Virus record (IMG/VR): IMGVR_UViG_3300037845_000048
Coordinates: 1-50,903 of that record
DNA length: 50,903 nucleotides
DNA from: a virus
Taxonomy: Duplodnaviria > Caudoviricetes
Strand: one strand, 5' to 3'
In this document: in pieces, positions 1 through 50,903 of the stretch
How the letters are laid out: every line of letters begins with the position of its first letter
Position numbering within the stretch: position 1 is the first letter of the stretch
Notes under the pieces: generated by a model
The model's database searches: none
What the model was told of the DNA's origin: nothing
What the model saw: the letters and a program-made list of their open reading frames with translations, nothing else
Translations under genes and position numbers: made by a program

Positions 1-240
1 CATGCGGGTCAGCTATTTCGGCGAGGAGGCGTGCCCCGTCTGCGAACGGTGGCTCAGTGAAGAGCCCATCGTCACGGTGCTCATTGGGGTGAGCTATCCC
101 GACCGTCTCAGCGACAAGGCCCGGTGCAGAGCCGCCGTCGTTCTCGTCCACGCCCGGTGCGCGGGCGTCGATGGCTTCATCTTGGACGTGATAGCCACCC
201 CAACCGGCGCCGCGCCCGCGCCGACCGAGGCCGAGGCCCC

Positions 241-627
241 GTGACGACCGCCGAAGACCGGTGGCGGCGCGGCCTGGTCGTCCCCCACCGCATCACCCTC
301 GCCCTCGACATCCGCCAGCTCCACGGCCCGCAAGTCGACCGCGACTGCGGCGCCAAAGAACCCGACGTCGACCAGTGGGAGGCCGGCGAGAAATACCCGA
401 CCTGGGAGCAGCTGCTCGCCCTCGCGGCGCTCACCGACTTCGACCCCGCGTTCTTCACCCCCGAACCCGACCAGATCCACGCCCTCGGCCCCGGGGTGAT
501 GTTCGTCTGCTGCCGCTCGCGCCGCACCTGGAACCCGAGGGTGGATATCCCGGCGCCCGTGCTCGCGTTCACCCCGGCCGCCATCGCCGCGACCGTGGGG
601 GCGTGCGAGCAGGGCGCGTTGTTCTGA
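241..627 (+). CDS. XRE-like HTH protein
   Basis: GTG at 241 overlaps the upstream stop. The segment 'VDRDCGAKEPDVDQWEAGEKYPTWEQLLALA' fits an XRE HTH. Confidence 0.6.
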   Translation: MTTAEDRWRRGLVVPHRITLALDIRQLHGPQVDRDCGAKEPDVDQWEAGEKYPTWEQLLALAALTDFDPAFFTPEPDQIHALGPGVMFVCCRSRRTWNPRVDIPAPVLAFTPAAIAATVGACEQGALF

Positions 628-649
628 CAACCGACGAAACGGAGAACAC

Positions 650-973
650 GTGAGCGCCCCGACGCCTTTTCCCGACTGCGGTACCGAGCGCGCCTACTGG
701 CGCCACGCCAAACGCCGCGAAACCGCAGACCAGCCATGCCTCCAAGCCCACGCCACAGCCGAACGCGAGCGCCGCGACACCGAACGCGGCGCCCCGCCAC
801 GCGTCCCGGCGCCCTGCGGCACCGAGGCCGCCTACCGCCGCCACCGCTACCGCCGCCAGGACGCCGACCCCGCGTGCCTCGCCGCGCACACCCGCGCCAA
901 CCAGCTGCGCGAGCAGGCCTCCCACCTCGCCGCCGCGATCTTCGGCGCCCCCGACACGAAAGCCGACCAGTGA
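650..973 (+). CDS. hypothetical phage protein with two CGTxxAYxRH motifs
   Basis: GGAG RBS. Internal duplication CGTERAYWRH / CGTEAAYRRH...C..AH. Confidence 0.65.
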   Translation: MSAPTPFPDCGTERAYWRHAKRRETADQPCLQAHATAERERRDTERGAPPRVPAPCGTEAAYRRHRYRRQDADPACLAAHTRANQLREQASHLAAAIFGAPDTKADQ

Positions 974-1404
974 CCGACCTGACCCGATACCCAATCAGCA
1001 ACGACGGCGCCGGGCGCATCACCCTGTGGTACACCGACTGCCCCACGCCCACACCCAGGATCGATCTCCTCCCGATCTGGAATGAGGACGACGCCTCCGA
1101 GCAGGTCACCGAACTGTGCCTCGCGAACCTCGTCGCCATCGCCGAGGAACACGAGCAACTGCACCACGCCGACGAGGGGCCGACGACCGAGCGGCTCGCT
1201 GGGTTTGACGTGGCCGACTTCGAGTACAGCTTCGCCAAACTACACCGCGACGCCGCGCCCGAGCTGAAGATGACCGGCACGATCAAACCCAGCGCCGAGA
1301 GCTTCATGGCCGACTACCGGGCCGCGCACCCGGAGTGCGAGTTCGTCCTCTACCGCCGCGCGGTCGGCCACTGGCTGCCCGCACCCGAACCGGAGACACC
1401 GTGA
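970..1404 (+). CDS. hypothetical protein
   Basis: GTGA start/stop overlap and high GC3. Confidence 0.55.
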   Translation: MTDLTRYPISNDGAGRITLWYTDCPTPTPRIDLLPIWNEDDASEQVTELCLANLVAIAEEHEQLHHADEGPTTERLAGFDVADFEYSFAKLHRDAAPELKMTGTIKPSAESFMADYRAAHPECEFVLYRRAVGHWLPAPEPETP

Positions 1405-2456
1405 GCCGCCTGACGCCCGAACGCCTCGCCGAACTGCGCCGCATGGTCGCCGACGAGGTCTGGACCCTCCCGAGCCGCGAGGACGTGGCCGCGCTGATCG
1501 CAAGCCGCGACCAGTTCGAAACCGACCTGGCCAAAGCCCGTCACGACCGCGACTCGTGGCAGGCGATCGGCGCCGACCGCGCGGGCGCCGTCGTCGAGTG
1601 CGCCCGGCTCGAAACCGAGCTGGCCGAGACCGTCCGCGAGCGCGACCGGCTGTGGCTGCTACTGGAGACCGAACGCGGCCTGACCGGCTCCATCCGACTG
1701 CACGCCGAGGCCCTCAAGCGCGTCACCGCGTTCGGCGTCGCGCTCAAGATCGGAGACGACGCGTGGGCCGTCGCGGACTACCACGCGGGCGCGCTGCTCC
1801 TCGGGCTTAGACCGCGATGGCCTCAGGGCGCCCCGCAGCCGCACGCTCCCGGCTCCGGAGCGGCTTTCGCGGGCAACGAGACACCCGAGGCCCAACGGAC
1901 GGCCCAGCGGGCCGCTGAGGACGTCGAGCCGCCGCGCTGCCCCGCGCCGAACCCGCTATTCCTCGGGGAGACCTGCTCGCTAACCGCCGGACACGATGGC
2001 GACCACCGCGACGGACGCCGCGGCGGATGGCCGAACCATCCCCATCAGTACCCACGGGACGGCCGCCTGTACGCCGACGGCCCACCGTGCCGCCACGACG
2101 CCACATGGCTCGTCGCCACACCCGACGGACCCCAGTGCATGGTCTGCGGACCCGCCACGTCAGCCGACGCCATCGCGCCCGAGGACGAGGGCGTCTCCAC
2201 CGCCGACGTCCACGCCCAGACCGCAGCCGACGAACACGCTGAGCTGCGCACCCCCGAGTGGTGGTGCGACAAATACGACCTGCGCGTCTACGACCCTGAC
2301 GGCTGGCGCTCCGCCACCGACCCGCGCGACTGGGACCAGCCGATCACCCTCGCCGAGTTCGAGCGCCGCACCCGCACGTCCACCGTCGACAGCCGGGGCG
2401 GATGGGACCGCATGAACGCGGACCTGCGCCGCGCCGGGAACGGGGACGGTGCCTGA
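1401..2456 (+). CDS. hypothetical multi-domain phage protein
   Basis: GTGA overlap. Coiled coil plus Cys/His motifs (CSLTAGHDGDH). Confidence 0.55.
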   Translation: MSRLTPERLAELRRMVADEVWTLPSREDVAALIASRDQFETDLAKARHDRDSWQAIGADRAGAVVECARLETELAETVRERDRLWLLLETERGLTGSIRLHAEALKRVTAFGVALKIGDDAWAVADYHAGALLLGLRPRWPQGAPQPHAPGSGAAFAGNETPEAQRTAQRAAEDVEPPRCPAPNPLFLGETCSLTAGHDGDHRDGRRGGWPNHPHQYPRDGRLYADGPPCRHDATWLVATPDGPQCMVCGPATSADAIAPEDEGVSTADVHAQTAADEHAELRTPEWWCDKYDLRVYDPDGWRSATDPRDWDQPITLAEFERRTRTSTVDSRGGWDRMNADLRRAGNGDGA

Positions 2457-2671
2457 TGGTCTCCAACCGCGACGCCGCCGACACCGTCACCTGGGCACGC
2501 GACCAAGGCTGCGAAGCCACCTGGTCGAACGGCGCAGGCCACTGGAAGGTCACCTACCAGGGGAGATTCGTCGGCACCATCGGCTCGACCCCCTCCGCAC
2601 GCAGAGCCATGCTCAACGCGAAATCCCTGATACGCCGCAACGTAGCCAAGATCAGACAGGAACAGGCATGA
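2456..2671 (+). CDS. HicA-like small protein
   Basis: 71 aa; the pattern 'GHWKVT...STPS.RRA..N..S.IRR' resembles the HicA dsRBD fold. Confidence 0.5.
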   Translation: MVSNRDAADTVTWARDQGCEATWSNGAGHWKVTYQGRFVGTIGSTPSARRAMLNAKSLIRRNVAKIRQEQA

Positions 2672-2946
2672 CCCTCGAAACCGCACGCGAAGAACACTTC
2701 CCCGACTGCCACCCGCAAGACGGCGAAGCGCCGGGCAACCCGGAAGGGTACGAACCTCAGCCGGTCGAACCGTGCTGGCACTGCGGCGCGATGACGACGC
2801 GCGGCGCGTGCCACTGCCCGCACTGCCGGGACGAGGACGACGACGACATCCCGCAGTCCGCGATCTACCACTGTCCGTTGTGTCGCCGGTGGTGGGCTCA
2901 CATGTATCTGAGCGTCACGAAGATCACGTTCGGCGCGGCGAAGTGA
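2668..2946 (+). CDS. Cys-rich (zinc-binding) hypothetical protein
   Basis: ATGA overlap and three CxxC motifs. Confidence 0.55.
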   Translation: MTLETAREEHFPDCHPQDGEAPGNPEGYEPQPVEPCWHCGAMTTRGACHCPHCRDEDDDDIPQSAIYHCPLCRRWWAHMYLSVTKITFGAAK

Positions 2947-5310
2947 CCCCCGAGACCCGAGCCGCACGCGACCGCCTAGCCCGATACGCCGGCCCCGACT
3001 TCCAGCCCCCGCCGATCGACCTCCCACGCCACCTCAACTGCCTCACCATCGCCGAAGTCGAACGCCTGATCGGCCGGATCGAGAGCGACATCCGCGACAC
3101 GCTCGCACCCGACATCCGGGCCATCGTCGAAGCGCTCGACCAGCACGACGAAGCCGAGAAAGACATCTGATGCAACCCCACGCGCAAGCCGCACGCGACA
3201 GGATCACCGCATACCTCGACGCCATGGCAGTCGACTCGCCGTGGGACTGGGAAATGGTCGGCCTCCACGGAACGAAACTCGAAAGCCGCGACCTGCGCCT
3301 GGTCCTGGCCGCGCTCGACCGGCGACCCACCGCCGTCATCGTCTGCGACCACACGCTCACCGAGGAACAGGCCGAAGACCTCAAACGCCGGTTCCTCGAA
3401 GCACAGCACGAGTCACCGATCCGCGACACGGCCGCAATCGTCCACCGCTACCTCAATCCGCCAGGCATGCCCTACGGCCTGACACCCCATCAGGCACCCG
3501 ACCGGTAACGGCCATGGACCAGATCGGCTGGTACATCGCCACCCTCCACGGGCTACTCGGCCACGACACGGCCGCCGCCGTGCTCGGCCAAGACCCCGGC
3601 GACAAGAACGCATGCGCACTCTGCGCCTACGAACGCGAACCCACACCCGAACACAAGCACGCGGTCGAGGCCGCCCTGACGCCAACCGGGAAAGCGAAGA
3701 CGACATGAGCGAGAGCCCCACATCCCGTTACCGCAAGAACCGGGCCAGGGCCTACCAGAACAAATTCGGCATCCGCTACACCCACGCCCTGCGCCTGGTC
3801 AACGCCGAGATGGAAGCACCCGACTTCGACCCGCGCTCACCGATCCCCGAGGAGCTGCCCGCGTGAACCGCTCAATCGTCTACGCGCGGCCCACCCCCGA
3901 AGGCATCGAGATCCTCTGCGACTGCGCCTTCACCACCGTGCTGGTCGTCGACGGCGTCCTAGAACGTGCCATCGAGCAGGCGTTCACCTGCGACGGATGC
4001 ATGACCGTCCACTGGTTCACCCTCACACCGAACAACCCGCAAACCTCCGATGACTCCGAAGCGAAAGGCACACAGTGACCATCCAAGTCGAGTTCACCGG
4101 CGACATAGTCCACATCTACGATGGCGACGGCACGCGCGCAGTCGAAGACACGCTCATCGTCACCGCCATGCAATGGGCACACCTCGTCGCGGCCATCCGC
4201 CTGCCGCCCCCCGAGGGCAGCGACGGTCATCCCCTCGTTCCTGCCTTTGCCGCCGCGTTCCTGTGCCCCTCCTGCCAGGGGCGCGGCACCGACCGCGACG
4301 GTTGCGCAGACTGCGACACGTGCAACGGCACTGGCTTATCCATCACCGAAAAGGACACGCAGTGACCGACACCACCGATGGACTCGGAGACCTCGCGGCC
4401 GAGCTCGCCGCCCTCGCCGCAGACACCACCGCGCAGATCACCGCGCTCGCCCAGCAACTCCAGCAGTTCATCATCCAAACCAGCCCACAATGCGCCACGT
4501 GCCTCGCCGAAGCACGCCAAGGAGCCCGGCCTGGCGCCAACCTCGTCAACGTCATCCTCGACGGCACCGGCTACTGCCACGACCATTGCGACGTCGTCAA
4601 CGGGCGGCTCGTGCCCAAGAAAAGCAGCGGCCTGATCGTCGCAGGAGGATGACGTGATCGGCACCTATTTCGCGCTCACCGGCGACGTCATCGCCCTCGC
4701 AGCCGCCTACTTCGCGCGCCGCGCAACCGTCCACCAGCGCCGCGCGCAACGCAAACTCGACGCCATCGCCGCCCTCGAAGTCCACGGCCGCGAATTCGTA
4801 GACGCCGCCCAGCTCTACGCCATCCTCGGCCGGCCCATCCCCGAACCGATCGACCACGCCGCCAACCTCCGTGCCAGAGTCGAACAGATCTTCACCCCCG
4901 GCCAACCCGACCCGCACAGTCCATACCGGAGCCCGTACACGTGAAGGCGTGCCCGGCGTGCGGAAGAGTGGTCGGCCTCTATTCGAACGGAAAACCGCCG
5001 CCCTCGCCTACCTCGGCGAGACACCATGAACGACCGGCGCCCGGCGTACCCCATCCCGGAATCCCTCACCATCCACCCCGCCGACCGCCACGAACTCAAC
5101 CGGCAACTACCCACCGCCACCGTCTACGGCCAACCCATCCACGGCAACACACCCATCATCGAAGACCCCGGCATGACGCCCGGGACACTACGCATCCGCA
5201 TCCAAGGCACCGACGCCACCGTCACCCTCGGACACCGGCCCACGCCGCGCTGGATACGCTGCGACCCCCACACCGGGCTACCCATCGGAGAACACGCGTT
5301 CGAAACGTGA
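2943..5310 (+). CDS. run of small coupled hypothetical genes (2943-3170, 3170-3508, 3514-3708, 3705-3866, 3863-4078, 4075-4365, 4362-4652, 4654-4944, 5026-5310)
   Basis: Mostly chained start/stop overlaps with RBS-like motifs and high GC3. No recognisable families. Confidence 0.55.
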
Positions 5311-5405
5311 CCACGCCCGAACACACAACTACCCTGGATAACGCCACACCACGCAGGGCAACACACGTATAGGGGCCGATAGGAACCGATAACCGGGAGG
5401 CGATC

Positions 5406-5894
5406 ATGAGCGAGCCGAACAGCCGCAACCGGACCGCCGACCGCGACTTCGACATCTGGCAGCGATACAGCGACGGCCAAACCCAGGAGCAAATCGCAGC
5501 CCATTACGACCTCAGCCAACCGCAAGTCAGCGCGATCATCGCCCGCATGCGCGACGACATCCCCATCGAAGAACGCCGCGCACGCCAACGCCGCCAACTC
5601 GCCGACCTCGACCACCTACGCCAAGCCGCACTCGCCCTCGCCGACGCCGACCCCATCCCCGCCTACTCCAACGGCCGACCCATCATCCTCGCCGACGGCC
5701 ACACCATCGCCGAAGACCACACCAGCCGCGTCCGCGCCATGGACCTCGTGATCAAACTCCAAGAACGCGAAGCCAAAGCCCTCGGCACCGACGCCGCCAC
5801 CAAAATCAACCTCGAAGCCGAACAGACCGGCGAACGCATCAAATCCCTCCTGCGCAGGATCGCCGGCCAGAGCACCACCGATGACGCAGATTGA
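5406..5894 (+). CDS. terS: terminase small subunit (N-terminal HTH)
   Basis: GGGAGG RBS, HTH 'QTQEQIAAHYDLSQPQVSAII', and overlap with terL. Confidence 0.75.
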   Translation: MSEPNSRNRTADRDFDIWQRYSDGQTQEQIAAHYDLSQPQVSAIIARMRDDIPIEERRARQRRQLADLDHLRQAALALADADPIPAYSNGRPIILADGHTIAEDHTSRVRAMDLVIKLQEREAKALGTDAATKINLEAEQTGERIKSLLRRIAGQSTTDDAD

Positions 5895-7383
5895 CCTCGG
5901 CGCAGCCCAAGCCGACATCGACGCACTCATCCGCACCGGCAACCTCAAAGCCCTGCGCGCCCTCGAAGCCGACCTTCAATCCGTCGCCGACCGCATCGAG
6001 GCCGGCCAGCGCCAGGAACGCTGGCAGCACGACCCGGCCGCGTGGGTCAGCGAGCGCCTGGGCGGCTTCGCGTGGTCCAAGCAGCGCGAGATCCTTGCCG
6101 CGGTGCGCGACCATCGGCGCACCGCGGTGCGCTCCGGGCACGGCGTCGGCAAGTCGCACACCGCCGCGCTGGTCGCGTGCTGGTGGCTGGACACCCACCC
6201 GCCGGGCTCGGCGTTCGTCGTGTCCACGGCGCCGACGTTCCCGCAGGTGCGCGCGATCCTGTGGCGCTACATCCGCCGACTGCACACCGCCGCCGAGCTG
6301 CCCGGGCGCGTCAACCAGACCGAATGGTTCATCGACGACGAGCTCGTCGGCTACGGGCGCAAGCCCGCCGACACCGACGAGTCCGCGTTCCAGGGCATCC
6401 ACGAACGCTACGTGCTGGTCCTGATCGACGAGGCGTGCGGCATCCCCGAACAGCTGTGGGTCGCGGCGGACTCCCTCACCACGAACGTGGACTGCCGGAT
6501 GCTCGCGATCGGCAACCCCGACAACCCCGCATCGCACTTCCGCAAGGTGTGCGCCCCCGGCTCCGGCTGGCACACGATCGGGATCTCCGCGTTCGACTCC
6601 CCGAACCTGTCCGGCGAGCAGGTGCCCAAGAAGATGGCGCTCAGCCTCGTATCGCGCGAATGGGTGGAGGAGAAGCGCGACGAGTGGGGCGAGGACAACC
6701 CCCTGTATCGCTCCAAGGTCCTCGGCGAGTTCTCCGTCGACCACCCCAATCAGGTGGTGCGCCAGTCGGACGTGGCCGCGTGCCGACTGCCGGCCGAGAC
6801 CGCGCCGGCGGGGAAGGATCTGCTGCCGGTCGAGCTCGGCGTGGACGTCGGGGGCGGCGGCGACGAGACGGTGATCCGGGAGCGGCGCGGCCGGGTCGCC
6901 GGGCGGGAGTGGCGGGCGCGCACGGACCGGCCGGAGGCGATCGCGCCGTTGGTGCTTCAGGCGATCCGGGAGACCGGCGCGTCCGCGGTGAAGGTGGACA
7001 GCATCGGCATCGGGTTCGGGGTGATCGGCGAGCTGCGCAACATGGGCGCGGAGCTGCACCGGGCGCATGTGCAGGCGGTGAACGTCGCGGAGAAGCCGCA
7101 GGACCCGGACAAGTATGTGAACCTGCGCGCGGAGCTGTGGTGGGAGATCGGGCGCGGCCTGTCGGAGCGGGGAGGGTGGGATCTGTCGGGGATGGAGAAT
7201 GCGGATGTGACGGTCGCGCAGTTGCTGGAGCCGCGGTGGGAGATCGATGCGCAGGGGCGTATCAAGGTCGAGCCGAAGGCGGAGGTGATCAAGCGGTTGG
7301 GGCGCTCGCCGGACAACGCCGACGCCCTTCTTCTAGCTTTCTACGTGGGTCGTCGTCCGGGTTACCGTTCGTTCCAGCGTTGA
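5881..7383 (+). CDS. terL: terminase large subunit
   Basis: Walker A 'SGHGVGKS', Walker B 'VLIDEA', 'IGNP', and nuclease motifs 'LGVDVG' and 'SPDNADAL'. Confidence 0.95.
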   Translation: MTQIDLGAAQADIDALIRTGNLKALRALEADLQSVADRIEAGQRQERWQHDPAAWVSERLGGFAWSKQREILAAVRDHRRTAVRSGHGVGKSHTAALVACWWLDTHPPGSAFVVSTAPTFPQVRAILWRYIRRLHTAAELPGRVNQTEWFIDDELVGYGRKPADTDESAFQGIHERYVLVLIDEACGIPEQLWVAADSLTTNVDCRMLAIGNPDNPASHFRKVCAPGSGWHTIGISAFDSPNLSGEQVPKKMALSLVSREWVEEKRDEWGEDNPLYRSKVLGEFSVDHPNQVVRQSDVAACRLPAETAPAGKDLLPVELGVDVGGGGDETVIRERRGRVAGREWRARTDRPEAIAPLVLQAIRETGASAVKVDSIGIGFGVIGELRNMGAELHRAHVQAVNVAEKPQDPDKYVNLRAELWWEIGRGLSERGGWDLSGMENADVTVAQLLEPRWEIDAQGRIKVEPKAEVIKRLGRSPDNADALLLAFYVGRRPGYRSFQR

Positions 7384-7473
7384 GCGCGGGAACGGCCCGC
7401 ACCACGGGGAGGGTGCGGGCCGTCGGGTGGGGACGGGCATCGGGGGGTCGTCCCACCGTCCACGGTAGCGCGG

Positions 7474-9716
7474 TCAGGCTTCCAGCGGGCCGAACATCTC
7501 CCGGAAAGCCCCCAGCGCCTCGGCGAGAACCTCCGGGTCGTCCACGATCGCGCGCATCCACGACGGAACCAGGAGCCGCAGCGTCGAGGCCAGCGGGTCA
7601 CCGTCGCACACGTCCGCGATCGCCAACTCGAACAGCAGCGGCAACCCGAAACCGGCGCGCTCGGTCCCCCCCGCCTTGGCGATCCGGGGGTAGAAGTGCT
7701 CGATGTTCCAGTGCAGGTCGTTGGCGGCGGTGAGGCGCCGCATGATCTCGTCGGGCTCGGGCAGGATGGTGGTCTTCATCGTTTCTCCAGTCGTGGCGTA
7801 GGGATGGTCGGTTAAGCGCTGGCCGACTGTGCGTGCTTCTCGCGCCACGCCTTGTCCACCGCGGCCTCGAACGCCCGGCGCGCGTCGCCCTTCAGACGTG
7901 CGCGGACCTCGGCGTAGTAGTCGTCATCGACCAGGGCCAGCGCGATATTGATCGCACGGCCACGCGTGTGACGGCCGGAAGCCACGTCAGGCCCCCGTCT
8001 CGTGGTCGCCGTGGCCGTTCTCGCAGTGCCAGCACGGCGGGTTGATGTGGCACGAGCAGCCCCCGCACTCGCCGTCGCCCGAGATCATGCTCTGGCGTCG
8101 CGCAAGACCCTCGTCGCGGCCCCATGCGGTCTCCGGTAGCCACGAGGCGCCCTGCGGGATCTGCCCGGCGACGAACCGGTCGTAGTCGCGTTCCTCGGGG
8201 GTGAGGTTGCGCCAGATCGCGAGACGGCGCTCCTGCGCGGTCACCGGGACTCCAGCGCGGCCTTGACAGCGGTCTTCACGGCTGCGTCGCGCCAGGCGAT
8301 CAGCCGCTCCGGGATCATCGTCTCCTCCACCGCCACATACCCCGGACGCGGGTTGCGCGAGGGGTCGTCGTCGACCTCGTCGAGCAGGTACAGGCCCAGC
8401 AGGATGTCGTCCAGGCCGCCGTCGTCGCTGTCCGGGTCGGTGACCATCGGCGCCCACGCGGTGGACATCCCCAGGGGCCGCAGGCTCTTGTTCACGGCGT
8501 CCGCGGTGATCCGGGCCATCCTGTCGGCCTGTGCGGGGGAGTTGGCTTCGATGTGGTGTAGCTGGGCGACCAGGCGGCGGTAGAGGGTCACTTGGCCACC
8601 TCGGCAGCCGCTTGGACGGGTGCGGGTGCGAGCGGGAAGCCCCACACCGAACGCCCGTCGGGCATCACGATCTCCCACGGCCCACGGAACAGCCCGTACG
8701 CGGTCCAGTCGCAGCCGCGCTCGGCGATGGAACGGCCGCCGTCATCGGTCGGCTCGCCCTTCAGTGCGCCGCGCCAGCGCCCCATGCACTCCTGGCCGAG
8801 GCGTCCCTCTTCGCCCTCGGGGAAGTCGCCGACGACGGCGATGTCGCCGCAGCGCGGGCATTGGAACGCCCACGTCTTGGGGTCGGGACCGAAGCGTTCG
8901 GCGGCCTCGGCGCACAGTTCGGCCTGCGTGAGTTTGCGGTGGGTGTTCAGGTCGGTGGTCATGTCAGGCTCCGTTCTTCGCGCGCTCGTCGGCGAGGTAC
9001 TGCCGGGCGACCTTCACGCCACCCTCGACGGCCTCCCGCGAGATGGCCGGTGCAACGCCCGCGGTGAGGAAGTTGGCGATCCACTCGGCGAGGTCTTCGA
9101 CGCTCGCCGTACGCCAGCCCTCCCGCGAACCAGTGGCGTGCGGCAGGGCGTAGGCCACCTCGCGGCGGAAGTAGGCGCGCAGCGCCTCGAAGTCGAGTTG
9201 GACGCCATCGGCGTTGTATGCGTCGGCGAGGGTGGCCTGTTCAACAGGCATATGAGTTGGCGACATCTCGGGCATGTGTCAGGCTCCGTTCTCGGTGGCG
9301 AGCTTCGCCTCGTTGGCCGCGATCATCAACGCGATATCCGCGTTGCCCGCAGCCGCACGCGCGAACTCGGCGATCTGCCCCGCCCCCCGCACGCCGCTAC
9401 CGGCGGCGGCCAGGGCGAGCATGTCGTTCGCGGCCTGGTCCAGCAGCGCGATGGCCTCGGTCAGGCGCGCGACGGTGCGGGCGGTCTCAGCTTGGTCGCG
9501 AGTCTGCGCGCCGCCCTCGTCCACCGGGCGCAGGTTCAGCGCCAGGACGTGCCAGGTGACGCGGTAGGCGACGCCGGGCTCCCGGTCCTGCTCGACCGCG
9601 AACTGGTCGGCCATCCACGGCCCGTTGACGGTCCCGGTGTAGGTCTTGCCGGTGCGCTGCGAGCTCCAGGTGACGCGGTCGCCGGGCTGGTACTGGACGG
9701 TGGTCGCGGTGGTCAT
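7474..9716 (-). CDS. leftward operon of small hypothetical genes (7474-7779, 7812-7985, 7987-8244, 8241-8591, 8588-8962, 8964-9275, 9279-9716)
   Basis: Closely spaced or overlapping ORFs with RBS-like motifs. 8588-8962 has the conserved-looking 'FQCPRCG...GQECMGR...GCDWTAYGLF'. Confidence 0.6.
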
Positions 9717-9745
9717 CGGGTCTCCGATTCGGGTCGGGAGGCGGT

Positions 9746-10171
9746 TCAGGCGGCGAGTGCGAGGGGGGCGGTGGTGCGGGTGTCGAGCATGGTGGCGGCC
9801 ACGTTATGCACGCAGTGCCCGGTGTAGGTGTAGCCCTTGCAGGTGCACGAGCCCTTCAGGGTGTCCACGACGTACCCGTCCCGGCCGCTGCTCGATACCG
9901 CCAGGTACCGCCAGGCGTCCAGCGGGATCAGGCCGCCGAGTTCGACGATCTCCTCGGCCTTGGCCTGCGCGGTCTTGGCGTCGGTGAACGCGGCGAGCTG
10001 CGCCTGCACGGTGCGGCGGGTGAGGGCGATGCGGTGGCGCAGGCTGTCGGTGTCGATGACCCACCGGCCGCCGGCCTTGACGGCGGAGACTGCGCCGATC
10101 CGGCACCAGGTGCGGATGGTGGCGGTGGTGACGCCTGCGTGGCGGGCGGCTTCGGCGGTGGTGGTGGTCAT
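9746..10171 (-). CDS. HTH (excisionase/MerR-like) plus SWIM zinc-finger protein
   Basis: N-terminal 'TTAEAARHAGVTTATIRTWCRIG...GGRWVID' and C-terminal 'CTCKG...CVH'. Confidence 0.7.
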   Translation of the reverse strand: MTTTTAEAARHAGVTTATIRTWCRIGAVSAVKAGGRWVIDTDSLRHRIALTRRTVQAQLAAFTDAKTAQAKAEEIVELGGLIPLDAWRYLAVSSSGRDGYVVDTLKGSCTCKGYTYTGHCVHNVAATMLDTRTTAPLALAA

Positions 10172-10180
10172 CGGGGGACT

Positions 10181-10264
10181 CCCTAGTCGGTAATGCTTGC
10201 TACATGACTAGTGTCTAGCTTCCGGATACTGGTGTCAAGTACCTAGGGCCGGTAGGCTAGGGAC
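10181..10264. promoter_or_regulatory. divergent promoter/operator region
   Basis: - strand TTGACA (10238-10233)-17 nt-GACACT. + strand TAGGCT (10253-10258) lies 6 nt before ATG 10265. Five CTAG tetramers. Confidence 0.55.
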
Positions 10265-10492
10265 ATGACGCAAGAGTTAATGGGACTACATGAGGTCCGC
10301 ACATTGCTGGCCGTCAGCCAGCAGCGCGCAGGCCAGATCGTCCAGAAACCCGACTTCCCCACGCCCGTTACCCACCTCGCATGCGGCAGGATCTGGGACG
10401 GCGACGCGATCCGCACCTGGATCGCTGCGTGGCGGCGCGCGGCGGGCCGACCCAAAAGCAGCGCGACCGACACCGCGATGAAGGTGGACTGA
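10265..10492 (+). CDS. AlpA-like DNA-binding regulator
   Basis: 'LMGLHEVRTLLAVSQQRAGQI...PDFPTP...GRIWDGDAIRTW'. Confidence 0.75.
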   Translation: MTQELMGLHEVRTLLAVSQQRAGQIVQKPDFPTPVTHLACGRIWDGDAIRTWIAAWRRAAGRPKSSATDTAMKVD

Positions 10493-10493
10493 C

Positions 10494-13400
10494 ATGGCCG
10501 CAGCGGCAAAAGGCATCCGCATCCACATCGACTACCCGCGCTCGATCCGCTGCCTGCTGGGCGTCCACGACAAGGGCGACGCCGAACACGGATGCCAGGG
10601 CGGCTTCAAACCGGTGCTCGGCCGGGCCGTGCGTTTCTGCCAGTGCGAGTGCCATGAAAGCGGTGAGTGACATGGCTCAGGCGTTCGGCAACAAGGTCCC
10701 CGTCACCATCGAATACACGCTCGACGTCAGCCAAGTAGTCGCCGCGTTCGAGGCCATCGCCAATGCGCGCCCTTGGCACTTGGCCAGCGGCGGCAGCGTC
10801 ACCATCCCCTTCACCGGCATCTTCGATAACGGGGCCACCGACGCACCGAAGGAAGGCGGCTGACATGGCCGAGCCGTCCCTCGGCGCCCTGCGCGCCGCC
10901 AGCGCGAACCTCATGGCCGCCAACCTCGCGCTGAGCATGTTCCCGTACGCGGCGAAAGCCGCCGTCGACCACGAGCAGTACATCGCCCGCGCGGCCACCC
11001 TCGGGTTCGACCGTGAGACCGCCCAGCGGGTCTCGGACGAGGTCTGGCGCAGCGGGATGGTCCCGAGCTCTGAGATCTACCGGTGGGCGCTCATGCGCCT
11101 CTACGAGCTTCTCGACGACCCCAAGCCGAAGCCGATGACCGTGGAGGATGCGCGCCGGATCGTCTCGGCACTCGCCAACTGCAAGGGCGGCGAGTGACAT
11201 GGACGCGGCTTCCTGCGCAATCCTCGCTGAGGGCGCGCTCCGGTTCGAGATCAAATGGGGCGACGAATCCGGTACCGCCGTCGCTGCGAACCAGTTCATG
11301 CGTGACGGCAAACTGATCCACTTCTGGTGGATCGATACCACCCGCATGAAGCAGTCCTACGTGCTCACGCTGCATAGCGCGGGCATCAGATCGATCCGGC
11401 CGGTCTACCCACCGAAGGAGGCGTGAGATGGCTCAGGCGTTCGGCAACAGGGTCCCCGTCACCATCGAATACAAGCTCGACGTCAGCCAAGCGGTCGCCG
11501 CGTTCGAGGCCATCGCCAAACAGTGCGCCGACGCGGCCGAGGCGCTGCGGAAGCTGGCCGCCGAGCAGGACGAGGCGCCAGAGGACTCAACGCCCGAGCC
11601 TCCGGCCCGGGACCTGCTGCGCGAGGCGTGGACCGAGCGCAAGGCAGGCGCCTGACGTGAGCGTCCCCCTGAGCGTCCCGCAGGAGCGCATTCTGCTCGA
11701 ACTGTTCGGCCGAGGTCGCGCCATCAGCGTCCGCGACCTCTGCGAAACCATCGGCATAGACCCCTCCGACTGCATGCGCGCCTGCACGGGTCTTTGGCTC
11801 GCCGACATGATCAAGCGCCAGTACGGCTTCGAAGAAGGATCCGACAACGCCTGGTACTCGATCACGTGGATCGGCGAGAAGTGGCTGGCCGACCGCCCGC
11901 AACCATCCACCACGCCCGCGCCTGCGCCGCGTCGCTGGTGGTTCCGGCTGACGCGCAGCTCCGCGAAAGCAGGCAAGTGACGTGTGCACCTGTGGCCTCG
12001 ACAACTGCACCGAATGCAACCCCGGCGAACCCGAGCACCCCGAAGGCACCCTCGAAGCGGCGGCCTGGCAGCTCCATGACGCCGCCGCCGCCCTGTGGTG
12101 GTCGATCGTCGATGGGCTGCGCCTCGAACGCGTGGTCGACTGGTGGATCGCCCGGAAGGCGGGTGGATGACGTGGGATACCGCTCCGGCCCCATGACACC
12201 CGCACTGGTCGGCGGCGTCACAGCCGCGATGGCCATGGCGAACCTCACCGCCGCACTCGGCGGCTGCCCACACCCCAACGCCGTCCCCGTCGAACTGCTC
12301 GACGACGGTCAGCGCGTCGCCGTGCTGTGCCCGGACTGCGACACGCAACTACCCGCCGAATGGCGCACCGCCGAAGAAGGCGCGGCACTGGAGCGCGCCA
12401 AGGCGGCAGCGGTACTCATCGGCGCCGGGTTCGACCCGGCCGATGCGCTCGAAGTCACAGGGGGCGAGTGACGTGACCCTCGTCCGTATCCGCACCCACC
12501 GCCTGACCCTCCGTCAGGCCTGGCGCTACCGGCTCCCGCTCACCCGCCGCTGGCGCTGGACCTGCGACACCTGCCCCGCCACCGACTGGCGCGGCCACCG
12601 CACGCAGGACGCCGCGAAGAGCGGGATGGTCCGGCACATCGACGAAAGGCACACACCGTGACGCACGCGCTATGCCCGAACTGCCAAGAACCCATGACGC
12701 TAAAGCCGATCCCGTGCCCCGACGGGAATCCCGGGTGCCTCGTCTTGCACCGGTCGCTCGTCTGCGCGCCGTGCCAGCAACGCCAGTGGGAAGAGCGCGA
12801 CCGGCCGGCCACGATCGGCGAGCTGGCGGAGCTGAGCCGCAGGCTCGACCAGCTGGGGGCTGGAAAGTGACCCAGGTCCGCGTGCGCTCCGAGAACGGCT
12901 ACACCCTCACCTACGACACCGGCGACGTCGAAAACGTCCACGTGAGCGCCCTGAACCACACCATGGAGATCCCCAGCGGCTACGCCATGCGCCGCGAGCC
13001 GACTGGGTTCATGTCCATGGACCTGCACATCGACTTCAAGTACGGCAAACAGGCGTCGTGGGTCAAGGACGAGGAACTGGCCGATACGTCCGACGTCGCG
13101 CTCGGGGCGATCGATGACTGACCCGCTGGACGCCTACCAGCTCGATCTCAAGCCACCCGAACCGGTCGCGTTCGACTACAGCACGTACGAGTGGCTGATC
13201 GCCGAGTATCAGCGCATCGACGCCCTCTACGGGCCGCGCCTGACCCGCGTGTCGGGGTGTGAGCCGCTGGTGCGCTGGTTCATGCGGCAGTTCCCCGAAG
13301 CCGACCCGGGCGTGAGCGCGGTGACGCTGCTCGGCTCGATCGCGCTGACGATCGACGACGACGTGCCGATCGACTCCCTGCGGCTGGCCTATGCGGACGG

Positions 13401-15524
13401 GACACACCGGGATGTGCGCGTGATCGGAGCGGGAGATGACTGACCTCGACCAGGCCATTCGCGCCCGGCTGGACCACCTCTACAAGCAGGGCGGATCTTC
13501 GCCGCGACAGCTGCGTGCCGCGCTGCTCGGCGTACTGGCCTTCCATCAACCGGAGGATACGGACTTCACAGACGCCGATGGCCAGTCCCGCTCCAGCACT
13601 GACTGTGCGACCTGCGATAACGGCGGAGTCCCCGGGAACTGGCCATGCTCCACGCTGCGCACGATCGCCGAGAAACTGGGAATCGAACATGACTGACCTG
13701 AACGGAGCGACCATGACCCAACCCGGCGTTCTCGAACGCATCGCCACCGCACTCGAAACCATCGCCGCCATGCTCACCGGCGAAACCCCCACCACCCCCG
13801 CCGCGCGCACGCCACGCCACCCCGAGACCCGGTTCGAATGGGAACCCGCCGCCGACCAGGCCCCCGCCGCACCCCTGCCCGAACCCACGCCCCCCGAAGA
13901 ACGGTGCGGGTTCCTCATCGAGAAATACACCCACCCCCTGGACCGCGTCACCCCCGTCTACCAGATCAGCAAAGCCGGGGCCACCATCCTGCTCACCGAG
14001 CAGGAGGCCACGGCGCTGGCCGCACTCAGCGACGAGGAGTTCACGGGGGTCATGGCCGCCCGGCTCGCCGAAGTACTCGCCCAACGGCACGCCGCAGCGG
14101 CGGCGACGCCCGCGCCGTCCGCGGCGGATGACATCGAGGACGAAGACGAGGCGCGCGAGCGCCAATGGGCGCGCACGTTCAACGCCCACCCCGACCCCGA
14201 CGAAGCAGCGCGCACATGACCGGCGTCCTGCTGTTCGTGGTCGTGTTCGCGGCGTTCTACCCGCTCGGGGTGCTTCGCGCGAGGCTGCGCCCGGGGCCGT
14301 ACGCTCGACCCCATGCACACCACCACCGAAACGAGTCCCGCCGGCGCCGGGGCCGTGCCCGATCTGCGCCGCATGCCGCTCGGGAAGGCGGCGCCGGGGC
14401 CGGCGGTCCGGCTGGTGCGGCGACTGCTGCGCGACGAGGTCGTTGCGGCGGCGCAGTTCCAGTCCTCAGTCTGACCGCCGGCACCATGCGCACGCGTCCC
14501 CGCATTCCGACGCCGCGCCTAAACTCGAACCCATCCAACCGAGCCGACCAGGGAGTACCCGTGAGCGTTTTCTCCGAGATCGCCGCCGAAGCCGAGACCT
14601 TCAAGACGAAGCTCGCCGCCGATGCCGGGCATCTGCTCGGCGAGTTCGAGGCCCTGTGGGGCAAGCTGACCGATCAGGCCATGACCGACGGCGCTGATGT
14701 CATCAAGAAGGTCGAGCCCGTGGCCGCCGCGGCGGAAGCGGACGCGGCCGGGCTCGCCGGTGAGGCCGTGGCCGGTGCCGAGGGCATCGTGGACCCGGCG
14801 AAGCCGAGCGCCTGATGGGCACCGTGCCGAGTGTCGGCCGCGTCGTGCACTACGTCTCGCACGGCACCCCAGTCCGCGCCGACGGGACGCAGGCGTTCCA
14901 GAGCGTTTGCCGCACCGCGCTGATCACCGAGGTGGGCGAATGGCCCGAAGGGATCAGCGAAGCCGACCGCAGCAACATCGCCGTCCCCGTCGGGCTCGCC
15001 GTGCTCAACCCCACCGGCATGTTCTTCCAGCAGGGATGCATGCAGAGCGAGCTCGGCCACGAGGGCGGCTCGTGGCACTGGCCCGAGCGCGTCTAGCGCC
15101 CAGAAGGGAAGCACTGGCATGGAATGGACCTGGCAGATCGTCTACAACCCTGCGGCGCCTATCGACTCCGTCACGGCCGCCGCCCTCGAAGTCGACGAGA
15201 TCTCCTACGACCTGGTCGACGCGCAGGGCGCCGTGGTGTGGTCCGCACCGACCGGCAGCGTGCGCAACGTGACCCGGGGCGACGCCGTCACGCCGCCGAC
15301 CACCCAGAACGCGCCGGGGTCCTGACGTGGCGGAGCGCAGCGAGCACCTGAGCGACCCCGAGGGCACCGCAACCCACCGCCGCACCGGCCGAGGCGGCGA
15401 CGGCGAGATCTCCCAGAGCACCAGCGACGCACGCTACGACCAGGTGCAGGACGCCACCGCGAACGGCGACCCGGACGGTGTCGGGGACACGGCGCGCGGC
15501 TGGTTCCGCCGGTCGCGCAACTAA
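10494..15524 (+). CDS. rightward run of about 20 small hypothetical genes (e.g. 10494-10670, 10672-10863, 10865-11197, 11199-11426, 11428-11655, 11657-11980 wHTH-like, 11982-12170, 12172-12471, 12658-12870, 12867-13121, 13114-13443, 13436-13696, 13689-14219, 14561-14815, 14815-15096, 15119-15325, 15327-15524)
   Basis: Tightly chained TGA-n-ATG/GTG junctions and high GC3. Individual starts are approximate. Confidence 0.55.
10672..11519 (+). repeat. 92-bp direct repeat (10672-10763 and 11428-11519)
   Basis: Both copies start at an ATG (MAQAFGN...FEAIA) and differ at 4 positions. Confidence 0.9.
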
Positions 15525-15538
15525 CCGGTAGAGACGAG

Positions 15539-15575
15539 GAGAGCCGCATCCCGCGCTGGGGGGGATGCGGCTCTC
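15539..15575. terminator. hairpin terminator between convergent units
   Basis: GAGAGCCGCATCCC...GGGATGCGGCTCTC, a 14-bp perfect stem. Confidence 0.8.
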
Positions 15576-15618
15576 TGCGTGCTGCACTCGCGGCGCACGC
15601 CAACCGGAATCACCGGTA

Positions 15619-15690
15619 GCGCCTCGACGGGACTCGAACCCGCGCCTCTCCCCTCGAACGGGGAGCGCCCTGCCATTAGGCCACGAGACT
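15619..15690 (-). tRNA. tRNA-like gene or pseudo-tRNA with atypical anticodon loop
   Basis: - strand: acceptor GTCTCG/CGAGGC, D-arm GCCTAATGGCAGGGC, anticodon stem CTCCC/GGGAG with 8-nt loop CGTTCGAG, T-arm GCGGG-TTCGAGT-CCCGT. No encoded CCA. Confidence 0.65.
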
Positions 15691-15786
15691 GGGCCGCATG
15701 CACGCTGTCGGCCGAAACGGGAAATGTCCCTCAGCGGCTGCCTGCCGTGACTGCCACGGTAGCAGCGGCGGTGTCAGCGCGGGACG

Positions 15787-16326
15787 CTACCCTGCGCGCT
15801 CCTCCAGCTCCCCGAGACGCCGCTTGAGCTCCGCGATCTCCTCTTCCGTGCGCTCCCCGCGCTCCATCACCGCGTCCAGCGCCTTCTCCGTGCGGCGCTG
15901 GCGCCCGGCGAGGCGGCGGTTGATCTCCATCTGCTCCGCGAACCCCCGCGCGACCACCTCGAACGCCTTGCGCACCTCCGGGTCGGCGTCGGACAGGTCC
16001 ACGTTCGTGGCCTTCGAGTACGCCATCTCCAATTGCGCCCCGGCGCGGCGCCCATGGGTGTGTGCGAGGCGCAGCTGCCCGTTCACGTCCACGACCCGGT
16101 AGCCCTCGTTGCGCACCCCCTCGATCGCGCGCTTGTCCTTCTCCTCGTGTTCTTCGGCCGCGCGCCGCATGGCGGTGATCATCGCGGAGCGGTGGCGCAC
16201 CGGGTCGAGGCCGAGGGCGTCGGCCATCGCCTGGTAGGTCACGATCCCGCCGACGGGGGTGCCCTTGAGCAGCCGGTAGAGGACCTTCCATCGCGGTTCG
16301 TCGCCAAGCGGTTCGAACGGGCTCAC
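15787..16326 (-). CDS. wHTH-like plus coiled-coil accessory protein coupled to the RAMP-like gene
   Basis: GTGA overlap with the stop at 16323. 'VTYQAMADALGLD...VRNEGYRVV' is wHTH-like; the C-terminus is a coiled coil. Confidence 0.7.
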   Translation of the reverse strand: MSPFEPLGDEPRWKVLYRLLKGTPVGGIVTYQAMADALGLDPVRHRSAMITAMRRAAEEHEEKDKRAIEGVRNEGYRVVDVNGQLRLAHTHGRRAGAQLEMAYSKATNVDLSDADPEVRKAFEVVARGFAEQMEINRRLAGRQRRTEKALDAVMERGERTEEEIAELKRRLGELEERAG

Positions 16327-16928
16327 GACACGTCCTTGACGACGGTCAGCGTGCCCTCGAAGCGCCCGTAGCGCGGGCGCCAGTCCCCGAGGCCGATGAG
16401 GCGCCCGGCGATGTCCACGAGCTGCGTGAGGTCGTCGTAGTCGAGGACTTCTGTGTCGAGGTAGAGCATCGCGGAAGTTCGCCACGAGTTGTCGGAGTTC
16501 TTGGGATCAACCGGAAACTTCGGCCGGGTGCGGATGATGCGCTGCTGTCCGACTTTCGCGGAGGCCTGGAGCATGAAGTTGCCGTCGCGCCACAGCTCGT
16601 CGGGTTCGCGGGGGCCTTTGTAGGCGAGGGGGTTCTCGTCGGTGGTGATGATGACGCCGGAGGTGACTTTGACGCCGAGTTTGCGTTTGCGGCCTGCGTC
16701 GACGAGGCAGCGGAAGATGTTGTCGGCGGGGATGTAGGGGCCGACGGGGCCGTTGTAGAGGCCGCCGAGGAATTCGAGGCGGGCGAGTTCGAGGTAGTCG
16801 TCTTCGGATTTGCTGCGTTTGGCGCTGACTTTCTTCATGGCGCGGGCGAGTTCGTCGAGGGGGTTGGAGAGTCGGGCGTTGTGCATGAGGAGTGGTGCGG
16901 TGCCGGTGATGTCGAGTTTGAGGTCCAT
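16323..16928 (-). CDS. stand-alone Cas7/RAMP-like RNA-binding protein (Vipr-like)
   Basis: 201 aa from ATG 16928 (ACAGGACGG RBS). Motifs 'ITGTAPLLMHN', 'PYIPADNIFRCLVDAG', 'RTRPKF..W' and the G-rich loop 'IGLGDWRPRYGRF' occur in RAMP order. Confidence 0.75.
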   Translation of the reverse strand: MDLKLDITGTAPLLMHNARLSNPLDELARAMKKVSAKRSKSEDDYLELARLEFLGGLYNGPVGPYIPADNIFRCLVDAGRKRKLGVKVTSGVIITTDENPLAYKGPREPDELWRDGNFMLQASAKVGQQRIIRTRPKFPVDPKNSDNSWRTSAMLYLDTEVLDYDDLTQLVDIAGRLIGLGDWRPRYGRFEGTLTVVKDVS

Positions 16929-16950
16929 CGGGTTCCGTCCTGTAGTGGTG

Positions 16951-17616
16951 ACCATGCCTAGGCCTGCCGGGCCTGGACCTGCCATGCCGAGTCACGCCCG
17001 GCAGAGCCCTGCGGAGCCGAGGGCTGCCCTGCCATGCACGGTCGAGCCATGCGCAGCCCTGCGTGCGTGTCCGGGATTCGGACCCGGATATATGCCGTCC
17101 GCGCTGGTGGAACCCATGCCGTGCCCTGCCGGGCGCTGACTCGCCGCGACACGCCGCGCGTTGCCTTGACCCGCCTAGCGTGGCCAAGTCCCGCCAGGCC
17201 ATGCGTTGCCCCGACATGCCGGGACGCGCCTCGCCGGGAGGAACACGCACGTGGTCACGCGCGCACTCCACTCGAAGAGGAACCCAAGCCGGGCCTAGAC
17301 CTGCCCTGACAAGCCATGCCGCGTCCTGCCGTGCCCTGCGTGTGTGCCGGGGACTCGGACCCCGGGGTATGCCGTCCACACGGTGAAACCCAAGCCCTGC
17401 AATGCCCGACCAAGCCCAGCCGTTGCCACGCCGCGCCATGGCTTGCCCGGCCGGGACTCGCCCCGCCCAGAGACCCGTGCGCGGACCACGCCGCACGGGA
17501 ATCACCCGAAGGGGAACCAAGCCGAAGCCAAGCCGGGCCTCGCGGAGCCTAGACCGGCCTCGCCATGCCCCGGCTCGCGCTGCCCGGCGCTGCCCTGCAT
17601 CGCATAGCCGCGCCAC
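16951..17616 (-). ncRNA. array of five pentamer-periodic (NN-GGC) tracts with structured spacers; putative guide-RNA array
   Basis: Tracts 16951-17060 (22 units), 17113-17237 (25), 17283-17337 (11), 17389-17469 (16) and 17516-17616 (20). + strand units are mostly GCCNN. Confidence 0.85.
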
Positions 17617-17635
17617 ACGCCGCCGCGTGTCATTA

Positions 17636-17665
17636 ACCATAGCACCACGCCAGTTCGCACGTGAA
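17636..17665 (-). promoter_or_regulatory. putative promoter for the array and RAMP operon
   Basis: TTCACG-18 nt-TATGGT with an extended TG (TGCTATGGT, 17644-17636). It is followed by the hairpin ACACGC-GGCG-GCGTGT. Confidence 0.55.
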
Positions 17666-17815
17666 ACCGCGCGATAAAACACTACGAAACCCACCTGTTG
17701 CCACCCGCGCAACACGCTGACCAGCCGCTACCGCCTGCCTAATCAGCGATGTACCCTCACCATCAGGCGCACTGACAATGCGCCATACTCAGCATCGAGG
17801 GGAGGCGGCGGTCCG

Positions 17816-18082
17816 ATGTCGGTCGGCACCATCACCCCCCCGCGCAACGCCGCCAGACCCCGGGACAGGTGGCGAAGCGCACGCACGGCACTCGACGCGG
17901 CGAGGCGTAGAGGTGCCACGGTGGTCGGCGCGGTGCGGCACCACAACTGGAGCCCCGCGCTGACCATCAGCGGACTCTCCTGCATCGACGCCGCGTTCTA
18001 CCAGCACGGGTGGTTCGCCGGACTCCTCGCCACCGGCATCAGCGCCCTGGTCTACGACTGGTCCCGCGAGCGCGGCGCATGA
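17816..18082 (+). CDS. small membrane protein preceding portal
   Basis: GGGGAGG RBS, two hydrophobic segments, ATGA overlap with portal. Confidence 0.6.
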   Translation: MSVGTITPPRNAARPRDRWRSARTALDAARRRGATVVGAVRHHNWSPALTISGLSCIDAAFYQHGWFAGLLATGISALVYDWSRERGA

Positions 18083-19575
18083 GCCTGATCGGCAAAGCCC
18101 TCGCCGTGCGCAACAAGGCCCCCATCCCCCTGGACAACGGTCGCGCCTACCGCCGCGGCGTCGCGTTCAACCTCGGCAACGGGCGCGCCGACGCCGAGAC
18201 CGCGATGCGCCAGTACGGCCTGTCCGGCACCATCTACGGGATCATCTCGCTGCTCGCCGAGACCGCCGCCACCCCGAAATGGCACCTGTACAAGAAGCAG
18301 CCCGTCGACGGGCGACGCAGGTACACCACCGCGGACAAGGGCACCGACCAGCGCATCGAAGTCGTGCAGCACGCGGCGATCCAGCTTTGGAACTCACCCA
18401 ATGCGTGGCACTCAAGGTTCGAATATGCGGAGGGTTGCCAGCAGCACGAGGAGCTGACCGGCGAGACCTTCTGGGTCCTGGACACGGACGCCGGATTCCC
18501 CACCAGCATGTGGTACGTACGCCCCGACCGCATGGAACCGGTCCCCGACCCCGACAACTTCCTCGTCGGCTGGATCTACCGAGGCCCCAACGGCGAGGAC
18601 GTCCCCCTGCGGGCCGACGAGGTCATCCTCGAGAAGCGCCCCAACCCCCTAGATCCGTACCGGGGTGCCGGGCCGGTCGCGTCGATCATGCCGAACATCC
18701 AGCAGCAGCGGTACGCCACCGAGTACCAGCGCAACCTCTTCTTGAACGGCGCGGACCCCGGCGGCGTGATCACCGTCCCCAACCGGCTCACCGAGCCACA
18801 GTTCGACGAGCTCGTGGACCGGTGGCGTGAGGCCCACCGCGGCGTCGCCCGCGCCGGACAGGTCGGCGTCCTGGAGGACGGCGCCACCTGGGCGCCCAAC
18901 GCCCACACCAACAAGGACATGGAGTACGGGCAGCTGCGCCTAGCCAACCGGGACGAGCTGCGCGAGGCGTGGCGCATCCACAAGGCCATGATGGGCACCA
19001 GCGACGACGTGAACCGCGCGAACTCGCAAACCGCGCAGGAAGTGTTCGTCGCGTGGCAGGTGCTGCCCCGCCTGAACCGGCGCCGCGACACCCTGAACAA
19101 CAAGCTGCTGCCGCTGTTCGGCAACGCCGACAAGACCGTCGAGTTCGACTACGAGGACCCCAGCCCCGAGAACGCCGAAACCGCGGCCCTCGAGCTGAAA
19201 GAAAAAGCGCAGGCCGCCCAGGCACTGGTCAACGCCGGATACGACCCCCACGACGTCCTCGAGACCGTCGGCCTGCCGGACATGGACGTCGTCGAGACCG
19301 CCACGCAGGCCCCGGCGCTACCCCCCGCGTGGGTACCGGCCGCGCCCCCCGCGCCCGAAACCGCACCCGCCGGCGCACCGGCCGTCCCGGCCGCGCGCGA
19401 ATCGATCAGCGTGTGGGCCAGCGCCCCCCCGATCCCGCAACTGCCCGCGGCCACGCAGGAACCCGAAGCCGAACCCGCACTGGACATCGCGCCGCTCGCC
19501 GCGTTCCTGCGCCACTCACTGAACGGCCGGATGAACGGCCACGCGATCAACGGAGACTCGGAGGCCCGTCGATGA
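18079..19575 (+). CDS. portal protein (HK97 family)
   Basis: 'LTGETFW', 'RPDRM', 'PLDPYRGAGP', 'FLNGADPGGVI', 'VLEDGATW...DMEY'. Confidence 0.9.
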   Translation: MSLIGKALAVRNKAPIPLDNGRAYRRGVAFNLGNGRADAETAMRQYGLSGTIYGIISLLAETAATPKWHLYKKQPVDGRRRYTTADKGTDQRIEVVQHAAIQLWNSPNAWHSRFEYAEGCQQHEELTGETFWVLDTDAGFPTSMWYVRPDRMEPVPDPDNFLVGWIYRGPNGEDVPLRADEVILEKRPNPLDPYRGAGPVASIMPNIQQQRYATEYQRNLFLNGADPGGVITVPNRLTEPQFDELVDRWREAHRGVARAGQVGVLEDGATWAPNAHTNKDMEYGQLRLANRDELREAWRIHKAMMGTSDDVNRANSQTAQEVFVAWQVLPRLNRRRDTLNNKLLPLFGNADKTVEFDYEDPSPENAETAALELKEKAQAAQALVNAGYDPHDVLETVGLPDMDVVETATQAPALPPAWVPAAPPAPETAPAGAPAVPAARESISVWASAPPIPQLPAATQEPEAEPALDIAPLAAFLRHSLNGRMNGHAINGDSEARR

Positions 19576-21020
19576 ACCCGAACGAGCTGCGCGTGCGCCT
19601 GCGCAACCTGGTGGCCGCGCCCCCGCGCCCGTGGTACCGCGTCGCCAACCAGAGCGCCGGCCCGACGCAGATCTACCTGTACAACGACATCGGCATGGGC
19701 GGGGTGTACGCCGACGAGCTCGTCGACGAACTCCGGAAGATCAACGGCCCGGTCGAATTGCACCTCTCCTCCGGCGGGGGCGAGATCTTCGAGGGCATTC
19801 CGATTTACAACAACCTGTGTTCACGCGACGTCACGGTCTACATCGACGGCCTCGCCGGCTCCGCCGCGTCGTTCATCGCGATGGCCGCGTCCCCCGGCAA
19901 GCTGTACATGGCGAAAACCGCGTCCATGATGATCCACGAAGGCCAGGTCATGGCGGCCGGCAACGCCTCCGAGCTCATGGCGCTCGTGGACGTCCTGGAA
20001 CGCGAGTCCAAGAAGATCGCCGGGATCTACGCCGACCGCTCCGGGCTGGCCGGCCACGACGCGGACTACTTCCGCGCCAAGATGAAGATCGAGACCTGGT
20101 ACGACGCCGAAGAGGCCCTGGCCGAGGGCCTGGTGGACGCCATCTTCGACCCGCGCACCGGACAGGACGTCGCCCTGTCCCGGCCCGCAGCCCGCGCCGC
20201 CGTGCAGACGGGCACGCTGGTCAACACCGCCACCGCAGCGGCAGGCGCCAAGCAGCTCGGCGACGGGTGGGTGCAGGACCCCGACGGCAAGACCCGGTTC
20301 GACCCCGACGGCGACGGCGACGACGACTCCACGCCCGAGGGCGACACCGACCACGACTACTTCGACCCCGACGGCAAGCAGATCAAGCCGATCCCCCCGC
20401 GCCCCACCCCCGCAGGCAACCACGCCGCCGCCGCCGTGGTGCTCAACGCCGTCCCGCCGGACCACGGGCCCATGAGCGGCACCCACACCCACCCGCACCC
20501 CGCCTACGCCGGACCCGAGGGGGGCGCCGACGCCATGCACTCCCACGAGCACACCCACAACGGCGACAACCTGCACCACCACACCCACGACGCCCCCGGC
20601 GCCGCGACCGAAGCCGCCGCAAGCGCGGGCACGGCGGTGCTCAACGCCGACGGCGTCGACACCACCCCCTGGGACGCCGACAAGGCCTGGCACAACGGCA
20701 CCACCTCGGAAGACCCGGCCGCGTTCTACGAGGCGATCTGCGCCGGCAAGAAGAACGGCGACCCCTCCACCCGCGCCGGCTGGGCGCTCCCGTACAAGTA
20801 CACCCCGTCCTCACCGCCGAACGCGGGCGGCGTGCGGGCCGCCCTGGCCGTGCTCGGCGGCGCACGCGGCGGCGTCCAAGGCCTGATCAACAGGACCGAG
20901 GCCCAGGACACGCTCCAGGCGGCGATGAAGAAGGTCAACCCGGACTGGAAACCCGGCGACCAGATCGAAACCGGACTGCTCTCCGCAGTGATGCTCGAAC
21001 TCGTGAAAGGCGGCAGGTAA
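19572..21020 (+). CDS. ClpP-type prohead protease with long C-terminal extension
   Basis: 'LSSGGGEIFEGIPIYN', 'IDGLAGSAASFIAMA', 'MMIH', 'ETWYDAEEALAEGLVD'. ATGA overlap with portal. Confidence 0.9.
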   Translation: MNPNELRVRLRNLVAAPPRPWYRVANQSAGPTQIYLYNDIGMGGVYADELVDELRKINGPVELHLSSGGGEIFEGIPIYNNLCSRDVTVYIDGLAGSAASFIAMAASPGKLYMAKTASMMIHEGQVMAAGNASELMALVDVLERESKKIAGIYADRSGLAGHDADYFRAKMKIETWYDAEEALAEGLVDAIFDPRTGQDVALSRPAARAAVQTGTLVNTATAAAGAKQLGDGWVQDPDGKTRFDPDGDGDDDSTPEGDTDHDYFDPDGKQIKPIPPRPTPAGNHAAAAVVLNAVPPDHGPMSGTHTHPHPAYAGPEGGADAMHSHEHTHNGDNLHHHTHDAPGAATEAAASAGTAVLNADGVDTTPWDADKAWHNGTTSEDPAAFYEAICAGKKNGDPSTRAGWALPYKYTPSSPPNAGGVRAALAVLGGARGGVQGLINRTEAQDTLQAAMKKVNPDWKPGDQIETGLLSAVMLELVKGGR

Positions 21021-22454
21021 ATGGCCCCGACGATGAAAGTCCCGACCGACTCCGCCGGGATCATGGAACTGCTCAACGACGAGACCGCCCTCAAGGCCCG
21101 GTTCAGCCGGGAGGCCGTGGCCAACGGCGACACCAAGGAATTCCTGGACGCCTACGCCAAGATGTACCTGAAGAGCAACTCCGACACCGTCGACGACGTG
21201 CGCGAACAGGTCCAGTCCGTCATCTTCGACCTGGTGCGCGACAACGGCGCCAAACGCGGCCCCAAGCTCGGCGTGTCCATGGACAGCGGGCGCCCCCAGC
21301 TGAGCGTCGACGGCACCGCCCGCGTCTCGCGCGGCCGCGGCGCCGTCTACAACAAGACATCCGCCGGGGCGCAGCTGGAGCGGGCGTACAAGCCCGCGGA
21401 CCGGTTCAACTCCATGGGCGAGTACTGCAAGGCGATCTTCGAGCTGCGCTCCCCGTCCACCCGCGCGGACCGCGACGACATCATCCGCAAGCTCGACAAC
21501 GTGCGCACCTTCCAGAACTCCTTCGGCTCGGAGGAGCCGGGCGCCGGCGGGTTCCTCATCCCGGAGATCATGCGCTCCGAGCTGCTCCAGCTCGCGCTGG
21601 AGGAGTCGATCGTGCGCAACCGCGCGACCGTCATCCCCATGTCCACGCTGCGCGTCCCCATCCCCACCGTGGACGACACCAGCCACGTGAGCAGCGTGTT
21701 CGGCGGGATCGTGTTCTACTGGACCGAAGAGGCAGCCGCCCTCACCGAGTCCACCGCAACCTTCGGACGTGTCACCCTTGATGCCAAGAAGCTGACAGGA
21801 TTCTTCAAGGTCCCCGCCGAACTCCTCGACGACGCACCCGCGTTCGGCGCCTGGTTCGACGAGCGCGTCCCCGCCGGCCTCGCCTGGTTCGAAGACATCG
21901 CGTTCATGACCGAAACCGGCGCCGGAACCCCCGAAGGGTTCATCAACTCCCCCGCGTCCGTGTCCGTCACCAAGGAGACCGGGCAGTCCAGCGGCACCAT
22001 CGTCTGGGAAAACATCGTCAAGATGTACTCCCGCATGCTCCCCACCAGCCTGAAGAACGCCGTGTGGATCGCCGCCATCGACACCTTCCCCCAACTCGCC
22101 ACCATGGCCCTGTCGGTGGGCACCGGTGGCGGACCGGTGTGGATCGGCGGCTGGTCCCAGCCCGGCTCCGACCTGCCCCCCATGACGATCCTCGGCCGCC
22201 CGGTGATCTTCACCGAGAAGGTCCCGGCACTGGGCACCACCGGAGACATCAACTTCGTCGACCTCAGCTACTACCTCATCGGCGACCGCCAGCAAGTCCG
22301 AGTGGACTCCAGTGAGCATTTTTTGTTCGCCAATAACCAGGTCGCTTACCGTTTAATTTCCAGGGTTGATGGTAGGCCATGGATTCAGTCAGCCTTGACC
22401 CCCCACAACAATGGACCGAGTTTAAGCCCTTTTGTCCAGATTCAGACCCGCTAA
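21021..22454 (+). CDS. major capsid protein (HK97 fold)
   Basis: 'GGFLIPE', 'WTEEAAALTES..TFGRVTL.AKKL', 'TILGRPVIFTE', 'RVDGRP', and position after the protease. Confidence 0.93.
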   Translation: MAPTMKVPTDSAGIMELLNDETALKARFSREAVANGDTKEFLDAYAKMYLKSNSDTVDDVREQVQSVIFDLVRDNGAKRGPKLGVSMDSGRPQLSVDGTARVSRGRGAVYNKTSAGAQLERAYKPADRFNSMGEYCKAIFELRSPSTRADRDDIIRKLDNVRTFQNSFGSEEPGAGGFLIPEIMRSELLQLALEESIVRNRATVIPMSTLRVPIPTVDDTSHVSSVFGGIVFYWTEEAAALTESTATFGRVTLDAKKLTGFFKVPAELLDDAPAFGAWFDERVPAGLAWFEDIAFMTETGAGTPEGFINSPASVSVTKETGQSSGTIVWENIVKMYSRMLPTSLKNAVWIAAIDTFPQLATMALSVGTGGGPVWIGGWSQPGSDLPPMTILGRPVIFTEKVPALGTTGDINFVDLSYYLIGDRQQVRVDSSEHFLFANNQVAYRLISRVDGRPWIQSALTPHNNGPSLSPFVQIQTR

Positions 22455-22482
22455 AGCGCTCTGACGCTGTACAATTGGGGGT

Positions 22483-23106
22483 ATGCCAGGAAGAGCTAAA
22501 TGCGAGCCCGGATGTGACTGCGAAAAGCACAACCGGCCCCGCATGTCCCCAGAGCAGGCCGCCGAAGCCACGCGTGAACGGGCTCGGCGCCACTACGAGA
22601 AGAACAAAACCAAGATCCTGGAGCAAGAGCGACAGGAGCGGGCTGATCCCATCAAGGGTGAGGCCAGAAGAAAGCGGGAACGGGAACGCATCGCCGCACT
22701 GCCCGAAGAGCGGCGGGAGCGCCAGCGTGAGATGACTCGCGACTGGTACCGGCGCAATCCTCGTTCCCCCGAAAAGAACGCGGAGTTGCACTACAAGCAC
22801 CGCTACCGGATGACACCGGAGCAGCGAGAGGAGATGATCGCCATGCAGGAAAGCCGCTGTTACCTGTGCGGCGATCCGCTCCCCGAGGACCGGCGCAAGA
22901 TCCATGTGGATCACGACCATTCCTGCTGCCCGGACAGGTCGTGCGGAAAGTGCGTTCGTGGCATCGCCTGCGATCCCTGCAACCGGGGGGTCGGGTACTT
23001 CGCCGATGACCCCGGCCGGATGGAACGAGTGGCCCGCAATCTGCGGGCGGCCAATGACCGCGTGCGTGCACAGAGGGATCGAGACGTAAGCGAGGTAGGG
23101 GTATGA
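22483..23106 (+). CDS. endonuclease VII-family homing endonuclease
   Basis: 'QESRCYLCG...HVDHDHSCC...VRGIACDPCNRGVG'. TACAAT lies 7 nt upstream of the ATG. Confidence 0.85.
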   Translation: MPGRAKCEPGCDCEKHNRPRMSPEQAAEATRERARRHYEKNKTKILEQERQERADPIKGEARRKRERERIAALPEERRERQREMTRDWYRRNPRSPEKNAELHYKHRYRMTPEQREEMIAMQESRCYLCGDPLPEDRRKIHVDHDHSCCPDRSCGKCVRGIACDPCNRGVGYFADDPGRMERVARNLRAANDRVRAQRDRDVSEVGV

Positions 23107-23372
23107 GCGAGGCCCAGGTCCAGATCTCCGAGGTCACCCCCGAGCTGATCCGTGCGGCGATCAAGCGCGGTGATCGGCTGATGGTGTTCGACGGCGGGGA
23201 GCCGATCGCGCTGATCACGGGTGCGGCGGCGGAGCTCGGGCGGCGTAGGGATTTCTTCGTGCATTACCCGCATGAGGCGTCGGAGTGTTTCGGTACGTGC
23301 TGGCGGCACGACGGGCGCGCGGAGGCCGAGGCGGTCCCGGCCGGTTCCGGGCCGGTTCCGGTTCCCGCGTAG
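23103..23372 (+). CDS. hypothetical protein
   Basis: ATGA overlap and GAGG RBS. Confidence 0.55.
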   Translation: MSEAQVQISEVTPELIRAAIKRGDRLMVFDGGEPIALITGAAAELGRRRDFFVHYPHEASECFGTCWRHDGRAEAEAVPAGSGPVPVPA

Positions 23373-23379
23373 GCATGAG

Positions 23380-23874
23380 ATGGCGTGGCGCAGCAGGTCG
23401 CGGCGCAGGGCGAAGAGGAGGGCGTATGTGCACCGGCGCGGATATCACATCCACCATCGGGTGCATCACCGCTTCCACCATGTGCGCTTCCACCACGTGC
23501 GCAAGCACAGGGTGCGGTTCCACCATGTCCGCAAGCACCACATCCGGTTCCACCACGTCCGTAAGCATCACGAGCGTCCGCATCACGAGCGCCGCAGGCA
23601 CCATGCGCGGGCACACCGGGCGCGGCGTGCGAGGCGCCGCGCGATGGCCGCGCGGCACCAGCTGCACCGCCACCCCGGCCCGCACCGCCCGCGCACCGGG
23701 CATCCGCGGCACCGAGTGGTGGGGATCCGGCAGCACCGGGCGCACATGCGCCGGCGTTACCGGGCGCAGGTCGGGCGGCTGCGCAAGCCGCGCCACCACT
23801 ACCGCCCGCAGGTGGGGCGCCTTAAGAAGCATCGCGGCTACCGGGCGCAGACCGGGAAGCTGCGCCGCAGGTGA
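23380..23874 (+). CDS. Arg/His-rich protamine-like repeat protein
   Basis: 164 aa: 51 R, 35 H, 8 K, 2 E, 0 D by manual count. Synonymous variation between the peptide repeats supports this frame. Confidence 0.7.
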   Translation: MAWRSRSRRRAKRRAYVHRRGYHIHHRVHHRFHHVRFHHVRKHRVRFHHVRKHHIRFHHVRKHHERPHHERRRHHARAHRARRARRRAMAARHQLHRHPGPHRPRTGHPRHRVVGIRQHRAHMRRRYRAQVGRLRKPRHHYRPQVGRLKKHRGYRAQTGKLRRR

Positions 23875-24001
23875 CAGGGCACCATCCGGGTAGCGGAAAG
23901 CCCCGGCGGCCGGTCCGGTCCCGGGTCCCTACCGTGAACGAGCAAGGCGGCATTGGCACCCCGCCCCAAGCATCCAGCCGCAGCAGGAGGAGGTACCCGT
24001 C

Positions 24002-24445
24002 ATGGCGGGCATGGAGGGCTTGGGGCGCCTTTTCAACATCGTCCCGGTGGCCGTCGGTTTGTGGATCAACTACAAGGACTGCTCCGCGGTCACGTTCATC
24101 TGCACGTCCGCGGGCACCGGTAGCGCGTGGCAGGTGCAGGAGGCCAAGACCAGCGCGGGCGGTTCCGCGCAGGACATCGGCGCGGTCATCTCCCGCTACT
24201 ACACGACCACGGACAACGACGGCTCGGTGGCGTGGACGAAGGTCACGCAGGCCGCCGCGGACGAGACCGGCACGATCGCGGCGGCCACGATCGCGGCGCT
24301 GTGGATTCCGGGTTCGCAGTTGGACGACGGGTTCGCGTATGTGGCGGTGACGGACGCGAACGCGCAGTCCGGCAGCGTGATCGCGATCCTGCACGATCTG
24401 ACGGTGCAGCGCACGCCCGCGAACCTGTCCCTGCCGGGAGAGTGA
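24002..24445 (+). CDS. putative head-associated structural protein
   Basis: AGGAGGAGG RBS, beta-rich, downstream of capsid. Confidence 0.6.
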   Translation: MAGMEGLGRLFNIVPVAVGLWINYKDCSAVTFICTSAGTGSAWQVQEAKTSAGGSAQDIGAVISRYYTTTDNDGSVAWTKVTQAAADETGTIAAATIAALWIPGSQLDDGFAYVAVTDANAQSGSVIAILHDLTVQRTPANLSLPGE

Positions 24446-24451
24446 CCTGAC

Positions 24452-24934
24452 ATGGGCAACTTCATTCAGGGCACGCAGCTTCGCACGCTCAACCAGGGCT
24501 CGATCGTCACCAAGGCCGCGGCGAACCTGCCGCAGTCGGCCACCGCGACGCTGTACACGGTCGCGGGCGGCGCGGTGCTGGTCACCGGGCTGGTCGGGAT
24601 CGTGACCACGGCGATCGCGTCGAGCGACCCGGTGCTGTCGCTGGGCACGGCGCCGACGGTGGGCACGGCGCAGACCTCCGGGATCGCGACCACCACTGTG
24701 CTGACGAGCGCTGAGGCCGGGACGCTGGTCTCGGTGGTGGGGGCCACGACGGGGCTTCCGACGGCGTTGGCGGTGATGGCGACGGCGGCGAAGGCGGGTT
24801 CGACGGTGTTTCTGGGGACGCCGTTCGTGGTGTCGGCGGGGACGATCACGTGGACGACGGGCGCGTCGAAGACGGGCGCGTTGAAGTGGTATCTGACGTA
24901 CATCCCGTTGGATGACGGGGCGTCGGTGTCCTGA
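24452..24934 (+). CDS. putative virion structural protein
   Basis: Rich in T/A/G/V, in the head gene block. Confidence 0.55.
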   Translation: MGNFIQGTQLRTLNQGSIVTKAAANLPQSATATLYTVAGGAVLVTGLVGIVTTAIASSDPVLSLGTAPTVGTAQTSGIATTTVLTSAEAGTLVSVVGATTGLPTALAVMATAAKAGSTVFLGTPFVVSAGTITWTTGASKTGALKWYLTYIPLDDGASVS

Positions 24935-25455
24935 TGGCGGAGCTGATGGGTTGCCTGGGCTGCGATGGCGTGTACGCGGTCGGGCTGCCCGTCTGCCCCG
25001 AGTGCGGGACGGTTTCGCCGAGGTTCGAGGGAGTGGAGGATCGGGTGCCGAAAGCTACGAGCGGTGGCGCGTCGAGCGCGTGGGAGGAGACGCCGGTGGC
25101 CGAGGCGCCGGCCGAGGCGTCCCCGGCGCAGGCCGCGCCCGAGCCGCCTGCGTATGTGGCGCGGGCTGCGGTGGTGGACGATCCGGTGACGCCTTCGGGC
25201 GACGAGGCGCCGGATATCGCCACCGGTTCCGGCATGGAGGTCTTGGCGGCGCCGGATGCGCCCGAGCCGCTGAGCCCTGCGGATGTGGCGGCGGGGTACA
25301 CGGACCTGTCGTACGCCGAACTGCGCGCGGAGGCGAAGGCGCGGGGTCTGCCTGCGGGTGGCAGTGCGGTGGAGCTGGCGGCGCGGCTGTCGGAGCACGA
25401 CGAGACGCAGGCCGCGAGCGACACTGCGGGGGCGGCCACGGAGGGCGGCGGCTGA
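24934..25455 (+). CDS. zinc ribbon plus SAP/HeH-like protein
   Basis: CxxC...CxxC at the N-terminus and 'YTDLSYAELRAEAKARGLPAGGSAVELAARL'. Confidence 0.6.
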   Translation: MAELMGCLGCDGVYAVGLPVCPECGTVSPRFEGVEDRVPKATSGGASSAWEETPVAEAPAEASPAQAAPEPPAYVARAAVVDDPVTPSGDEAPDIATGSGMEVLAAPDAPEPLSPADVAAGYTDLSYAELRAEAKARGLPAGGSAVELAARLSEHDETQAASDTAGAATEGGG

Positions 25456-25456
25456 C

Positions 25457-26947
25457 ATGGCGGGCGGGACGACGGGCTGGGACCTCTATTCGACGCTGGT
25501 GCAGCAGTCGGAGTATGCGTCCTACTACAAGTCGATTCCGCCGGTCGCGTGCCCGCACGACGGCACTCCGCTCAAGCCCGGTCCGCCGCAGCATCCGGGG
25601 GTGCTCTTCTGTCCGATGGGTGATTTCCGGTATCCGGACGATTACGACGCGGAAACGATGGCAGGCTACTGATATAAGATGACTACTACGCACCCCACGA
25701 CTGCCACGCTCGCGAACGTCGCCTCGTCCGCGACGAACGTCACCCTGTTCGCCGCCGCGTCCAGCACCAACGCCCGCACGATCTACAACGACTCCACCGC
25801 CGTCCTGTACGTCAAGTTCGGCGCTACCGCCACGACCGGCAGCTACACGGTGCAGATCGCCGCCGGGGGCTATTACGAGTTCCCGCAGCCGCTCTACGCC
25901 GGGCAGGTCGACGGGATCTGGGCGTCCGCGAACGGCAACGCACGCCTGACGAGCTGGTGACGCGCCGATGCCGCTCTACAACCCAGGGATCGACTCCACC
26001 GGAGGCGCCATCTCCGGGAACCTCTCCGTCGGCGGCACGCTCGCCGTCGCGGGCGTCCTCTCTCCGGCTGACGGCGTGAACACCTCGGGATCAGCCCCGG
26101 CGATCACGCCCTCGTTCTCGAACGGCACTGCGGCGCAGCTCGCCGACACCACCCGCGACTACCTGGTGTACCTCCAGGTGGGCACCGCAGGCAGCGGGTT
26201 CACGCTTGCGATCGGGCCGACCAGCACCCCGGCGAACGCGATCGTCGGCGGCGTGACCCCGGTGGCGGGGGAGCTGTTCTCGTTCCGGCTTCCTGCGGGT
26301 TGGTATGTGAAGTGGGCGGGGACGCTCACGACGCTTGCCGACCAGATCGCGATCGGCTGCTGATGTGCACGGGCCGCAGGGGGGGATGGTGACCGGTGCC
26401 GCTCTACAATCCGGCGTCGTCCGGCGCCTCCTTCGGGCAGAACGACCTGGTCGGCGTCGGGCTGCTGTCGGGTTCGGCGACGTACGACACGGGCTATTCC
26501 TCGACGCAGTCGGCGGGGGACCTGGTGTGCTGCCTGGCGGTCGCGCCCAAGACGGTCGCGGTGTCGACGCTGGGTATCCAGGTCACCGGCGCGGGGGTCA
26601 CCGGGTCGGGCACGAACGCGCTGGCGCTGTACACCGAAGCGGGCGTGTTGATCGACCAGACCGGCGACATGACCACCGCGTTCAGCTCGGTGCAGTACGC
26701 CGAGGGCGCGATGGGCGGTCCGCAGACGCTGACCGCGGGCACGAACTACTACTTGGTGGTGCTGTCGCATTTCAGCGGGACGGCGGTGAAGTTCGCGGCC
26801 ACCGGGACCGTGAACACGAGCAACTTCCCGGCGCTGAACAGCCACTATGTGGCGGTATACAAGTCGGCGCAGGCCTCGATCCCGGCGAGTTTCACCCCGT
26901 CGAGCTATACGCTGAACTCGGGCCTGTACATCATGTACGCGCGGTGA
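25457..26947 (+). CDS. four small putative virion proteins (25457-25672, 25679-25960, 25968-26363, 26396-26947)
   Basis: Consecutive ORFs with high GC3, mostly beta-rich. The last two both begin MPLYNP. Confidence 0.6.
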
Positions 26948-27048
26948 GGTAGCCAGGCGCAGTTCAACAACTGAATACGAACTCCGCAGGCCACCCCTCC
27001 GGGGGTTCTCATGCGAGAAAGCAAGGCATAGCCATAAGGAGGTGAACG

Positions 27049-28128
27049 ATGGTAGTCTCGCGTGCGACCTACGCGACCCGCGAGGAAGTCAAGTCGGCGC
27101 TCGACATCAAGCTGACCGCGCGCAACGACCCCCTGGTCGACACCGCGATCCAGGCCGCGTCCGACGACATCGACGGCCAGATGCACCGCGTGTTCTACAC
27201 CACCCTCACGACGCGGTACTTCGACTGGCCGAACTGGCAGGCCACCTGGCCGTGGAAGATCTACCTGGACGCCTCCGAGGTCGCGAACATCACCACCGTC
27301 GCCCCCGTCGTCACCACCGGGGGCAGCTCGCCGCAGACGATCCCGGCCGGGAACGTGATGTGGCGCCCGGAGAACTACGCGCCGCCGTACACCTTCCTCG
27401 AGCTGGACCGCTCCACCTCGTCCGCGTTCGGCCTGGGGTCCACCCCGCAGCGCGACGTGCACGTCACCGCACTGTTCGGCTACCAGGACCTGTTCGCCCC
27501 GGCCGGCGCGCTCGCGGCCGCCATGTCGGACACGACGGGCACGACGGCGCAGGTGACCAATGGCGCGGCCGTCGGCGTCGGGGACGTGATGCTGGTGGAC
27601 ACGGAGCGGCTGCTGGTCACCGGGAAAACGGCGATCACCACCGGGCAGAGCCAGCAGGGCGCGGGGGTGTCCACGAACTCGAAGGCCGACAACGCCCTGA
27701 CCGTCACGGACGGCACGAAGTTCTCCCCGCAGGAGACGCTGGTCCTGGACACGGAGCGCATGCTGGTCGTCGACGTGATCGGCAACGTGCTGTCCGTGAT
27801 CCGCGGGTGGGACGGCACGACCCTCGCCGCGCACACGGGGGCGACGGTGTACGCGCTGCGGCAGCTCACCGTCACCCGCGGCGCGTTCGGGTCCACCGCG
27901 GCCACGCACTCGAACGCGGCGGCCGCGCAGATCGCCGCGGTACCCGGGCTCATCAAGGAGCTCGCGATCGCCGAGGCCCTGGTGAAGGTGACGCAGAAGG
28001 TCGGCGGGTACGCGGTCGAGCAGGGCTCCGGGTCCTCGAAGGTCGCGCACATCGGCGTCGGCCTGGACGACCTGCGCGCCGCCGCCTACGAGGCGTTCGG
28101 GCGCAGCGCGCGATCGAGGGTGGTCTGA
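27049..28128 (+). CDS. head-tail adaptor-like protein with inserted repeated beta modules
   Basis: TAAGGAGG RBS. 'YATREEVKSAL...AIQAASDDIDG..HRVF' and 'VPGLIKELAIAEA'. Confidence 0.7.
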   Translation: MVVSRATYATREEVKSALDIKLTARNDPLVDTAIQAASDDIDGQMHRVFYTTLTTRYFDWPNWQATWPWKIYLDASEVANITTVAPVVTTGGSSPQTIPAGNVMWRPENYAPPYTFLELDRSTSSAFGLGSTPQRDVHVTALFGYQDLFAPAGALAAAMSDTTGTTAQVTNGAAVGVGDVMLVDTERLLVTGKTAITTGQSQQGAGVSTNSKADNALTVTDGTKFSPQETLVLDTERMLVVDVIGNVLSVIRGWDGTTLAAHTGATVYALRQLTVTRGAFGSTAATHSNAAAAQIAAVPGLIKELAIAEALVKVTQKVGGYAVEQGSGSSKVAHIGVGLDDLRAAAYEAFGRSARSRVV

Positions 28129-28599
28129 GTGGCGTTCGACTTCCAGGCGCTGATCGACGCCGTCGCGTCGCACGCCGAGACCACCGGGGAGTTCGAGAAC
28201 CCGGTGCCCACCCACGAGCCCAAGGCCAAACCCGGCGCCGGCATGACGTGCTCGGTGTGGGTGGACGAGATCGCGCCGATCGCCGCCGCGTCCGGGCTGG
28301 CGTCGGTGACGGGCCTGGTGACGATGGCGCTGCGCCCGCAGACCCCGTTCCTCCAGCAGCCCGCCGACCAGATCGACCCGCTGATCATGCGGGCGGTCGG
28401 GGCGCTGATGACCGCGTTCGCGGGCAACTTCCAGCTGGGGCTCGCCGTGCCGGGGGTGCGCAACGTGGACCTGCTCGGGGCGCATTCGCAGGGCCTGCGG
28501 GCGAAAGCGGGATATGTGAACCAAGACGGCACGATTTTTAGAATTATGGACGTGCTTCTCCCCATTGTTGTTAATGACTTGTTTAGGGAGGCGCCCTGA
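28129..28599 (+). CDS. neck or tail-completion protein
   Basis: Position and size. Confidence 0.55.
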   Translation: MAFDFQALIDAVASHAETTGEFENPVPTHEPKAKPGAGMTCSVWVDEIAPIAAASGLASVTGLVTMALRPQTPFLQQPADQIDPLIMRAVGALMTAFAGNFQLGLAVPGVRNVDLLGAHSQGLRAKAGYVNQDGTIFRIMDVLLPIVVNDLFREAP

Positions 28600-29000
28600 T
28601 GGCCAACTCCATCCACGTCGTCGCCAGGGGGCCGCTGTTCGACGGCGTCGCCAAGCACGAGCTCCCCGCCGCGGTCGCCGCGGTGCAGCACGAGGTCGCC
28701 TCCTACGCCGAATACCAGTGGCAGGCGAACATGTACGGCTCGTTCCAGAACGCGACCGGCCGCTACCAGTCGCACGTGAACATCGCGCAGCGCGGCCCCG
28801 ACCTGGTGGTCAACGACGGCTACCCGGGCTCGGGGCTGCTGTACGGGCCGTGGCTGGAGGGCGTGGGCACCCGCAACAAGACGACCCGGTTCAAGGGCTA
28901 CTTCGCGCTGCGCCGGGCGCGCAACTCGGTCGCGCAGAAGGTTCCGGCGATCGCCGCACCGGTGATGCGCGCCTTCACCGCACGAGCGAACGGAGCCTGA
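28599..29000 (+). CDS. neck protein (HK97 gp10-like)
   Basis: 'TGRYQSHV...YGPWLEGVG...FKGY..LRRA'. Confidence 0.55.
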   Translation: MANSIHVVARGPLFDGVAKHELPAAVAAVQHEVASYAEYQWQANMYGSFQNATGRYQSHVNIAQRGPDLVVNDGYPGSGLLYGPWLEGVGTRNKTTRFKGYFALRRARNSVAQKVPAIAAPVMRAFTARANGA

Positions 29001-29003
29001 CCC

Positions 29004-30212
29004 GTGCCGAAGATCAACGGGCTCGGAGATCAATTCCTTGTCGCGGGCTACGACCTGTCCGGGGACATCGCCAGCCTCGAATCCGTCGCACAGCCCCTCG
29101 CCGTCATCGACGACACCGCGATCAACAAATTCGCCCACGAACGCCTCGCCGGGCTGCAAGACGGCGCCCTCGCGTTCACCACCTACTTCAACCCCACCGC
29201 CGGACAGCAACACAAGGTGCTGTCGGTGCTGCCGCGCACCGACGTGCACATGATGTACCTCAACAACCCCGCCGTCGGCTCCCCCGCCGCCGCGCAGATC
29301 AGCAAGGAGACCGACTACGCGCCCAAGCGCGGCAACGACGGCTCCCTGACCGTCACCGTCAACGGGCAGGCCAACAGCTTCGGCCTGGAGTGGGGCAACC
29401 AGCTCACTGCCGGCGACCAGGCCCTGGCGTCCACGCTGACCGGCAACGCGTCCGGGTTCGAGGGCGGCATCGCGAACTGGACGGCGGTCACCAACTGCGC
29501 GGTCGCGCAGAGCGCGGCGCAGGCGCACACCGGCACCAAGTCCCTCGCGCTGACCTCCACCGGGGCCGGGGACATGGTGGCGGAGTCCTGCGCCGCCGGG
29601 TCGATCACGACGCAGGGCTTCGCGGTCGTCCCCGGGCAGATGGTCTCCGCGCAGGTGTGGATCCGCACGGCGGTGTCGGCGCGCACGGTGTCGATCGGCT
29701 GCCACTGGTTCACCTCCGGCGGGGCGTCGGTGTCCACGACCTACGCCACCGGCGTCGCGGACGCCTCCGGGTCGTGGACCGTGGACCCGGGGGTGCTGAC
29801 CGCACCGGCCACTGCGGCGTTCTACTCGGTGTCGGTCAAGGTCGCGGCGACGGGCGCGGGCGCGGAGGTGCACTACGTCGATGACGTGCTCGCGTTCACG
29901 CTGCCGGGCTCGTACGACACCTTGGCGTCGGCGGCGTTCGGGGCGCAGGCGTACTTGCAGGTGACGGCGTTCACGGGAACGGATATGACGGTCGCGGTGT
30001 ACGACTCGGCGGACAACGTGTCGTTCGCGGCGGTCGCGGGGCTGGCGTTCGCGCAGACGGTCGCGGCGAACACGGTGCAGCGCATCGTCCTGGGCAACAC
30101 GTCCACGGTGCGCCGGTACGTCGCGGTCGCGGTCACCACCGCCGGCGGGTTCACCGCCGCGACGCTGGCGGTGTCTTTGACGAAGAATCTGGTCGCGGGG
30201 ACGGCGTTCTGA
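29004..30212 (+). CDS. tail tube-like protein with carbohydrate-binding (CBM4/9-like) insertion
   Basis: The N-terminus is paralogous to 30666-31070. 'GFEGGIANW...AHTGTKSL...HYVDDV' is CBM-like. Confidence 0.65.
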   Translation: MPKINGLGDQFLVAGYDLSGDIASLESVAQPLAVIDDTAINKFAHERLAGLQDGALAFTTYFNPTAGQQHKVLSVLPRTDVHMMYLNNPAVGSPAAAQISKETDYAPKRGNDGSLTVTVNGQANSFGLEWGNQLTAGDQALASTLTGNASGFEGGIANWTAVTNCAVAQSAAQAHTGTKSLALTSTGAGDMVAESCAAGSITTQGFAVVPGQMVSAQVWIRTAVSARTVSIGCHWFTSGGASVSTTYATGVADASGSWTVDPGVLTAPATAAFYSVSVKVAATGAGAEVHYVDDVLAFTLPGSYDTLASAAFGAQAYLQVTAFTGTDMTVAVYDSADNVSFAAVAGLAFAQTVAANTVQRIVLGNTSTVRRYVAVAVTTAGGFTAATLAVSLTKNLVAGTAF

Positions 30213-30664
30213 TGCAGATGCAGCAGCAGCCCTCCCGGCCGTGGCAGCCCGCTGCGGGGCCGGAGGCGTACAAGACGTACCGGATGTTCTCGCCGCCCGA
30301 GAATCGGCGCCGGGCGACCTGCGAGGAGGTGGGGTGCGAGCGGTGGGAGCACGGGTGGCTCACGGCGCTGGACGTGTCGGATCCGAAGGCGGCTGAGGCG
30401 GCGAACTGGATCCGGATGAAGTCCGGGCGCAGGTTCACGGTGACCGAGGTCGGTACGGCGGTCACGTTCACGTTCCCGGCGGGGCAGTCGTGTTTCAAGC
30501 CGCACACGGTGCCGGACCGCCCGTTCATCCTGCTCGTGCAGGGCGGGGACTGGCGCGGCAATCCGCGGCGCGTTCCGACGGTGCGGCATTCCACGATGGA
30601 TGACTGGGTCGACGACTTCGCCACCAACCAGCAGGCGATCCGCGACCGCATAGAAAGGGGTTAA
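30212..30664 (+). CDS. hypothetical tail-region protein
   Basis: Coupled ORF containing 'ATCEEVGC..WEHGW'. Confidence 0.55.
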   Translation: MQMQQQPSRPWQPAAGPEAYKTYRMFSPPENRRRATCEEVGCERWEHGWLTALDVSDPKAAEAANWIRMKSGRRFTVTEVGTAVTFTFPAGQSCFKPHTVPDRPFILLVQGGDWRGNPRRVPTVRHSTMDDWVDDFATNQQAIRDRIERG

Positions 30665-30665
30665 C

Positions 30666-31070
30666 GTGAAGGTCACCGGCCTCGGAGCGACCGTGACAGT
30701 GGGTGACGTAACCAACACGGGCCAGAACATCACCACGGACGTCACCGACTACCAGTTCTCCACCCCGTACGGGGTGCAGGACACCACCGGCGTCGGGAAG
30801 CTCGCGCACGAGCGGCTGCTGCTGCTGGAGGACTTCTCCGTCACGCTCAGCGGCGTGTTCGACCCCGGGGCGTCGCTGGCGCACGTGGTGTTCTCCAGCA
30901 ACAAGCGGGTCGTGCGCTCGGTGGTGATCATCAACGAGACCACGTCCAGCTCGACGATGACGGTGAACTGCCTGTTCACCGACTACCAGGTCAAGCGCAA
31001 CAACACGGGCGAATTGACCTACTCTGCGCCCGGCGTCCTCGCCGACGGCGTCGCACCGGCATGGACATAA
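30666..31070 (+). CDS. major tail (tube) protein
   Basis: 134 aa, beta-rich, immediately upstream of the chaperone. Confidence 0.65.
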   Translation: MKVTGLGATVTVGDVTNTGQNITTDVTDYQFSTPYGVQDTTGVGKLAHERLLLLEDFSVTLSGVFDPGASLAHVVFSSNKRVVRSVVIINETTSSSTMTVNCLFTDYQVKRNNTGELTYSAPGVLADGVAPAWT

Positions 31071-31080
31071 AGGAATAGAT

Positions 31081-31485
31081 ATGGGTTTCGAGCTCCCCGA
31101 GAACGTCTACAGGCTCACGTTCGCCGACCCCCCCTACGCGGGACTCGAAGTGACCCTGCGGGGTTTCAGCATGGGCTACGTCTTGGCGTCCAGGGCCGCG
31201 GCGAGGAGCGGCGGCGACAACGGCGCCGATCCCGTCGCGGAGGAGATCGACCTGCTCGTCGAGAGCATCGAGGGCTGGAACGCCGAGAAGGGGGGCGTGC
31301 CGGTGCCCCCGACGCGGGAGAACATCCTGGCGCAGGACCCGAAGATGGTCAAAGCGATCATCAGGGAGTGGATGGCGGCCGTCACCGGAGTGCCGGCCCC
31401 TTTGGACGGCGCATCGACCTCTGGCGAGCCGTCCCCGGAGGCGTCGATTCCGATGGAAACACTGTCACCGAGCCCCCCGAGCTAA
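31081..31485 (+). CDS. tail assembly chaperone (G)
   Basis: AAGGA RBS, upstream of tape measure. Confidence 0.75.
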   Translation: MGFELPENVYRLTFADPPYAGLEVTLRGFSMGYVLASRAAARSGGDNGADPVAEEIDLLVESIEGWNAEKGGVPVPPTRENILAQDPKMVKAIIREWMAAVTGVPAPLDGASTSGEPSPEASIPMETLSPSPPS

Positions 31486-31628
31486 GGCGCGCCGAGTTCA
31501 TCCTCGGCGTCTGCCAGCGCTTCGGCACCCTGCCGTGGCCCGGGTCGCTCATGGAGCAGCCCGCCGAGTTCCTGCAACTTCTGGCCATCGAGGCACGAGG
31601 GAGGCCTGATGCCGGTGACGGCTACTGA
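31398..31628 (+). CDS. -1 frameshift extension of chaperone (GT); slippery site C CCT TTG at 31398-31404
   Basis: In-frame X XXY YYZ heptamer. The -1 frame stays open to 31628. Confidence 0.65.
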   Translation, partial: PFGRRIDLWRAVPGGVDSDGNTVTEPPELRRAEFILGVCQRFGTLPWPGSLMEQPAEFLQLLAIEARGRPDAGDGY

Positions 31629-31658
31629 GCCCCCCCGCGCGCACCGCCGGGGGGTGCT

Positions 31659-34600
31659 GTGAACCTTATCGAGATCGTCGTCACGGCCAAGGACATGGCC
31701 GGCGCCACCCTGGACGAGGTGGACGCCAAGGGGAGCAAACTCGGCCGGTCGCTGGGTGCGATGGGCATGATCGGCGCCACGGCCCTGGCGGGCATCGCCG
31801 TCGAGTCGGTGAAGATGGCCACCACGTACGAGTCGGTCACCACCCGCCTGGTGACCTCGGCCGGCGAGCAGAACAGCAACCTGAAGATGGTCCAGGAGGG
31901 GATGCTGGACATGGCCGGGCAGGTCGGGGTCTCCGCGACCGACCTGGCGAAGGCCATGTACTACGTGGAGTCGGCCGGGTTCCACGGCGCGGACGGCCTG
32001 ACGGTGCTCAAGGCGGCCGCTCAGGGCGCTGCCGCTGAGGGCGCCGATACGACGACGGTCGTGCAGGCGATGACCGATGTGCTGGTGGACTACCACCTGA
32101 AGGCGTCGGACGCGGCAAACGTCACCTCGAAGATGATCACAGCGGTCAGCTTCGGGAAGACTTCGCTCCAGGACTTTTCCAGCGCCTTCTCCAACATCGT
32201 CCCGGCCGCGTCGGCCGCCGGGATCTCGTTCAACGACGTCGCGGGCGCCCTGGCGGAGATGACCAACCACGGGTTCACCGCGCGCCGGGCGTCGACAGAC
32301 CTGGCGCAGGCGCTGCGGTCGCTGCTGAACCCGACGGGGCCGATGACGGCGGCGTTCGTGGAGTTCGGGGTGTCGTCGGACGAGTTGAAGGCGAAGCTGG
32401 CCGGCCCGAACGGGCTCACCGACGCCATGGAGTACCTGTCGCAGAAGGCCGAGAAGGCGGGCAAGGAGGGCACCCCGGCATTCGCCGCCGCTTTGAAGCT
32501 GCTGATGGGCACGGCGCCGGGGGCGAACGCGGCCCTGGCGACGGTCGGCGAGAACTTCGACGCCACCTCGAAGGCGATCGCGGGGATCGGTACGGCGTCG
32601 GCGGACGCGTCGGGCAACGTCCAGGGCTTCGCGGAGATTCAGAAGACCCTCAAGCAGCAGCTCAAAGAGGTCGAAGCCGAGGCACAGTCGCTGGGCATCC
32701 GCCTCGGCGACTTCCTGATCCCGCAGCTCTCGAAGCTGCTCACGTTCGGCACGAACGCGTTCAGCGGCATCGCGTCGGGATTCAGCGGCGCCGCGACGAA
32801 ACCGGTCGCGCATCCGAACGCGGGCAACGCGTTCCTCAACCAGGAGCTGGCGACGCCGCCGCCGCTCACGGGCTGGCAGCGGTTCGGCCAGACCGTGCAC
32901 CAGGTGCTCACCGACATCGAGCAGGGCGCCGTGCGCCTGGAACCGGTGGGCAAGGACCTGCTGCGGTTCGGCGACGAGGTGTGGCAGGGACTGACGAAGC
33001 TCGCACCCGCGCTGGAACCGACGGCGGCGCTGCTGGGCGGCACGATGTTCGTGGCGCTCGAAGCGGTCGGCAAGGTGCTCGCCGACGTGGTCGGGCCGGC
33101 GTTCAAGGACTTCGCGCAGTTCCTCGATGACCACAAGGCCCTGATCGAATTTTTCGCCGGCACGGTCCTGGGCGGCCTGATCGTGAAGATGACGATCCTG
33201 GGCGGCATCAAGGCCGCGCAGGGAGTGGTCGGCCTCGCGACCTCTATCGCGCAGTTCCCCCTGAGCCAGGCCGGGCAGATCAAAACGGCGTTCGACGGGC
33301 TGAAGGCCGCGTGGTCCGGCAAGGAGGCCGCCGAGGGCGAGCAGGCCGTGCAGGGCCTGGCGGGGGCGTTCGGGGACCTGAAGGCCAAGGCGTCCGGGGT
33401 GCTGGACAAGATCCTGCCCGACTCCGGGAAGCTGGCCGGGCTCTCGCAGATGAGCAGCGACTTCGAGGCCGTCAAGATCGAGGCGCAGGCCGCCGACGAG
33501 CAGATATCGCTGTTCGGCGTCACCGAGCAGGGAATCGTCCAGGTCGCCGCGCACCAGCAGTTGGGGCTGTTCGAGCAGGACCTGAGCGACATCGAGACCG
33601 AGGCCGCCAACGTCACCGGCGGCCTGGGGAAGGCGGAGGAGGCTTCGACGAGCCTGGCGGGCAAGCTGGGCAAATTCGCGATGACCGGCGGCGTCATCGG
33701 CGGGGTGCTCGTCGGCCTCGGGATGCTCGGCAGCTACCTCGGGAACCTCGCGGGCGTGGGCGACCATACCGCGCAAAGCCTCGACCAGTTGCAGAGCCAG
33801 CTCCAGCTCGCCGGCAGCGGCTCGATCCAGGCCGACCAGCAGTTCACGAAGATGGCTGTGGGCATGGCGATGGCGCAGACGGCGATCAGCCAGCTGCACG
33901 GGGGCGTCGAGGCCTTCGGGAAGGGGAACGACCAGCAGGTCCAAGGGCTCAAGGACGTGGACACCGCGCTGGCGAACCTGGTCACGGGCGGCCACCTCGA
34001 CCAGGCGAAGGCCCAGTTCGCCGATATCGCGGGCGCCCTGCAGAAGCAGGGCATCGACGCCTCGAGCGCGGCGGCCGACTTCCCGGCCTACGAACAGGCG
34101 GTGAAGAACGCGGGCGACGCGGCGCAGACGACCGACGGGCAGCTGTCCTCGATGCAGGCGTCGCTGAACGAGAATCAGGCCCTGACCGTGTTCAACAGCG
34201 ACCTGGGGACGCTGACGGACCAGCTCAAGGCCAGCGGCAACTCGATGGACGCCACGACGCAGGTCGGGCAGCAGAACCAGCGCATGTTCGAGACTCTCTC
34301 CCAAGACGTGATCAACTACTACCAGCAGCAGCGCGCCGCCGGGGGCGACACGAACACCGCGACGACGATCATGTCGGCGCAGGCGCAGCAGATCGAGAAG
34401 CTGGGCGTGCAGTTCGGGATCTCGAAGAACGTGGTGGACCAGTTCCTCGGGAGCCTGTCGGGTATCAAGCCGTTCTACAGCTTGACGGTGACGGCGAACG
34501 TGGGGCCTGCGGAGCAGGTTTTGAACGGCCTCGTGCAGCGGATCAACGACTCGACGGGGACCGTGCAGATCTACGGTTCGTCGGTGGGGCCCGGCACGGG

Positions 34601-34940
34601 GGGGCGCGCGTTGGGCGGTATGGCGCACGGTGGTGTGGTGGGCGCCGCCGCGTCGGGTGGTGCGCGGGGGAGTTGGACGATGGTGAATGAGCAGGGCGGG
34701 GAGTTGGTGCACCTGCCGACGGGGGCGACGGTGTATTCGAGCCCCGATTCGCAGCGGATGCTCGCCGGCGCGGGTGGTTCCGGTGGCGCCGGCGGTGGCG
34801 GGGTGATGCAGCTCGAAGTGCTGCCCGGGGGGGCGTCGGCGTTCGAGCAGTTCATGGTGATGGCGCTGCGCCAGTGGGTGCGCGCGCGTGGGGGCAACGC
34901 GCCGGACAGCGTGCAGAAAGTCCTCGGGCAGAACTTCTAA
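31659..34940 (+). CDS. tape measure protein
   Basis: 1093 aa, Ala/Gly-rich, TP901-like core, C-terminal 'AHGGVVG...MVNEQGGELV'. Confidence 0.92.
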   Translation: MNLIEIVVTAKDMAGATLDEVDAKGSKLGRSLGAMGMIGATALAGIAVESVKMATTYESVTTRLVTSAGEQNSNLKMVQEGMLDMAGQVGVSATDLAKAMYYVESAGFHGADGLTVLKAAAQGAAAEGADTTTVVQAMTDVLVDYHLKASDAANVTSKMITAVSFGKTSLQDFSSAFSNIVPAASAAGISFNDVAGALAEMTNHGFTARRASTDLAQALRSLLNPTGPMTAAFVEFGVSSDELKAKLAGPNGLTDAMEYLSQKAEKAGKEGTPAFAAALKLLMGTAPGANAALATVGENFDATSKAIAGIGTASADASGNVQGFAEIQKTLKQQLKEVEAEAQSLGIRLGDFLIPQLSKLLTFGTNAFSGIASGFSGAATKPVAHPNAGNAFLNQELATPPPLTGWQRFGQTVHQVLTDIEQGAVRLEPVGKDLLRFGDEVWQGLTKLAPALEPTAALLGGTMFVALEAVGKVLADVVGPAFKDFAQFLDDHKALIEFFAGTVLGGLIVKMTILGGIKAAQGVVGLATSIAQFPLSQAGQIKTAFDGLKAAWSGKEAAEGEQAVQGLAGAFGDLKAKASGVLDKILPDSGKLAGLSQMSSDFEAVKIEAQAADEQISLFGVTEQGIVQVAAHQQLGLFEQDLSDIETEAANVTGGLGKAEEASTSLAGKLGKFAMTGGVIGGVLVGLGMLGSYLGNLAGVGDHTAQSLDQLQSQLQLAGSGSIQADQQFTKMAVGMAMAQTAISQLHGGVEAFGKGNDQQVQGLKDVDTALANLVTGGHLDQAKAQFADIAGALQKQGIDASSAAADFPAYEQAVKNAGDAAQTTDGQLSSMQASLNENQALTVFNSDLGTLTDQLKASGNSMDATTQVGQQNQRMFETLSQDVINYYQQQRAAGGDTNTATTIMSAQAQQIEKLGVQFGISKNVVDQFLGSLSGIKPFYSLTVTANVGPAEQVLNGLVQRINDSTGTVQIYGSSVGPGTGGRALGGMAHGGVVGAAASGGARGSWTMVNEQGGELVHLPTGATVYSSPDSQRMLAGAGGSGGAGGGGVMQLEVLPGGASAFEQFMVMALRQWVRARGGNAPDSVQKVLGQNF

Positions 34941-34950
34941 GGAGTCACGG

Positions 34951-35460
34951 ATGGCCTACTACAAGGTGTTCAACGTCGCGCAGCCGACCATCGCCGCGCC
35001 CGCGGCGGTCGCGACCGGCACGACGATCAAAACAATGCTGCAACTCACCTCCCCGACGAAGAACCTTCAGGTCGTCTCGTGGGGATACACGATCTCGGCG
35101 CTCCCCGGCGGCATCGGGGTGTTCGAGCTGATCCAGACGGACGTCGCGGCGACGGTGACGGCGCACGTGGCCTCCGGGATCGTCGGCCTGGACCCGAACG
35201 GCTCGACACCTACCCTCACGGTGGGATCGGTGACGGGAACCGGGTACACGGCCAGCGCGGAGGGGACCGTCACCGCGACCCGGCTGTTCGACGTCGACCA
35301 GATCCCGACCGCGTCCGGTTTGGTGCCGATCAACTACGACTACCAGTTCGTTCCCGACGAACGGCCCGTGTGCGCCGCCGGGAAGTTCCTGCGGGTGCGC
35401 GTGACGACTCCGACGTCGGGGACGAACATGCTCTGCTGGGTCACCGTCAACGAGATCTGA
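34951..35460 (+). CDS. minor tail protein
   Basis: TAAGGAG RBS, follows tape measure. Confidence 0.6.
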   Translation: MAYYKVFNVAQPTIAAPAAVATGTTIKTMLQLTSPTKNLQVVSWGYTISALPGGIGVFELIQTDVAATVTAHVASGIVGLDPNGSTPTLTVGSVTGTGYTASAEGTVTATRLFDVDQIPTASGLVPINYDYQFVPDERPVCAAGKFLRVRVTTPTSGTNMLCWVTVNEI

Positions 35461-35478
35461 TACCGAAGGAGAACCATC

Positions 35479-35688
35479 GTGTGGGTGGAGACGATCGACG
35501 GGAACTACCTGAACCTCGACCAGGCGCAGAAGGTGTTCGCGGCGGACCAGGGCGACGGCGTGGTGCTGATCATCGCGACCGTGGGGGGGTCCGAGGGTGT
35601 CTTGCAGACGTCCTCGGTGTTCGCGACGGTCGCCGATGCGCAGGCCGCGATCCGGGCGATCGTGTCCGGCACCACGCTGACCAACTGA
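35479..35688 (+). CDS. hypothetical protein
   Basis: AAGGAG RBS. Confidence 0.55.
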   Translation: MWVETIDGNYLNLDQAQKVFAADQGDGVVLIIATVGGSEGVLQTSSVFATVADAQAAIRAIVSGTTLTN

Positions 35689-35689
35689 C

Positions 35690-37993
35690 ATGGGGTCGGT
35701 CGCGCCGCTGGTCTCGTCGTGGGCGAGGCGTCCCGCGCCGGGGTACGTGTACGCCCCGGCGCCGACGCGCGGCTCGGCGCCCGCGCCGCAGGGCCCGACC
35801 GACCCGATCGGCCTCGGGGCGGAGATCTACCTCGGCGGTCTGGGCTGGACGGACATCAGCCCGTTCGTGCTGTACCGCGACTCGTCGCAGTTCGTCTCGA
35901 TCGGCCGGGGGCGCCCGAACGAGGCCTCCAGCACCGTCTCACAGCCCCAGACGTGCCAGTTCCAGCTGAACAACCGCAGCAACCAGTTCAGCCCGCGCAA
36001 CCCCGCCGGCCCCTACTTCCAGCTGATCGGGCGCAACACCCCGATCCGGTTCTGGCGGATGCAGAACGGCATCCGCCGCTACCGGTTCGCCGGGGAAGTG
36101 GTCGAGTGGCCCAGCACCGCGGACCTGTCCGGCACCGACGTGTGGACCTCCGTCACGGCGGCCGGGATGCTGCGGCGCCTGAGCCAGGGCACCGCGCCGA
36201 CGTTCTCCTCCATGTACCGCGCCTTCATGAAGGTCGGCGGCCTGCCGAACGTGGTGGCGTACTGGCCCTGCGAGGACGGCGCGAGCGCCCAGCAGATCGC
36301 CTCGGCCCTCTCCGGCGGCTCGCCGATGAAGGTCGTAGGCTCCCCCGCGTTCGCCGGCGACAGCTCCTTCGGGTGCTCCAAGGCGCTGCCCGTCCTGAAG
36401 AGCAGCACCTGGAGCGCGCCCGTGCCCTCCGGCGTCACGTGGACCGACAACGTGGTCAGGTTCCTGGTGAAGATCCCGTCCGGGGGCGACACGAACGGCG
36501 CGGTGGTCGCCCGGTACTACACCACCGGGACCGTGGCGCGGGTGGACCTGATCTACAACACGGCCTCCAACGGCACGTTCACCATCGCGGGCTACAACGC
36601 CGCGGGAGTGCAGACGACCGCCACCATCGCTTCCCCGGGCCCGGACGGCTCCGGTTTCAACGGCGTGCTGGCGCACGTCTCGATGGACCTGCGCACGGGC
36701 ATCAGCGGCGTCACCGCGCAGGTGAACACGGTGTCCAACGGCACCGAGGCGCTGAGCGGGTCGGCCCTGACGCTCACCGTCGGGGCGGTGCAGACCGTCG
36801 TGATCGATCCGAACGCGAACCTGGCCGGGACCGTGGTCGGGCACGTCAGCGTGCAGAACGTGGAGGCGAACATGGTGGCGCTGCTCGAGCCGCTGCAGGG
36901 GTGGAACTTCGACAGCGCCCCCGGCCGGCTGGAGCGGCTGTGCGTCGAGGAGGGCGTGAACCAGGTCTCGGTGTACGGCGACGATCCGAACGACGCGTCC
37001 CTGATGGGCTTCCAGGACGTGGACACGTTCCTGAACCTGGTGCAGCAGTGCGCGGACGTGGACGCGGGCACGCTGTTCGAGGCGCGCGACCAGGTGGCCC
37101 TGGTGTACCGGGAGCGGTTCACGCTCTACAACCAGGGCACCGCGTACGGCCTGAGCCCGTTCCAGCTGACCCTGGACTTCGCGCAGAACCAGCTGAGCGC
37201 GCAGCCGCAGCCCCAGGACGACGACGCATACGCCCGCAACGACGTCACGGTGGCGCAGCTGGCGGGCTCCTCGGCGCGGCAGGTCCTGAACGACGGGTCG
37301 GCGCTGTCGATCTCGCCGCCGCCGGCCGGGGCGGGCGAGTACGCCACCACGTACACGATCAACATCGGCCCCGACGGGCAGTTCGCCGGCCAGATGTCGA
37401 TCGCCGACCACGCGGGGTGGCGGCTGCACCTGGGCACGGTGAACGAGGCGCGCTACCCGCAGGTGTCGGTCAACCTGCGGCACCCCACGTTCACCGGGAG
37501 CCTGGACCTGATGAACGCCGCCCTGTCGGTGGACGTCGGGGACGTCATCGTGCTCAACAACCCGCCGGCACGGCTGGGCCCGGACCCGATCCGGCTGGTC
37601 ATCCTCGGGCACAGCGAGACCATGGGGACCTGGGAGCACGACATCGTGTTCAACTGCGCCCCCGAGTCCCCGTACCGGGTGATGGTGCTGGACGATCCCG
37701 TGCTGGGGCGCGCGGACACGGACGGCTCGACGCTCGCCGCCGCGTACCCGCTGGGCACGGAGACGACGCTGCTGGTCGCGACCGCGAACGCGAACTCGCC
37801 GCTGTGGACCACGAGCGCGGGGGATTTCCCGTTCGACGTCGCGGTCGGTGGGGAGCGCATGACGGTCACGGACGTCACCGGGGCGTCGTCGCCTCAGGCG
37901 TTCACCGTTACGCGGTCGGTCAATGGTATTATAAAGTCCCAGACGGCAGGAACCGATATCCGTCTATTTCAGCCGGCAATCTTAAGCTTGTAA
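35690..37993 (+). CDS. large minor tail / baseplate hub protein
   Basis: 767 aa; 'LNNRSNQFSPRNPAGPYF', 'VAYWPCED', 'RNDVTV'. Confidence 0.8.
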   Translation: MGSVAPLVSSWARRPAPGYVYAPAPTRGSAPAPQGPTDPIGLGAEIYLGGLGWTDISPFVLYRDSSQFVSIGRGRPNEASSTVSQPQTCQFQLNNRSNQFSPRNPAGPYFQLIGRNTPIRFWRMQNGIRRYRFAGEVVEWPSTADLSGTDVWTSVTAAGMLRRLSQGTAPTFSSMYRAFMKVGGLPNVVAYWPCEDGASAQQIASALSGGSPMKVVGSPAFAGDSSFGCSKALPVLKSSTWSAPVPSGVTWTDNVVRFLVKIPSGGDTNGAVVARYYTTGTVARVDLIYNTASNGTFTIAGYNAAGVQTTATIASPGPDGSGFNGVLAHVSMDLRTGISGVTAQVNTVSNGTEALSGSALTLTVGAVQTVVIDPNANLAGTVVGHVSVQNVEANMVALLEPLQGWNFDSAPGRLERLCVEEGVNQVSVYGDDPNDASLMGFQDVDTFLNLVQQCADVDAGTLFEARDQVALVYRERFTLYNQGTAYGLSPFQLTLDFAQNQLSAQPQPQDDDAYARNDVTVAQLAGSSARQVLNDGSALSISPPPAGAGEYATTYTINIGPDGQFAGQMSIADHAGWRLHLGTVNEARYPQVSVNLRHPTFTGSLDLMNAALSVDVGDVIVLNNPPARLGPDPIRLVILGHSETMGTWEHDIVFNCAPESPYRVMVLDDPVLGRADTDGSTLAAAYPLGTETTLLVATANANSPLWTTSAGDFPFDVAVGGERMTVTDVTGASSPQAFTVTRSVNGIIKSQTAGTDIRLFQPAILSL

Positions 37994-38002
37994 AGGCTAT
38001 CG

Positions 38003-38659
38003 ATGGGCATCGCAGAACGCTTCTGGAGTAAAGTGGACACCTCGGGTCCTTGCTGGGAATGGACCGCCGCGAAACAGCTAGGTTACGGGGTGTGCTGGAA
38101 CGGTGTCCGCACGATGGGAGCGCACCGCTGGGCATGGGAATATCTAGTAGGTCCGATACCTGAAGGCCTTGAGATCGATCACCTATGCCGTAATCGGGCG
38201 TGCGTTAATCCGGATCATCTCGAGCCAGTCACACATGAAGAGAACGTGCGGCGAGGTGCTGGGGGATGGAATACCGCGGCCGTGACGCACTGTCCCCAGG
38301 GGCATGAATACTCCGGCGACAATGTTTTCGTGAGCCGAGGCTCTCGGCGTTGTCGAAAATGCGCCAGAGAAAGAGATCGGGAAAAATATGTGCCAGTCCC
38401 CCGCCAAGAGCCGACGCATTGCCCTCAGGGGCATGAATATAACGAAGAGAATACGGGGTGGAAGAAGGGAAAGCACAGATGGTGTCGCGCCTGCGACCGA
38501 GCTCGCTATATCGCCCATCCTCTGCCAAAGGTCGCGGAGTGCCCGAGGGGGCATCCATACAGCGGGGAGAATCTGGTGATCGACTCGGCGGGCTACCAGC
38601 GATGCCGGAAGTGCGAGCGGGAGCGCTCGCGTCGGCGATCCAAGACCGCGAGTCTGTGA
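38003..38659 (+). CDS. HNH homing endonuclease with three C-terminal CPxGHxY zinc-finger repeats
   Basis: 'RFWSKVD..GPCWEW', 'AHRWAW', 'IDHLCRNRACVNPDHLE'. Lower GC than flanks. Confidence 0.9.
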   Translation: MGIAERFWSKVDTSGPCWEWTAAKQLGYGVCWNGVRTMGAHRWAWEYLVGPIPEGLEIDHLCRNRACVNPDHLEPVTHEENVRRGAGGWNTAAVTHCPQGHEYSGDNVFVSRGSRRCRKCARERDREKYVPVPRQEPTHCPQGHEYNEENTGWKKGKHRWCRACDRARYIAHPLPKVAECPRGHPYSGENLVIDSAGYQRCRKCERERSRRRSKTASL

Positions 38660-38666
38660 GGGGACC

Positions 38667-39155
38667 ATGGGGTATGTAGCGGGCCAGCGGGTCACCGCGG
38701 CCGAGTTGAACGTCGTGCCGCTGGTCCCGGTCGCGCCGACGACCACGGCCTCCAACAGCACCACGACGTCCGGGACCACCGATACCCGGGACGACGCGTT
38801 GGGCACCTACCAGTTCGCGGCGGTGGCGGGGACGCGGTATCTGGCGATGCTGAACAACGCGTTCGGTTCCGCCAGCGTCGTGGCGGACCTGTACACGATC
38901 CGTATCAGGGATTCCGGGAGTTCCTCGGCGCCGACGACGTCGAGTACGGCGGTGGCACAGGCCCAGTGGTATTGCGTGGCGACCGGCGGGGCTGGGCAGA
39001 CGGGGTTCGCGTTGCAGGCTTCGTTCCTGGTCGCGGCGAGCGGTGTGCATACGCTGGCGGTGTTCGCTCAGCGTGCTGCGGGCAGCGGCACGTTCAACGT
39101 GGTGTCGGGGGCGCTGATGCGGGAGCTACTGGTGGTGGCTGTCGGGAACGTTTGA
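38667..39155 (+). CDS. minor tail protein
   Basis: N-terminus 'YVAGQRVTAAELN' resembles actinophage tail proteins. Confidence 0.6.
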   Translation: MGYVAGQRVTAAELNVVPLVPVAPTTTASNSTTTSGTTDTRDDALGTYQFAAVAGTRYLAMLNNAFGSASVVADLYTIRIRDSGSSSAPTTSSTAVAQAQWYCVATGGAGQTGFALQASFLVAASGVHTLAVFAQRAAGSGTFNVVSGALMRELLVVAVGNV

Positions 39156-39423
39156 CGGGCGCGCTATGGGAGGGGGGACGCGTCGAGCCATCGGGCCGCG
39201 TCGGCGATCGTGTGCTGGGAGCCGAGCGCGATGGCGGTGAGGGCGGCTGCGGTGGGGGCGGACAGGCGTAGGGCGTTGAGCGTGATGGTGGCGGCGGCGC
39301 GCAGGACGGCGGCGGTGCGTCTGATCAAGGGTGTTCTCTCGTGTCGGGGGTCGGCGGCGTGTTCAATGAGACATGTGCGGCGGACGCGGTGCAAGCGCAG
39401 GGCTTCCGATAAGGGGTGGTGGG

Positions 39424-39978
39424 ATGGCGCAGGACGTGTTGCCGGGGCTCGGCGATATCGGGATCGTGACGGTGCGCGGCGCGGGCGGCTGGCTGGTCGG
39501 GCTGGGCGAGCGGCTGGCGGGCGGGGGGCGCAACACGAGGTGGCGGCACGCGTTCGTCGTCACGGGGGTGGGGGTGGCGCGGGAGTTGACGCGGATCGTG
39601 GAGGCGGAGCCTTCGGGGGCGCGGGAGTCGGCGCTCTCGGAGTATCCGCCGGGTGCGGTGTTGTGGCTGCGCTGCCCGGATCAGTATCGGGAGGGCGTCG
39701 CTGCGGCTGCGTCGGCGATGGTCGGGACGAAGTATTCGTGGCTCGACTATGTGGCGGTGGCGTTGCACCATTGGGGCATCAACGCCGGGTGGCTGGAGCG
39801 GTATGTGGGGGCGAAGGGGCACGAGATGTGCAGTGCTCTCGCTGATGAGGCGGCGCGCAGGGGTGGCTGGCATCTGTTCGGCGCGCAGGCGGTTCCGCCG
39901 TCGGCGGGTGTTTGGGCTGGTGATGTGATGCCGGCGGATTTGGCTGCGCTAGCGGAGAAGCAGGGAGACGCGGCATGA
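39424..39978 (+). CDS. permuted NlpC/P60 (YiiX/YaeF-like) peptidase/amidase
   Basis: 'GDIGIV...WRHAFV...IVEAEPSG...GTKYSW...MCSAL', with His before Cys. Confidence 0.7.
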
Positions 39979-40508
39979 CCCTTGAAGACCTCTCGGTTCT
40001 GGACGCGCACAAGGCGGCGAGGTTCGCTCCGGGCTATCCGCCGCTGGTCAGGACGTTTTACAGCCCAGTCGACGATGTCCATGCGGCCCTCGTGGATCTG
40101 ATCAAGTCGGCGCGCACGAGCCTGGTGGTTGCGGTCTACGGCTTCGATGATGACGAGCTGGCCGAGGCGTTGCACGAGAAGCTGGACGACGAGCGCGTGT
40201 TCGTGCAGCTCACGCTTGATTCCAGCCAGGCGGCCGGGGTGCACGAGCGGGCGCTGTTGGCGAAGGACGCGTTCCCGTCGAACTCGGTGGTGGCCGGGCG
40301 CTCGGAGAAGGGCGCCATCATGCATCTTAAGATGCTTATTGTCGATAGCTTGGATGTGGTGACCGGTTCGACGAACTGGTCCACGAGCGGCGAGTCCCTT
40401 CAAGACAATCAACTCACTGTCATCAGAGACCCGCTGGTAGCGGCCGAGGCCCGCACCCGGGTTGACATGATTCATACGCATATGCTCACGGCTGCGGCGA
40501 AGAAGTGA
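39975..40508 (+). CDS. phospholipase D-family (Nuc-like) protein
   Basis: Single HKD motif 'MHLKMLIVD...TGSTNWS...QDN'. Confidence 0.85.
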
Positions 40509-40696
40509 CCGCGGTCCTGTCGTATCTGAACCGGGACTTCTGGGGCCCGGTGTGGCCGAACCTGGTGGCGTCGGTGTTGTGGGCGGCTCCGGCGTTCACG
40601 GTGCACCACCGGTTGATGCGTAGGCATACGACGCGGGAGATCGACCGGCAGACCCGGGAGTTGAAGGCGCACATGGACAAGATGGGCGCCCCGTGA
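40505..40696 (+). CDS. small membrane protein
   Basis: One hydrophobic helix; GTGA overlaps at both ends. Confidence 0.55.
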
Positions 40697-41640
40697 CCAC
40701 CATCGCGTACCCCGACGTCTCCAACTACGAGGGCCCGATGCCGCTTCAGGCCGGGACGGTCGCCGTGTGCGCGAAGGCGACCGAGGGCACGGGCTTCGTC
40801 GACGAGCAGTACGCGCACTTCAAGGCCGAGGCGACGCGGGTCGGCGCGGTGTTCTTCGCGTACCACTACCTGCATCCCGGGGGCGGCGCGGCGCAGGCGC
40901 GGTTCTGCTTCGGCGTGGTGGGGCGCGGGGTGAACGTGATGATCGACCACGAGCCGACCGGCGGCGTGATGCCCAGCTTGCAGGACGCGGTCGACTTCGC
41001 GGTGCAGCTGCGTTCGCTCGGCGCGCTGTGCACCCTGGACTACCTGCCGCACTGGGGGTGGCAGCAGCTGGGGTCGCCGTCGCTCGCGCCGCTGGCGTCG
41101 GCCGGCCTGTCGCTGGCGTCGAGCAGCTACACGGCGTACTCGGACACGGGTGTCGGGTGGCAGTCGTACGGCGGGATGTCGCCGGTGACGTGGCAGTGGA
41201 CGGATTCGCAGCCGTATTCGGGGACCCACGTGGACTTCAACGCCTACCGTGGGACGTTGGACCAATTCCGGGCGCTGCTCGGGCTGAAGACACTGGAGGC
41301 TGACATGGCGCTGACGGTCGCCGATGCGAACCTGGTAGCCGATTATGTCCTGAACCGCCCGCTCGGGGAGATCGACCTCGCCGGGCATCTGACCGGGCAG
41401 CAGCTGAGCCTGGGGCATCTGGTCGCGCAGGCGCATGCCGACCTGGACGGCAAGCTTGACGCGTTGGGCGTGAAGGTGGACGCGGCGAACACGGCGCTCG
41501 CGGCGCTCAAGCTGGGTGGTGTGGATCTGGCGGCGCTGGAGTCGCTGATCGAGGCGCATCTCGCGGCCGGTTCGGTGCCGTCGGTGATCGCTGCGGCGGT
41601 GGCGAAGCATTTCGGCGCGGACCTGACCGCCGGGGGCTGA
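40693..41640 (+). CDS. endolysin, GH25 muramidase
   Basis: 'DVSNYE', 'KATEGTGFVD', 'AYHYL', 'IDHE', 'WQWTDS', 'VDFNAY'. Confidence 0.9.
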   Translation: MTTIAYPDVSNYEGPMPLQAGTVAVCAKATEGTGFVDEQYAHFKAEATRVGAVFFAYHYLHPGGGAAQARFCFGVVGRGVNVMIDHEPTGGVMPSLQDAVDFAVQLRSLGALCTLDYLPHWGWQQLGSPSLAPLASAGLSLASSSYTAYSDTGVGWQSYGGMSPVTWQWTDSQPYSGTHVDFNAYRGTLDQFRALLGLKTLEADMALTVADANLVADYVLNRPLGEIDLAGHLTGQQLSLGHLVAQAHADLDGKLDALGVKVDAANTALAALKLGGVDLAALESLIEAHLAAGSVPSVIAAAVAKHFGADLTAGG

Positions 41641-41641
41641 C

Positions 41642-41986
41642 GTGGGCGTCCTTGGCGACCTGGAGTCGGTGGAGGCGGATCTGCGGGTGGAGTTCGTGCG
41701 TTCGCATGTGCGGGCGCACGTGAAGCAGTTCGCGGGGCTGTTCGCCGGGGCGCTGGCGGTGTCGCTGGCGTCGGGGGGCTGGCATGTGGCGGGGTGGGCG
41801 GCTCTAGGTTCGCTGGCGCTGGCGGCTGCGGGTGCGGCGGCGCGGCAGGTGTGGCCGCAGGTGCCGTGGCCGGCGGTGCTGGCGGTGGTGCGCGACGCGC
41901 AGGACGTCGCGGACCGTCCGGCGCGCCCCGTCGCGGCCCTGTCGACGCCGACGATCCAGGCGCCCACGGCGCCCCCTGGGTCGTGA
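41642..41986 (+). CDS. holin-like membrane protein
   Basis: Two TM helices, directly after the lysin. Confidence 0.55.
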   Translation: MGVLGDLESVEADLRVEFVRSHVRAHVKQFAGLFAGALAVSLASGGWHVAGWAALGSLALAAAGAAARQVWPQVPWPAVLAVVRDAQDVADRPARPVAALSTPTIQAPTAPPGS

Positions 41987-42441
41987 ACGCGGGGCCGCTG
42001 CTCGGGCCTTCCGGGCGCCGCGTGGGGTTGCGGGTGGTGCTGCGGCGCCAGTGCTATGAGGCGGGGGCGGCGGTGGCGTGCCTGTCGGGGGCGGTGGAGG
42101 CGTTCACGGGGCGCGGGAGCACGGTGGCGGCGCTGGTGTTCCCGTGGTGGGGGCTGCGGTTGGCGGGGTTGATGCTGGCGGGGGGCGGTGCGTGTACGTT
42201 GGCGGGCCTGGGTGGGGCGGGTCTTCTGGTGGACGACGTGCGGCGGGTGCTGGCGCGGCGGGTGGAGCAGTTGGGGCAGTTCGTGCAGGCGATTCTGCTG
42301 GTGGTTCTCGGGGCTGGTGCGTTGTCGCGGGGTTACAGTGGTGTGATCTTCGGTGCGGTGTTCTGCGGTGTGGGGGTGGGGGCGTTGGTGAGGGGTTGGG
42401 AGATCTCCAAGTCGTTCGCCGACGCGGGGAAGCTGCTGTGA
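41983..42441 (+). CDS. multi-TM membrane protein
   Basis: About four hydrophobic helices; GTGA overlap. Confidence 0.55.
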   Translation: MNAGPLLGPSGRRVGLRVVLRRQCYEAGAAVACLSGAVEAFTGRGSTVAALVFPWWGLRLAGLMLAGGGACTLAGLGGAGLLVDDVRRVLARRVEQLGQFVQAILLVVLGAGALSRGYSGVIFGAVFCGVGVGALVRGWEISKSFADAGKLL

Positions 42442-42863
42442 GCGGGGACAACTGGACGGCGGTCGGCGTGGTGCTGGCGCTGGGCGGTACCGCGCTCAAT
42501 TTCGCGCGTGCGTGGCGCAAGCGGGAGCGCGATGCGGCGGCGGCTCCGTTCCTGGCGGGGCATGAGGCGGTGGAGGCGGCGAAGGACGCGCTCGATCTGA
42601 GGAAGGCGGAGCTCGCGGAGCTGCGGGGGCAGCGGGAGAAGTTGCAGCAGGATCTGGCGCAGGCGTTGGCGGACAACAGGGCGCAGGCGACGCAGATCAC
42701 TGATCTGTATGTGAAGTTGGGTACGGCGAACGGGGACAACGCGGCGTTGCAGCGGCAGGCTGATCTGGCGCGGGAGCGTGAGGAGCATGATCGGGCGCGG
42801 ATCGCGGAGTTGGAGGCGTCGGTGCTGGATTTGCGTAAGCAGCTCGGGATGGGGATTCCGTAG
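42438..42863 (+). CDS. TM plus coiled-coil lysis-region protein
   Basis: N-terminal TM followed by a long heptad region. Confidence 0.6.
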   Translation: MSGDNWTAVGVVLALGGTALNFARAWRKRERDAAAAPFLAGHEAVEAAKDALDLRKAELAELRGQREKLQQDLAQALADNRAQATQITDLYVKLGTANGDNAALQRQADLAREREEHDRARIAELEASVLDLRKQLGMGIP

Positions 42864-42914
42864 GCCGGTGGGGGGTGCGGGTTGAGCGTGGGGCTGCGGG
42901 GGGATTGTGGGGGT

Positions 42915-43310
42915 GTGAGCGAGTCGTCGCAGGAGGCGTTCGAGCGGGGGCACCGTGCCGGGGGCGTTGAGGCGCAACTGGCCGAGCACCAGAAGCACCT
43001 ACAGACGATCAACGGGTCCATCGACCGGGGTGTGGACGGCCTCGCCAGTGTGAATCTGACGGTGCAGCACATGTATGACGAGCTGACGGCGAAGTTGGAC
43101 ACGGTGATCGCGACTGCGAAGGCGGCGGCGGATACCGTGGTGGCGACGGCTGAGGCTTTGCGTCAGCAGGGTGAGGCTCAGCGTACGGCGGATCAGGATG
43201 CGACGACGAAGTCTGATCGGTCGTGGACGCCGTTCACGCGGTTTTTCGCGGTGTTGGCGGCGACGGCGACGGGTGTGGTGATCTGGGCGACGCTGTTCCG
43301 GCACCACTGA
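42915..43310 (+). CDS. coiled-coil protein with C-terminal TM
   Basis: 'HLQTINGSIDR' and a C-terminal hydrophobic helix. Confidence 0.55.
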   Translation: MSESSQEAFERGHRAGGVEAQLAEHQKHLQTINGSIDRGVDGLASVNLTVQHMYDELTAKLDTVIATAKAAADTVVATAEALRQQGEAQRTADQDATTKSDRSWTPFTRFFAVLAATATGVVIWATLFRHH

Positions 43311-43377
43311 GCGCGCAAGCTGAGCCTGGGCCCGACGGGGGGTCTAGGGGCCTTTCCTCACTGCGCTTTTGCCGTTC

Positions 43378-43701
43378 CTATTCGCTCCGAGGCGCTGTGT
43401 GCTCGCAGCCGTCTGGCGTGAATGAGACGTGCACCCATCCGGACGCCTCGTCCGTCTCGCCACGCTTGATCGTGTACCCGTTGTTCATGGCGAGTAGGTC
43501 GAGCTGGTCGAGGATAGGCGCCTTGACCCAGCGTTCGGCGGGGGAGGCGCCGATGGTGCGCAGCAGCCGCATCTCTGTGTGCATGACGCCGCAGTCGAAG
43601 CCGCCCACGAATGCCGCGTCGTCGTAGGGTCCTCCGGCGCTGGCGCAGACGGTGAAGGGTACGGCGAGGCTGAGTGCGTCGGGGTTTTCGTTGTCGGTCA
43701 T
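43378..43701 (-). CDS. hypothetical protein
   Basis: 'PFTVCASAGGPYDDAAFVGGFDCG'; high GC3. Confidence 0.6.
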   Translation of the reverse strand: MTDNENPDALSLAVPFTVCASAGGPYDDAAFVGGFDCGVMHTEMRLLRTIGASPAERWVKAPILDQLDLLAMNNGYTIKRGETDEASGWVHVSFTPDGCEHTAPRSE

Positions 43702-43705
43702 GCGC

Positions 43706-44308
43706 TCAGGGTGACATATCGTCGGCCGCTTTCGAGTCGGCGATTAGCTTCGCCTTCCGCGCAGCCTTGAATCTCTGGTCTGCGGCGCGCTTACAGATCT
43801 TGCAGTCACGGCTGTTGTCGGGCCTACGGTATGTGTTCTCTTCGTCGTAGGGATGGCCCTGCCAGCAGTGGGTTTTCCTGGCACGGATCGCGCTAGGCCC
43901 ACGGCTTCGTAGCATGTTGGTCTGATGCGTGACAGCTTCCAGGTGCTCCGGGTTCACGCACAGGCGATGCGGACACGCGGGGCCGCCTGGGCAATCGGCA
44001 TCCCGCGTATGGCAAAGGTGGTCGATCTCCAGGCCGTCGGGGATCACGCCAACAAATATCAGATAGGAGGCAACATGCGCACTCCGGAACTTACCCTGGA
44101 ACCGGAATCTCCCATAACCCTCGGGGCTCGGCTTGTCGGTCCAGATCCAGCAGCCATCCGTCTTGACTACTTTCGACAGGAAGCGATCCCTGGGAGTGCG
44201 CAACTCGGTAGAACCGGTAAGCCTCCAGCGGCCGTAGTGTTTAGAGCACATCCTGCGAGCTAGAACCGGGCTGTCGCAGCCGTCGATTTCGCATGTACGC
44301 TGAGCCAT
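43706..44308 (-). CDS. HNH homing endonuclease
   Basis: 'CEIDGC...CSKHY.RW', 'GCWIW', 'IDHLC...CVNPEHLE', 'THCWQGHPY'. Confidence 0.88.
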   Translation of the reverse strand: MAQRTCEIDGCDSPVLARRMCSKHYGRWRLTGSTELRTPRDRFLSKVVKTDGCWIWTDKPSPEGYGRFRFQGKFRSAHVASYLIFVGVIPDGLEIDHLCHTRDADCPGGPACPHRLCVNPEHLEAVTHQTNMLRSRGPSAIRARKTHCWQGHPYDEENTYRRPDNSRDCKICKRAADQRFKAARKAKLIADSKAADDMSP

Positions 44309-44407
44309 GAGGCCCCTCCCACTAGGCGGTCTCCATCCCCCGGGCCGTTGACGCGGCTGCGGGGGTTTTACTATAACGATCTTACCAGTAGGCACCCCCC
44401 GGGACAG

Positions 44408-44566
44408 AGCGGAACGCCCCGCGTCCTGGATGGATGCGGGGCGTTCGCTGGGTGTGCCGTCGCCGCCCTAGATCACGGACCAGACAACACCCTCGTGGAC
44501 GGGGGCCGAGAGCGCCCCCTCAAAGGGGTAGACAGCGGCCCGGCCACCGCGGGGCAACCGGGCCTG
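44408..44566 (-). ncRNA. candidate structured small RNA
   Basis: Preceded by TGCTATGGT (44580-44572). Three hairpins, two with G-U pairs on the - strand, then the terminator. Confidence 0.45.
44412..44446. terminator. strong hairpin terminator
   Basis: GAACGCCCCGCGTCC-TGGAT-GGATGCGGGGCGTTC. Confidence 0.75.
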
Positions 44567-44594
44567 ACCGCACCATAGCAGCAGGCGGGGACAG

Positions 44595-44900
44595 CTAGAA
44601 CGTCCTGCGCAGGCCGAGGTCTTCGGTAATCGCAGGCAGGTACTCCATCACGTGCCGGCGAAACTCCTCCTCGCCGCTCTCCAGCGCCTTGGCGAAGTCC
44701 TCATCATCGGCAGCCACGAAGATGCCCCAGCCCTCGTGCTGGCGCTGCGCCTCGACGCTCATCCGCATCACGTCGCCCATCGTGTCGAACTCCTCCGGCG
44801 GCGTGTAGACGAGGCACGGACGCCCCTCGAAGAGGATGTGCGCCACCTTCATGGGGCGCCCGAGCCAGTGGGCTCTCTCGACGTGCTCGGTGACTTTCAC
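44595..44900 (-). CDS. hypothetical protein
   Basis: GTGA overlap with the upstream ORF. Confidence 0.55.
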   Translation of the reverse strand: MKVTEHVERAHWLGRPMKVAHILFEGRPCLVYTPPEEFDTMGDVMRMSVEAQRQHEGWGIFVAADDEDFAKALESGEEEFRRHVMEYLPAITEDLGLRRTF

Positions 44901-46021
44901 GGCGTAGCTTCCTTGATCGCGGTGTAGGTCGAGCACGGCCAATCCTCAGCATCCGACTCATAGCCGAACGTCAGATGCGCACACTCCAACCGGCCCTCAT
45001 CATCCGGGCGGTGGATATCGAGCACCGCCACAACGGCCGGCGAGCCCGCGTACCGCTCGCGCAACTGCTCCCATTCGGTGACGGCTTCGGCGTGCTCGGC
45101 CTGCTTCCGTGCGCGGTACGCGGCGTGACGCGCCTCGGCTTCGGCGCGTTCTTCGGGCGTGGGCGTGCGGAAGAGGGTGGCTGCTTCGTCGAGCTGCTCG
45201 CGGGAGACCTGGACGTAGGCCTCCATCTTGCGCACCTCTAGGCGCGGCTCGACGGGCTTAGCGTTGGCGGCGGTGGCGATGAGGCCCCCGTACTGCTCGG
45301 CTAGCGCCTCGAAGCCCGTGGGGCGCCTCGGTTCGTCGGGCAGGTAGAACAAGCGCGAGGCGACATTCAGGAACGCCCCGTCGTCTGTGAGCGCCTCGTA
45401 CAGCCGCGCCGGGAAGTGCGTGTGCGTGCCGTCCTTGCCGATGCGCAGGTTGCCGGTGACCGGGTTGAACGTGCCGTGGCGGTCCAGGAGGGGCTCGATC
45501 CTGTAGCCGCAGCGCTCGAACGGCTCAGGGACGCCGGTCATGTGCGCGCTCGCCTCTATGATCACGGGCCGCTCGGCGATCCACGACTCGTACAGCGTCT
45601 CCAGGTCCTCAAACGCCGCGTCGCTGCCGCCGATAACCAGCCGTTCCAGAGTCCTGTCCGCTCGGCTATAGCTAACGCCGCAGTAGCAGGCGGCAGTCTC
45701 GAGCCAGTCGCACGGGCCGCCCTCTTCCAGTCCTTCGCGCGGCAGATAGGAGTGGCAGCCGACATACGCGCCGGAGGGATAGATGTCCGTAAGGCCCCCG
45801 TCCACGCCGGGCTTGTGGCGACGCTCCTGCTCGCGGCCCGGCACGAAGCGATCGACGAGGGGTGCTGCCATCCACCCCGTCATGATCTTCGCGGCGATGG
45901 CCCCGAGCGGCCCGCGCAGGATGAGGACGAGTTCGGCTCCGTGGGCGCCGCGCGGGTCGGCGGGTTCGTCGCGGTAGTCGTAGCTGGCGTTGACTTTGAT
46001 CTCGCGGGTGAACTCGGTCAT
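44897..46021 (-). CDS. hypothetical protein (possibly a three-module fusion)
   Basis: 374-aa ORF with internal RBS+ATG sites. Confidence 0.55.
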   Translation of the reverse strand: MTEFTREIKVNASYDYRDEPADPRGAHGAELVLILRGPLGAIAAKIMTGWMAAPLVDRFVPGREQERRHKPGVDGGLTDIYPSGAYVGCHSYLPREGLEEGGPCDWLETAACYCGVSYSRADRTLERLVIGGSDAAFEDLETLYESWIAERPVIIEASAHMTGVPEPFERCGYRIEPLLDRHGTFNPVTGNLRIGKDGTHTHFPARLYEALTDDGAFLNVASRLFYLPDEPRRPTGFEALAEQYGGLIATAANAKPVEPRLEVRKMEAYVQVSREQLDEAATLFRTPTPEERAEAEARHAAYRARKQAEHAEAVTEWEQLRERYAGSPAVVAVLDIHRPDDEGRLECAHLTFGYESDAEDWPCSTYTAIKEATP

Positions 46022-46172
46022 GGCTTCTCTCTACGGGTGTCGGTTCGGTCTCGCAACCGGGTTACGCGCCGCCGCTCGCGCCAGTCGCGCCAGTAGTGCA
46101 CGCCCAACGCGGCCGGCGTCACGGCGAGGATCACGTACGAGGCGGCCGTGAGCGGTAGCTACCCTGGCACGC

Positions 46173-46358
46173 ATGCTGACCGTCACCACCGTCACCGCGA
46201 TCCTCGCCGCGCTCGCCGCTTTCGCCGCGGCCACCGCGGCGCTGTGTACTTGGCAGGCTGTTGCGGAGCGGAGCATGGGGTTCGCTGCGGCGGCGGTTGC
46301 GGTGGCGGGGGTCGCCGTGTTCCTGGCGGTCGCGGCGTTCAAGGTGTCCGGCTGGTGA
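46173..46358 (+). CDS. small two-TM protein
   Basis: Highly hydrophobic; TACCCT lies 7 nt before the ATG. Confidence 0.45.
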   Translation: MLTVTTVTAILAALAAFAAATAALCTWQAVAERSMGFAAAAVAVAGVAVFLAVAAFKVSGW

Positions 46359-46657
46359 GCGACCGGCCAGATCTCCCGTTCGGGCACCGGTCGGCCGTGT
46401 CCTGACGCGTATGACGGATCGAGCAGCCAGCGTGCATGAAGTAGCGTGCGCGGCGCCGGGTGCTGAACAACGGAACCCACACACGCAACGGACCCAACGC
46501 ATACCGCAGACCGACACGCATCAGCCGTCCTCGGTCTCGTGCCGGTGGCAGCGCGGGCAGTGGCGCTCACGGTAGAACCGGCCGCGCCCGGCACTGGTCC
46601 ACGCGGACCAGTCGGGCCACGGATGGCCGTTGATCAGGCAACGCAGTCGGTCGATCA

Positions 46658-46987
46658 TCAGCCCTCCCGCCCGTCGCTATCGGTGCGCACGCCCCACGCC
46701 CCGCACGCGTCCGCCACCGCCTGGTCATACCCGGCCTGCCAGTCCCCCGCCTGCCCAGGCCCCTCACCCCGGGGCCGCACGATCACTTCGAGGCCGAACC
46801 ACCCCGCATGCTCGATCAGCCCCGGGAGGGTGAACGCGCGGTCGCCGACCTCGTGGCTGCGGATGGTGGGGGCGGCGCCCCCGTGCTTGTCGGCGAGCTG
46901 CTGGAACGAGAGCCCGGCGCGGTGGCGCGCGTCGCGCAGCTGGCGCAGGATCTCGTTGGCTTTCGCGGTCGCGGAGGGGTCAGGCAT
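46658..46987 (-). CDS. XRE-family HTH protein
   Basis: 'LRDARHRAGLSFQQLAD...TIRSHEVGDR'. Confidence 0.7.
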   Translation of the reverse strand: MPDPSATAKANEILRQLRDARHRAGLSFQQLADKHGGAAPTIRSHEVGDRAFTLPGLIEHAGWFGLEVIVRPRGEGPGQAGDWQAGYDQAVADACGAWGVRTDSDGREG

Positions 46988-47977
46988 CGGGTCCGTCCTC
47001 GGTGACGATCTCGTATTCGCCGTCCTTGAGGCACCACGGCCCTCCGTAGAGGGTGATGGTGGGGTGGTGTTCGCGGCGGGCGTGGTTGGGGCTGGTGCAC
47101 CAGTAGGCGTCGCGTGGGGCGTCTTCGCGCAGGATGCCCTGGGTGACGCGCACGCGCAGCGGCTCGACGGGCTTGCGGAGCATGTCGCGTGCGGCCCGCA
47201 GATCAGCCTCGACCTGTTGCGCGGCCTGCTCGTCGTCGGCTTGGGCGCGCGACCACGCGTCGGAGGCCTCCAGCGGATCGGGGTCGCGCTCGCGCCATTC
47301 GGTGCCGTCGGTGTTGCGGTGGCCGCCGGGGTGGCCCGCTTCGCGATAGCACGGGCGCAGGGCGTCGCCGAGCAGGCCGGTTGTGGTCTCGCCGCATCTG
47401 GTGATCCGGTGCAGTTCGGCGTTGGCCTCGTTCAGTGCGGATTCCGTGGCGTCGCGCTGGGACGCCACGCGCGCCACCGCCAGCGTGGCCACGGCCAGCT
47501 TCTGGGCCAGGTCGCGCCGCTCGTCGAGGAGCGCACGCGCGTCGGCGGTGGGGACCTCGACATATACGTCGTCGGTCTCTTCGGACGCGTGGACGGAGAT
47601 GGCGACTCGTTCGATGGCCGCGGTCCTGTCGTCGCTCATGCCCCGCTCCTGACGGTCAGGGTGAACGGGAACGCCCCGGGCACCGTGGCCTGCGAGCAGT
47701 AGTGGACGTCGTAGACGTCGTTCGTCACGCCCGGGTCCAAGCGGAAGTGCTGCATGGCGACCACGCCACGGCATGCGCCGCATTCGATCCGGACGACTGC
47801 GGACGACGCGACCGGCTCGGGCGCTGCCGCGGGTCCGACGGTGAGCCCGGCGAGTTCCGCGAACTGCGTAGCCAGCTCGACGAGCCGGTCGGGTGGCGTG
47901 GGTTCCTCGCGGTCCCAGTCGTCGTAGTCGGCGGGGTCGCCCATGCCGGTCATGGACTCGTCAAGCGACTCGGTCAT
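46980..47977 (-). CDS. two hypothetical proteins (46980-47639 coiled coil; 47636-47977)
   Basis: Coupled overlaps and an AGGAG RBS. Confidence 0.55.
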
Positions 47978-48267
47978 CGGATGTCCTTGCGTCCGCTGAT
48001 CGGCGTACGCCGCGAGACCGCCGGGTTACTGCGCGCTGCCTCGATCGCCCGTCGTCGGCGTAGTGCCGCCACGGCGTCGATAAGGGCTGCGACGATCAGC
48101 CAAGGGATACCGACCGCGGCGACCAGCGCCAGGCCACCCCACAGCGGGACGGTGACCCACCACCAGGACCAGGCGAGGACGTGGCCGAGCTTCAGGCCGA
48201 TGAACAGCAGCCCGAGGGCGTCGAGGAACGTGATGCCGCCGGACTGGTTGTTGCCGGAGTTGGACAT
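47974..48267 (-). CDS. small membrane protein ('LKL...WSWWWV..PLW' phage family)
   Basis: CAGGAG RBS and two TM helices. Confidence 0.65.
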   Translation of the reverse strand: MSNSGNNQSGGITFLDALGLLFIGLKLGHVLAWSWWWVTVPLWGGLALVAAVGIPWLIVAALIDAVAALRRRRAIEAARSNPAVSRRTPISGRKDIR

Positions 48268-48343
48268 GCGTGTCTCCTGTCGGTGGGTGGTGTGCGCCGC
48301 CCGGGGGAAACGCGGGCGGCGCACACCGGAACGGGGTTGCTTC

Positions 48344-49015
48344 TCAGGAATGCGCCGTGTTCGACGGCTTCGAACCCGCGTTGTACTTGACCACCGCAGG
48401 CTGTTGCAGCACCTCGAGCGGTGCGTCCAGGTACAGAATCGGGCCGTCCCAGAACACGTACACGTCGTCTGCGGTGAAGAAGAACTTGCCCGCCGGGCCG
48501 CCCTCGTTCGGGCCGAACGACAGGTCGTCCCCCGGCAGGTCCACCGGGACGTTTCCGCCGCCCGAGTTGCCGCTGCCGTTGCTCGACTTGTACACCCCGA
48601 CGCTCGTGGTCATCGTCGACTGCGTCGAGGAGATCTTGCCCTTGACCGGAAGGATCGCGATCAACTGGCCCAGCGGAGTGAACAGGTACGCCCAGCCGAG
48701 CTTGCTCGGGTCGTTGAACCGCAGCAGCTTCTCGCGCAGATTGCGCATCTCCAGCGAGTCGGTCAGCAGCTTCGCGGGGTAGGCGTCCAGCGGGTTGGTC
48801 TTGATCCGGTCGTACGGGGTGATCGTAAGGGATTCCTGCTGGTCTTGCAGGTCGTTGACGTTGCCTGCGGCCTGGGTCACTGCGCCTCCGGTGTTGCCGT
48901 TGGATGAGCCGGTGCATGCCGCCGCAGTGGCGGCAACGGCCGCTGCGGCACCTCCGATGGCGGCGCCCCTGGTGAGCAGTTGGCGGCGCGAGGTCTGGGG
49001 CGTCTGGTCGGTCAC
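48344..49015 (-). CDS. Tat-exported lipoprotein
   Basis: 'SRRQLL' twin-arginine motif, hydrophobic stretch, lipobox AAA-C. Confidence 0.7.
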   Translation of the reverse strand: MTDQTPQTSRRQLLTRGAAIGGAAAAVAATAAACTGSSNGNTGGAVTQAAGNVNDLQDQQESLTITPYDRIKTNPLDAYPAKLLTDSLEMRNLREKLLRFNDPSKLGWAYLFTPLGQLIAILPVKGKISSTQSTMTTSVGVYKSSNGSGNSGGGNVPVDLPGDDLSFGPNEGGPAGKFFFTADDVYVFWDGPILYLDAPLEVLQQPAVVKYNAGSKPSNTAHS

Positions 49016-49452
49016 GGGGCGGTCTCGCATTCCTGCGCGGGGTCGATCTGCGCGGGGTCCTGCGCGGGTCGCCAGTCGCGCATGGTCGTGTTGAGGGTGT
49101 CGGCGTTGTACTCCTGGACCGCGCTGCGGCAGGTCTGCTGCTCGGCGGTGAGCACCGAGTGTTGGTAGTCGTCGGCGGGGTTGGTTTTGACCGCTGCGGC
49201 GGCGGCCTGGATGTTGTCGTGGTAGCCCTGGATGTCGCCCCAGAGCTTGTTGAACGTGGATTGGGCCTGGATGCGGTTGTCGCCGCTGTTGTTCTGTTTG
49301 ATCACGTCGCCCTGGCCGCGTACGCCGGAGCTGAACACGCCGAATGCCCAGAGGCTGATCGGCAGGATCACGAAGAGGACCAGGGCGGTGAGGCAGCCGT
49401 AGGCCCAGACGCGGCCTGCGCGGATGCGGTCGTGTTCGTCGAAGATGCTCAA
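49012..49452 (-). CDS. membrane-anchored helical protein
   Basis: N-terminal TM and helical domain; coupled to the lipoprotein gene. Confidence 0.65.
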   Translation of the reverse strand: MSIFDEHDRIRAGRVWAYGCLTALVLFVILPISLWAFGVFSSGVRGQGDVIKQNNSGDNRIQAQSTFNKLWGDIQGYHDNIQAAAAAVKTNPADDYQHSVLTAEQQTCRSAVQEYNADTLNTTMRDWRPAQDPAQIDPAQECETAP

Positions 49453-49494
49453 CGGTGCTGCTTTCGTCGGGTGTCGGTGTCAGGTGCGTCACTC

Positions 49495-49543
49495 ACCGTA
49501 CAGACCTCTTGTGGTAACCGCAATACCACAGTAGCCTGCGGGC
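49495..49543. promoter_or_regulatory. divergent promoters with palindromic operator
   Basis: TGTGGTA-N7-TACCACA (49510-49530). + strand TAGCCT lies 6 nt before ATG 49544; - strand TACGGT at 49500-49495. Confidence 0.65.
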
Positions 49544-49798
49544 ATGAACCTGATCCCGCGCCAGTCCCGCCGGACACGCAACAGCGTGACCATCGACGGC
49601 GACAAGCTCACCGCCGCCCGCACGACCGCAGGGCTGACGCAGGTCCAGCTCGCCGACGCCGCCGACCTCTCCCAGACCTACATCAGCGCCCTGGAGACCG
49701 GCGACCGCGACCGCCTGAGCCGCGACGCCTACGCGCGGCTGTGCCACGCCCTCGGCGTCGGCGCAGGGGCCCTGCTGGCCGAGCAGCCCACCCCGTAG
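49544..49798 (+). CDS. XRE-family HTH regulator (Cro/repressor-like)
   Basis: 'LTAARTTAGLTQVQLADAADLSQTYISALETG'. Confidence 0.85.
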   Translation: MNLIPRQSRRTRNSVTIDGDKLTAARTTAGLTQVQLADAADLSQTYISALETGDRDRLSRDAYARLCHALGVGAGALLAEQPTP

Positions 49799-49873
49799 AA
49801 CACGGAAACGGCCACCCGCCCGAACGGATGACCGCCACCGCACCACAACACCTACACGAAAGGACCAGTTCCC

Positions 49874-50790
49874 GTGTGGCCTCGCAAGAAAAAGGATAAG
49901 GCACCGGCCGAACAGCCGTTCCACACCATCCCCGGGCAGCCCCGCCGCCACGCACGCCAGACCCCCGACCCCGACGGCGCACAGGCGCCCGTGGCCGCGC
50001 CGGTCGCCGAGGCGCTGATCCTCGCCGAACCCGTCCGCCAATGGCTCGCCGACGACGTCGCCCGCATGCAGGACGCCGCCGACGAACGCCACGCCACAGC
50101 CCAGCGCGCCGGAGCCGAACGCGAGCAGGCCCTGGCCGACGAAGCCCACTGGCGCACCATCGCCGCCGGGATCGCCCGCATCCTGGACCTGGCGCAGGCC
50201 ACCGCCCAGCGCGGCGAGGCCGCCGTGTACGAGCAGCCCCAGACCCTCCCGACCCCGCCGGACCCGGCCGAGTTCGCCGCGACCTGGCGCGTCCCGGACC
50301 CGGTGCCCGGGGCCTGCGTGTGCGACCCGATGCGCGGCGAGTCCTGCGAGCAGTGCGACGTGCTCCTGCCCGCGCGCACCTCGTCGTGGTGGTCGCCGGG
50401 CGCCTCGAACGACGGCCTGACCGCGACCCTCGCGACCGTGGACGGAGAAGCCCGATGAGCGTCGAGACCGACGAGGCCAACGACACCTTCGAGCTGACCG
50501 TGAAACTGGCCGGCCTGGACACGCCCAAAGCCGTCCGCGTCACCCAGGACGGCGAGAACGGGGTGCGCGTGATGATCTCCATCGAATCCCCGCGGCAGGT
50601 CCACGCTTGGGCGCGGCAGATGGGCACCGTCGCCGAGACGAAGGAGCCGACCCAGTTGGGCGGGGGCACGTGGTGGTACCGGCACACGGTGGCCTCGATC
50701 CGGCGCGAGGGCCTGTACATCCAGGTGACGGCCGTGCAGATGGCCCTGGACCTGGACGACGCGTCGATGACCGAGCCGGTGACCGCATGA
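49874..50790 (+). CDS. two hypothetical proteins (49874-50458, 50455-50790)
   Basis: AAGGA and GGAG RBS motifs; ATGA overlap. Confidence 0.55.
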
Positions 50791-50903
50791 CCGCGATCGA
50801 CCCCCGCGTCCCCGACGCCCTGCCGCGTATCGGGCAGGTGCGGTTCGTGCGCGACATCCGCATGGGCTGGCACGCCCAACTCCCCGGCCGCGGCTGGGCG
50901 CTG

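Follow-up and report, generated by a model that had tools for sequence, protein, structure and literature searches.

What is an array of five-nucleotide units doing beside a lone, small Cas7-like gene in a phage genome that carries no recognizable cas genes? The locus lies in virus record IMGVR_UViG_3300037845_000048 (50.9 kb, 93% complete, 69% G+C); the window that we analyzed is the whole stretch of 50,903 nucleotides. Terminase, portal, capsid, tape-measure and endolysin genes are present in the record, and its source is an uncultured soil siphovirus-like phage of high-GC actinobacteria. We conclude, with a probability of about 0.9, that the locus is a VIPR (Viral Interference Programmable Repeat) system, an already published kind of system that was first described in 2026 preprints (bioRxiv 10.64898/2026.04.26.720920 and 10.64898/2026.04.26.720927), and very probably a complete one, made up of five guide RNAs, a gene for a small Cas7-like protein and a helper gene whose product is putatively DNA-binding. 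An earlier, sequence-only reading had suggested such a match; VIPR is indeed in print, and the protein encoded here is a sequence homologue of the solved SUSP1 Vipr protein.

Organization of the locus

The whole VIPR unit occupies 2.1 kb of the minus strand within the structural gene region, and all five guides lie upstream of vipr. The array, the 201-aa protein and the overlapping second gene that the sequence-only reading had described are each where it had placed them. vipr (16323..16928, minus strand) encodes a 201-aa RAMP protein from an ATG at 16928, and the vap1-like gene, vap (15787..16326, minus strand; 179 aa), starts at a GTG (16326) that overlaps the vipr stop codon as GTGA. What had been claimed as a ~670-nt array of NN-GGC units resolves into five tracts of 22, 16, 11, 25 and 22 units in register, a total of 96 CNNGG units on the vipr strand. 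These are, from upstream to downstream on the minus strand, vrRNA1 (17517..17627; 14 of its 22 units perfect, with a 1-nt register slip before the last two), vrRNA2 (17390..17469; 12 of 16 perfect, one unit being 6 nt long), vrRNA3 (17284..17338; 8 of 11 perfect), vrRNA4 (17114..17238; 15 of 25 perfect, in a single register) and vrRNA5 (16952..17061; 13 of 22 perfect, also in a single register).

The edges of the unit are less sharply drawn. A promoter had been claimed, and this was not confirmed: a sigma-70 consensus scan returned no sites, and all that can be read by eye is a weak promoter-like site (17636..17665, minus strand), below the scan threshold, in which TTCACG (17665-17660) is separated by an 18-nt spacer from an extended -10, TGcTATGGT (17644-17636). 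On the downstream side, 97 nt after vap and on the same strand, is an aberrant tRNA gene (15619..15690) with an 8-nt anticodon loop; ARAGORN reports it as "tRNA-???", and the Rfam tRNA alignment (44.7 bits) has an inserted base in the anticodon loop. Going by its position, this odd gene is perhaps part of the VIPR unit. It is followed by a strong hairpin (15539..15575, minus strand) with a 14-bp stem and a folding z score of -3.72, which none of 200 shuffled sequences folded as well as. This hairpin may mark the end of the transcription unit; it has no U-run and was not called by a terminator scan.

The claimed absence of cas genes and CRISPR repeats was upheld, in that none of the 67 ORFs of the record matched a Cas model in PADLOC (vipr and vap were also without any PADLOC match) and no CRISPR-like repeats were found in the record. 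An identity as a class 1 CRISPR-Cas system was rejected on these grounds. The likeness to the class 1 backbone proteins (Csm3, Cmr4, Cas7 of types III and VII, and Cas7-11) is confined to the Cas7-like fold; sequence identity is 9 to 17%, and no sequence-level match was obtained even with a profile. Class 1 effectors, moreover, have a period of 6 RNA and 6 target nucleotides, whereas that of VIPR is 5 and 3, and the present locus lacks not only CRISPR repeats but cas1, cas2, cas10 and other cas genes, its guides being hard-wired rather than acquired.

The Vipr protein and its accessory gene

The protein matched PDB chain 36pp_D ("SUSP1 Vipr protein") by phmmer over residues 3-191 (E = 1.9e-26), and a profile of the Vipr family matched the same chain at 5.3e-50 and no other chain; a Pfam search gave no match. 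An AlphaFold2 model (pLDDT 94.6, pTM 0.88) yielded 71 Foldseek matches at E <= 0.001, and all 36 of those listed are entries for the effector complexes of type III and type VII CRISPR systems. The modeled fold is Cas7-like and contains the minimal RAMP fold of RRM core, G-loop and thumb, as the sequence-only reading had anticipated from the order of its motifs, which align with strand 1 of SUSP1 Vipr (bearing the His), with helix 1 and with the G-loop. In the alignment, H16, K32, R38, R135, D182, W183 and R184 correspond to SUSP1 H17, K33, R39, R138, D177, W178 and R179. The SUSP1 preprints report that these counterparts contact G1, G2, Y3 or DNA and that most mutations in them abolish or reduce silencing, and, from cryo-EM, that H17, R138, D177, W178 and R179 read G1, G2 and Y3 (bioRxiv 10.64898/2026.04.26.720920 and 10.64898/2026.04.26.720927; main text). 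Among 40 homologues, four of these residues (H16, R135, W183 and R184) do not vary, and conservation of K32 and D182 is 90% or higher, R38 falling in neither class; the Y3-pocket residues E71 and M72 of SUSP1 are D69 and N70 here. The earlier proposal that a lone Cas7-like protein grips a constant GGC and displays the variable NN is thus consistent with the conservation of the GGC-reading residues relative to SUSP1.

The accessory gene is related to the vap1-type family of Felixounavirus in a profile-profile comparison (hhalign, 98.5%, E = 4e-15) and to gp33 of Mycobacterium phage LittleE (31% identity, E = 8e-23). In 39 of 111 loci, the gene immediately downstream of vipr is a vap homologue. 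Since wV8 gp95 is the counterpart of SUSP1 Vipr (E = 6e-128), its downstream neighbor gp94 stands in for vap1 in these comparisons. The sequence-only reading had called the gene translationally coupled and its product a winged-helix/coiled-coil protein. The GTGA overlap with the vipr stop codon was confirmed, but the fold rests on a weak Pfam match (PF01035, E = 0.054) together with the vap1 homology, and the vap profile found no relative among solved structures, only coiled-coil noise. Neither Pfam nor the profile-profile comparison revealed a nuclease signature in vap, which, with its likeness to vap1, agrees with the suggestion of a nuclease-free complex. With its vap1-like gene and a Vipr directly similar to that of SUSP1, the locus points tentatively to VIPR type II.

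Like the type II system of SUSP1 and Felixounavirus (PDB 36pp; bioRxiv 10.64898/2026.04.26.720920 and 10.64898/2026.04.26.720927), the present locus has a Vipr of ~200 aa that can be aligned end to end and keeps the GGY-reading residues, a vap1-family gene directly downstream of vipr, and same-strand YNNGG tracts followed by tails (the fifth guide here excepted), in a phage genome without cas genes. It differs in that its Vipr is 33% identical to the Felixounavirus orthologues (tblastn) and carries eight extra residues (139-146) behind the thumb strand relative to SUSP1, in that all five guides are upstream of vipr, and in that about one-third of the units are degenerate. The unit in wV8 is T-NN-GG, whereas here it is nearly always C-NN-GG; published tracts have 9 to 16 repeats, compared with 11 to 25 units here. 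The closest cultured relatives are Mycobacterium phage LittleE (gp34-gp33) and Gordonia phages Trine and MakoManhole, whose Vipr proteins are 51 to 53% identical and are annotated as hypothetical. In LittleE, gp33 belongs to the same vap family and the locus is likewise inside the structural gene region, and both LittleE and Trine have pentamer arrays and tRNA-like tails (36 to 55 bits with the covariance model, R1, described below). Unlike the present phage, LittleE has its genes flanked by arrays on either side, and a small additional hairpin precedes each of its tRNA-like tails; in Trine the guides separate vipr from vap and fall within what is the 5' portion of gene 40 in the GenBank annotation.

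Proposed mode of action and targets

A single minus-strand transcript starting at ~17630 would carry the five vrRNAs, vipr, the vap1-like gene and perhaps the odd tRNA, and would end at the strong hairpin. On the model of SUSP1, each CNNGG unit would be bound by one Vipr protomer, with a pair of neighboring protomers using His16, Arg135 and the G-loop Asp182-Trp183-Arg184 to flip out and sequester G-G-C; both N bases would stay exposed on the filament, which would read double-stranded DNA as NN-x-NN-x, skipping one base per unit. The R-loop triplex so formed would block transcription without cutting, and the Vap1-like protein, a putative winged-helix protein, would boost silencing. Guides of 11 to 25 units would read 32 to 74 bp, and the presumed targets are rivals within the same actinobacterial host (competing phages, prophages or satellites). 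That Vipr of the actinophage clade binds RNA, skips one base per unit and silences, and what it is aimed at, are inferred; the main text of the VIPR preprints contains no experiments that we could find on a Vipr of this clade.

Natural targets have been defined by a threshold of 80% NN match (bioRxiv 10.64898/2026.04.26.720920 and 10.64898/2026.04.26.720927; main text). When the five guides were searched at skips of 0 to 3 against the phage's own genome, the best skip-1 matches reached 54 to 68%, below that threshold, and self-targeting was thus not indicated; the sole standout was a skip-3 self-match at the array, which is trivial. Against 130 loci (600 kb), no guide did better than the null given by shuffled guides. 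Exact seeds were built from perfect units only; a target with any mismatch in the seed is missed by such a search, and sensitivity was low. vr1, vr3, vr4 and vr5 were searched in viral_contigs and vr1, vr4 and vr5 in genome_contigs, with no matches or matches at chance level; vr2, whose 6-nt unit makes the register ambiguous, was left unseeded. A vr4 seed of 22 specified bases had no match in either set, and its 16-base version had 10 viral matches, all of which extended to only 22 to 30 of 50 positions. The 16-base vr3 seed also had 10 viral matches, all at 17 to 18 of 22 and mostly in low-GC contigs. For vr5 (18 bases) there were no viral and seven genomic matches (22 to 27 of 44), and for vr1 (18 bases) no viral and two genomic matches (22 to 25 of 40). 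Finally, a 30-base vr4 pattern allowing up to three mismatches was found in none of five named relatives and in none of 401 genomes of one class. Since exact seeds tolerate no mismatch and the searches could not be aimed at a named host, these negatives are no evidence against the existence of targets.

An alternative that we consider unlikely, albeit the best placed of the three discussed here, is that a VIPR-type ribonucleoprotein acts on RNA (the transcripts of competitors or host), or chiefly on the host's genes as a means of takeover, and not on competitor DNA. The SUSP1 filament does also pair with single-stranded RNA targets, and no DNA target emerged from the phages and genomes that we searched, in searches of low sensitivity that could not be aimed at a named host. 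However, with an ssRNA target most SUSP1 filaments were left incomplete, the triplex requires DNA, and the natural targets in print are satellites and prophages (bioRxiv 10.64898/2026.04.26.720920 and 10.64898/2026.04.26.720927; main text). Moreover, R38 and R80 of the present protein correspond to SUSP1 R39 and K82, the residues that clamp the non-target DNA strand, and this clamp has been kept. We favor a VIPR system directed at DNA.

Guide array, tails and processing

The pentamer signal is far above what shuffled sequence produces. Between 17665 and 16929 we counted 26 GGY triplets spaced 5 nt apart, versus 4.9 +/- 2.2 (maximum, 14) in 1000 dinucleotide shuffles, and the GGY periodicity exceeds that of every other 737-nt window of the record. 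Minus-strand chains of at least 5 units number six in the 50.9-kb record, all within 16951-17571; the only other chain, a GGY chain at 42150 on the plus strand, is inside coding sequence and was attributed to chance. TRF reported only weak rows, with periods of 10 and 14. Of the 96 units, 92 begin with C and 95 with a pyrimidine, positions 2 and 3 are near-even in composition, and G occupies position 4 in 80 units and position 5 in 78. Tandem YNNGG units, of which VIPR requires at least four flanking vipr on its own strand, are present, 62 of the 96 units being perfect. In the last guide, only 9 of 28 NN positions match those of the closest relative, L030, although vipr is 79% identical in DNA, and the tail start and leader are still recognizable between the two loci. 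Both the composition and this comparison reveal a constant scaffold with hypervariable NN.

It is very unlikely, in our view, that the array is a decaying, nonfunctional remnant whose degenerate guides no longer load Vipr, the protein having some other role. The degeneracy that suggests decay is real (34 of 96 units lack the GG), no targets were found, and the only clear relatives of tails A1 and A2 are in L030. Against this, register is held over 11, 25 and 22 units in the last three tracts, the initial C or pyrimidine is almost universal, with every unit of vr3 to vr5 beginning with C, degenerate ones included, and 32 of the 34 degenerate units retain one G at position 4 or 5. Degenerate units are also dispersed, with 4 adjacent pairs observed versus 10.7 +/- 2.2 expected (P ~0.0009); that they avoid one another points to selection on the whole tract. 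Related loci are equally degenerate, internal degeneracy is frequent in VIPR arrays according to the discovery paper (bioRxiv 10.64898/2026.04.26.720920 and 10.64898/2026.04.26.720927; main text), the RNA-reading residues of Vipr are intact, and an RNA-library contig covers guides 1 and 2. We regard the array as probably a working VIPR array in which, given the units without GG, part of each guide may load Vipr poorly or the code may differ.

The contig in question, from a soil metatranscriptome (X3), is 291 nt long (17329-17619; depth 8.9, no differences) and covers guides 1 and 2 only; it comes from the contigs of one library, in which strand and ends are not readable and DNA carry-over is possible. 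Over the rest of 15500-17900 the library has one 35-nt scrap with 3 mismatches and nothing else, and such gaps in coverage prove nothing. With the same caveat on ends, the contig starts 17 nt downstream of the -10 and corresponds, within ~9 nt at either end, to vr1, A1, vr2 and B1. In a second run (X4), coverage is confined to 16705-16869, with 5 differences, and the source is probably the DNA of a relative.

That the 5-nt periodicity is a by-product of GC-rich coding, with a 402-aa ORF (17715-16507) spanning the region in this 69% G+C record and no RNA array at all, can be dismissed: period 5 does not fit codons, a signal of this strength was reached by none of 1000 dinucleotide shuffles and by no other 737-nt window of the record, chains of five or more units lie beside vipr, on its strand, in 27 of 28 viral-contig loci with a vipr homologue (chains on the opposite strand occur in 4 loci, with 5 units each), the tails covary as RNA helices, and the homologous family starts at ATG 16928 rather than upstream. 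The flanking arrays that the sequence-only reading had proposed to look for beside homologues are therefore present in nearly all of these loci. The 402-aa ORF is spurious, the guides of Trine are hidden within an annotated CDS, and VIPR loci are evidently easy to misannotate.

Two kinds of tail separate the guides. Tails B1 (17338..17389, minus strand; 71.3 bits with covariance model R1) and B2 (17061..17113, minus strand; 56.8 bits) are tRNA elbow mimics, each with an acceptor-like stem and a T-arm, conserved with covariation across the actinophage clade. B1 has a 5-bp acceptor-like stem (GTGTG/CACAC), a 12-nt linker with a conserved GG, a T-arm-like CGGGG-TCCGAGT-CCCCG and then ACGC, its final C being the first base of vrRNA3; in B2 the stem is GCGCG/CACGC (4 of 5 pairs) and the T-arm CCGGG-TCCGAAT-CCCGG. 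The T-arm follows what we take to be the G53/T54/C56/A58/C61 pattern (tRNA numbering), and a conserved RCGC comes after it. Across 40 B-tail sequences the helices are 98% paired, a figure biased upward by the requirement that both stems be paired for inclusion, and contain 78 double changes versus 14.2 in shuffles. R1 had 46 hits, all on the vipr strand and 26 of them outside the training alignment; a search of the whole record found no further tail and hence no solo vrRNA, and the wV8 locus gave no match. The possibility that B1 and B2 are full tRNAs was rejected, since Rfam at E <= 1 matches only 15619-15690 and none of its families matches the tails between guides, in which just the acceptor-like stem and T-arm are present. 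ARAGORN calls two related tails (in L006 and L014) tRNAs.

The other two tails are putative double hairpins. A1 (17470..17516, minus strand) has a small CCC-TTC-GGG hairpin followed by an 8-bp hairpin, and A2 (17239..17283, minus strand) a CTC-TTC-GAG hairpin followed by a GC-rich hairpin with the loop GACC. Just three examples of the type are available (A1, A2 and L030) and the folding z score of A1 is -0.67, so its structure is putative. Single-sequence folding of the four tails (A1, -0.67; A2, -2.09; the B tails, +0.28 and -0.45) is not better than that of shuffles, and tail B is thus supported by covariation only. Both types differ from the pseudoknot tail of SUSP1. The fifth guide has no tail; in its place is an unstructured leader (16929..16951, minus strand; z +1.92) that retains the start of a B tail (TCACC...GGACGG) and in which AGGACGG, 8 nt ahead of the ATG, acts as the ribosome-binding site. 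A last guide that continues into the ribosome-binding site of vipr is likewise seen in L004, L006, L009, L017, L030 and L113.

One tentative possibility is that the elbow mimic, with its GG linker replacing the D-loop, is a 3' cap by which host RNase P and RNase Z cut the five-guide precursor. In addition, the A hairpins may be internal, leaving two tracts per mature RNA, and the tail-less fifth guide may serve as the vipr leader, on which a filament would throttle translation. Other VIPR arrays are hammerhead interspersed or staggered (figure legends S18-S19 of the discovery paper; bioRxiv 10.64898/2026.04.26.720920 and 10.64898/2026.04.26.720927). These are like the present array in yielding several guides from one array, separated by a structured element with a possible role in processing. 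The element here, 52 nt long, mimics an acceptor stem and T-arm and is not a ribozyme or a complete tRNA. If the cap does direct processing by host enzymes, multiguide VIPR arrays would mature without a Cas6-like nuclease or ribozyme, in a natural counterpart of engineered tRNA-gRNA arrays, and a compact design for multiplexed guides would be suggested.

Elbow-mimic tails, tracts longer than 9 to 16 repeats, dispersed degenerate units and a last guide that runs into the vipr ribosome-binding site were not found in the main text of the VIPR preprints. The 2.1-kb unit, its guides of up to 25 units (~74 bp), the conserved tRNA-like cap and the dispersed degenerate units offer handles for study, and Mycobacterium phage LittleE, on M. 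smegmatis, is a cultured relative that can be used for testing. With this locus, the recently described RNA-guided DNA binders of the VIPR class gain a member from an uncultured high-GC soil phage.

Identity of the locus and its proteins

The discovery paper defines VIPR in its main text as a minimal RAMP protein (Vipr), a vap gene, and vrRNAs of alternating GGY and NN with a conserved 3′ tail, found mostly in viruses and lacking both cas genes and CRISPR arrays (10.64898/2026.04.26.720920). The minus-strand locus studied here is a member of this already published kind, because its features match that definition. The sequence-only reading had described a pentamer array, a lone RAMP-like gene and a coupled accessory gene. 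These parts were all confirmed (a 5-nt array beyond that of 1,000 shuffles, a Vipr homologue and an overlapping second gene), and the VIPR interpretation is supported. PADLOC found no Cas protein among 67 ORFs, and the record contains no CRISPR-like repeats.

The vipr product (16928-16323, minus strand; 201 amino acids) hit no family in a Pfam search and is a member of phrog_4652 (function unknown; E = 2.6e-52). One solved structure was matched, PDB 36pp chain D, the Vipr protein of the Felixounavirus-type reference system SUSP1 (E = 1.9e-26, residues 3 to 191); this was also the sole chain matched by a 40-homologue profile (E = 5.3e-50). According to the cryo-EM report on SUSP1, H17 and D177 read G1, R138 and W178 hold G2, R179 lies in the pyrimidine pocket, K33 contacts the target-strand backbone and R39 the nontarget strand, and several alanine mutants lose silencing (10.64898/2026.04.26.720927). 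In our alignment these residues correspond to H16 and D182, R135 and W183, R184, K32, and R38, respectively; across the family each is invariant or nearly invariant, except R38, which falls in neither class. An alignment-based AlphaFold2 model was confident (pLDDT 94.6, pTM 0.88) and yielded 71 Foldseek matches at E ≤ 0.001 in a PDB copy released up to 2026-04-08. The predicted likeness to Cas7, Csm3 and Cmr4 was borne out, because the 36 matches listed all belong to effector complexes of CRISPR types III and VII.

Vipr has 776 homologues at E ≤ 0.001. By tblastn it was found in 130 phage records, including Gordonia phages Trine and MakoManhole and Mycobacterium phages LittleE and prophiBWHA-1 (45 to 53% identity), as well as many Felixounaviruses (33%).

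The vap gene (15787-16326, minus strand) starts at a GTG at 16326 that overlaps the vipr stop, and encodes 179 amino acids with at most a weak winged-helix match (PF01035, E = 0.054); type II Vap proteins are described as winged-helix-like in a figure legend of the discovery paper (10.64898/2026.04.26.720920). In 39 of 111 related loci the gene that immediately follows vipr is a vap homologue, and gp33 of LittleE is 31% identical (E = 8e-23). In Felixounavirus wV8, gp95 is essentially the SUSP1 Vipr (E = 6e-128) and gp94 is the gene downstream of it. By profile comparison vap is vap1-like, because its family profile matches that of gp94 and three relatives (98.5% probability, E = 4e-15). From this vap1-like gene, together with the direct similarity to SUSP1 Vipr, we infer that the system is VIPR type II.

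Guide tracts and tails

GGY triplets spaced at 5 nt number 26 in the region 17665-16929, versus 4.9 ± 2.2 (maximum, 14) in 1,000 dinucleotide-preserving shuffles. On the minus strand the whole record contains six chains of 5 or more units, all within 16951-17571; the sole other chain, at 42150 on the plus strand, was set aside as lying inside coding sequence. The check for 5-nt arrays beside homologues, proposed with the earlier reading, was positive: in 27 of 28 viral-contig loci, GGY chains of 5 units or more adjoin the vipr homologue on its own strand (the exception, L021, has none), versus opposite-strand chains, of 5 units each, in 4 of 28.

Reading the region backwards from each tail gave five minus-strand tracts: vr1 (17627-17517; 22 units and a single 1-nt slip), vr2 (17469-17390; 16 units, including one of 6 nt), vr3 (17338-17284; 11 units), vr4 (17238-17114; 25 units) and vr5 (17061-16952; 22 units). 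Of the 96 units, 92 begin with C; the second and third bases are near even in composition, and G occupies position 4 in 80 and position 5 in 78. Perfect YNNGG is seen in 62 units; among the 34 degenerate ones, 32 keep one G, and the leading C is kept in every unit of vr3 to vr5. Adjacent degenerate pairs number 4, versus 10.7 ± 2.2 under permutation (P about 0.0009), so degenerate units avoid one another. Such dispersal speaks against decay and for selection that acts on entire tracts.

Tract vr5 has no tail; in its place an unstructured sequence (folding z = +1.92) leads into the vipr ribosome-binding site, and the same guide-into-leader layout recurs in L004, L006, L009, L017, L030 and L113. 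In L030, the closest relative with flanking DNA (vipr 79% identical at the DNA level), the last-guide NN agree at 9 of 28 positions, which is chance level; despite this, the tail start and leader are still recognizable. We also observed a 402-amino-acid open frame (16507-17715, minus strand) that spans the whole guide array and extends into vipr, and which gene callers could annotate as a protein.

Two kinds of tail alternate between the tracts. A tails (17516-17470 and 17283-17239, minus strand) consist of a small Y-rich/TTC/R-rich hairpin and then a longer one; a look-alike was found in L030 only, which is thin evidence. In B tails (17389-17338 and 17113-17061, minus strand), a 5-bp stem encloses, in order, a 12-nt linker, a 5-bp hairpin and a single free base, and its 3′ strand is followed by RCGC; the hairpin carries a 7-nt loop, T-Y-C-R-A-N-Y, closed by G-C. 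A pattern search of related loci, requiring the loop consensus and pairing of both stems, found such elements at 55 places, all but a few of them after pentamer tracts. In a 40-element alignment, cells changed on both sides of the two helices numbered 78, versus 14.2 ± 3.1 in shuffles and 11 to 16 with the partner slid. The 98% pairing and the loop T, C and A were imposed by the selection pattern; outside it are the G-C closing pair (40/40), the linker GG (38/40 and 39/40) and RCGC (37 to 40 of 40).

A covariance model built from this alignment (R1) found only the two B tails in the window (71 and 57 bits; next match, 19.9 bits). When 51 loci were scanned, 21 contained matches, 46 in total and every one on the same strand as vipr, with some elements duplicated under two locus identifiers; 26 of the 46 are absent from the training alignment. 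It found no B-type tail in the Felixounavirus locus, where the wV8 (SUSP1-type) tail differs, being another, pseudoknot-type sequence. The closing G-C pair, T-loop pattern and GG linker resemble the elbow that the tRNA T arm forms with the D loop. ARAGORN called two related B-type tails tRNAs, and the Rfam tRNA model did not match the window's own B tails at E ≤ 1. The B tails are tRNA mimics, not tRNAs. We found no mention of such a resemblance in the main text of the VIPR papers searched.

Gene 40 of Trine (3591-4394 of L110; same DNA as L014), annotated as a 267-amino-acid hypothetical protein, overlaps in its 5′ third a pair of pentamer tracts, at 3632-3691 and 3756-3800, and a pair of tRNA-like tails, which R1 matched at 3696-3760 and 3805-3869. 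It resembles the vap family from residue about 121 onward only, and the coding sequence is probably overextended across vrRNAs.

Transcription and genome setting

A consensus promoter scan of the locus found none; by eye, a promoter-like site (TTCACG-N18-TGcTATGGT) lies at 17665-17636 (minus strand). In a soil metatranscriptome (X3), one 291-nt contig (depth, 8.9; 0 differences) falls on 17329-17619, spanning vr1, the first A tail, vr2 and the first B tail. The only other match in the 2.4 kb at 15500-17900, most of which two DNA runs cover, was a 35-nt scrap with three mismatches. This single-library contig, which carries neither strand nor true ends, would be consistent with an abundant small RNA whose start lies shortly after the -10 of that site. 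A strong hairpin (15575-15539; z = -3.72) may end the transcription unit.

The locus is also carried, with 0 differences, by several contigs of X2, another soil sample that belongs to a separate study, and the same or a near-identical phage therefore recurs in soil. The DNA runs X1 and X2 also held 30- to 35-nt pieces with 2 or 3 mismatches (at 15954-15988, 16202-16237 and 16956-16989), which derive from other organisms' contigs.

Downstream of vap by 97 nt, on the same strand, is a tRNA gene (15619-15690, minus strand) with a full cloverleaf (Rfam, 44.7 bits), an 8-nt anticodon loop (one extra base; ARAGORN, “tRNA-???”), one acceptor-stem mismatch and no encoded CCA. Possible roles for this gene are as a decoy or frameshift-type tRNA, or as a signal for processing located where the VIPR transcript ends. 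The VIPR loci L010, L036, L041 and L038 adjoin phage tRNA clusters (His, Ser, Cys, Trp, Ala), and three of them have an opposite-strand tRNA-Met just downstream of the last guides.

The window spans an IMG/VR virus record in full (50,903 bp; 93% complete; 69% G+C), and its genes include those for terminase, portal, protease, major capsid, tape measure and endolysin; the VIPR locus lies between a small-gene block and the portal gene, antisense to the surrounding structural genes. The host is probably an actinomycete, since the nearest capsid protein is that of Streptomyces phage Dagobah (45.6% identity) and the cellular-genome Vipr homologues belong to Actinomycetes (an uncultured MAG, Planomonospora, Streptosporangium, Pseudoclavibacter and Piscicoccus). 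Elsewhere, a 177-amino-acid ORF directly upstream of the endolysin (39975-40508, plus strand) has PADLOC matches to DrmC-type (phospholipase-D-like nuclease) models (best E, 9.7e-12). A 40-nt element occurs three times at 38284-38572 (plus strand), spaced at 120 to 129 nt, between the 767-amino-acid tail gene and the next genes, where no ORF is called; in each copy CATGAATA follows a palindromic, CCCCAGGGG-like core, and the set may be a repeated operator or promoter. A 15-nt periodic repeat at 23464-23582 (plus strand; five 44-nt copies offset from one another by 15 or 30 nt) lies within ORF 23221-23874 and encodes a histidine-rich pentapeptide repeat.

Targets, proposed mechanism and significance

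The published criterion for a natural target is an NN match of at least 80% under a 1-nt skip (10.64898/2026.04.26.720920). The best own-genome scores of the five guides (15/22, 27/50, 25/44, 19/32 and 24/44) all fell within shuffled-guide nulls, giving no sign of self-targeting in the phage's own genome, and the systems of the discovery paper are likewise reported without it (10.64898/2026.04.26.720920). Nothing stood out in 130 fetched loci. Insensitive searches gave zero or chance-level matches (seed-and-extend against IMG/VR contigs and one genome per species) and none for vr4 with mismatches tolerated (5 named relatives; 401 genomes of one class).

We propose the published mechanism here because it transfers by homology. 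One Vipr protomer would occupy each unit, two neighboring protomers would sequester GGC, and NN would be presented to the target, so that double-stranded DNA would be read as NN-x; the resulting R-loop triplex would repress transcription, an effect that Vap1 would enhance.

What is notable about this locus is the tRNA elbow-mimic tail common to the actinophage clade, the length of the tracts and the dispersal of their degenerate units, the joining of the last guide to the vipr leader, and the environmental RNA contig over vr1 and vr2. LittleE offers a cultured model in which the tails, tracts, leader-fused guide and RNA can be tested.

What the first reader, a model, noticed from the sequence alone, without database searches (positions are those of the whole stretch)
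16951..17616. Five tracts (94 units) of strict 5-nt periodicity with constant GGC and variable dinucleotide
Seen: the + strand parse of tract 16951-17060 is accat gccta ggcct gccgg gcctg gacct gccat gccga gtcac gcccg gcaga gccct gcgga gccga gggct gccct gccat gcacg gtcga gccat gcgca gccct. The other four tracts have 25, 11, 16 and 20 units, with only two 6-nt units (17419 and 17521). The first base is nearly always G and the first three are mostly GCC, while the last two vary freely and differ between tracts. Four tracts end (RNA sense) in WTGG(G)TT and the gene-proximal one in ATGGTC. Inference: a fixed scaffold with variable information does not look like a slippage microsatellite, and a 5-nt period is incompatible with coding.
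Basis: seen in the sequence. Interest (0 to 1): 0.92.

Follow-up and report, generated by a model that had tools for sequence, protein, structure and literature searches.

The report
Phage VIPR guide-RNA array
The five 5-base-periodic tracts are the guide-RNA array of a VIPR system, a phage RNA-guided DNA-silencing system first described in 2026 preprints, so the finding is real but belongs to a known kind.

Summary
There are 95 pentamers in five tracts at 16951-17621. Read on the minus strand they are (NN-GGY)n, with Y kept in 93/95 units and the NN positions carrying almost no information.

The tracts lie directly upstream of a minus-strand gene (16323-16928) whose product matches the solved SUSP1 Vipr protein (PDB 36pp, E 1.9e-26). 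The published GGY-contact residues are kept. An overlapping accessory gene follows at 15787-16326.

This is the VIPR architecture published in 2026 (bioRxiv 10.64898/2026.04.26.720920 and .720927). One Vipr protomer binds each GGY/NN repeat, and the NN bases pair with DNA while skipping every third base.

- 47 of 53 Vipr-homologue loci carry such tracts, 129 on the sense strand against 3 antisense.
- The NN bases are not conserved in the closest relative.
- A soil RNA-library contig covers exactly two of the guides.
- No target was found.

Features that may be unreported: tRNA-like acceptor/T-arm modules between guides, with strong covariation and 52 model matches all in sense; guides of 20-25 units; and degenerate units that are almost never adjacent.

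Verdict: a new member of a known kind.

The parts
17636..17665 (-). Possible promoter for the array: a TTCACG-like -35, an 18-nt spacer and a TATGGT -10. Weak and found by eye only.
   Evidence: Read from the sequence. The consensus scan found no sigma-70-type site in 15400-18100. The RNA-library contig ends at 17619, just downstream.
17522..17621 (-). vrRNA 5 repeat tract (most upstream), 20 NN-GGY units.
   Evidence: Covered by the metatranscriptome contig 17329-17619.
17475..17521 (-). 3' tail of vrRNA 5. It starts TTGGTTCC and has a hairpin, and is not tRNA-like.
   Evidence: Sequence. The fold predicts a hairpin, but its energy is not better than shuffles.
17394..17474 (-). vrRNA 4 repeat tract, 11 + 5 units with a one-base phase slip at 17419.
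   Evidence: Covered by the RNA-library contig.
17336..17393 (-). 3' tail of vrRNA 4. It starts TTGGGTTTC and then carries a tRNA-like element: a 5-bp acceptor-like stem, a GG-containing D-loop-like linker and a T-arm.
   Evidence: Covariance-model match at 17336-17388, 57.0 bits, E 3.5e-12. This sequence was part of the training set. Covariation.
17288..17342 (-). vrRNA 3 repeat tract, 11 units. The first unit overlaps the 3' flank of the tRNA-like element.
17243..17287 (-). 3' tail of vrRNA 3. It starts TTGGGTTCC and has a 13-bp hairpin, and is not tRNA-like.
   Evidence: MFE -21.9 kcal/mol, z -1.33.
17118..17242 (-). vrRNA 2 repeat tract, 25 units. Perfect and degenerate GGY units nearly alternate.
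17059..17117 (-). 3' tail of vrRNA 2. It starts ATGGGTTCC and then carries a tRNA-like element.
   Evidence: Covariance-model match at 17059-17111, 47.7 bits, E 1.1e-9. This sequence was part of the training set.
16951..17065 (-). vrRNA 1 repeat tract, 23 units. It ends ATGGTC 22 nt before the vipr start codon.
16323..16928 (-). vipr gene (201 aa), a RAMP-like protein expected to bind one pentamer per protomer.
   Evidence: PDB 36pp_D 'SUSP1 Vipr protein', E 1.9e-26, residues 3-191 against 4-186. phrog_4652, E 3.2e-52.
15787..16326 (-). vap-like accessory gene (179 aa). Its GTG start overlaps the vipr stop (GTGA).
   Evidence: Homologues lie directly after vipr in 18 loci. No significant Pfam or PDB match.
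15619..15690 (-). tRNA-like gene downstream of vap with an unassigned anticodon. It may or may not belong to the operon.
   Evidence: ARAGORN 'tRNA-???'. Sequence.
15539..15575 (-). GC-rich hairpin that may end the operon. It has no T-run.
   Evidence: Read. The terminator scan did not call it.

Best explanation
The region is a VIPR (Viral Interference Programmable Repeat) locus of an uncultivated high-GC actinophage.

The minus strand of about 16951-17621 is transcribed as an array of five vrRNAs. Each is a run of GGY-NN pentamers followed by a structured 3' tail. The array lies upstream of vipr (16323-16928) and a vap-like gene (15787-16326).

By homology with the SUSP1 system, one Vipr protomer binds each pentamer and the protomers build a helical filament. 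The filament buries each GGY and exposes each NN. The exposed dinucleotides pair with a DNA strand that reads NNx NNx, skipping every third base (usually the codon wobble position). The bound gene of a competing phage, satellite or prophage is then silenced.

Shown here:
- the periodic anatomy of the tracts;
- Vipr homology with the contact residues conserved;
- strand-specific co-occurrence of tracts with vipr across phyla;
- non-conservation of NN in a close relative;
- absence of self-targets;
- presence of part of the array in an RNA library.

Inferred from the papers: RNP formation, the 1-nt-skip rule and the silencing function.

Inferred by me: the tRNA-like modules after vrRNA 4 and vrRNA 2 act as 3' caps and/or as punctuation cut by host tRNA-processing enzymes (RNase P or RNase Z).
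For: 1. Vipr homology. The gene product matches PDB 36pp_D 'SUSP1 Vipr protein' at E 1.9e-26 over nearly its full length. In that alignment H17, K33, R39, R138 and the D177-W178-R179 G-loop (GDWRPR) are identical. E71 becomes D and K82 becomes R. The roles of these residues come from the cryo-EM preprint.

2. Link to the characterised system. wV8 gp95, which I found flanked by (NNGGT)n tracts, matches SUSP1 Vipr over its full length at E 6.1e-128.

3. Repeat anatomy. Y3 is kept in 93/95 units, G2 in 75/95 and G1 in 73/95, and NN is uninformative. This fits the published YNNGG/GGY-NN definition.

4. Association with vipr. Of 21 portal relatives, only the one that has vipr (L022) has tracts. Of 53 Vipr-homologue loci, 47 have at least one sense tract next to vipr, with 129 sense against 3 antisense tracts (some loci are duplicate records).

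5. NN varies while the scaffold and flanking genes are conserved.

6. No self-target. The best matches in the window and in all fetched loci equal shuffled-order controls. The paper reports the same for its own systems.

7. RNA presence. In a soil metatranscriptome run, a 291-nt contig with 0 mismatches and depth 8.9 covers 17329-17619. It is the only part of 15500-18300 held at 99% or better.

8. tRNA-like modules. Across 32 elements 96% of cells pair, 10/11 pairs show double changes, and the covariation score is 0.779 against 0.170 in shuffles (0/500). The acceptor-like helix, which was not used for selection, pairs at 92.5% with 5/5 covarying pairs. The covariance model gives 52 matches, all on the vipr-sense strand, and 20 of them are new.
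Against: - No natural target was found. The only exact hit, L058, looks like chance.
- 39 of 95 units have an imperfect GGY. Three tracts (20, 23 and 25 units) exceed the reported range of 9-16 units, so some guides could be decayed or could work differently.
- The RNA evidence is a single assembled contig in an RNA library. It shows neither strand nor ends, and DNA carry-over cannot be excluded.
- The vap-like protein has no significant family or structure match, and no sequence similarity to the partner genes of the E. coli and Pseudomonas phage loci was detected.
- No promoter or terminator was called by the scan.
- Two of the four inter-guide tails are not tRNA-like.
Confidence: 0.9

Rival explanations
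1. It is a VIPR array, but largely a decayed or inactive relic. Many GGY units are degenerate and the guides no longer direct binding.
For: 39/95 units are imperfect. Three tracts are longer than the reported range. No target was found in any search.
Against: Y3 is kept in 93/95 units. Degenerate units avoid each other far more than chance: 4 adjacent pairs against 14.1 +/- 2.3 in permutations, 0/20000. That pattern points to selection rather than drift. Vipr keeps its contact residues. Part of the array is present in an RNA library. The paper itself notes frequent internal degeneracy of vrRNAs. My target searches were insensitive, because they needed exact or near-exact blocks.
Confidence: 0.07
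2. The tracts serve mainly as a cis-regulatory leader. Vipr (or another oligomeric RNA-binding protein, in the manner of TRAP) binds the leader RNA to control translation of vipr, rather than guiding DNA recognition.
For: All five tracts lie upstream of vipr, and tract 1 ends 22 nt before the start codon, next to the ribosome-binding site. This was my own working idea before the literature search (note).
Against: In relatives the tracts also lie downstream of the gene pair. The NN bases are hypervariable. The homologous SUSP1 RNAs are experimentally shown to be trans-acting guides. Autoregulation through tract 1 could still exist in addition.
Confidence: 0.02
3. It is a DNA-level or non-functional feature: a slippage microsatellite, protein-binding iterons, G-quadruplex-forming DNA, or part of the 402-aa ORF 16507-17715.
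For: The ORF is open across the tracts. GG runs every 5 nt could in principle form two-tier quadruplexes. TRF reports weak period-10 arrays.
Against: - Units are not copies of each other, and only 3 of the 5 positions are constrained.
- The ORF has no family match, and a 5-nt period is not a codon period.
- Strand bias relative to vipr is 129 to 3.
- The flanking tails show RNA-type covariation.
- The best-kept base is the pyrimidine rather than the Gs, which argues against a quadruplex.
Confidence: 0.01

Closest known systems
VIPR systems of Escherichia phage SUSP1 and a Pseudomonas fulva prophage (type II; bioRxiv 10.64898/2026.04.26.720920 and 10.64898/2026.04.26.720927; Results, Discussion and parts of the Methods read)
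   Same: - A Vipr protein of about 200 aa with the same GGY-contact residues.
- GGY/NN pentamer tracts on the sense strand flanking vipr.
- A structured 3' tail after each tract.
- An accessory gene overlapping the end of vipr.
- Phage-borne, with no self-targets.
   Different: - About 33% identity only (tblastn to Felixounavirus Vipr homologues).
- All five guides lie upstream of vipr, whereas SUSP1 has one upstream and three downstream.
- Three tracts have 20-25 units, against 9-16 reported.
- Tails are tRNA-like modules or plain hairpins rather than the SUSP1 pseudoknot.
- The vap-like protein shows no detectable sequence similarity to the partners in wV8, Medea1 or LESphi2.
- The VIPR type could not be assigned, because the type tables are in supplements I could not open.
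Other VIPR array architectures named in the first preprint: staggered arrays and hammerhead-ribozyme-interspersed arrays
   Same: Guides are separated by self-contained RNA modules that could define their ends.
   Different: Here, and in 22 other actinobacterial or actinophage loci (a few are duplicate records), the module is a tRNA-like acceptor/T-arm element. The word 'tRNA' occurs 0 times in the main text of the three VIPR preprints. No paper in the library holds both 'vrRNA' and 'tRNA-like'. The supplements were not seen.
Class 1 CRISPR Cas7 (RAMP) backbone on crRNA
   Same: According to the preprints, RAMP-fold protomers polymerise along a guide RNA and flip bases out at a fixed period.
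   Different: The period is 5 rather than 6. Three guide bases are buried per unit, and the target is read as NNx. There are no CRISPR repeats or spacers and no other cas genes. The fold was not tested here.
TRAP (trp RNA-binding attenuation protein) with its (G/U)AG-NN repeats, and potexvirus coat protein with its 5'-terminal pentamer repeats (both recalled from memory, not from any call)
   Same: A fixed triplet plus a variable dinucleotide, bound by one protein subunit per 5 nt.
   Different: There is no homology. In those systems the variable bases carry no guide information. These were analogies considered before the literature search.
tRNA-like punctuation of precursor RNAs processed by RNase P and RNase Z, such as mitochondrial transcripts and MALAT1-mascRNA (recalled from memory)
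   Same: An acceptor-stem plus T-arm element with a T-loop consensus and a GG 'D-loop' partner sits between functional RNAs.
   Different: The element has no anticodon arm. ARAGORN and Rfam do not call it. Cleavage is untested.

Membership tests
VIPR system | A Vipr protein homologous to the characterised Vipr (RAMP-like, about 20 kDa) | tested here: met
   201 aa. PDB 36pp_D 'SUSP1 Vipr protein', E 1.9e-26, query residues 3-191 against chain residues 4-186.
VIPR system | Residues that hold G1, G2 and Y3 and that contact DNA (SUSP1 H17, D177, R138, W178, R179, K33, R39, K82) | tested here: met
   In the alignment, H17, K33, R39, R138, D177, W178 and R179 are identical and K82 is R. E71 is D, M72 is N and K88 is V.
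VIPR system | RAMP fold: RRM core, glycine-rich loop and thumb | not testable with these tools
Only the G-loop sequence motif and the homology to a solved Vipr support the fold.
VIPR system | Tandem YNNGG (GGY/NN) repeats with conserved GGY and variable NN, on the vipr sense strand in flanking intergenic DNA | tested here: met
   95 units. Y3 in 93/95, G2 in 75/95, G1 in 73/95, and NN at 0.07/0.23 bits. Minus-strand orientation and position just upstream of vipr. NN not conserved in L022.
VIPR system | 9-16 repeats per vrRNA (a reported range that describes the family rather than defining it) | tested here: inconclusive
   Tracts of 11 and 16 units fit; tracts of 20, 23 and 25 units do not. 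A lenient detector, which can overcount by a few units, finds tracts of 20 or more units in other homologue loci too.
VIPR system | A conserved structured 3' tail after each repeat tract | tested here: met
   Every tract is followed by WTGG(G)TT plus a hairpin or a tRNA-like module. The structure differs from the SUSP1 pseudoknot.
VIPR system | A vap accessory gene next to vipr | tested here: met
   A 179-aa gene whose GTG start overlaps the vipr stop, with homologues after vipr in 18 loci. Its DNA-binding nature is not shown. There are only sub-threshold hints to the MGMT winged-helix domain (Pfam E 0.054; PDB E 0.8-0.9).
VIPR system | vrRNAs expressed as discrete small RNAs that co-purify with Vipr | not testable with these tools
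   There is only a hint. A 291-nt contig in a soil metatranscriptome equals 17329-17619. Contigs show neither ends nor strand.
VIPR system | NN bases match DNA of competing mobile elements under the 1-nt-skip rule | tested here: inconclusive
   No credible target was found.
- 0 exact hits in viral contigs for four guide blocks.
- 0 of 42 related viral records at up to 3 mismatches.
- In metagenome contigs, 0 hits for one guide and 1 chance-like hit for another.
- 0 of 5 and 0 of 401 actinobacterial genomes.
All of these searches needed exact or near-exact blocks, unlike the paper's threshold of 80% NN match.
VIPR system | No self-targeting | tested here: met
   The best xNN matches in the window equal shuffled-order controls.
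tRNA / tRNA-like element (for the inter-guide modules) | Acceptor-like stem stacked on a T-arm, with a T-loop consensus and a GG partner | tested here: met
   32 aligned elements. T-loop G-T-Y-C-R-A-N-Y-C; GG at 90% or more. 96% of cells paired, 10/11 pairs with double changes, covariation 0.779 against 0.170. T-stem pairing was a selection criterion; the acceptor-like stem was not.
tRNA / tRNA-like element (for the inter-guide modules) | A full cloverleaf with an anticodon arm, or recognition by tRNA or Rfam models | tested here: not met
   ARAGORN calls none of them. Rfam gives no tRNA or tmRNA match in the window region or in six loci. They are mini-elements rather than tRNAs.

The most novel reading that the evidence does not exclude
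In actinobacterial phages, VIPR arrays are punctuated by tRNA-like acceptor/T-arm 'elbow' modules. These modules recruit host tRNA-processing enzymes (RNase P, RNase Z, perhaps the CCA-adding enzyme) to cut and cap the guides. This would be an array-maturation route not described in the main text of the VIPR preprints.

The same clade uses guides of 20-25 units, which would read about 60-75 bp of target. In those guides a degenerate GGY is tolerated only between two intact ones, which suggests a cooperative rule for filament assembly.
Probability: 0.4. Interest if true: 0.6.

Novelty: new member of a known kind. Interest (0 to 1): 0.4.

Why it matters
VIPR is a newly described mode of RNA-guided DNA recognition, proposed to be older than CRISPR. 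This locus extends it to an uncultivated soil actinophage and shows that the 5-nt signature can be recognised in raw sequence.

Comparison across 53 homologue loci confirms the strict link between tracts and vipr from Actinobacteria to Proteobacteria.

It also points to three testable features:
- tRNA-like modules as guide punctuation or caps;
- guides well beyond 16 units;
- the avoidance of adjacent degenerate units.

Each of these bears on how vrRNAs mature and how Vipr filaments assemble.

The comparison also exposes likely mis-annotations in deposited phage genomes, where vrRNA arrays are annotated as coding sequence.

Tried and rejected
Ideas held before the literature search and then dropped:
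- A TRAP-like or potexvirus-coat-like RNA-binding leader, two-tier G-quadruplexes, DNA iterons or a packaging site (note). These were superseded by the VIPR identification.
- Coding by the 402-aa ORF. It has no family match.

Searches that gave nothing:
- Rfam: no match in 16000-18500, and only two sub-threshold miRNA-model matches in six homologue loci.
- megablast of 16000-19000 against phage records: no match.
- The portal protein in genome contigs: no relative, so no host could be inferred that way.

Target searches under the published 1-nt-skip rule:
- Local scan of the window and all loci held at that point (429,521 bases): best matches equal shuffled controls.
- Exact blocks of guides 3, 2, 1 and 5 in viral contigs: 0 hits each.
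- Guide 3 at up to 3 mismatches in 42 related viral records: 0.
- Guide 3 in metagenome contigs: 0.
- Guide 4 in metagenome contigs: 1 hit, L058. It lies in a low-GC contig that does not look like phage, and the flanking units do not match, so I judge it chance.
- A 16-unit block of guide 2 at up to 3 mismatches: 0 of 5 genomes that carry Vipr homologues, and 0 of 401 genomes sampled from the class of one of them.
These searches are far less sensitive than the nhmmer search at 80% NN match used in the paper. Absence of a hit therefore says little.

Other negative or non-significant results:
- vap function: no Pfam, PDB, profile-PDB or PADLOC match of any weight.
- Folding energies of the tails are not better than shuffles, except for L022 (z -3.0). 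Thermodynamics alone therefore does not support the tails; covariation does.
- Promoter and terminator scan: nothing useful.
- In the RNA-library laying, the genes flanking the array have no cover. I make nothing of that.

Supplements of the VIPR preprints (type tables, figs S16-S19) were not opened. They may already show actinophage arrays, tRNA-like tails or long guides.
Full report
**Observation.** The 5-nt periodicity is real and unique in the window.
- Base-identity autocorrelation over 16951-16616... read as 16951-17616 peaks at lags 5, 10, 15 and 20 (0.43-0.45, against 0.20-0.32 at other lags).
- All 40 best 100-nt windows for a period-5 score lie in 16911-17680 (top 0.29; window-wide mean 0.008, sd 0.035).
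- A phase map shows five in-phase runs with one-base slips at 17419 and 17521.
- I parse 95 units: 23, 25, 11, 5+11 and 20. On the + strand position 1 is G in 90/95, position 2 is C in 75/95 and position 3 is C in 73/95. The last two positions carry 0.07 and 0.23 bits.
- On the minus strand the unit is NN-GGY, with Y kept in 93/95 units.
- A strict detector finds no such tract elsewhere in the 50.9 kb on either strand.

**Context.** The window is a virus record of 50,903 bases, 69% G+C, estimated 93% complete.
- Portal is at 18079-19575, major head protein at 21021-22454, large terminase at 5881-7383 and endolysin at 40693-41640.
- The tracts fill the space between a small + strand gene ahead of portal and a minus-strand gene at 16323-16928 (phrog_4652, E 3.2e-52, annotated 'unknown function').
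- Tract 1 ends 22 nt before that gene's start codon.
- The 402-aa ORF that spans the tracts has no family match.

**Association with the gene.**
- Of 21 IMG/VR relatives found with the portal protein, only L022 has a period-5 signal. Only L022 has the phrog_4652 gene and its downstream partner.
- tblastn of the protein against phage records found 130 records. I opened seven of them: Gordonia phages Trine and MakoManhole, Mycobacterium phages LittleE and prophiBWHA-1, Escherichia phage wV8, and Pseudomonas phages Medea1 and LESphi2.
- All seven carry (NNGGY)n tracts on the sense strand of the gene, upstream and/or downstream of the gene pair. The triplet is GGT in the low-GC E. coli phage and GGC in the high-GC ones.
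- Adding 28 IMG/VR loci and 19 genome loci, and dropping L042, which is the same record as Trine, gives 53 loci. Of these, 47 have at least one sense tract next to the gene.
- The tract tally is 129 sense against 3 antisense. Some loci are duplicate records: L041/L063, L037/L060, L056/L057, and L048/L053 are near-identical.
- The detector is lenient and can run a few units into the tails.

**Identification.** A full-text search for 'pentanucleotide repeats', 'phage' and 'noncoding RNA' returned bioRxiv 10.64898/2026.04.26.720920. I read its Results, its Discussion and parts of its Methods. It describes VIPR systems as follows:
- a Vipr protein of about 20 kDa with a RAMP fold, and an accessory vap gene;
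- vrRNAs of 9-16 YNNGG repeats followed by an invariable structured 3' tail;
- NN dinucleotides that pair with DNA under a 1-nt-skip rule (the target reads xNN);
- natural targets in competing phages, satellites and prophages;
- seven types, with array architectures that include staggered and hammerhead-interspersed arrays.

The companion cryo-EM preprint 10.64898/2026.04.26.720927 (Results part 1 read) shows one protomer per repeat in a right-handed filament and names the contact residues. Two further preprints were consulted only by outline or passage search.

**Membership tests.**
- The window's protein matches PDB 36pp_D 'SUSP1 Vipr protein' at E 1.9e-26, residues 3-191 against 4-186.
- In that alignment SUSP1 H17, K33, R39, R138, D177, W178 and R179 are identical. 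K82 is R, E71 is D, M72 is N and K88 is V.
- wV8 gp95 matches SUSP1 Vipr over its full length at E 6.1e-128, and the LESphi2 protein matches at E 1.8e-41. The tracts I saw around those genes are therefore those of the published clades.
- The partner gene (15787-16326, 179 aa) starts at a GTG that overlaps the vipr stop. It has homologues directly after vipr in 18 loci. It has no significant Pfam, PDB or PADLOC match, so its DNA-binding role is only an analogy with the paper.
- The fold of Vipr could not be checked.

**NN variability.** vipr-vap DNA of L022 aligns with the window at 78% over 1225 nt. The NN strings of its two 11-unit guides match the window's guides only at shuffle level: 0.33-0.64 against shuffle means of 0.30-0.54, never above the shuffle maxima.

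**Expression hint.** Two soil DNA runs hold most of the stretch. One soil metatranscriptome run from another study holds a 291-nt contig identical to 17329-17619, at depth 8.9. That is vrRNA 5, its tail, vrRNA 4 and its tRNA-like tail. Nothing else in 15500-18300 is held at 99% or better. Contigs show no strand or ends and DNA carry-over is possible, so this is a weak hint.

**Targets.** None was found (details under Tried and rejected). The window has no self-target. The tools allowed only exact or 3-mismatch blocks, so the negative result is weak.

**What may go beyond the published descriptions.**

1. *tRNA-like modules.* Tails 4 and 2 of the window, and the tails in many actinophage loci, share one design. 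A 5-bp stem encloses a linker with a near-invariant GG and a T-arm whose loop fits the tRNA T-loop consensus. This is followed by R-CGC and then the next tract.
   - T-arm-like hairpins number 41 in sense against 7 in antisense across 36 sequences.
   - On 32 aligned elements, 96% of cells pair, 10 of 11 pairs show changes on both sides, and the covariation score is 0.779 against 0.170 in shuffles (0/500). It stays well above all slid controls.
   - The T-stem was a selection criterion. The outer stem was not, and it pairs in 92.5% of cells with 5/5 covarying pairs.
   - A covariance model finds 52 matches at E of 0.01 or less in 23 of 66 sources. All are on the vipr-sense strand. 32 are training sequences and 20 are new, some in duplicate records. 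There are none in the 12 portal-only loci searched, in L022, or in the proteobacterial and other non-actinobacterial loci.
   - ARAGORN and Rfam do not call these elements.
   - 'tRNA' occurs 0 times in the main text of three VIPR preprints. No paper in the library holds both 'vrRNA' and 'tRNA-like'. Supplements were not seen.
   - From general knowledge, RNase P and RNase Z accept acceptor/T-arm minihelices. I therefore infer that the modules act as processing punctuation and/or as 3' caps. This is untested.
   - Tails 5 and 3 are plain hairpins.

2. *Long guides.* Tracts of 20, 23 and 25 units exceed the reported 9-16. Tracts of 20 or more units also occur in other homologue loci by the lenient count.

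3. *Non-adjacent degenerate units.* Only 56 of 95 units are perfect GGY, yet imperfect units are almost never adjacent: 4 adjacent pairs against 14.1 +/- 2.3 in permutations, with 0 of 20,000 permutations as low. This gives tract 2 a near-10-nt super-period. It would fit the published finding that two neighbouring protomers share each GGY, but that link is my inference.

**Verdict.** The element is a VIPR vrRNA array with its vipr and vap-like genes. It is a new member of a kind described in 2026 preprints. The mechanism is inferred by homology and not shown for this phage.

Noticed in passing
window 15619-15690 (-): A tRNA-like gene lies about 100 nt downstream of the vap-like gene. ARAGORN cannot assign its anticodon ('tRNA-???'). 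By eye the 7-nt loop would read as anticodon UCG. A GC-rich hairpin follows at 15539-15575.
   Followed up: partly
L023 3591-3888 (Gordonia phage Trine gene 40); L025 2554-2943 (Mycobacterium phage LittleE gene 35): Deposited annotations call coding sequence across vrRNA arrays. The first ~300 nt of Trine gp40 are two tracts plus three tRNA-like modules, and a good start codon lies at 3889. LittleE gp35 (opposite strand) overlaps two tracts and two modules.
   Followed up: partly
L027 2750-2807 and 4143-4200 (Escherichia phage wV8): The record's 'DR_4' repeat_region features coincide with the conserved 3' tails that follow the (NNGGT)n tracts on either side of the vipr-vap pair.
   Followed up: partly
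L048 2798-3205, L053 1773-2083, L056/L057 3614-4017: Some IMG/VR loci have four to seven tracts back to back with little or no tail between them, with successive tracts overlapping by a few bases in my detector. These may be the 'staggered arrays' of the preprint.
   Followed up: no
L074 and L075 (Sorangium sp. So ce134 chromosome): Two Vipr-homologue loci lie about 8.4 kb apart in one chromosome, each with three sense tracts.
   Followed up: no
L077 (Candidatus Iainarchaeum MAG): An archaeal contig has a partial Vipr match (residues 130-190) and one sense tract that my lenient detector counts as 31 units.
   Followed up: no
window 5881-7383 versus 18079-19575: The large terminase gene lies about 10.7 kb upstream of the portal gene. 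Genes on both strands and the VIPR locus lie between them, which is an unusual order for a tailed-phage packaging module.
   Followed up: no
window 23470-23596: A tandem repeat of period 15/30 (2.9 copies of 30 nt, 82% matches, score 109) lies in the structural-gene region.
   Followed up: no
window 17298 and 17360-17362: Contigs of the two soil DNA runs that hold the phage break inside the vrRNA array (X1 at 17298; X2 at 17360/17362). The repeats probably fragment the assemblies.
   Followed up: no
window tails at 17113-17117, 17283-17287, 17389-17393, 17516-17520; relatives: The last unit of a tract is very often (A/T)TGG, followed by G, A or T. Examples are GGCATGG in actinophages and GGTATGG in wV8. 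This suggests a conserved 3' boundary signal across phyla.
   Followed up: partly

Follow-up and report, generated by a model that had tools for sequence, protein, structure and literature searches.

The locus and its arrays

The window analysed here is the complete genome of a phage, IMG/VR record IMGVR_UViG_3300037845_000048, a single contig of 50,903 bases with a GC content of about 69% (0.689). The phage encodes a large terminase (5752–7380), a portal protein (18010–19572) and a major capsid protein (21021–22451), and the nearest phage with a name is Streptomyces phage Dagobah, the portal protein of which is just 41% identical. A divergent intergenic region of 1.08 kb, bounded by the start codon of a minus-strand gene (16928) and by the portal gene (18010), is occupied by repeat arrays. 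These consist of five tracts of 5-base units within 16951–17636, which read GCC-nn on the plus and nn-GGC on the minus strand. The tract at 16951–17065, for example, contains 23 in-phase pentamers of the form G[C/A/T/G][C/G/A]-nn on the plus strand. When both strands of the whole 50,903-base genome were scanned for at least 20 of 24 matches to GCC over eight in-phase units, only the five tracts were found, at 16951–17614 on the plus strand, and no such run occurred on the minus strand or elsewhere in the genome. The periodicity of the tracts is not due to chance.

The functional strand, which provides the guides, is the minus strand with its nn-GGC units. The last base of the fixed triplet is C in 85 of the 88 units on this strand, and the first and the second base are each G in 69 of them. 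The canonical triplet GGY is found in 52 of the 88 units; the non-GGY units (36/88) include CGC, GTC, GAC and TGC and almost never stand side by side (4 of 83 adjacent pairs). The recurrence of GCC tends to 10 bp, about one helical turn. An earlier, sequence-only reading had placed the tracts within 16951–17469 and had read them on the plus strand. The repeat and the tracts in this interval are real; the fifth tract at 17522–17636 lies outside of it, the fourth tract reaches to about 17385 via a 6-base unit, and it is the minus strand that supplies the guides.

On the minus strand the order of the features is five guide RNAs (vrRNAs), the gene vipr and the candidate gene vap, and all coordinates that follow refer to this strand. 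Just upstream of vrRNA 1, at 17638–17668, a possible promoter was read by eye (TTTCAC, 19 nt, TATGGT); a consensus scan yielded no sigma-70-type promoter. vrRNA 1 (17522–17636) has about 20 to 23 units and is followed by a tail of type B (17475–17521), composed of a small CCC-UUC-GGG hairpin and a hairpin of 8–10 bp. vrRNA 2 (about 17385–17474) was read directly from the sequence and has about 18 units, one of them with six bases (GCCgtt on the plus strand). Its tail (17343–17384) is of type A, with a GUGUG/CACAC acceptor-like stem, a GACGGCAUAC linker and the T-arm-like hairpin CCGGGG-UCCGAGU-CCCCGG. vrRNA 3 (17283–17342) is the shortest with 12 units, and its type B tail (17238–17282) combines a small CUC-UUC-GAG hairpin with a hairpin of 13 bp. 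vrRNA 4 (17113–17237) has 25 units and a type A tail (17061–17112) built from an acceptor-like stem, a GACGGCAUAUAU linker and the T-arm-like hairpin CCGGG-UCCGAAU-CCCGG. vrRNA 5 (16951–17065), with 23 nn-GGC units, ends on its 3' side 22 nt short of the start codon of vipr, and no clear tail hairpin follows it.

Vipr and the candidate accessory protein

The gene adjoining the array (16323–16928) encodes a minimal Cas7-like RAMP protein of 201 amino acids. Its product matches phrog_4652, which is listed with unknown function, with an E value of 2.6e-52, and no Pfam domain was found in it. A profile built from 28 members of the family led to one solved structure, the SUSP1 Vipr protein in PDB entry 36pp (chain 36pp_D; E 1.1e-50), and an alignment of the single sequence to SUSP1 Vipr gave an E value of 1.9e-26. 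The AlphaFold (AF2) model of the protein has a pLDDT of 92.8, and a Foldseek search with it returned 46 matches at E ≤ 0.001, the best of which were Csm3/Cas7 subunits of type III and type VII CRISPR complexes (E 5e-5, TM about 0.5). The gene at 16323–16928 encodes a Vipr protein with a Cas7/Csm3-like fold. A candidate explanation in which doublet-decoding tRNAs read a 3+2 code was dropped on the Vipr match.

VIPR (Viral Interference Programmable Repeat) has been described in bioRxiv preprints of 2026 as a CRISPR-like, RNA-guided silencer of DNA (10.64898/2026.04.26.720920). According to these texts, a Vipr protein of about 200 amino acids polymerises on vrRNAs made of alternating GGY and NN units with one protomer per unit; GGY is buried, NN forms base pairs with DNA, and exactly one base of the target is skipped from one dinucleotide to the next (10.64898/2026.04.26.720920, 10.64898/2026.04.26.720927). 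Genes for vrRNAs are recognised as tandem YNNGG (GGY/NN) pentamers with four units or more on the strand of vipr in adjoining intergenic DNA, and the RNAs, about 100 nt long, co-purify with Vipr (2026 VIPR preprints). The evidence given there for the skip of one nucleotide comprises a pangenome search, competitive binding and repression of GFP (10.64898/2026.04.26.720920), and the rule is described for two clades (10.64898/2026.04.26.720920, 10.64898/2026.04.26.720927). Natural targets are reported to be mostly coding, with the skipped bases overwhelmingly at wobble positions (10.64898/2026.04.26.720920), and binding of Vipr to silence the transcription of rival phages, prophages and satellites (2026 VIPR preprints). 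In SUSP1 the residues H17, D177, R138, W178, R179, K33 and R39 are described to hold G1, G2 and Y3, the skipped target base, the backbone of the target and the non-target strand (10.64898/2026.04.26.720927).

All these contact residues have a partner in the protein of the window: H16, K32, R38, R135, D182, W183 and R184 align with H17, K33, R39, R138, D177, W178 and R179 of SUSP1, respectively, and further aligned pairs are E71/M72 with D69/N70 and K82 with R80. Among the 28 homologues H16, R135 and R184 are invariant and K32, D182 and W183 are at least 90% conserved; R38 is not among the conserved columns. At E ≤ 0.001 the family comprises 776 proteins, all of them unnamed.

The gene directly after vipr, the vap candidate at 15787–16326, encodes 179 amino acids with a predicted N-terminal winged-helix-like domain and a long C-terminal helix. 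It begins with a GTG at 16326 that overlaps the stop codon of vipr, and its frame has a GC3 of 0.82. The product matches phrog_5926, and its full-length identity amounts to 31% both for MakoManhole gp77 (E 6e-18; annotated as DNA binding protein) and for LittleE gp33 (E 8e-23), which are likewise encoded directly after vipr. The AF2 model has a pLDDT of 75.6 and the topology H-S-H-H-S-S. No Foldseek match was obtained with it at E ≤ 0.001, and the weaker matches were winged helices of the MarR, ArsR and ScpB type (E 2e-3 to 5e-2), which hints at a winged-helix accessory gene. Similarity to the gene after vipr in wV8, a phage of the SUSP1 family, was not detected (E 0.13). Another open reading frame at 15731–16291 had been considered as vap and was rejected as the wrong frame, its GC3 being 0.46 and a family match being absent.

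Structured tails of the guides

In guide orientation each tract ends with GGC-WU-GGGUUCC, and tails with hairpins follow in four of the five guides. Tails of type A and type B alternate, type A being found after vrRNA 2 and vrRNA 4. Type A is built from a stem of 5 bp, a linker of 10–12 nt (beginning with GACGGCAUA), a second stem of 5–6 bp capped by a loop of 7 nt, UCCGA(A/G)U, and finally the 3' strand of the first stem. It has the shape of the acceptor/T-arm half of a tRNA, a minihelix. A search of the 75 nt next to all 331 tracts for a loop U[UC]CRAN[UC] on a stem of at least 4 bp yielded such a T-arm-like hairpin 3' of 38 tracts, as compared to 2 of 331 on the reverse complement. The matches are concentrated in actinobacterial relatives and mostly have the canonical T-loop GUUCGANUC.

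An alignment of 31 tails showed compensatory changes at all five pairs of the outer stem, which is 79% paired and played no part in choosing the tails; the pairing of the T-stem is partly guaranteed by the selection. For the whole tail structure the covariation was 0.751 as compared to 0.177 in shuffles, none of 500 of which reached 0.751, and it fell to 0.28 or below when the structure was slid along the alignment. The folds of the tails are no more stable than those of shuffled sequences (z −0.9 to +1.6).

The Rfam tRNA model (RF00005) found no match in the array of the window at E ≤ 1, and the sole Rfam match in the window is a tRNA at 15619–15690. In Trine, MakoManhole and five further loci Rfam yielded neither a tRNA (E ≤ 0.1) nor a ribozyme. 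Two tRNAs called by ARAGORN in relatives, 'tRNA-???' in Trine and 'tRNA-Ala' in locus L035, are in fact tail minihelices. The term tRNA is absent from the main text of the three preprints (10.64898/2026.04.26.720920, 10.64898/2026.04.26.720927, 10.64898/2026.10.15.759431), and no paper in the literature collection searched combines vrRNA with tRNA-like.

As a tentative proposal, which we regard as possible but rather less than probable, the tail of the actinobacterial Vipr clade would mimic the top half of a tRNA, with an acceptor stem stacked on a T-arm and a GAYGGY linker, and would in this way recruit host RNase P and/or RNase Z, and perhaps T-loop modifiers, so that the multi-guide transcript is cut into single vrRNAs and their 3' ends are capped. 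That one of these two enzymes cuts at the tail elements is what we infer from the shape. If true, this would be a host-dependent maturation of guides by tRNA punctuation, in addition to the published pseudoknot tails and hammerhead ribozymes.

Distribution, linkage and expression

IMG/VR, scanned with a pattern in which the GCC/G anchor positions alone are specified, yielded at least 135 viral loci, a few of which are overlapping pieces of one contig. Many have several tracts, the largest among the matches listed extending over 1.37 kb. A Vipr homologue was found beside the array in 40 of the 135 loci listed (tblastn, E ≤ 1e-3), which is a lower bound because only 80 of the loci had flanks of 2 kb. 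An array beside vipr is also present in the Gordonia phages Trine and MakoManhole and in Mycobacterium phage LittleE, and the linkage of array and Vipr recurs in many unrelated phages at various positions of the genome. The closest Vipr proteins in genomes, with 57–60% identity, come from Streptomyces and other actinomycetes. Eleven viral contigs with a related terminase (55–84% identity) had neither Vipr nor arrays in the DNA fetched (0/11), and the cassette therefore looks like an accessory module.

The stretch is present in two soil metagenomes, the second of which has contigs identical over the array. In a soil metatranscriptome library one contig of 291 nt is identical to 17329–17619 and covers most of vrRNA 1 as well as vrRNA 2 and tails; as it belongs to an assembled library, it carries no information on strand, ends or association with protein, and carry-over of DNA is possible, so it is a hint of transcription of the array. 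As a separate observation, identical cover was absent in run X3 for the parts outside 17329–17619 and ended in run X1 at 17298.

Composition of the variable dinucleotides

The list of dinucleotides which the sequence-only reading had given for the plus strand of 16951–17060 is right at all 22 positions, their GC content is 20 of 44 as it had noted (21 of 46 with the next unit), under the 0.689 of the genome, and the peptide strings it had decoded from the tracts starting at 17113 and 17283 do follow from the dinucleotides of those tracts. Taken together, the 95 NN dinucleotides of the locus have a GC content of 0.495 as compared to 0.689 for the genome. In the genes of this phage GC amounts to 0.66, 0.49 and 0.92 at codon positions 1, 2 and 3. 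The NN bases thus avoid the GC3 signal of their surroundings, as the wobble-skip rule predicts.

Log-odds of the NN series against genomic dinucleotides, summed over the guides with the better strand taken for each, came to +29.1 bits when NN is taken as codon positions 1–2; the best-scoring of the models with position 3 gave −29.3 bits. None of 2000 simulated sets drawn from genomic dinucleotides and none of 2000 drawn from positions 2–3 reached the observed codon score; it was reached by 14% of the sets drawn from positions 1–2 and by 5.5% of those drawn from uniform random dinucleotides. The composition of the NN bases supports codon positions 1–2 and excludes the phases that contain position 3, and uniform NN bases are weakly excluded. 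Across VIPR loci the GC content of NN was below that of the flanks in 91 of 95 cases, with a slope of NN GC on flank GC of 0.54. Such a slope is as expected for codon positions 1–2. A wobble-skipping code in this phage is supported by homology and by NN composition.

Searches for targets

All target searches assumed a skip of one nucleotide unless other gaps are given and covered both strands, the plus-strand NN order being the reverse complement of the guide. In the genome of the phage itself, with the array masked, the best sites at gaps 0–3 matched 50–75% of the NN bases, none above the maxima of 100 shuffles each. No self-match reached 80%, which agrees with the methods of the discovery preprint, where the guides studied there are likewise described as without a self-target at 80% NN match (10.64898/2026.04.26.720920). 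In 185 VIPR loci (732,682 bases; gaps 0–3, 30 shuffles) the values lay within the range of the shuffles with one exception, vrRNA 4 at gap 1 in locus L139, where 31 of 50 bases matched (62%) against a shuffle maximum of 30, far under 80%. Nothing above shuffles was found in the loci of the 11 terminase relatives (133,082 bases; gaps 0–3). In these full-length scans of the phage, of 733 kb of VIPR loci and of 133 kb of terminase relatives, gap 1 showed no excess over gaps 0, 2 and 3 and, bar the one value for vrRNA 4, none over the shuffles.

A window of 13 NN dinucleotides of vrRNA 5 with up to three mismatches found one match in 401 Streptomyces genomes and none in the control; it extends to 31 of 46 bases, and its reading frame does not have the GC3 bias of Streptomyces genes. 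Exact seeds were also searched, which need nine perfect consecutive dinucleotides, cover part of a guide and fall far short of the sensitivity of the nhmmer search of a host pangenome in the published work. Viral contigs of IMG/VR contained one such match for vrRNA 5, none for each of two windows of vrRNA 4, two for vrRNA 1 and one each for vrRNA 3 and vrRNA 2; contigs of species-representative genomes contained 10 and 32 for two windows of vrRNA 5 and 7 for vrRNA 4; and JGI metagenome contigs contained 50 for vrRNA 1. All of them extend at chance level, the best to 30 of 46, and the counts of seeds are near a rough estimate of chance. Altogether no natural target of the five guides stood above background in the viral, genome and metagenome collections, the 401 Streptomyces genomes, the loci of relatives and the phage itself.

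Interpretation and alternatives

The features by which a VIPR system is recognised are found together at this locus, namely a Vipr protein, its contact residues, GGY/NN arrays on the strand of vipr, structured 3' tails, a vap gene and the setting in a phage. The locus is very probably a phage-encoded VIPR system with five vrRNAs, vipr and vap. Drawing on SUSP1 and P. fulva, each Vipr protomer would bind one 5-nt unit of the vrRNA, bury GGC and present the two variable bases. The NN bases of the resulting filament would pair with double-stranded DNA, the target skipping one base between the dinucleotides (NNxNNx), and a phage, prophage or satellite in competition with this one would have its transcription silenced by the binding. 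Formation of the filament, the skip of one nucleotide in this clade, silencing and the kind of target are what we infer from this analogy. As the skipped base would fall on codon position 3, synonymous mutations would not lead to escape. The sequence-only reading had suggested just such a code insensitive to synonymous escape, and codon periodicity is indeed described to prevent mutational escape (10.64898/2026.10.15.759431). Its gapped target NN-x-NN-x with gaps on codon position 3 equals the published VIPR rule and fits the NN composition (+29 bits); the searches gave no target above background.

Three other explanations have been weighed. That the locus is a genuine VIPR system in which the low GC content of NN does not reflect a codon phase is unlikely: the guides would then be directed against DNA that is noncoding or of lower GC content, for example promoters, repeat elements or decoy sites, or the clade would use another length of skip. 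The searches found no coding target, and the fit of uniform NN bases is nearly as good (5.5%). vrRNAs directed against REP elements and guide-tail junctions have been described (10.64898/2026.10.15.759431), as have clades with another repeat consensus (10.64898/2026.04.26.720920), and 36 of the 88 units of this locus are non-GGY. Against this stand the conservation of the residues of the skipped-base pocket and of the GGY contacts, the tracking of flank GC by NN GC over 95 loci with its slope of 0.54, and the skip rule as shown for two clades. Much less likely still is that the tracts act as DNA, for instance as iterons, a packaging site or a replication origin with a protein bound at GCC every 5 bp. 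The strict asymmetry of the strands, the conserved 3' RNA structure with its compensatory changes and the linkage to a Cas7-like RNA-binding protein in many unrelated phages all speak against such a site, as do the 11 relatives by terminase, whose fetched DNA contains neither arrays nor Vipr, and the RNA-library contig covering part of the array. It is the location in a 1.08-kb divergent intergenic region between terminase-side genes and the portal gene, and the recurrence of GCC every 10 bp, about a helical turn, that would fit a DNA site.

The idea that the region encodes a repetitive protein, either in a minus-strand open reading frame of 402 codons (16507–17715) or in plus-strand frames, can practically be dismissed. 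Long frames are open on both strands, as they would be in a coding region; among the NN bases only ta can make a stop, and therefore the frames stay open. A period of five is no multiple of three, the minus-strand frame runs across vipr out of register with it, a match to a protein family was absent, and no open reading frame in 16992–17910 passes the filter which known genes pass (GC3 > 0.82, GC2 < 0.62). A phage-encoded VIPR system with five guides is thus the explanation adopted here.

The gapped, wobble-skipping code is already in print and the locus changes no principle. What it adds is that VIPR could be recognised from raw sequence alone, and its reach extends to an uncultivated soil actinophage of high GC content; the terms Streptomyces, Gordonia and actino are absent from the main text of the discovery preprint (10.64898/2026.04.26.720920). 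The five guides of the locus are long, with up to 25 units, and its accessory protein is a different one; its tRNA-like tail suggests maturation via tRNA enzymes of the host. Degenerate GGY units alternating with canonical ones provide a test of how strict the anchor of Vipr is. Internal degeneracy of repeats is described as allowed (10.64898/2026.04.26.720920), and the rule against adjacent non-GGY units may mark the tolerance of the Vipr filament for degeneracy.

Comparison with known systems

The closest system with a structure is the type II VIPR of Escherichia phage SUSP1, which is described to consist of Vipr, vap1 and four vrRNAs (10.64898/2026.04.26.720920, 10.64898/2026.04.26.720927; PDB 36pp). 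Both are carried by a phage and have a Vipr of about 200 amino acids with the residues that contact GGY and the skipped base, vrRNAs of GGY/NN pentamers in flanking intergenic DNA on the strand of vipr, structured 3' tails, and a small accessory gene directly after vipr. The Vipr of the window is 33% identical to those of SUSP1-family phages by tblastn. All five guides lie upstream of vipr here, whereas SUSP1 has one upstream and three downstream, and they have up to 23–25 units as compared to the published 9–16. The 36 non-GGY units among 88 also set the locus apart, as do tails in the form of T-arm minihelices or plain hairpins instead of the pseudoknot of SUSP1, a vap without detectable similarity to its counterpart in wV8, and a putative actinomycete host of high GC content instead of Escherichia.

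VIPR has been proposed as the ancestor of the CRISPR RAMP proteins, and seven types have been published (2026 VIPR preprints). With Cas7 and Csm3 of Class 1 CRISPR systems Vipr shares the fold of RRM core, thumb and G-loop, the binding of one protomer per RNA segment of fixed length, and a thumb that interrupts pairing. The period differs, being 5 nt with three bases buried in Vipr as compared to 6 nt with one base flipped in Cas7/Csm3, and the guides are hard-coded genes and not acquired spacers. No CRISPR-type repeat array, no cas1 or cas2 and no nuclease partner is present in the window, and no match to a cas family was obtained among the genes flanking vipr that were scanned. The arrays of types I and V, in which hammerhead ribozymes are described to be interspersed between vrRNAs (10.64898/2026.04.26.720920), resemble the proposed tRNA punctuation in placing between guides a structured RNA which could define the sites of cutting; the element here is a mimic of the tRNA acceptor/T-arm, and cutting would be due to host enzymes such as RNase P or Z.

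The nearest counterparts are VIPR loci of cultured actinophages, LittleE gp34/gp33, MakoManhole gp78/gp77 and Trine gp41, which are annotated as hypothetical or DNA binding. Their Vipr proteins are 51–53% identical to the one described here, nn-GGC arrays and T-arm minihelix tails are common to all, and vap is homologous in LittleE and MakoManhole. The arrays flank the operon on both sides in LittleE and MakoManhole, lie downstream in Trine, and upstream in the phage of the window. The T-loop is UCCGA(A/G)U here as compared to UUCGANU in the cultured actinophages, and alternating type B tails are seen only here. In these relatives coding sequences have been annotated across arrays, namely gene 40 of Trine and gene 35 of LittleE. 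As LittleE, Trine and MakoManhole are cultured on model hosts and carry the same clade of VIPR, the mechanism is testable at the bench.

Genomic setting of the VIPR cassette

The VIPR cassette lies in a stretch of about 10.6 kb with largely minus-strand reading frames between the genes of the large terminase (5752–7380) and the portal protein (18010–19572). Besides the cassette this interval (about 7400–18000) contains a tRNA gene and a helix-turn-helix/excisionase-like gene (9746–10171). Within the DNA fetched for each of 11 relatives selected by their terminase, Vipr was found in none.

Guide arrays and their matches

Among the 88 units of the guide arrays (16951–17636), 36 deviate from the canonical fixed triplet GGY and carry CGC, GTC, TGC, GAC, or others instead. 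Noncanonical units are hardly ever neighbours, as seen in 4 of 83 adjacent pairs compared to about 14 expected at random, so that a canonical unit occurs at least at every second position, and this explains the 10-nucleotide period reported by Tandem Repeats Finder. The phase of the pentamers is changed by single units of six bases, one within vrRNA 2 (plus strand GCCgtt, around 17415–17420) and one close to the tail-side end of vrRNA 1 (plus strand GCCgaa, around 17527–17532). Such a unit could mark the boundary of a guide, reflect staggering of the guide, or form a bulge that is tolerated.

A stretch of a contig with 39% GC (L007, 1996–2068) also fits the anchor pattern, consisting of seven perfect copies of the 10-nucleotide repeat GTCggGCCat. 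It has the appearance of an ordinary tandem repeat rather than of a VIPR array. The exact nine-dinucleotide seed of the vrRNA 1 guide yielded 50 matches in metagenomes (L211–L260), with at most 29 of 46 positions of the full guide matched at these sites. Many of them have common flanks (contig GC 0.61–0.68), which argues that the seed lands by chance in a conserved element.

In two cultured phages the arrays and tails are covered by coding sequences annotated in GenBank as hypothetical proteins, namely gene 40 of Gordonia phage Trine (L002, 1825–2628) and gene 35 of Mycobacterium phage LittleE (L210, 1554–1943), which are therefore probably not real genes.

Relation to tRNA

The tRNA gene (15619–15690, minus strand, Rfam 44.7 bits) is encoded on the same strand as vap and lies 97 nucleotides downstream of it. 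The anticodon arm has an abnormal structure, with either a 5-bp stem and an 8-nucleotide loop, CGUUCGAG, or a 6-bp stem and a 6-nucleotide loop, and ARAGORN could name no anticodon. This RNA may be a decoding tRNA whose loop is expanded, or a part of the VIPR transcript that is shaped like a tRNA and serves in processing.

In the actinobacterial Vipr clade, the tails of the vrRNAs adopt the fold of a tRNA acceptor/T-arm minihelix with a GAYGGY linker. Such tails occur on the minus strand at 17061–17112 (vrRNA 4) and 17343–17384 (vrRNA 2), and at further loci from other sequences (L001, L002, L026, L035, L138–L147, and L210). The hairpin was found 3' of 38 of 331 tracts, while the control on the reverse complement gave 2 of 331, and 31 tails with this tRNA-like minihelix show strong covariation.

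Follow-up and report, generated by a model that had tools for sequence, protein, structure and literature searches.

VIPR, a relative of CRISPR, was described in 2026 (bioRxiv 10.64898/2026.04.26.720920). According to the accessible text of that preprint, each VIPR guide RNA (vrRNA) is composed of a tract of GGY/NN repeats and a conserved structured 3' tail; Vipr protomers polymerize on the GGY triplets, and the NN dinucleotides read double-stranded DNA, with one base skipped per unit (bioRxiv 10.64898/2026.04.26.720920). As far as the accessible text of the VIPR preprints goes, the system silences transcription of rival elements, and its type II references are Escherichia phage SUSP1 and a Pseudomonas fulva prophage (bioRxiv 10.64898/2026.04.26.720920, 10.64898/2026.04.26.720927). 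In types I and V, the vrRNA arrays are interspersed with hammerhead ribozymes (bioRxiv 10.64898/2026.04.26.720920, fig. S19 legend), and the layouts named in the accessible text of the same preprint are pseudoknot tails, staggered arrays, hammerhead-interspersed arrays and single guides (bioRxiv 10.64898/2026.04.26.720920).

The stretch of DNA analyzed here (50,903 nt, hereafter the window) is a whole virus record that is 93% complete. Its minus strand carries a VIPR locus and neighboring elements, listed here in the order in which they would be transcribed (R2 is a covariance model introduced below):

17519 to 17624, minus strand: guide tract of vrRNA 1, with 20 in-phase GGY/NN-type pentamers (17624 to 17525), a 1-nt phase shift and one extra unit.
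17468 to 17518, minus strand: tail B1, with a small CCC-UUCG-GGU hairpin, then a hairpin of ~10 bp and a pyrimidine-rich end.
17392 to 17467, minus strand: guide tract of vrRNA 2, with 9 + 6 pentamers and a 1-nt phase shift at 17422.
17341 to 17391, minus strand: tail A1, a tRNA-elbow-like minihelix (R2, 60.4 bits, E = 1.5e-10).
17286 to 17340, minus strand: guide tract of vrRNA 3, with 11 pentamers, opening with CGC-AG directly after the A1 discriminator.
17236 to 17285, minus strand: tail B2, with a small CUC-UUC-GAG hairpin, then a hairpin of 13 bp, four of them G.U pairs, and UCCC at the end.
17116 to 17235, minus strand: guide tract of vrRNA 4, with 24 pentamers.
17064 to 17115, minus strand: tail A2, a tRNA-elbow-like minihelix (R2, 42.1 bits, E = 9.3e-07).
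16954 to 17063, minus strand: fifth guide-like tract, with 22 pentamers and without a structured tail, reaching the vipr ribosome-binding region (16929 to 16953).
16323 to 16928, minus strand: vipr, encoding a 201-aa RAMP protein with the G-loop GLGDWRPRYGRF (phrog_4652, E = 2.6e-52; PDB 36pp_D).
15787 to 16323, minus strand: vap-like accessory gene (phrog_5926, E = 5.7e-06), start codon uncertain.
15619 to 15690, minus strand: tRNA-like gene with an 8-nt anticodon loop (Rfam tRNA, 44.7 bits; ARAGORN 'tRNA-???').
15534 to 15580, minus strand: strong GC-rich hairpin, recognized from the sequence, with its pairing visible in a chance mir-485 alignment.

The identity of the locus follows from vipr. 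A preliminary description of this DNA had taken the product of the adjoining gene to be a RAMP protein, and both its homology to Vipr and its Cas7-like fold confirm that assignment. As a single sequence, the protein matches PDB 36pp_D ('SUSP1 Vipr protein') over its whole length (E = 1.9e-26), and a profile of this Vipr and 21 relatives matches the same entry with an E of 2.7e-52. The G-loop GLGDWRPRYGRF is invariant or nearly so among the 22 Vipr sequences, and the best fold matches of the AF2 model (pLDDT 92.9) are Cas7/Csm3 subunits. The gene has no Pfam family, and phrog_4652 is annotated "unknown function". Because the gene downstream of the array encodes the Vipr RAMP protein, the locus is a VIPR system, and the minus strand of 16954-17624 is its guide-RNA array, in which the GGY/NN runs are vrRNA guide tracts and the four structured elements are the 3' tails of vrRNAs 1-4. 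Of the loci L001-L033, 25 have at a strict threshold a phased GGC array next to a vipr homologue and on the same strand as the gene; with a more sensitive caller, all of them do except L025. Among 21 loci picked only for a related portal gene, a phased array was found in L054 alone, which also has vipr.

The vap-like product is predicted to have a DNA-binding part and a C-terminal coiled-coil-like part, and it has no clear Pfam family. The gene sits where an accessory vap gene would be expected, and its product matches an actinophage homologue, LittleE gp33, which is encoded by the gene after that phage's vipr (31% identity, E = 8e-23), but barely similar to the Felixounavirus counterpart, wV8 gp94, a marginal match (E = 0.13). 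The array, vipr and the vap-like gene would be transcribed as one minus-strand unit, with the hairpin at 15534-15580 probably marking its end; the terminator scan did not call this hairpin because it lacks a T run. The tRNA-like gene at 15619-15690 is the last element before the hairpin, and its link to the VIPR unit is uncertain. No sigma-70-type site passed the promoter scan, and a candidate chosen by eye at ~17636-17665 agrees at 8 of 12 positions, which is too weak to claim.

The array contains 91 GGY/NN pentamer units in five runs, separated by structured elements in the order B, A, B, A (n = 4). The third pentamer position is a pyrimidine (C or T) in every one of the 91 units, the first and second are each G in 73, and the fourth and fifth vary freely; the canonical GGY triplet occurs in 56 of the 91. 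This 5-nt phasing is unique to the vicinity of the elements within the 50.9-kb window: the 100-nt intervals with at least nine phased GCC number 17 and all start at 16931-17541, and the corresponding search for plus-strand GGC returned none. A folded element follows four of the five tracts, while the fifth tract continues into the vipr ribosome-binding region, with the array ending 25 nt before the gene. At least 14 other loci also have a tail-less tract directly before vipr. These observations agree with the preliminary description in placing the four elements where they are, on the minus strand, in treating that strand as the source of the RNA, and in regarding the stretches between the hairpins as guides, which are now recognized as the pentamer tracts of vrRNAs. 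What it had called "spacers" are, in VIPR terms, the 3' tails of guide RNAs. Other candidates for the pentamer runs (a TRAP-like RNA-binding ring, a DNA iteron or centromere, a G-quadruplex tract and a type III toxin-antitoxin RNA) were dropped once Vipr had been identified. Searches with the array and its guides yielded no relatives or targets: blastn of the array found no match among phage records, a target search that skipped 1 nt per unit over all loci and the window (~0.7 Mb) gave best scores equal to those of shuffled-guide nulls, and exact-pattern scans of viral contigs with guide 3 and with the last 12 units of guide 4 returned 0 matches.

Measured against the SUSP1 and P. fulva systems as the accessible text of the preprints presents them, the locus is alike in its Vipr RAMP protein, its GGY/NN tracts on the gene strand, its structured 3' tails and its carriage by a phage, and it has a small putative accessory gene downstream. 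Unlike in the SUSP1 reference, all of its tracts lie upstream of vipr, and they comprise 11-24 units, compared with the 9-16 reported for VIPR in the accessible text of bioRxiv 10.64898/2026.04.26.720920. The clearest difference lies in the tails: that of SUSP1 is described there as a hairpin-plus-pseudoknot, whereas here two tRNA-elbow mimics and two plain hairpins alternate in one array.

The T-loop of tRNA has a 7-nt consensus, U-U-C-R-A-N-Y. Type A tails had been proposed to mimic a T-arm, and the comparison bears this out. An acceptor-like stem of 5 bp is combined with a YGGCA mini-loop that resembles a D-loop and with a T-stem of 6 bp whose loop reads U-N-C-R-A-N-N; a purine and CGC come next. 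In both copies the T-like stem has 6 bp and the loop 7 nt (UCCGAGU in A1 and UCCGAAU in A2); C stands where tRNA has U55, and in relatives the corresponding place has an unmistakable T-arm, with a loop of the canonical UUCGAnU form. A1 includes the junction GGGUUUCACC, and the discriminator-like A lies at 17341 in A1 and at 17064 in A2. Both copies have A:U at the two extra linker pairs discussed below and ACGC after the stem, and both read through A and CGC-AG into GGC units. In A1, where all 11 pairs are standard, the outer stem is GUGUG/CACAC, and in A2 it is GCGCG/CACGC, with one C.A mismatch in the acceptor-like stem. Of the covariation that had been claimed between these two outer stems, therefore, one change stands as compensated (U-A to C-G), but the other is the C.A mismatch. 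None of the four tails folds significantly better than shuffled sequences on the minus strand (z-scores of +0.18 for A2, +0.72 for A1, -1.23 for B2 and -1.67 for B1), so that folding energy alone does not single them out; the case for the elements is a comparative one.

The comparison began from a seed set: a script looked for a T-like loop together with a T-stem and an outer stem, and it returned 45 copies (42 unique) from 17 loci and the window; the 94.5% pairing in this alignment is circular, as pairing was the selection criterion. Covariance model R1, built from sequences that this script had picked and run against its own source loci (364.5 kb, both strands, including the 21 portal loci), gave no extra match at E ≤ 1 except one weak match (E = 0.06). 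In 99 further loci (genome and metagenome contigs, 329 kb), some of which share contigs with training loci (e.g., L075 with L006 and L085 with L014), R1 gave 64 matches at E ≤ 0.01, and all 64 were on the vipr strand. Pairing in these matches amounted to 99.1% of cells, versus 76.9% after shuffling and 43-57% with slid partners, in an alignment that was fitted to the model and hence leans towards it. Double changes were present at 10 of the 11 pairs, and the observed values were reached by 0 of 500 shuffles. Model R2, built from the R1 matches only and with the window excluded, recovered A1 and A2 with the scores listed above; the next best match in the window (50.9 kb, both strands) reached 17.4 bits, with an E no better than 0.13. 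Covariance models from homologous loci, which the preliminary description had named as a check, thus find the type A tails from other loci's sequences, and the covariation is strong.

Together, the models define a tail family with 107 matches and 86 unique sequences in 40 loci and the window. Its outer stem has 5-6 bp, there is no anticodon arm, and the loop of the 86 unique tails reads U-[U/C/G]-C-R-R-N-N, most commonly UUCGAGU or UUCGACU. The place of the discriminator, after the outer stem, is taken by a purine in 86 of 86, followed by CGC. The linker is 11 nt long with an invariant GG. Two further pairs involve this linker: position -10 is Watson-Crick with -4 in 67 of the 86 unique tails, closing the YGGCA loop, and position -3 is Watson-Crick with loop nucleotide 7 in 62 of the 86. 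The selection had used none of these features (purine and CGC, linker, extra pairs). The two extra covarying pairs fit a folded elbow, and we infer that the two G residues of the mini-loop touch the T-loop as they do in tRNA. These data show that type A is a family of tails that is widespread, supported by covariation and shaped like the upper half of a tRNA, its elbow, with an acceptor-like stem stacked on a T-arm, a one-pair remnant of the D-arm, a YGGCA loop with two G residues and a purine in the discriminator place.

The type A tails are not true tRNAs, a possibility that was ruled out by the missing anticodon arm, by an outer stem of 5-6 bp rather than 7, and by the lack of a match to the Rfam tRNA model (RF00005), which had no hit on the tails at its gathering score or at E ≤ 10. 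At the same two thresholds no known Rfam family was found on the tails of the window, and ARAGORN called no tRNA within the window's array; in L001, L010 and L084 it miscalls tail regions. Other RNAs do contain an elbow of this kind. The tRNA-like domain of tmRNA and the bacterial YrlA (Y-like) RNAs lack an anticodon arm but combine an acceptor-like stem and a T-arm with a mimic of the D-loop. The tails resemble them in that a tRNA elbow is built into another RNA. They differ from them in lacking a CCA end, an alanine identity pair and a partner such as SmpB or Ro60, in being far shorter (~49 nt) and in being arrayed. In engineered polycistronic tRNA-guide RNA arrays and in the MALAT1 mascRNA, a tRNA-shaped element that lies between or behind functional RNAs recruits RNase P and RNase Z to release them; these are full cloverleaf tRNAs or eukaryotic mimics, whereas the tails have no anticodon arm and a D-arm of one pair, and their cleavage would be a prediction from this likeness. 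When five related loci were searched with Rfam, the mascRNA and tmRNA matches on tails all stayed below threshold: one tail of L079 weakly matched mascRNA-menRNA (21.8 bits against a gathering score of 42.5, E = 3.4), and one of L006 matched beta-tmRNA (14.8 bits, E = 0.94).

The covariation also bears on whether the elements act as signals in DNA or in transcription, either as attP-like copies of tRNA 3' halves or as terminators or attenuators between guides. The attP version draws its appeal from phage attachment sites, which in many cases reproduce the T-arm and the 3' acceptor strand of a tRNA gene. The A tails, however, carry their own complementary 5' strand, and compensatory changes over 86 unique copies indicate constraint on an RNA fold and not a recombination core. 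In addition, each locus has several different copies, always on the vipr strand (64/64). For these reasons, the complementary and compensating 5' strands and the multiple differing copies per locus, we rejected the attP reading of the T-arm.

Also in favor of such signals, the hairpins of the type B tails are GC-rich and followed by pyrimidines, and the plus-strand fold of B1 is no worse than that on the minus strand (z = -4.72, which is better than its z of -1.67 on the minus strand, at -21.9 kcal/mol). Yet no T run follows any hairpin of the array, and B2 argues for an RNA read from the minus strand: its 13-bp stem with four G.U pairs forms in minus-strand RNA only, as had been noted, since the same positions are C.A mismatches on the plus strand, and its predicted energy is -18.2 kcal/mol for the minus strand but -13.8 kcal/mol for the plus strand. 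A role of the elements as DNA or transcription signals of either kind is thus highly improbable. The small hairpin is CCC-UUC-GGG in B1 and CUC-UUC-GAG in B2, which upholds the single compensatory pair that had been described between them. Model R2 matched neither B1 nor B2. A third B-type tail comes from L054, the closest relative that has an array, where it is the one internal tail: a hairpin of 4 bp is followed by one of 9 bp with a GCAA loop, and the end is rich in pyrimidines. L074, with 76% Vipr identity, has only the vipr-proximal tract. The three B-type tails (two in the window and one in L054) have an architecture in common and no shared sequence, a combination that fits an RNA fold, with n = 3 being too few for a covariance test. 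Type B is a clade-specific, plain two-hairpin tail, found only in this phage and its close relatives.

The B-A-B-A order had been ascribed to duplication of a two-guide module, a proposal that our analysis supports neither way. Duplication is the simplest route to the order, but A1 and A2 are no closer to each other (core identity of 76%) than each is to the tails of other loci (78%). The two do have in common a rare C at loop position 2 and identical flanks. A 90-nt repeat at 72% identity is approximately what we estimate for two phase-aligned GGC-NN runs. Mixing of tail classes by recombination between arrays is as likely as duplication, and because the only tail in L054, the array-bearing relative nearest to this phage, is of type B, units may have been exchanged between arrays.

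How could such tails contribute to the making of guides? RNase Z cuts CCA-less tRNA precursors exactly after the discriminator. Of 67 tRNA-like tails with another tract behind them, 49 have its pentamers in phase 0 when counting starts at the base that follows the discriminator-like purine (20% would be expected by chance), with the other 18 following runs out of phase 0, and CGC is the first triplet after the discriminator in 55 of the 67. The explanation that we favor, to which we assign a probability of roughly 55%, is that the locus is a VIPR array in which tRNA-like tails mark guide ends by way of a host tRNA 3'-end enzyme, with the tail retained. In this mechanism, the tRNA-like tail would set the boundary between adjacent guides, and a host enzyme, with RNase Z or an exonuclease whose trimming is halted at the stem as candidates, would cut immediately 3' of the discriminator purine. 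Such a cut would let the next guide start with CGC-NN, exactly in pentamer register, while the upstream guide would retain its tail as a cap that resists nucleases, in the manner of the published 3' tail. Vipr itself probably does not read the shape of the tail, since one Vipr serves two unrelated tail shapes and the tail-less fifth tract. Against this explanation, the B tails show nothing of a tRNA, and the array would therefore need another means of forming ends as well.

One alternative has the tRNA-like elements excised whole, by RNase P at the 5' side of the acceptor-like stem and by RNase Z at the 3' side, leaving tail-less guides and a disposable tail. RNase P recognizes stacked acceptor and T stems with a T-loop and the GG of the D-loop, and the type A tails offer precisely this part of a tRNA (stacked acceptor-like and T stems of 11-12 bp, a T-loop and a D-loop-like GG). 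If they are guides at all, the fifth tract and its vipr-proximal counterparts in at least 14 loci function with no tail. RCCA helps bacterial RNase P, but the tails have RCGC after the stem, and between the last GGY unit and the acceptor-like stem lie 5 to 25 variable nt with no fixed register, in contrast to the 3' side. Moreover, the SUSP1 tail stays on the guide and caps the filament, according to the accessible text of the VIPR preprints. Elements that purely cut between guides do exist, as the accessible legend to the hammerhead-interspersed arrays indicates (bioRxiv 10.64898/2026.04.26.720920, fig. S19 legend). We consider whole excision unlikely. The hammerhead arrays, as described in that legend, are like the array in the window in having a self-contained structured RNA between guides that is thought to define ends; a hammerhead cuts by itself, whereas a tRNA mimic would depend on host tRNA-processing enzymes, and an Rfam search found no hammerhead or other ribozyme family in 15300-17800 at E ≤ 10.

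A second alternative, to which we give a similarly small share of belief, treats the tails as handles or caps for VIPR proteins, serving filament nucleation or ending or the docking of the vap product, with the tRNA likeness being a compact, stable fold and the ends made by general RNases (RNase E, RNase III, exonucleases). According to the accessible text of the VIPR preprints, the SUSP1 density has its best quality close to the 3' pseudoknot, and protomers are resolved from 3' to 5', which would suit a handle. Not only pairing but also sequence is highly conserved in the tail family (linker GG, loop and RCGC), which suits contact with a protein, and the B tails must be handled without tRNA enzymes in any case. 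A handle is harder to reconcile with the single Vipr that here serves two unrelated tail shapes and a tail-less tract, and with arrays that have only 9-nt separators (L032). Furthermore, the conserved features are exactly those of the tRNA elbow, including the discriminator purine in 86 of 86, and a mere stable fold needs none of them.

Weakly in favor of the explanation that we prefer, a 291-nt contig from a soil metatranscriptome library matches 17329-17619 with 0 differences. It spans B1 and A1 unbroken and may reflect DNA carry-over rather than transcription, and contigs show neither ends nor strand. Another sequencing run contained only a 165-nt relative of vipr.

The reading with guide ends set by a host tRNA 3'-end enzyme can be extended to actinophage VIPR arrays in general, which would be natural tRNA-guide polycistrons: the elbow tail would hand the precursor to host RNase Z, and perhaps also to RNase P and the CCA-adding enzyme, the guides would be released in register, and the tail would go unread by Vipr. 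We hold this extension more tentatively, at somewhat less than even odds. If the tail is unread by Vipr, then tRNA-like, plain-hairpin and tail-less units could coexist in one array and be swapped between phages. CRISPR repeats processed by Cas6 offer a parallel, since there too a conserved structured element alternates with a variable guide and the partner is a RAMP protein. The array differs from them in that its guides themselves consist of pentamer repeats, its structured elements are not all alike and no Cas6-type nuclease is encoded.

The VIPR system itself is already known, and we could not find in print a tail class of the tRNA-elbow type or its alternation with hairpin tails in one array. 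The accessible text, supplementary methods and legends of bioRxiv 10.64898/2026.04.26.720920 contain no mention of tRNA, T-arm, RNase P or RNase Z, and its supplementary tables or data files may list tail classes by VIPR type. Likewise, tRNA and T-loop are not mentioned in the accessible text of 10.64898/2026.04.26.720927 or 10.64898/2026.10.15.759431, nor are tRNA-like and T-loop in that of 10.64898/2026.10.21.760802.

The covariance model from this analysis can be used to annotate tRNA-elbow tails, and the predicted cut site is precise, at the base after the discriminator-like purine. Cleavage there would show which part of the vrRNA Vipr really needs, which is relevant for reprogramming guides. 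The conserved tRNA-elbow tail points to a fourth route of guide making in VIPR systems, one that would borrow the tRNA-processing enzymes of the host.

The VIPR cassette lies on the minus strand within the ~10.6 kb that separates two packaging genes of the window, and it looks like an accessory island inserted within the packaging module.

5752-7383: terminase large subunit gene (phrog_2)
18010-19575: portal gene (PF04860)

The pentamer tract closest to vipr carries no structured tail in the window, and at least 14 further loci (L002, L006-L013, L016, L021, L030, L054 and L074) share this arrangement; in all of these it stops ~20-30 nt upstream of the start codon, adjoining the ribosome-binding site. 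Binding of Vipr to its own leader could provide a putative feedback control of translation.

16929-17063, minus strand: vipr-proximal pentamer tract and ribosome-binding region

Some pentamer tracts that are otherwise unbroken are interrupted by 1-nt phase shifts, where consecutive runs were called with a single nucleotide separating them. These shifts may be junctions between two tail-less guides, and we liken such putative junctions to published staggered arrays.

17422 and 17524, minus strand: 1-nt phase shifts in the window
L006 2425, L011 2774 and L030 2812 (positions within each related locus): 1-nt phase shifts

Separation of tracts by very short sequences occurs in two other related loci, L032 and L033, where seven tracts of 9-11 pentamers each (3614-4012) are set apart only by 9-nt separators of the GGGUUUCnn type and are accompanied by one terminal hairpin. 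The GGGUUYC motif present in these separators also begins all four of the structured tails in the window.

Beyond vap on the minus strand, we found a tRNA-like gene followed closely by a strong hairpin.

15619-15690, minus strand: tRNA-like gene (Rfam, 44.7 bits)
15534-15580, minus strand: strong hairpin

Because it is located between vap and the hairpin, the tRNA-like gene is a candidate for the final element of the VIPR transcription unit. Its anticodon loop is 8 nt long, its anticodon stem-loop resembles a T-arm (GUUCGA), and ARAGORN could not assign an anticodon. Its D-loop (AAUGGCA) has UGGCA in common with the mini-loop of the vrRNA tails. No counterpart of the gene was found in L054, the nearest relative with an array.

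In five related loci (some of which share contigs), the downstream vrRNA array is followed, shortly past its end, by an opposite-strand gene for tRNA-Met (CAU), a site that may represent a prophage end or attachment site.

L014 4804-4877: tRNA-Met (CAU)
L080 4466-4539: tRNA-Met (CAU)
L084 4537-4609: tRNA-Met (CAU)
L085 4304-4377: tRNA-Met (CAU)
L086 2404-2480: tRNA-Met (CAU)

Odd ARAGORN tRNA calls ("???", Glu and Pro) overlap tRNA-like vrRNA tails in three loci.

L001 3789-3857: odd tRNA call on a tail
L010 2696-2780: odd tRNA call on a tail
L084 4210-4291: odd tRNA call on a tail

The tRNA-like tails of vrRNAs are open to mis-annotation as phage tRNA genes.

Follow-up and report, generated by a model that had tools for sequence, protein, structure and literature searches.

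We describe here a candidate gene, RH, whose product would be an extremely Arg/His-rich protein, in the late structural block of an uncultured tailed phage. RH lies in the window, that is, the whole 50,903-base stretch of viral DNA that was analysed (68.9% G+C, estimated 93% complete), within a cassette of about 570 bp that is absent from collinear relatives and whose insertion boundaries could be defined. Our best explanation, held with evenly balanced confidence, is that RH is a real but very young, lineage-specific accessory gene and that its product would be a polyanion-binding polycation dispensable for head assembly. We consider it likely, though well short of certain, that RH is translated.

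The features on which the argument draws are listed in Table 1. An earlier note on this DNA had placed RH between capsid and head-completion genes. Its position in the late structural block stands, but the Endonuclease VII gene and an 89-aa acidic ORF (p89) separate it from the capsid gene, and the two genes downstream, p147 and the 160-aa ORF, have no Pfam or PHROG match that would justify calling them head-completion genes. Pfam (E ≤ 0.01) and PHROGs likewise gave no family for p89 or RH. Among cultured phages, Streptomyces phage Dagobah is the nearest (46% identity in the capsid protein), and prophage relatives (42–55% capsid identity) were found in Streptomyces, Streptacidiphilus, Promicromonospora, Nonomuraea, Micromonosporaceae and other Actinomycetota. 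Because Dagobah and these prophages are actinobacterial, the host is presumably a soil actinobacterium. About 10.6 kb separate the portal gene from the large terminase gene upstream of it, which is unusual in a head module of the siphovirus type, and between them is a minus-strand block (about 7474–10838) with a coding-like GC pattern.

Table 1. Coordinates of the features discussed, in positions of the window.
Feature	Position	Strand	Support or remark
Large terminase	5881–7383		PHROGs
Portal protein	18010–19575		Pfam
Major capsid protein, HK97-type Phage_capsid	21021–22454	+	Pfam PF05065, E 1.1e-50
Endonuclease VII family gene	22483–23106	+	Pfam PF02945, E 1.1e-19; PHROG 2914
p89, 89-aa acidic ORF	23103–23372	+	pI 5.25; gene in public collections
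Left flanking repeat, GC-rich, palindromic	23338–23359		CGGCCGGTTCCGGGCCGGTTCC; left edge of insertion
RH, Arg/His-rich ORF	23380–23874	+	164 aa, 21.0 kDa, pI 12
Pentad array of RH	23455–23604	+	Residues 26–75; DNA period 15 nt and 30 nt
C-terminal units of RH, YR(A/P)Q(V/T)G(R/K)L..., n = 3	23758–23871	+	Residues 127–164; 13–14 aa each
Right flanking repeat, palindromic	23907–23928		Inside hairpin 23902–23925
p147, conserved 147-aa gene	24002–24445	+	Strong GGAGGAGG ribosome-binding site
160-aa ORF	24452–24934		Downstream of p147
SAP-domain protein	24934–25455		Pfam
Major tail protein	30666–31070		PHROGs
Tape measure protein	31659–34940		PHROGs

Retranslation of RH gave exactly the residue counts that the earlier note had reported: 51 Arg, 35 His, 8 Lys and 2 acidic residues in 164 aa, the acidic residues both being Glu (no Asp, no Cys). 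The repeats described there were found as well. RFHHV occurs four times (residues 31, 36, 46 and 56), always before Arg and in three of the four cases before RKH, and YR(A/P)Q(V/T)G(R/K)L occurs three times (residues 127, 141 and 154). The RFHHV copies belong to an array of ten pentads, in order HRVHH, RFHHV, RFHHV, RKHRV, RFHHV, RKHHI, RFHHV, RKHHE, RPHHE and RRRHH; at the DNA level, Tandem Repeats Finder detected 15- and 30-nt arrays at 23470–23596. In-frame tandem repeats, of 15/30 nt and of 39–42 nt, make up about half of the gene, and RH therefore probably grew by repeat expansion rather than from a known family.

The calculated net charge is +59.5 at pH 7, +74 at pH 6 and +89 at pH 5. 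It follows from the composition that the product, if translated, is an extreme polycation whose charge rises as pH drops. By eye, the N-terminal sequence RSRSRRRAKRR looks like that of a protamine. In the pentad region, hydrophobic moments gave no signal for an amphipathic helix (z = −0.1 at 100 degrees) or for a strand pattern (z = −0.7 at 180 degrees). A model of RH as an amphipathic helix of the histatin or antimicrobial-peptide type is thus unsupported, and a membrane-active helical peptide is disfavoured.

The place where RH sits is variable throughout this virus group. We retrieved 80 viral loci by their capsid protein (50–93% identity), 71 of which have the capsid gene and p147 in this order. 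The two genes are at most 145 bp apart in 49 of the 71 loci, and the remainder carry assorted inserts: an Endonuclease VII gene in L008, L010, L014, L015 and L020, p89 in five loci and, in a few others, small acidic ORFs of 73–97 aa. The gap in the window is the largest, at 1547 bp, and holds three inserted ORFs. The capsid–p147 junction (22454–24002 in the window; loci L002 to L081) is an insertion hotspot. The slot contains no basic ORF in any of the 71 syntenic viral loci, so a search at this place for ORFs of similar composition, as the earlier note had proposed, comes out negative for these loci. The same was true of 22 actinobacterial prophage loci: RH is missing from all of them, and none of 11 compositional candidates is a coding-like His/Arg-rich ORF. 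Because RH is absent from 71/71 viral and 22/22 prophage loci, it does not belong to the conserved head machinery. Nor can it be an essential head component, since phages with capsid proteins 75–93% identical to that of the window do without it. The proposal that RH is a packaged DNA-condensing core protein or a pH- or metal-responsive polycation survives in part: polycation character and a pH-dependent charge follow from composition if RH is translated, but the packaged-core half finds no support and is weakened by the absence of RH from the 71 loci.

Alignment with the five p89-bearing loci showed about 500 extra bases in the window. Their left end falls within the C-terminal tail of p89, and their right end immediately precedes a GC-rich hairpin, which in the relatives lies directly 3' of p89. 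The hairpin in the window has no U tract, and its counterpart is shared with the relatives. The repeats that flank the insertion are imperfect, 77% alike and 569 nt apart. In being found in one lineage only, absent from otherwise collinear relatives and clearly bounded, the cassette resembles morons, and it resembles morons and late-operon cassettes in that its slot also takes an Endonuclease VII gene and small ORFs and in its GC-rich, hairpin-like flanks. It appears to differ from morons in three respects: a scan confined to sigma-70-like sites, and so to promoters other than the actinobacterial and phage late types, detected none 5' of RH, the downstream hairpin is ancestral, and there is no known donor sequence.

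The insertion changed the neighbouring p89. This protein was found in only five related loci (L002, L003, L004, L007 and L020), and no relatives of p89 turned up when genomes were searched. Its homologues share an invariant block, YPH..ECF..CWRH(D/N)G, possibly a metal-binding motif. In the window, an aberrant VPAGSGPVPVPA end, encoded by the left flanking repeat, replaces the acidic C-terminal tails of the relatives. A second p89 variant, P0006, is 98% identical and keeps the tail of the window. On the other side of the cassette, the leader of about 125 nt 5' of p147 (23875–24001) is made up of the hairpin and, after it, blocks such as GAGCAAG and GGCAnTGnC. It stays conserved between loci even where the coding sequence next to it has diverged, and may serve the late operon as a terminator, an attenuator or a processing element.

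The openness of the RH frame says little. Two of the six frames over this stretch have no stops and two have one, and in DNA of 68.9% G+C, with three other frames showing no stop or a single one, ORF length alone is uninformative. The case for the frame thus rests on codon-position statistics. GC content at codon positions 1, 2 and 3 is 0.78, 0.52 and 0.88 in RH, compared with 0.59, 0.47 and 0.89 in the capsid gene; this is the canonical pattern of high-GC coding sequence (GC1 below GC3, low GC2), it includes the non-repeat part of RH and it continues for 270 nt past the pentad array. Mean ln RSCU of RH is 0.397, within the range of 0.325–0.629 obtained for 18 reference genes of the window. 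The competing antisense ORF (23215–23832) and +2 ORF (23285–23893) scored 0.046 and 0.005, and both were rejected on codon usage and atypical GC by codon position. By itself the codon-usage score is weak support, as 0.397 or more is also reached by 8 of the 36 shadow ORFs that lie within real genes. Judged by their position-wise GC, the high-scoring shadows seem to lie on the minus strand, in the frame whose third positions coincide with those of the real gene; the only other frame sharing the third positions of RH contains seven stops.

A further line of evidence comes from how the repeat copies differ. As stated in the earlier note, they vary by CAC/CAT, CGC/CGG/CGT and GTG/GTC. Among the three 30-nt copies, variable columns at codon positions 1, 2 and 3 number 2, 2 and 7 of 10, with 10 synonymous and 5 non-synonymous codon differences; by our own hypergeometric estimate, the chance that at least 7 of the 11 variable columns fall on third positions is about 0.012. 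This excess implies that the copies diverged under peptide constraint. The C-terminal repeats show no such bias (6, 5 and 7 of 11), and in eight pentads it is not clear (3, 3 and 5 of 5). Selection on this frame, which had been claimed for the repeats in general, is therefore modestly supported by the 30-nt copies and not by the C-terminal ones.

Signals for expression are mixed. The ATG of RH lies 7 nt past the p89 stop, and its ribosome-binding site is weak, only AGG at 6 nt upstream. A p89–RH fusion by frameshifting was rejected, because RH, lying in frame +1 with respect to p89, cannot be reached by a −1 slip. The RH ORF is missing, with either start, from the public protein collection, which contains both of its neighbours; gene callers therefore did not record it.

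Part of the stretch is contained in seven sequencing runs; four were compared, and the remaining three (X5 to X7) contain small shares of the sampled words. Of the four, X1 may be where this DNA comes from, and sequence of the RH region recurs in three other soil data sets. One, from another soil study (X2), has identical contigs over 22900–23287 and 23595–24500, with 23288–23594 uncovered. A soil metatranscriptome (X3) has identical pieces at 22900–23316, 23381–23531 and 23712–24273, with 23532–23711 uncovered; neither this gap nor that in X2 carries any weight. As the X3 contigs come from an RNA library, they give a hint, and only that, that the RH stretch is transcribed. The third (X4, soil, 2018) represents a second genotype. 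Its 485-nt contig over 23154–23636 has 12 differences from the window. The 10 of these 12 that are listed all fall at 23198–23294 in p89, none in RH, and 9 of the 10 are at third codon positions, which argues for purifying selection on p89. A second X4 contig (23642–23828) is identical to the window, and differences resume in p147. A low-depth X4 piece at 23834–23872 with small indels was disregarded, its match spanning only 39 nt. Recurrence in independent data sets shows that the repeat region is not an assembly artefact. That the RH block is identical in two genotypes with differing flanks suggests either that recombination has spread it recently or that it arose very recently; since the one other genotype shows no difference across RH, dN/dS could not be computed for it.

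Relatives of RH were sought widely. A word-indexed protein search of 5.8 billion clusters gave no match at E ≤ 0.01 or at E ≤ 10. An exhaustive HMMER search (phmmer) of 1.84 billion representatives returned four matches (E 2.5e-7 to 7e-4), all rejected as homologues because they are low-complexity repeat proteins with units such as HITSHH and HGVRS. One of them, P0004 (149 aa), has a signal-peptide-like start followed by pentads of the RRHHV/RIHHV type and is the only match that resembles the RH pentads; a search for its genomic context found none. The ESM Atlas gave no usable match, and a scan of viral contigs with RH peptide patterns yielded nothing. A degenerate DNA pattern for FHHVRFHH had two matches in viral contigs, both rejected as chance occurrences with stops around them, and a scan of metagenome contigs had one, L084, which we judged to be a chance repeat. 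A search of 185,579 genomes for an exact 45-mer was negative, and neither blastn against 50,697 phage records nor Rfam gave a match. Run without composition correction, tblastn reported many apparent RH matches in the relatives; these are off-frame, Arg-rich shadows away from the syntenic place. Judged by all of these searches, RH is an orphan.

Taken together, the preferred reading would run as follows. The cassette would have inserted between the major capsid gene and p147, in the hypervariable slot, replacing the p89 tail and coming to lie upstream of the hairpin that appears to end the transcription unit in the relatives. Since RH is upstream of this ancestral hairpin, it would be transcribed with the late capsid operon, and since the p89 stop is only 7 nt before its ATG, it could be translated by coupling to p89. 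Its product would be a 21-kDa extended or disordered polycation chain that, to go by its composition only, may bind a polyanion electrostatically, most plausibly DNA or RNA. Between pH 7 and pH 5, or on metal binding, the 35 His would add to a charge of about +59 and bring it to about +89. We speculate that a ten-residue unit, if extended, would span roughly one turn of B-DNA. If RH is made, it shows with unusual clarity how a new viral gene can arise from tandem repeats, since boundaries, repeat units and the empty ancestral site can all be seen by comparison with relatives. As an extreme polycation tunable by pH, it would moreover have no match among the tailed-phage proteins already described.

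A first alternative, rather unlikely in our view and yet to be taken seriously, is that RH is a neutral proto-gene or non-functional by-product, which arose as repeats expanded and illegitimate recombination took place at the GC-rich hairpin, its frame open and perhaps translated with no selected effect. Such an origin would fit a singleton that is absent from all 71 viral and 22 prophage relatives, has no homologue in protein searches, was skipped by gene callers and has a weak ribosome-binding site. Its identity in two genotypes fits a very recent origin, and the 8 of 36 shadow ORFs that match RH on codon usage point the same way. What speaks for a selected product instead is the third-position excess in the 30-nt copies, which implies peptide constraint, together with a coding GC pattern that also covers the non-repeat part and a frame that is intact in the second genotype. 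If RH is not made, it is a warning of how coding-like the open frames derived from repeats in high-GC DNA can look.

It is doubtful that RH is an internal core protein of the protamine type that is packaged along with the genome to neutralise and condense the DNA in the head. The extreme charge at pH 7, the appearance of the N-terminus and the position in the late structural operon, with the capsid gene upstream and the shared hairpin downstream, are all in keeping with such a role. In Arg dominance and very high net charge RH is like adenovirus pVII and Mu, baculovirus P6.9 and sperm protamines, and it shares with these a place among late or structural genes and an expected non-specific binding of nucleic acid. 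But the relatives with 75–93% identical capsid proteins evidently assemble and package such heads without RH, and we identified no capsid-targeting or protease-site feature in it. Unlike pVII, P6.9 and protamine P1, RH belongs to no family (no Pfam match at E ≤ 0.01, protamine and core-protein families included, and none in PHROGs). Unlike viral core proteins, it has 21% His and pentad repeats, and its virus is a tailed phage; and unlike conserved core genes, it occurs in none of the 71 syntenic loci of its own virus group. The portions of the literature open to our search held no tailed-phage precedent and no tailed-phage Arg/His polycation, which is not proof of absence in print.

A bolder version of this idea, which we regard as improbable, is that soil actinobacterial phages repeatedly invent His/Arg polycations in their structural blocks. 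RH would then be a newborn example, produced by expansion of the 15-nt and 39–42-nt repeats and spreading between genotypes, and its product would be packaged or act during assembly as a pH-switchable counter-ion for DNA. If this were true, no protamine-like core component would have been known in a tailed phage before RH, and RH would offer a live view of a gene being born de novo in a virus.

It is very unlikely that RH is a His-rich metal binder (Ni, Zn, Co or Cu), serving as a store or sponge in the manner of Hpn or of the His-rich tails of metallochaperones. Histatins and the Hpn protein of Helicobacter pylori combine dense His and basic residues with scattered Tyr, Phe and Gly, and their charge depends on pH and metal; in Hpn-like metal binders, His clusters are accompanied by auxiliary Cys, Asp, Glu or Gln ligands. 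RH resembles histatins and Hpn in its dense His with basic residues and its scattered Tyr, Phe and Gly, and would share the dependence of charge on pH and metal; its 35 His (21%) are mostly arranged as HH pairs every five residues. The HH pairs are where the likeness to Hpn-like binders stops, as auxiliary ligands are limited to two Glu, with no Cys and no Asp, and no Pfam or NCBI-type family matches RH. RH further differs from histatins and Hpn in that Arg exceeds His, in its length of 164 aa, in lacking Cys, Asp and Gln ligands, and in showing neither an amphipathic helix signal nor homology. In addition, the 51 Arg would repel cations.

We give hardly any weight to the 15-bp repeats being a DNA-level element (protein-binding iterons or a recombination hotspot) within an incidental open frame: there are six to eight tandem 15-bp units, some with CACGTG, and L084, an unrelated bacterial contig, has a perfect fourfold, near-identical 15-mer in another frame, but unit variation follows the codon positions of RH, the coding-like pattern runs 270 nt beyond the array, no Rfam family matches and the L084 match was picked by design through a peptide pattern. 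The repeat in L084 (CGCTTCCATCACGTC, 3000–3062) lies at the 3' end of an unrelated bacterial gene, and its similarity to the RH unit is probably a coincidence.

Finally, we scanned 160 related loci, 80 of them added by a search with a p147 profile, and the window for look-alikes of RH, defined as ORFs from start to stop that reach 30 aa or more, contain 15% His or more and 45% or more of His, Arg and Lys together, and show a coding-like GC pattern. The scan yielded RH and one 49-aa ORF, at 4759–4908 of L113. This ORF and its counterpart in L157 (4758–4859, cut by the contig end) have no detectable similarity to RH. They are coding-like, rich in His, Lys and Arg and built on KHE(R/A)HVKH repeats, and they belong to distant relatives, where they follow a zinc-ribbon gene at a point farther downstream in the head module. 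The product of 24934–25455 in the window, with its SAP domain near the C-terminus, begins with a CxxC...CxxC pattern that we read by eye as a zinc ribbon, and the zinc-ribbon ORFs of L113 and L157 have a similar start.
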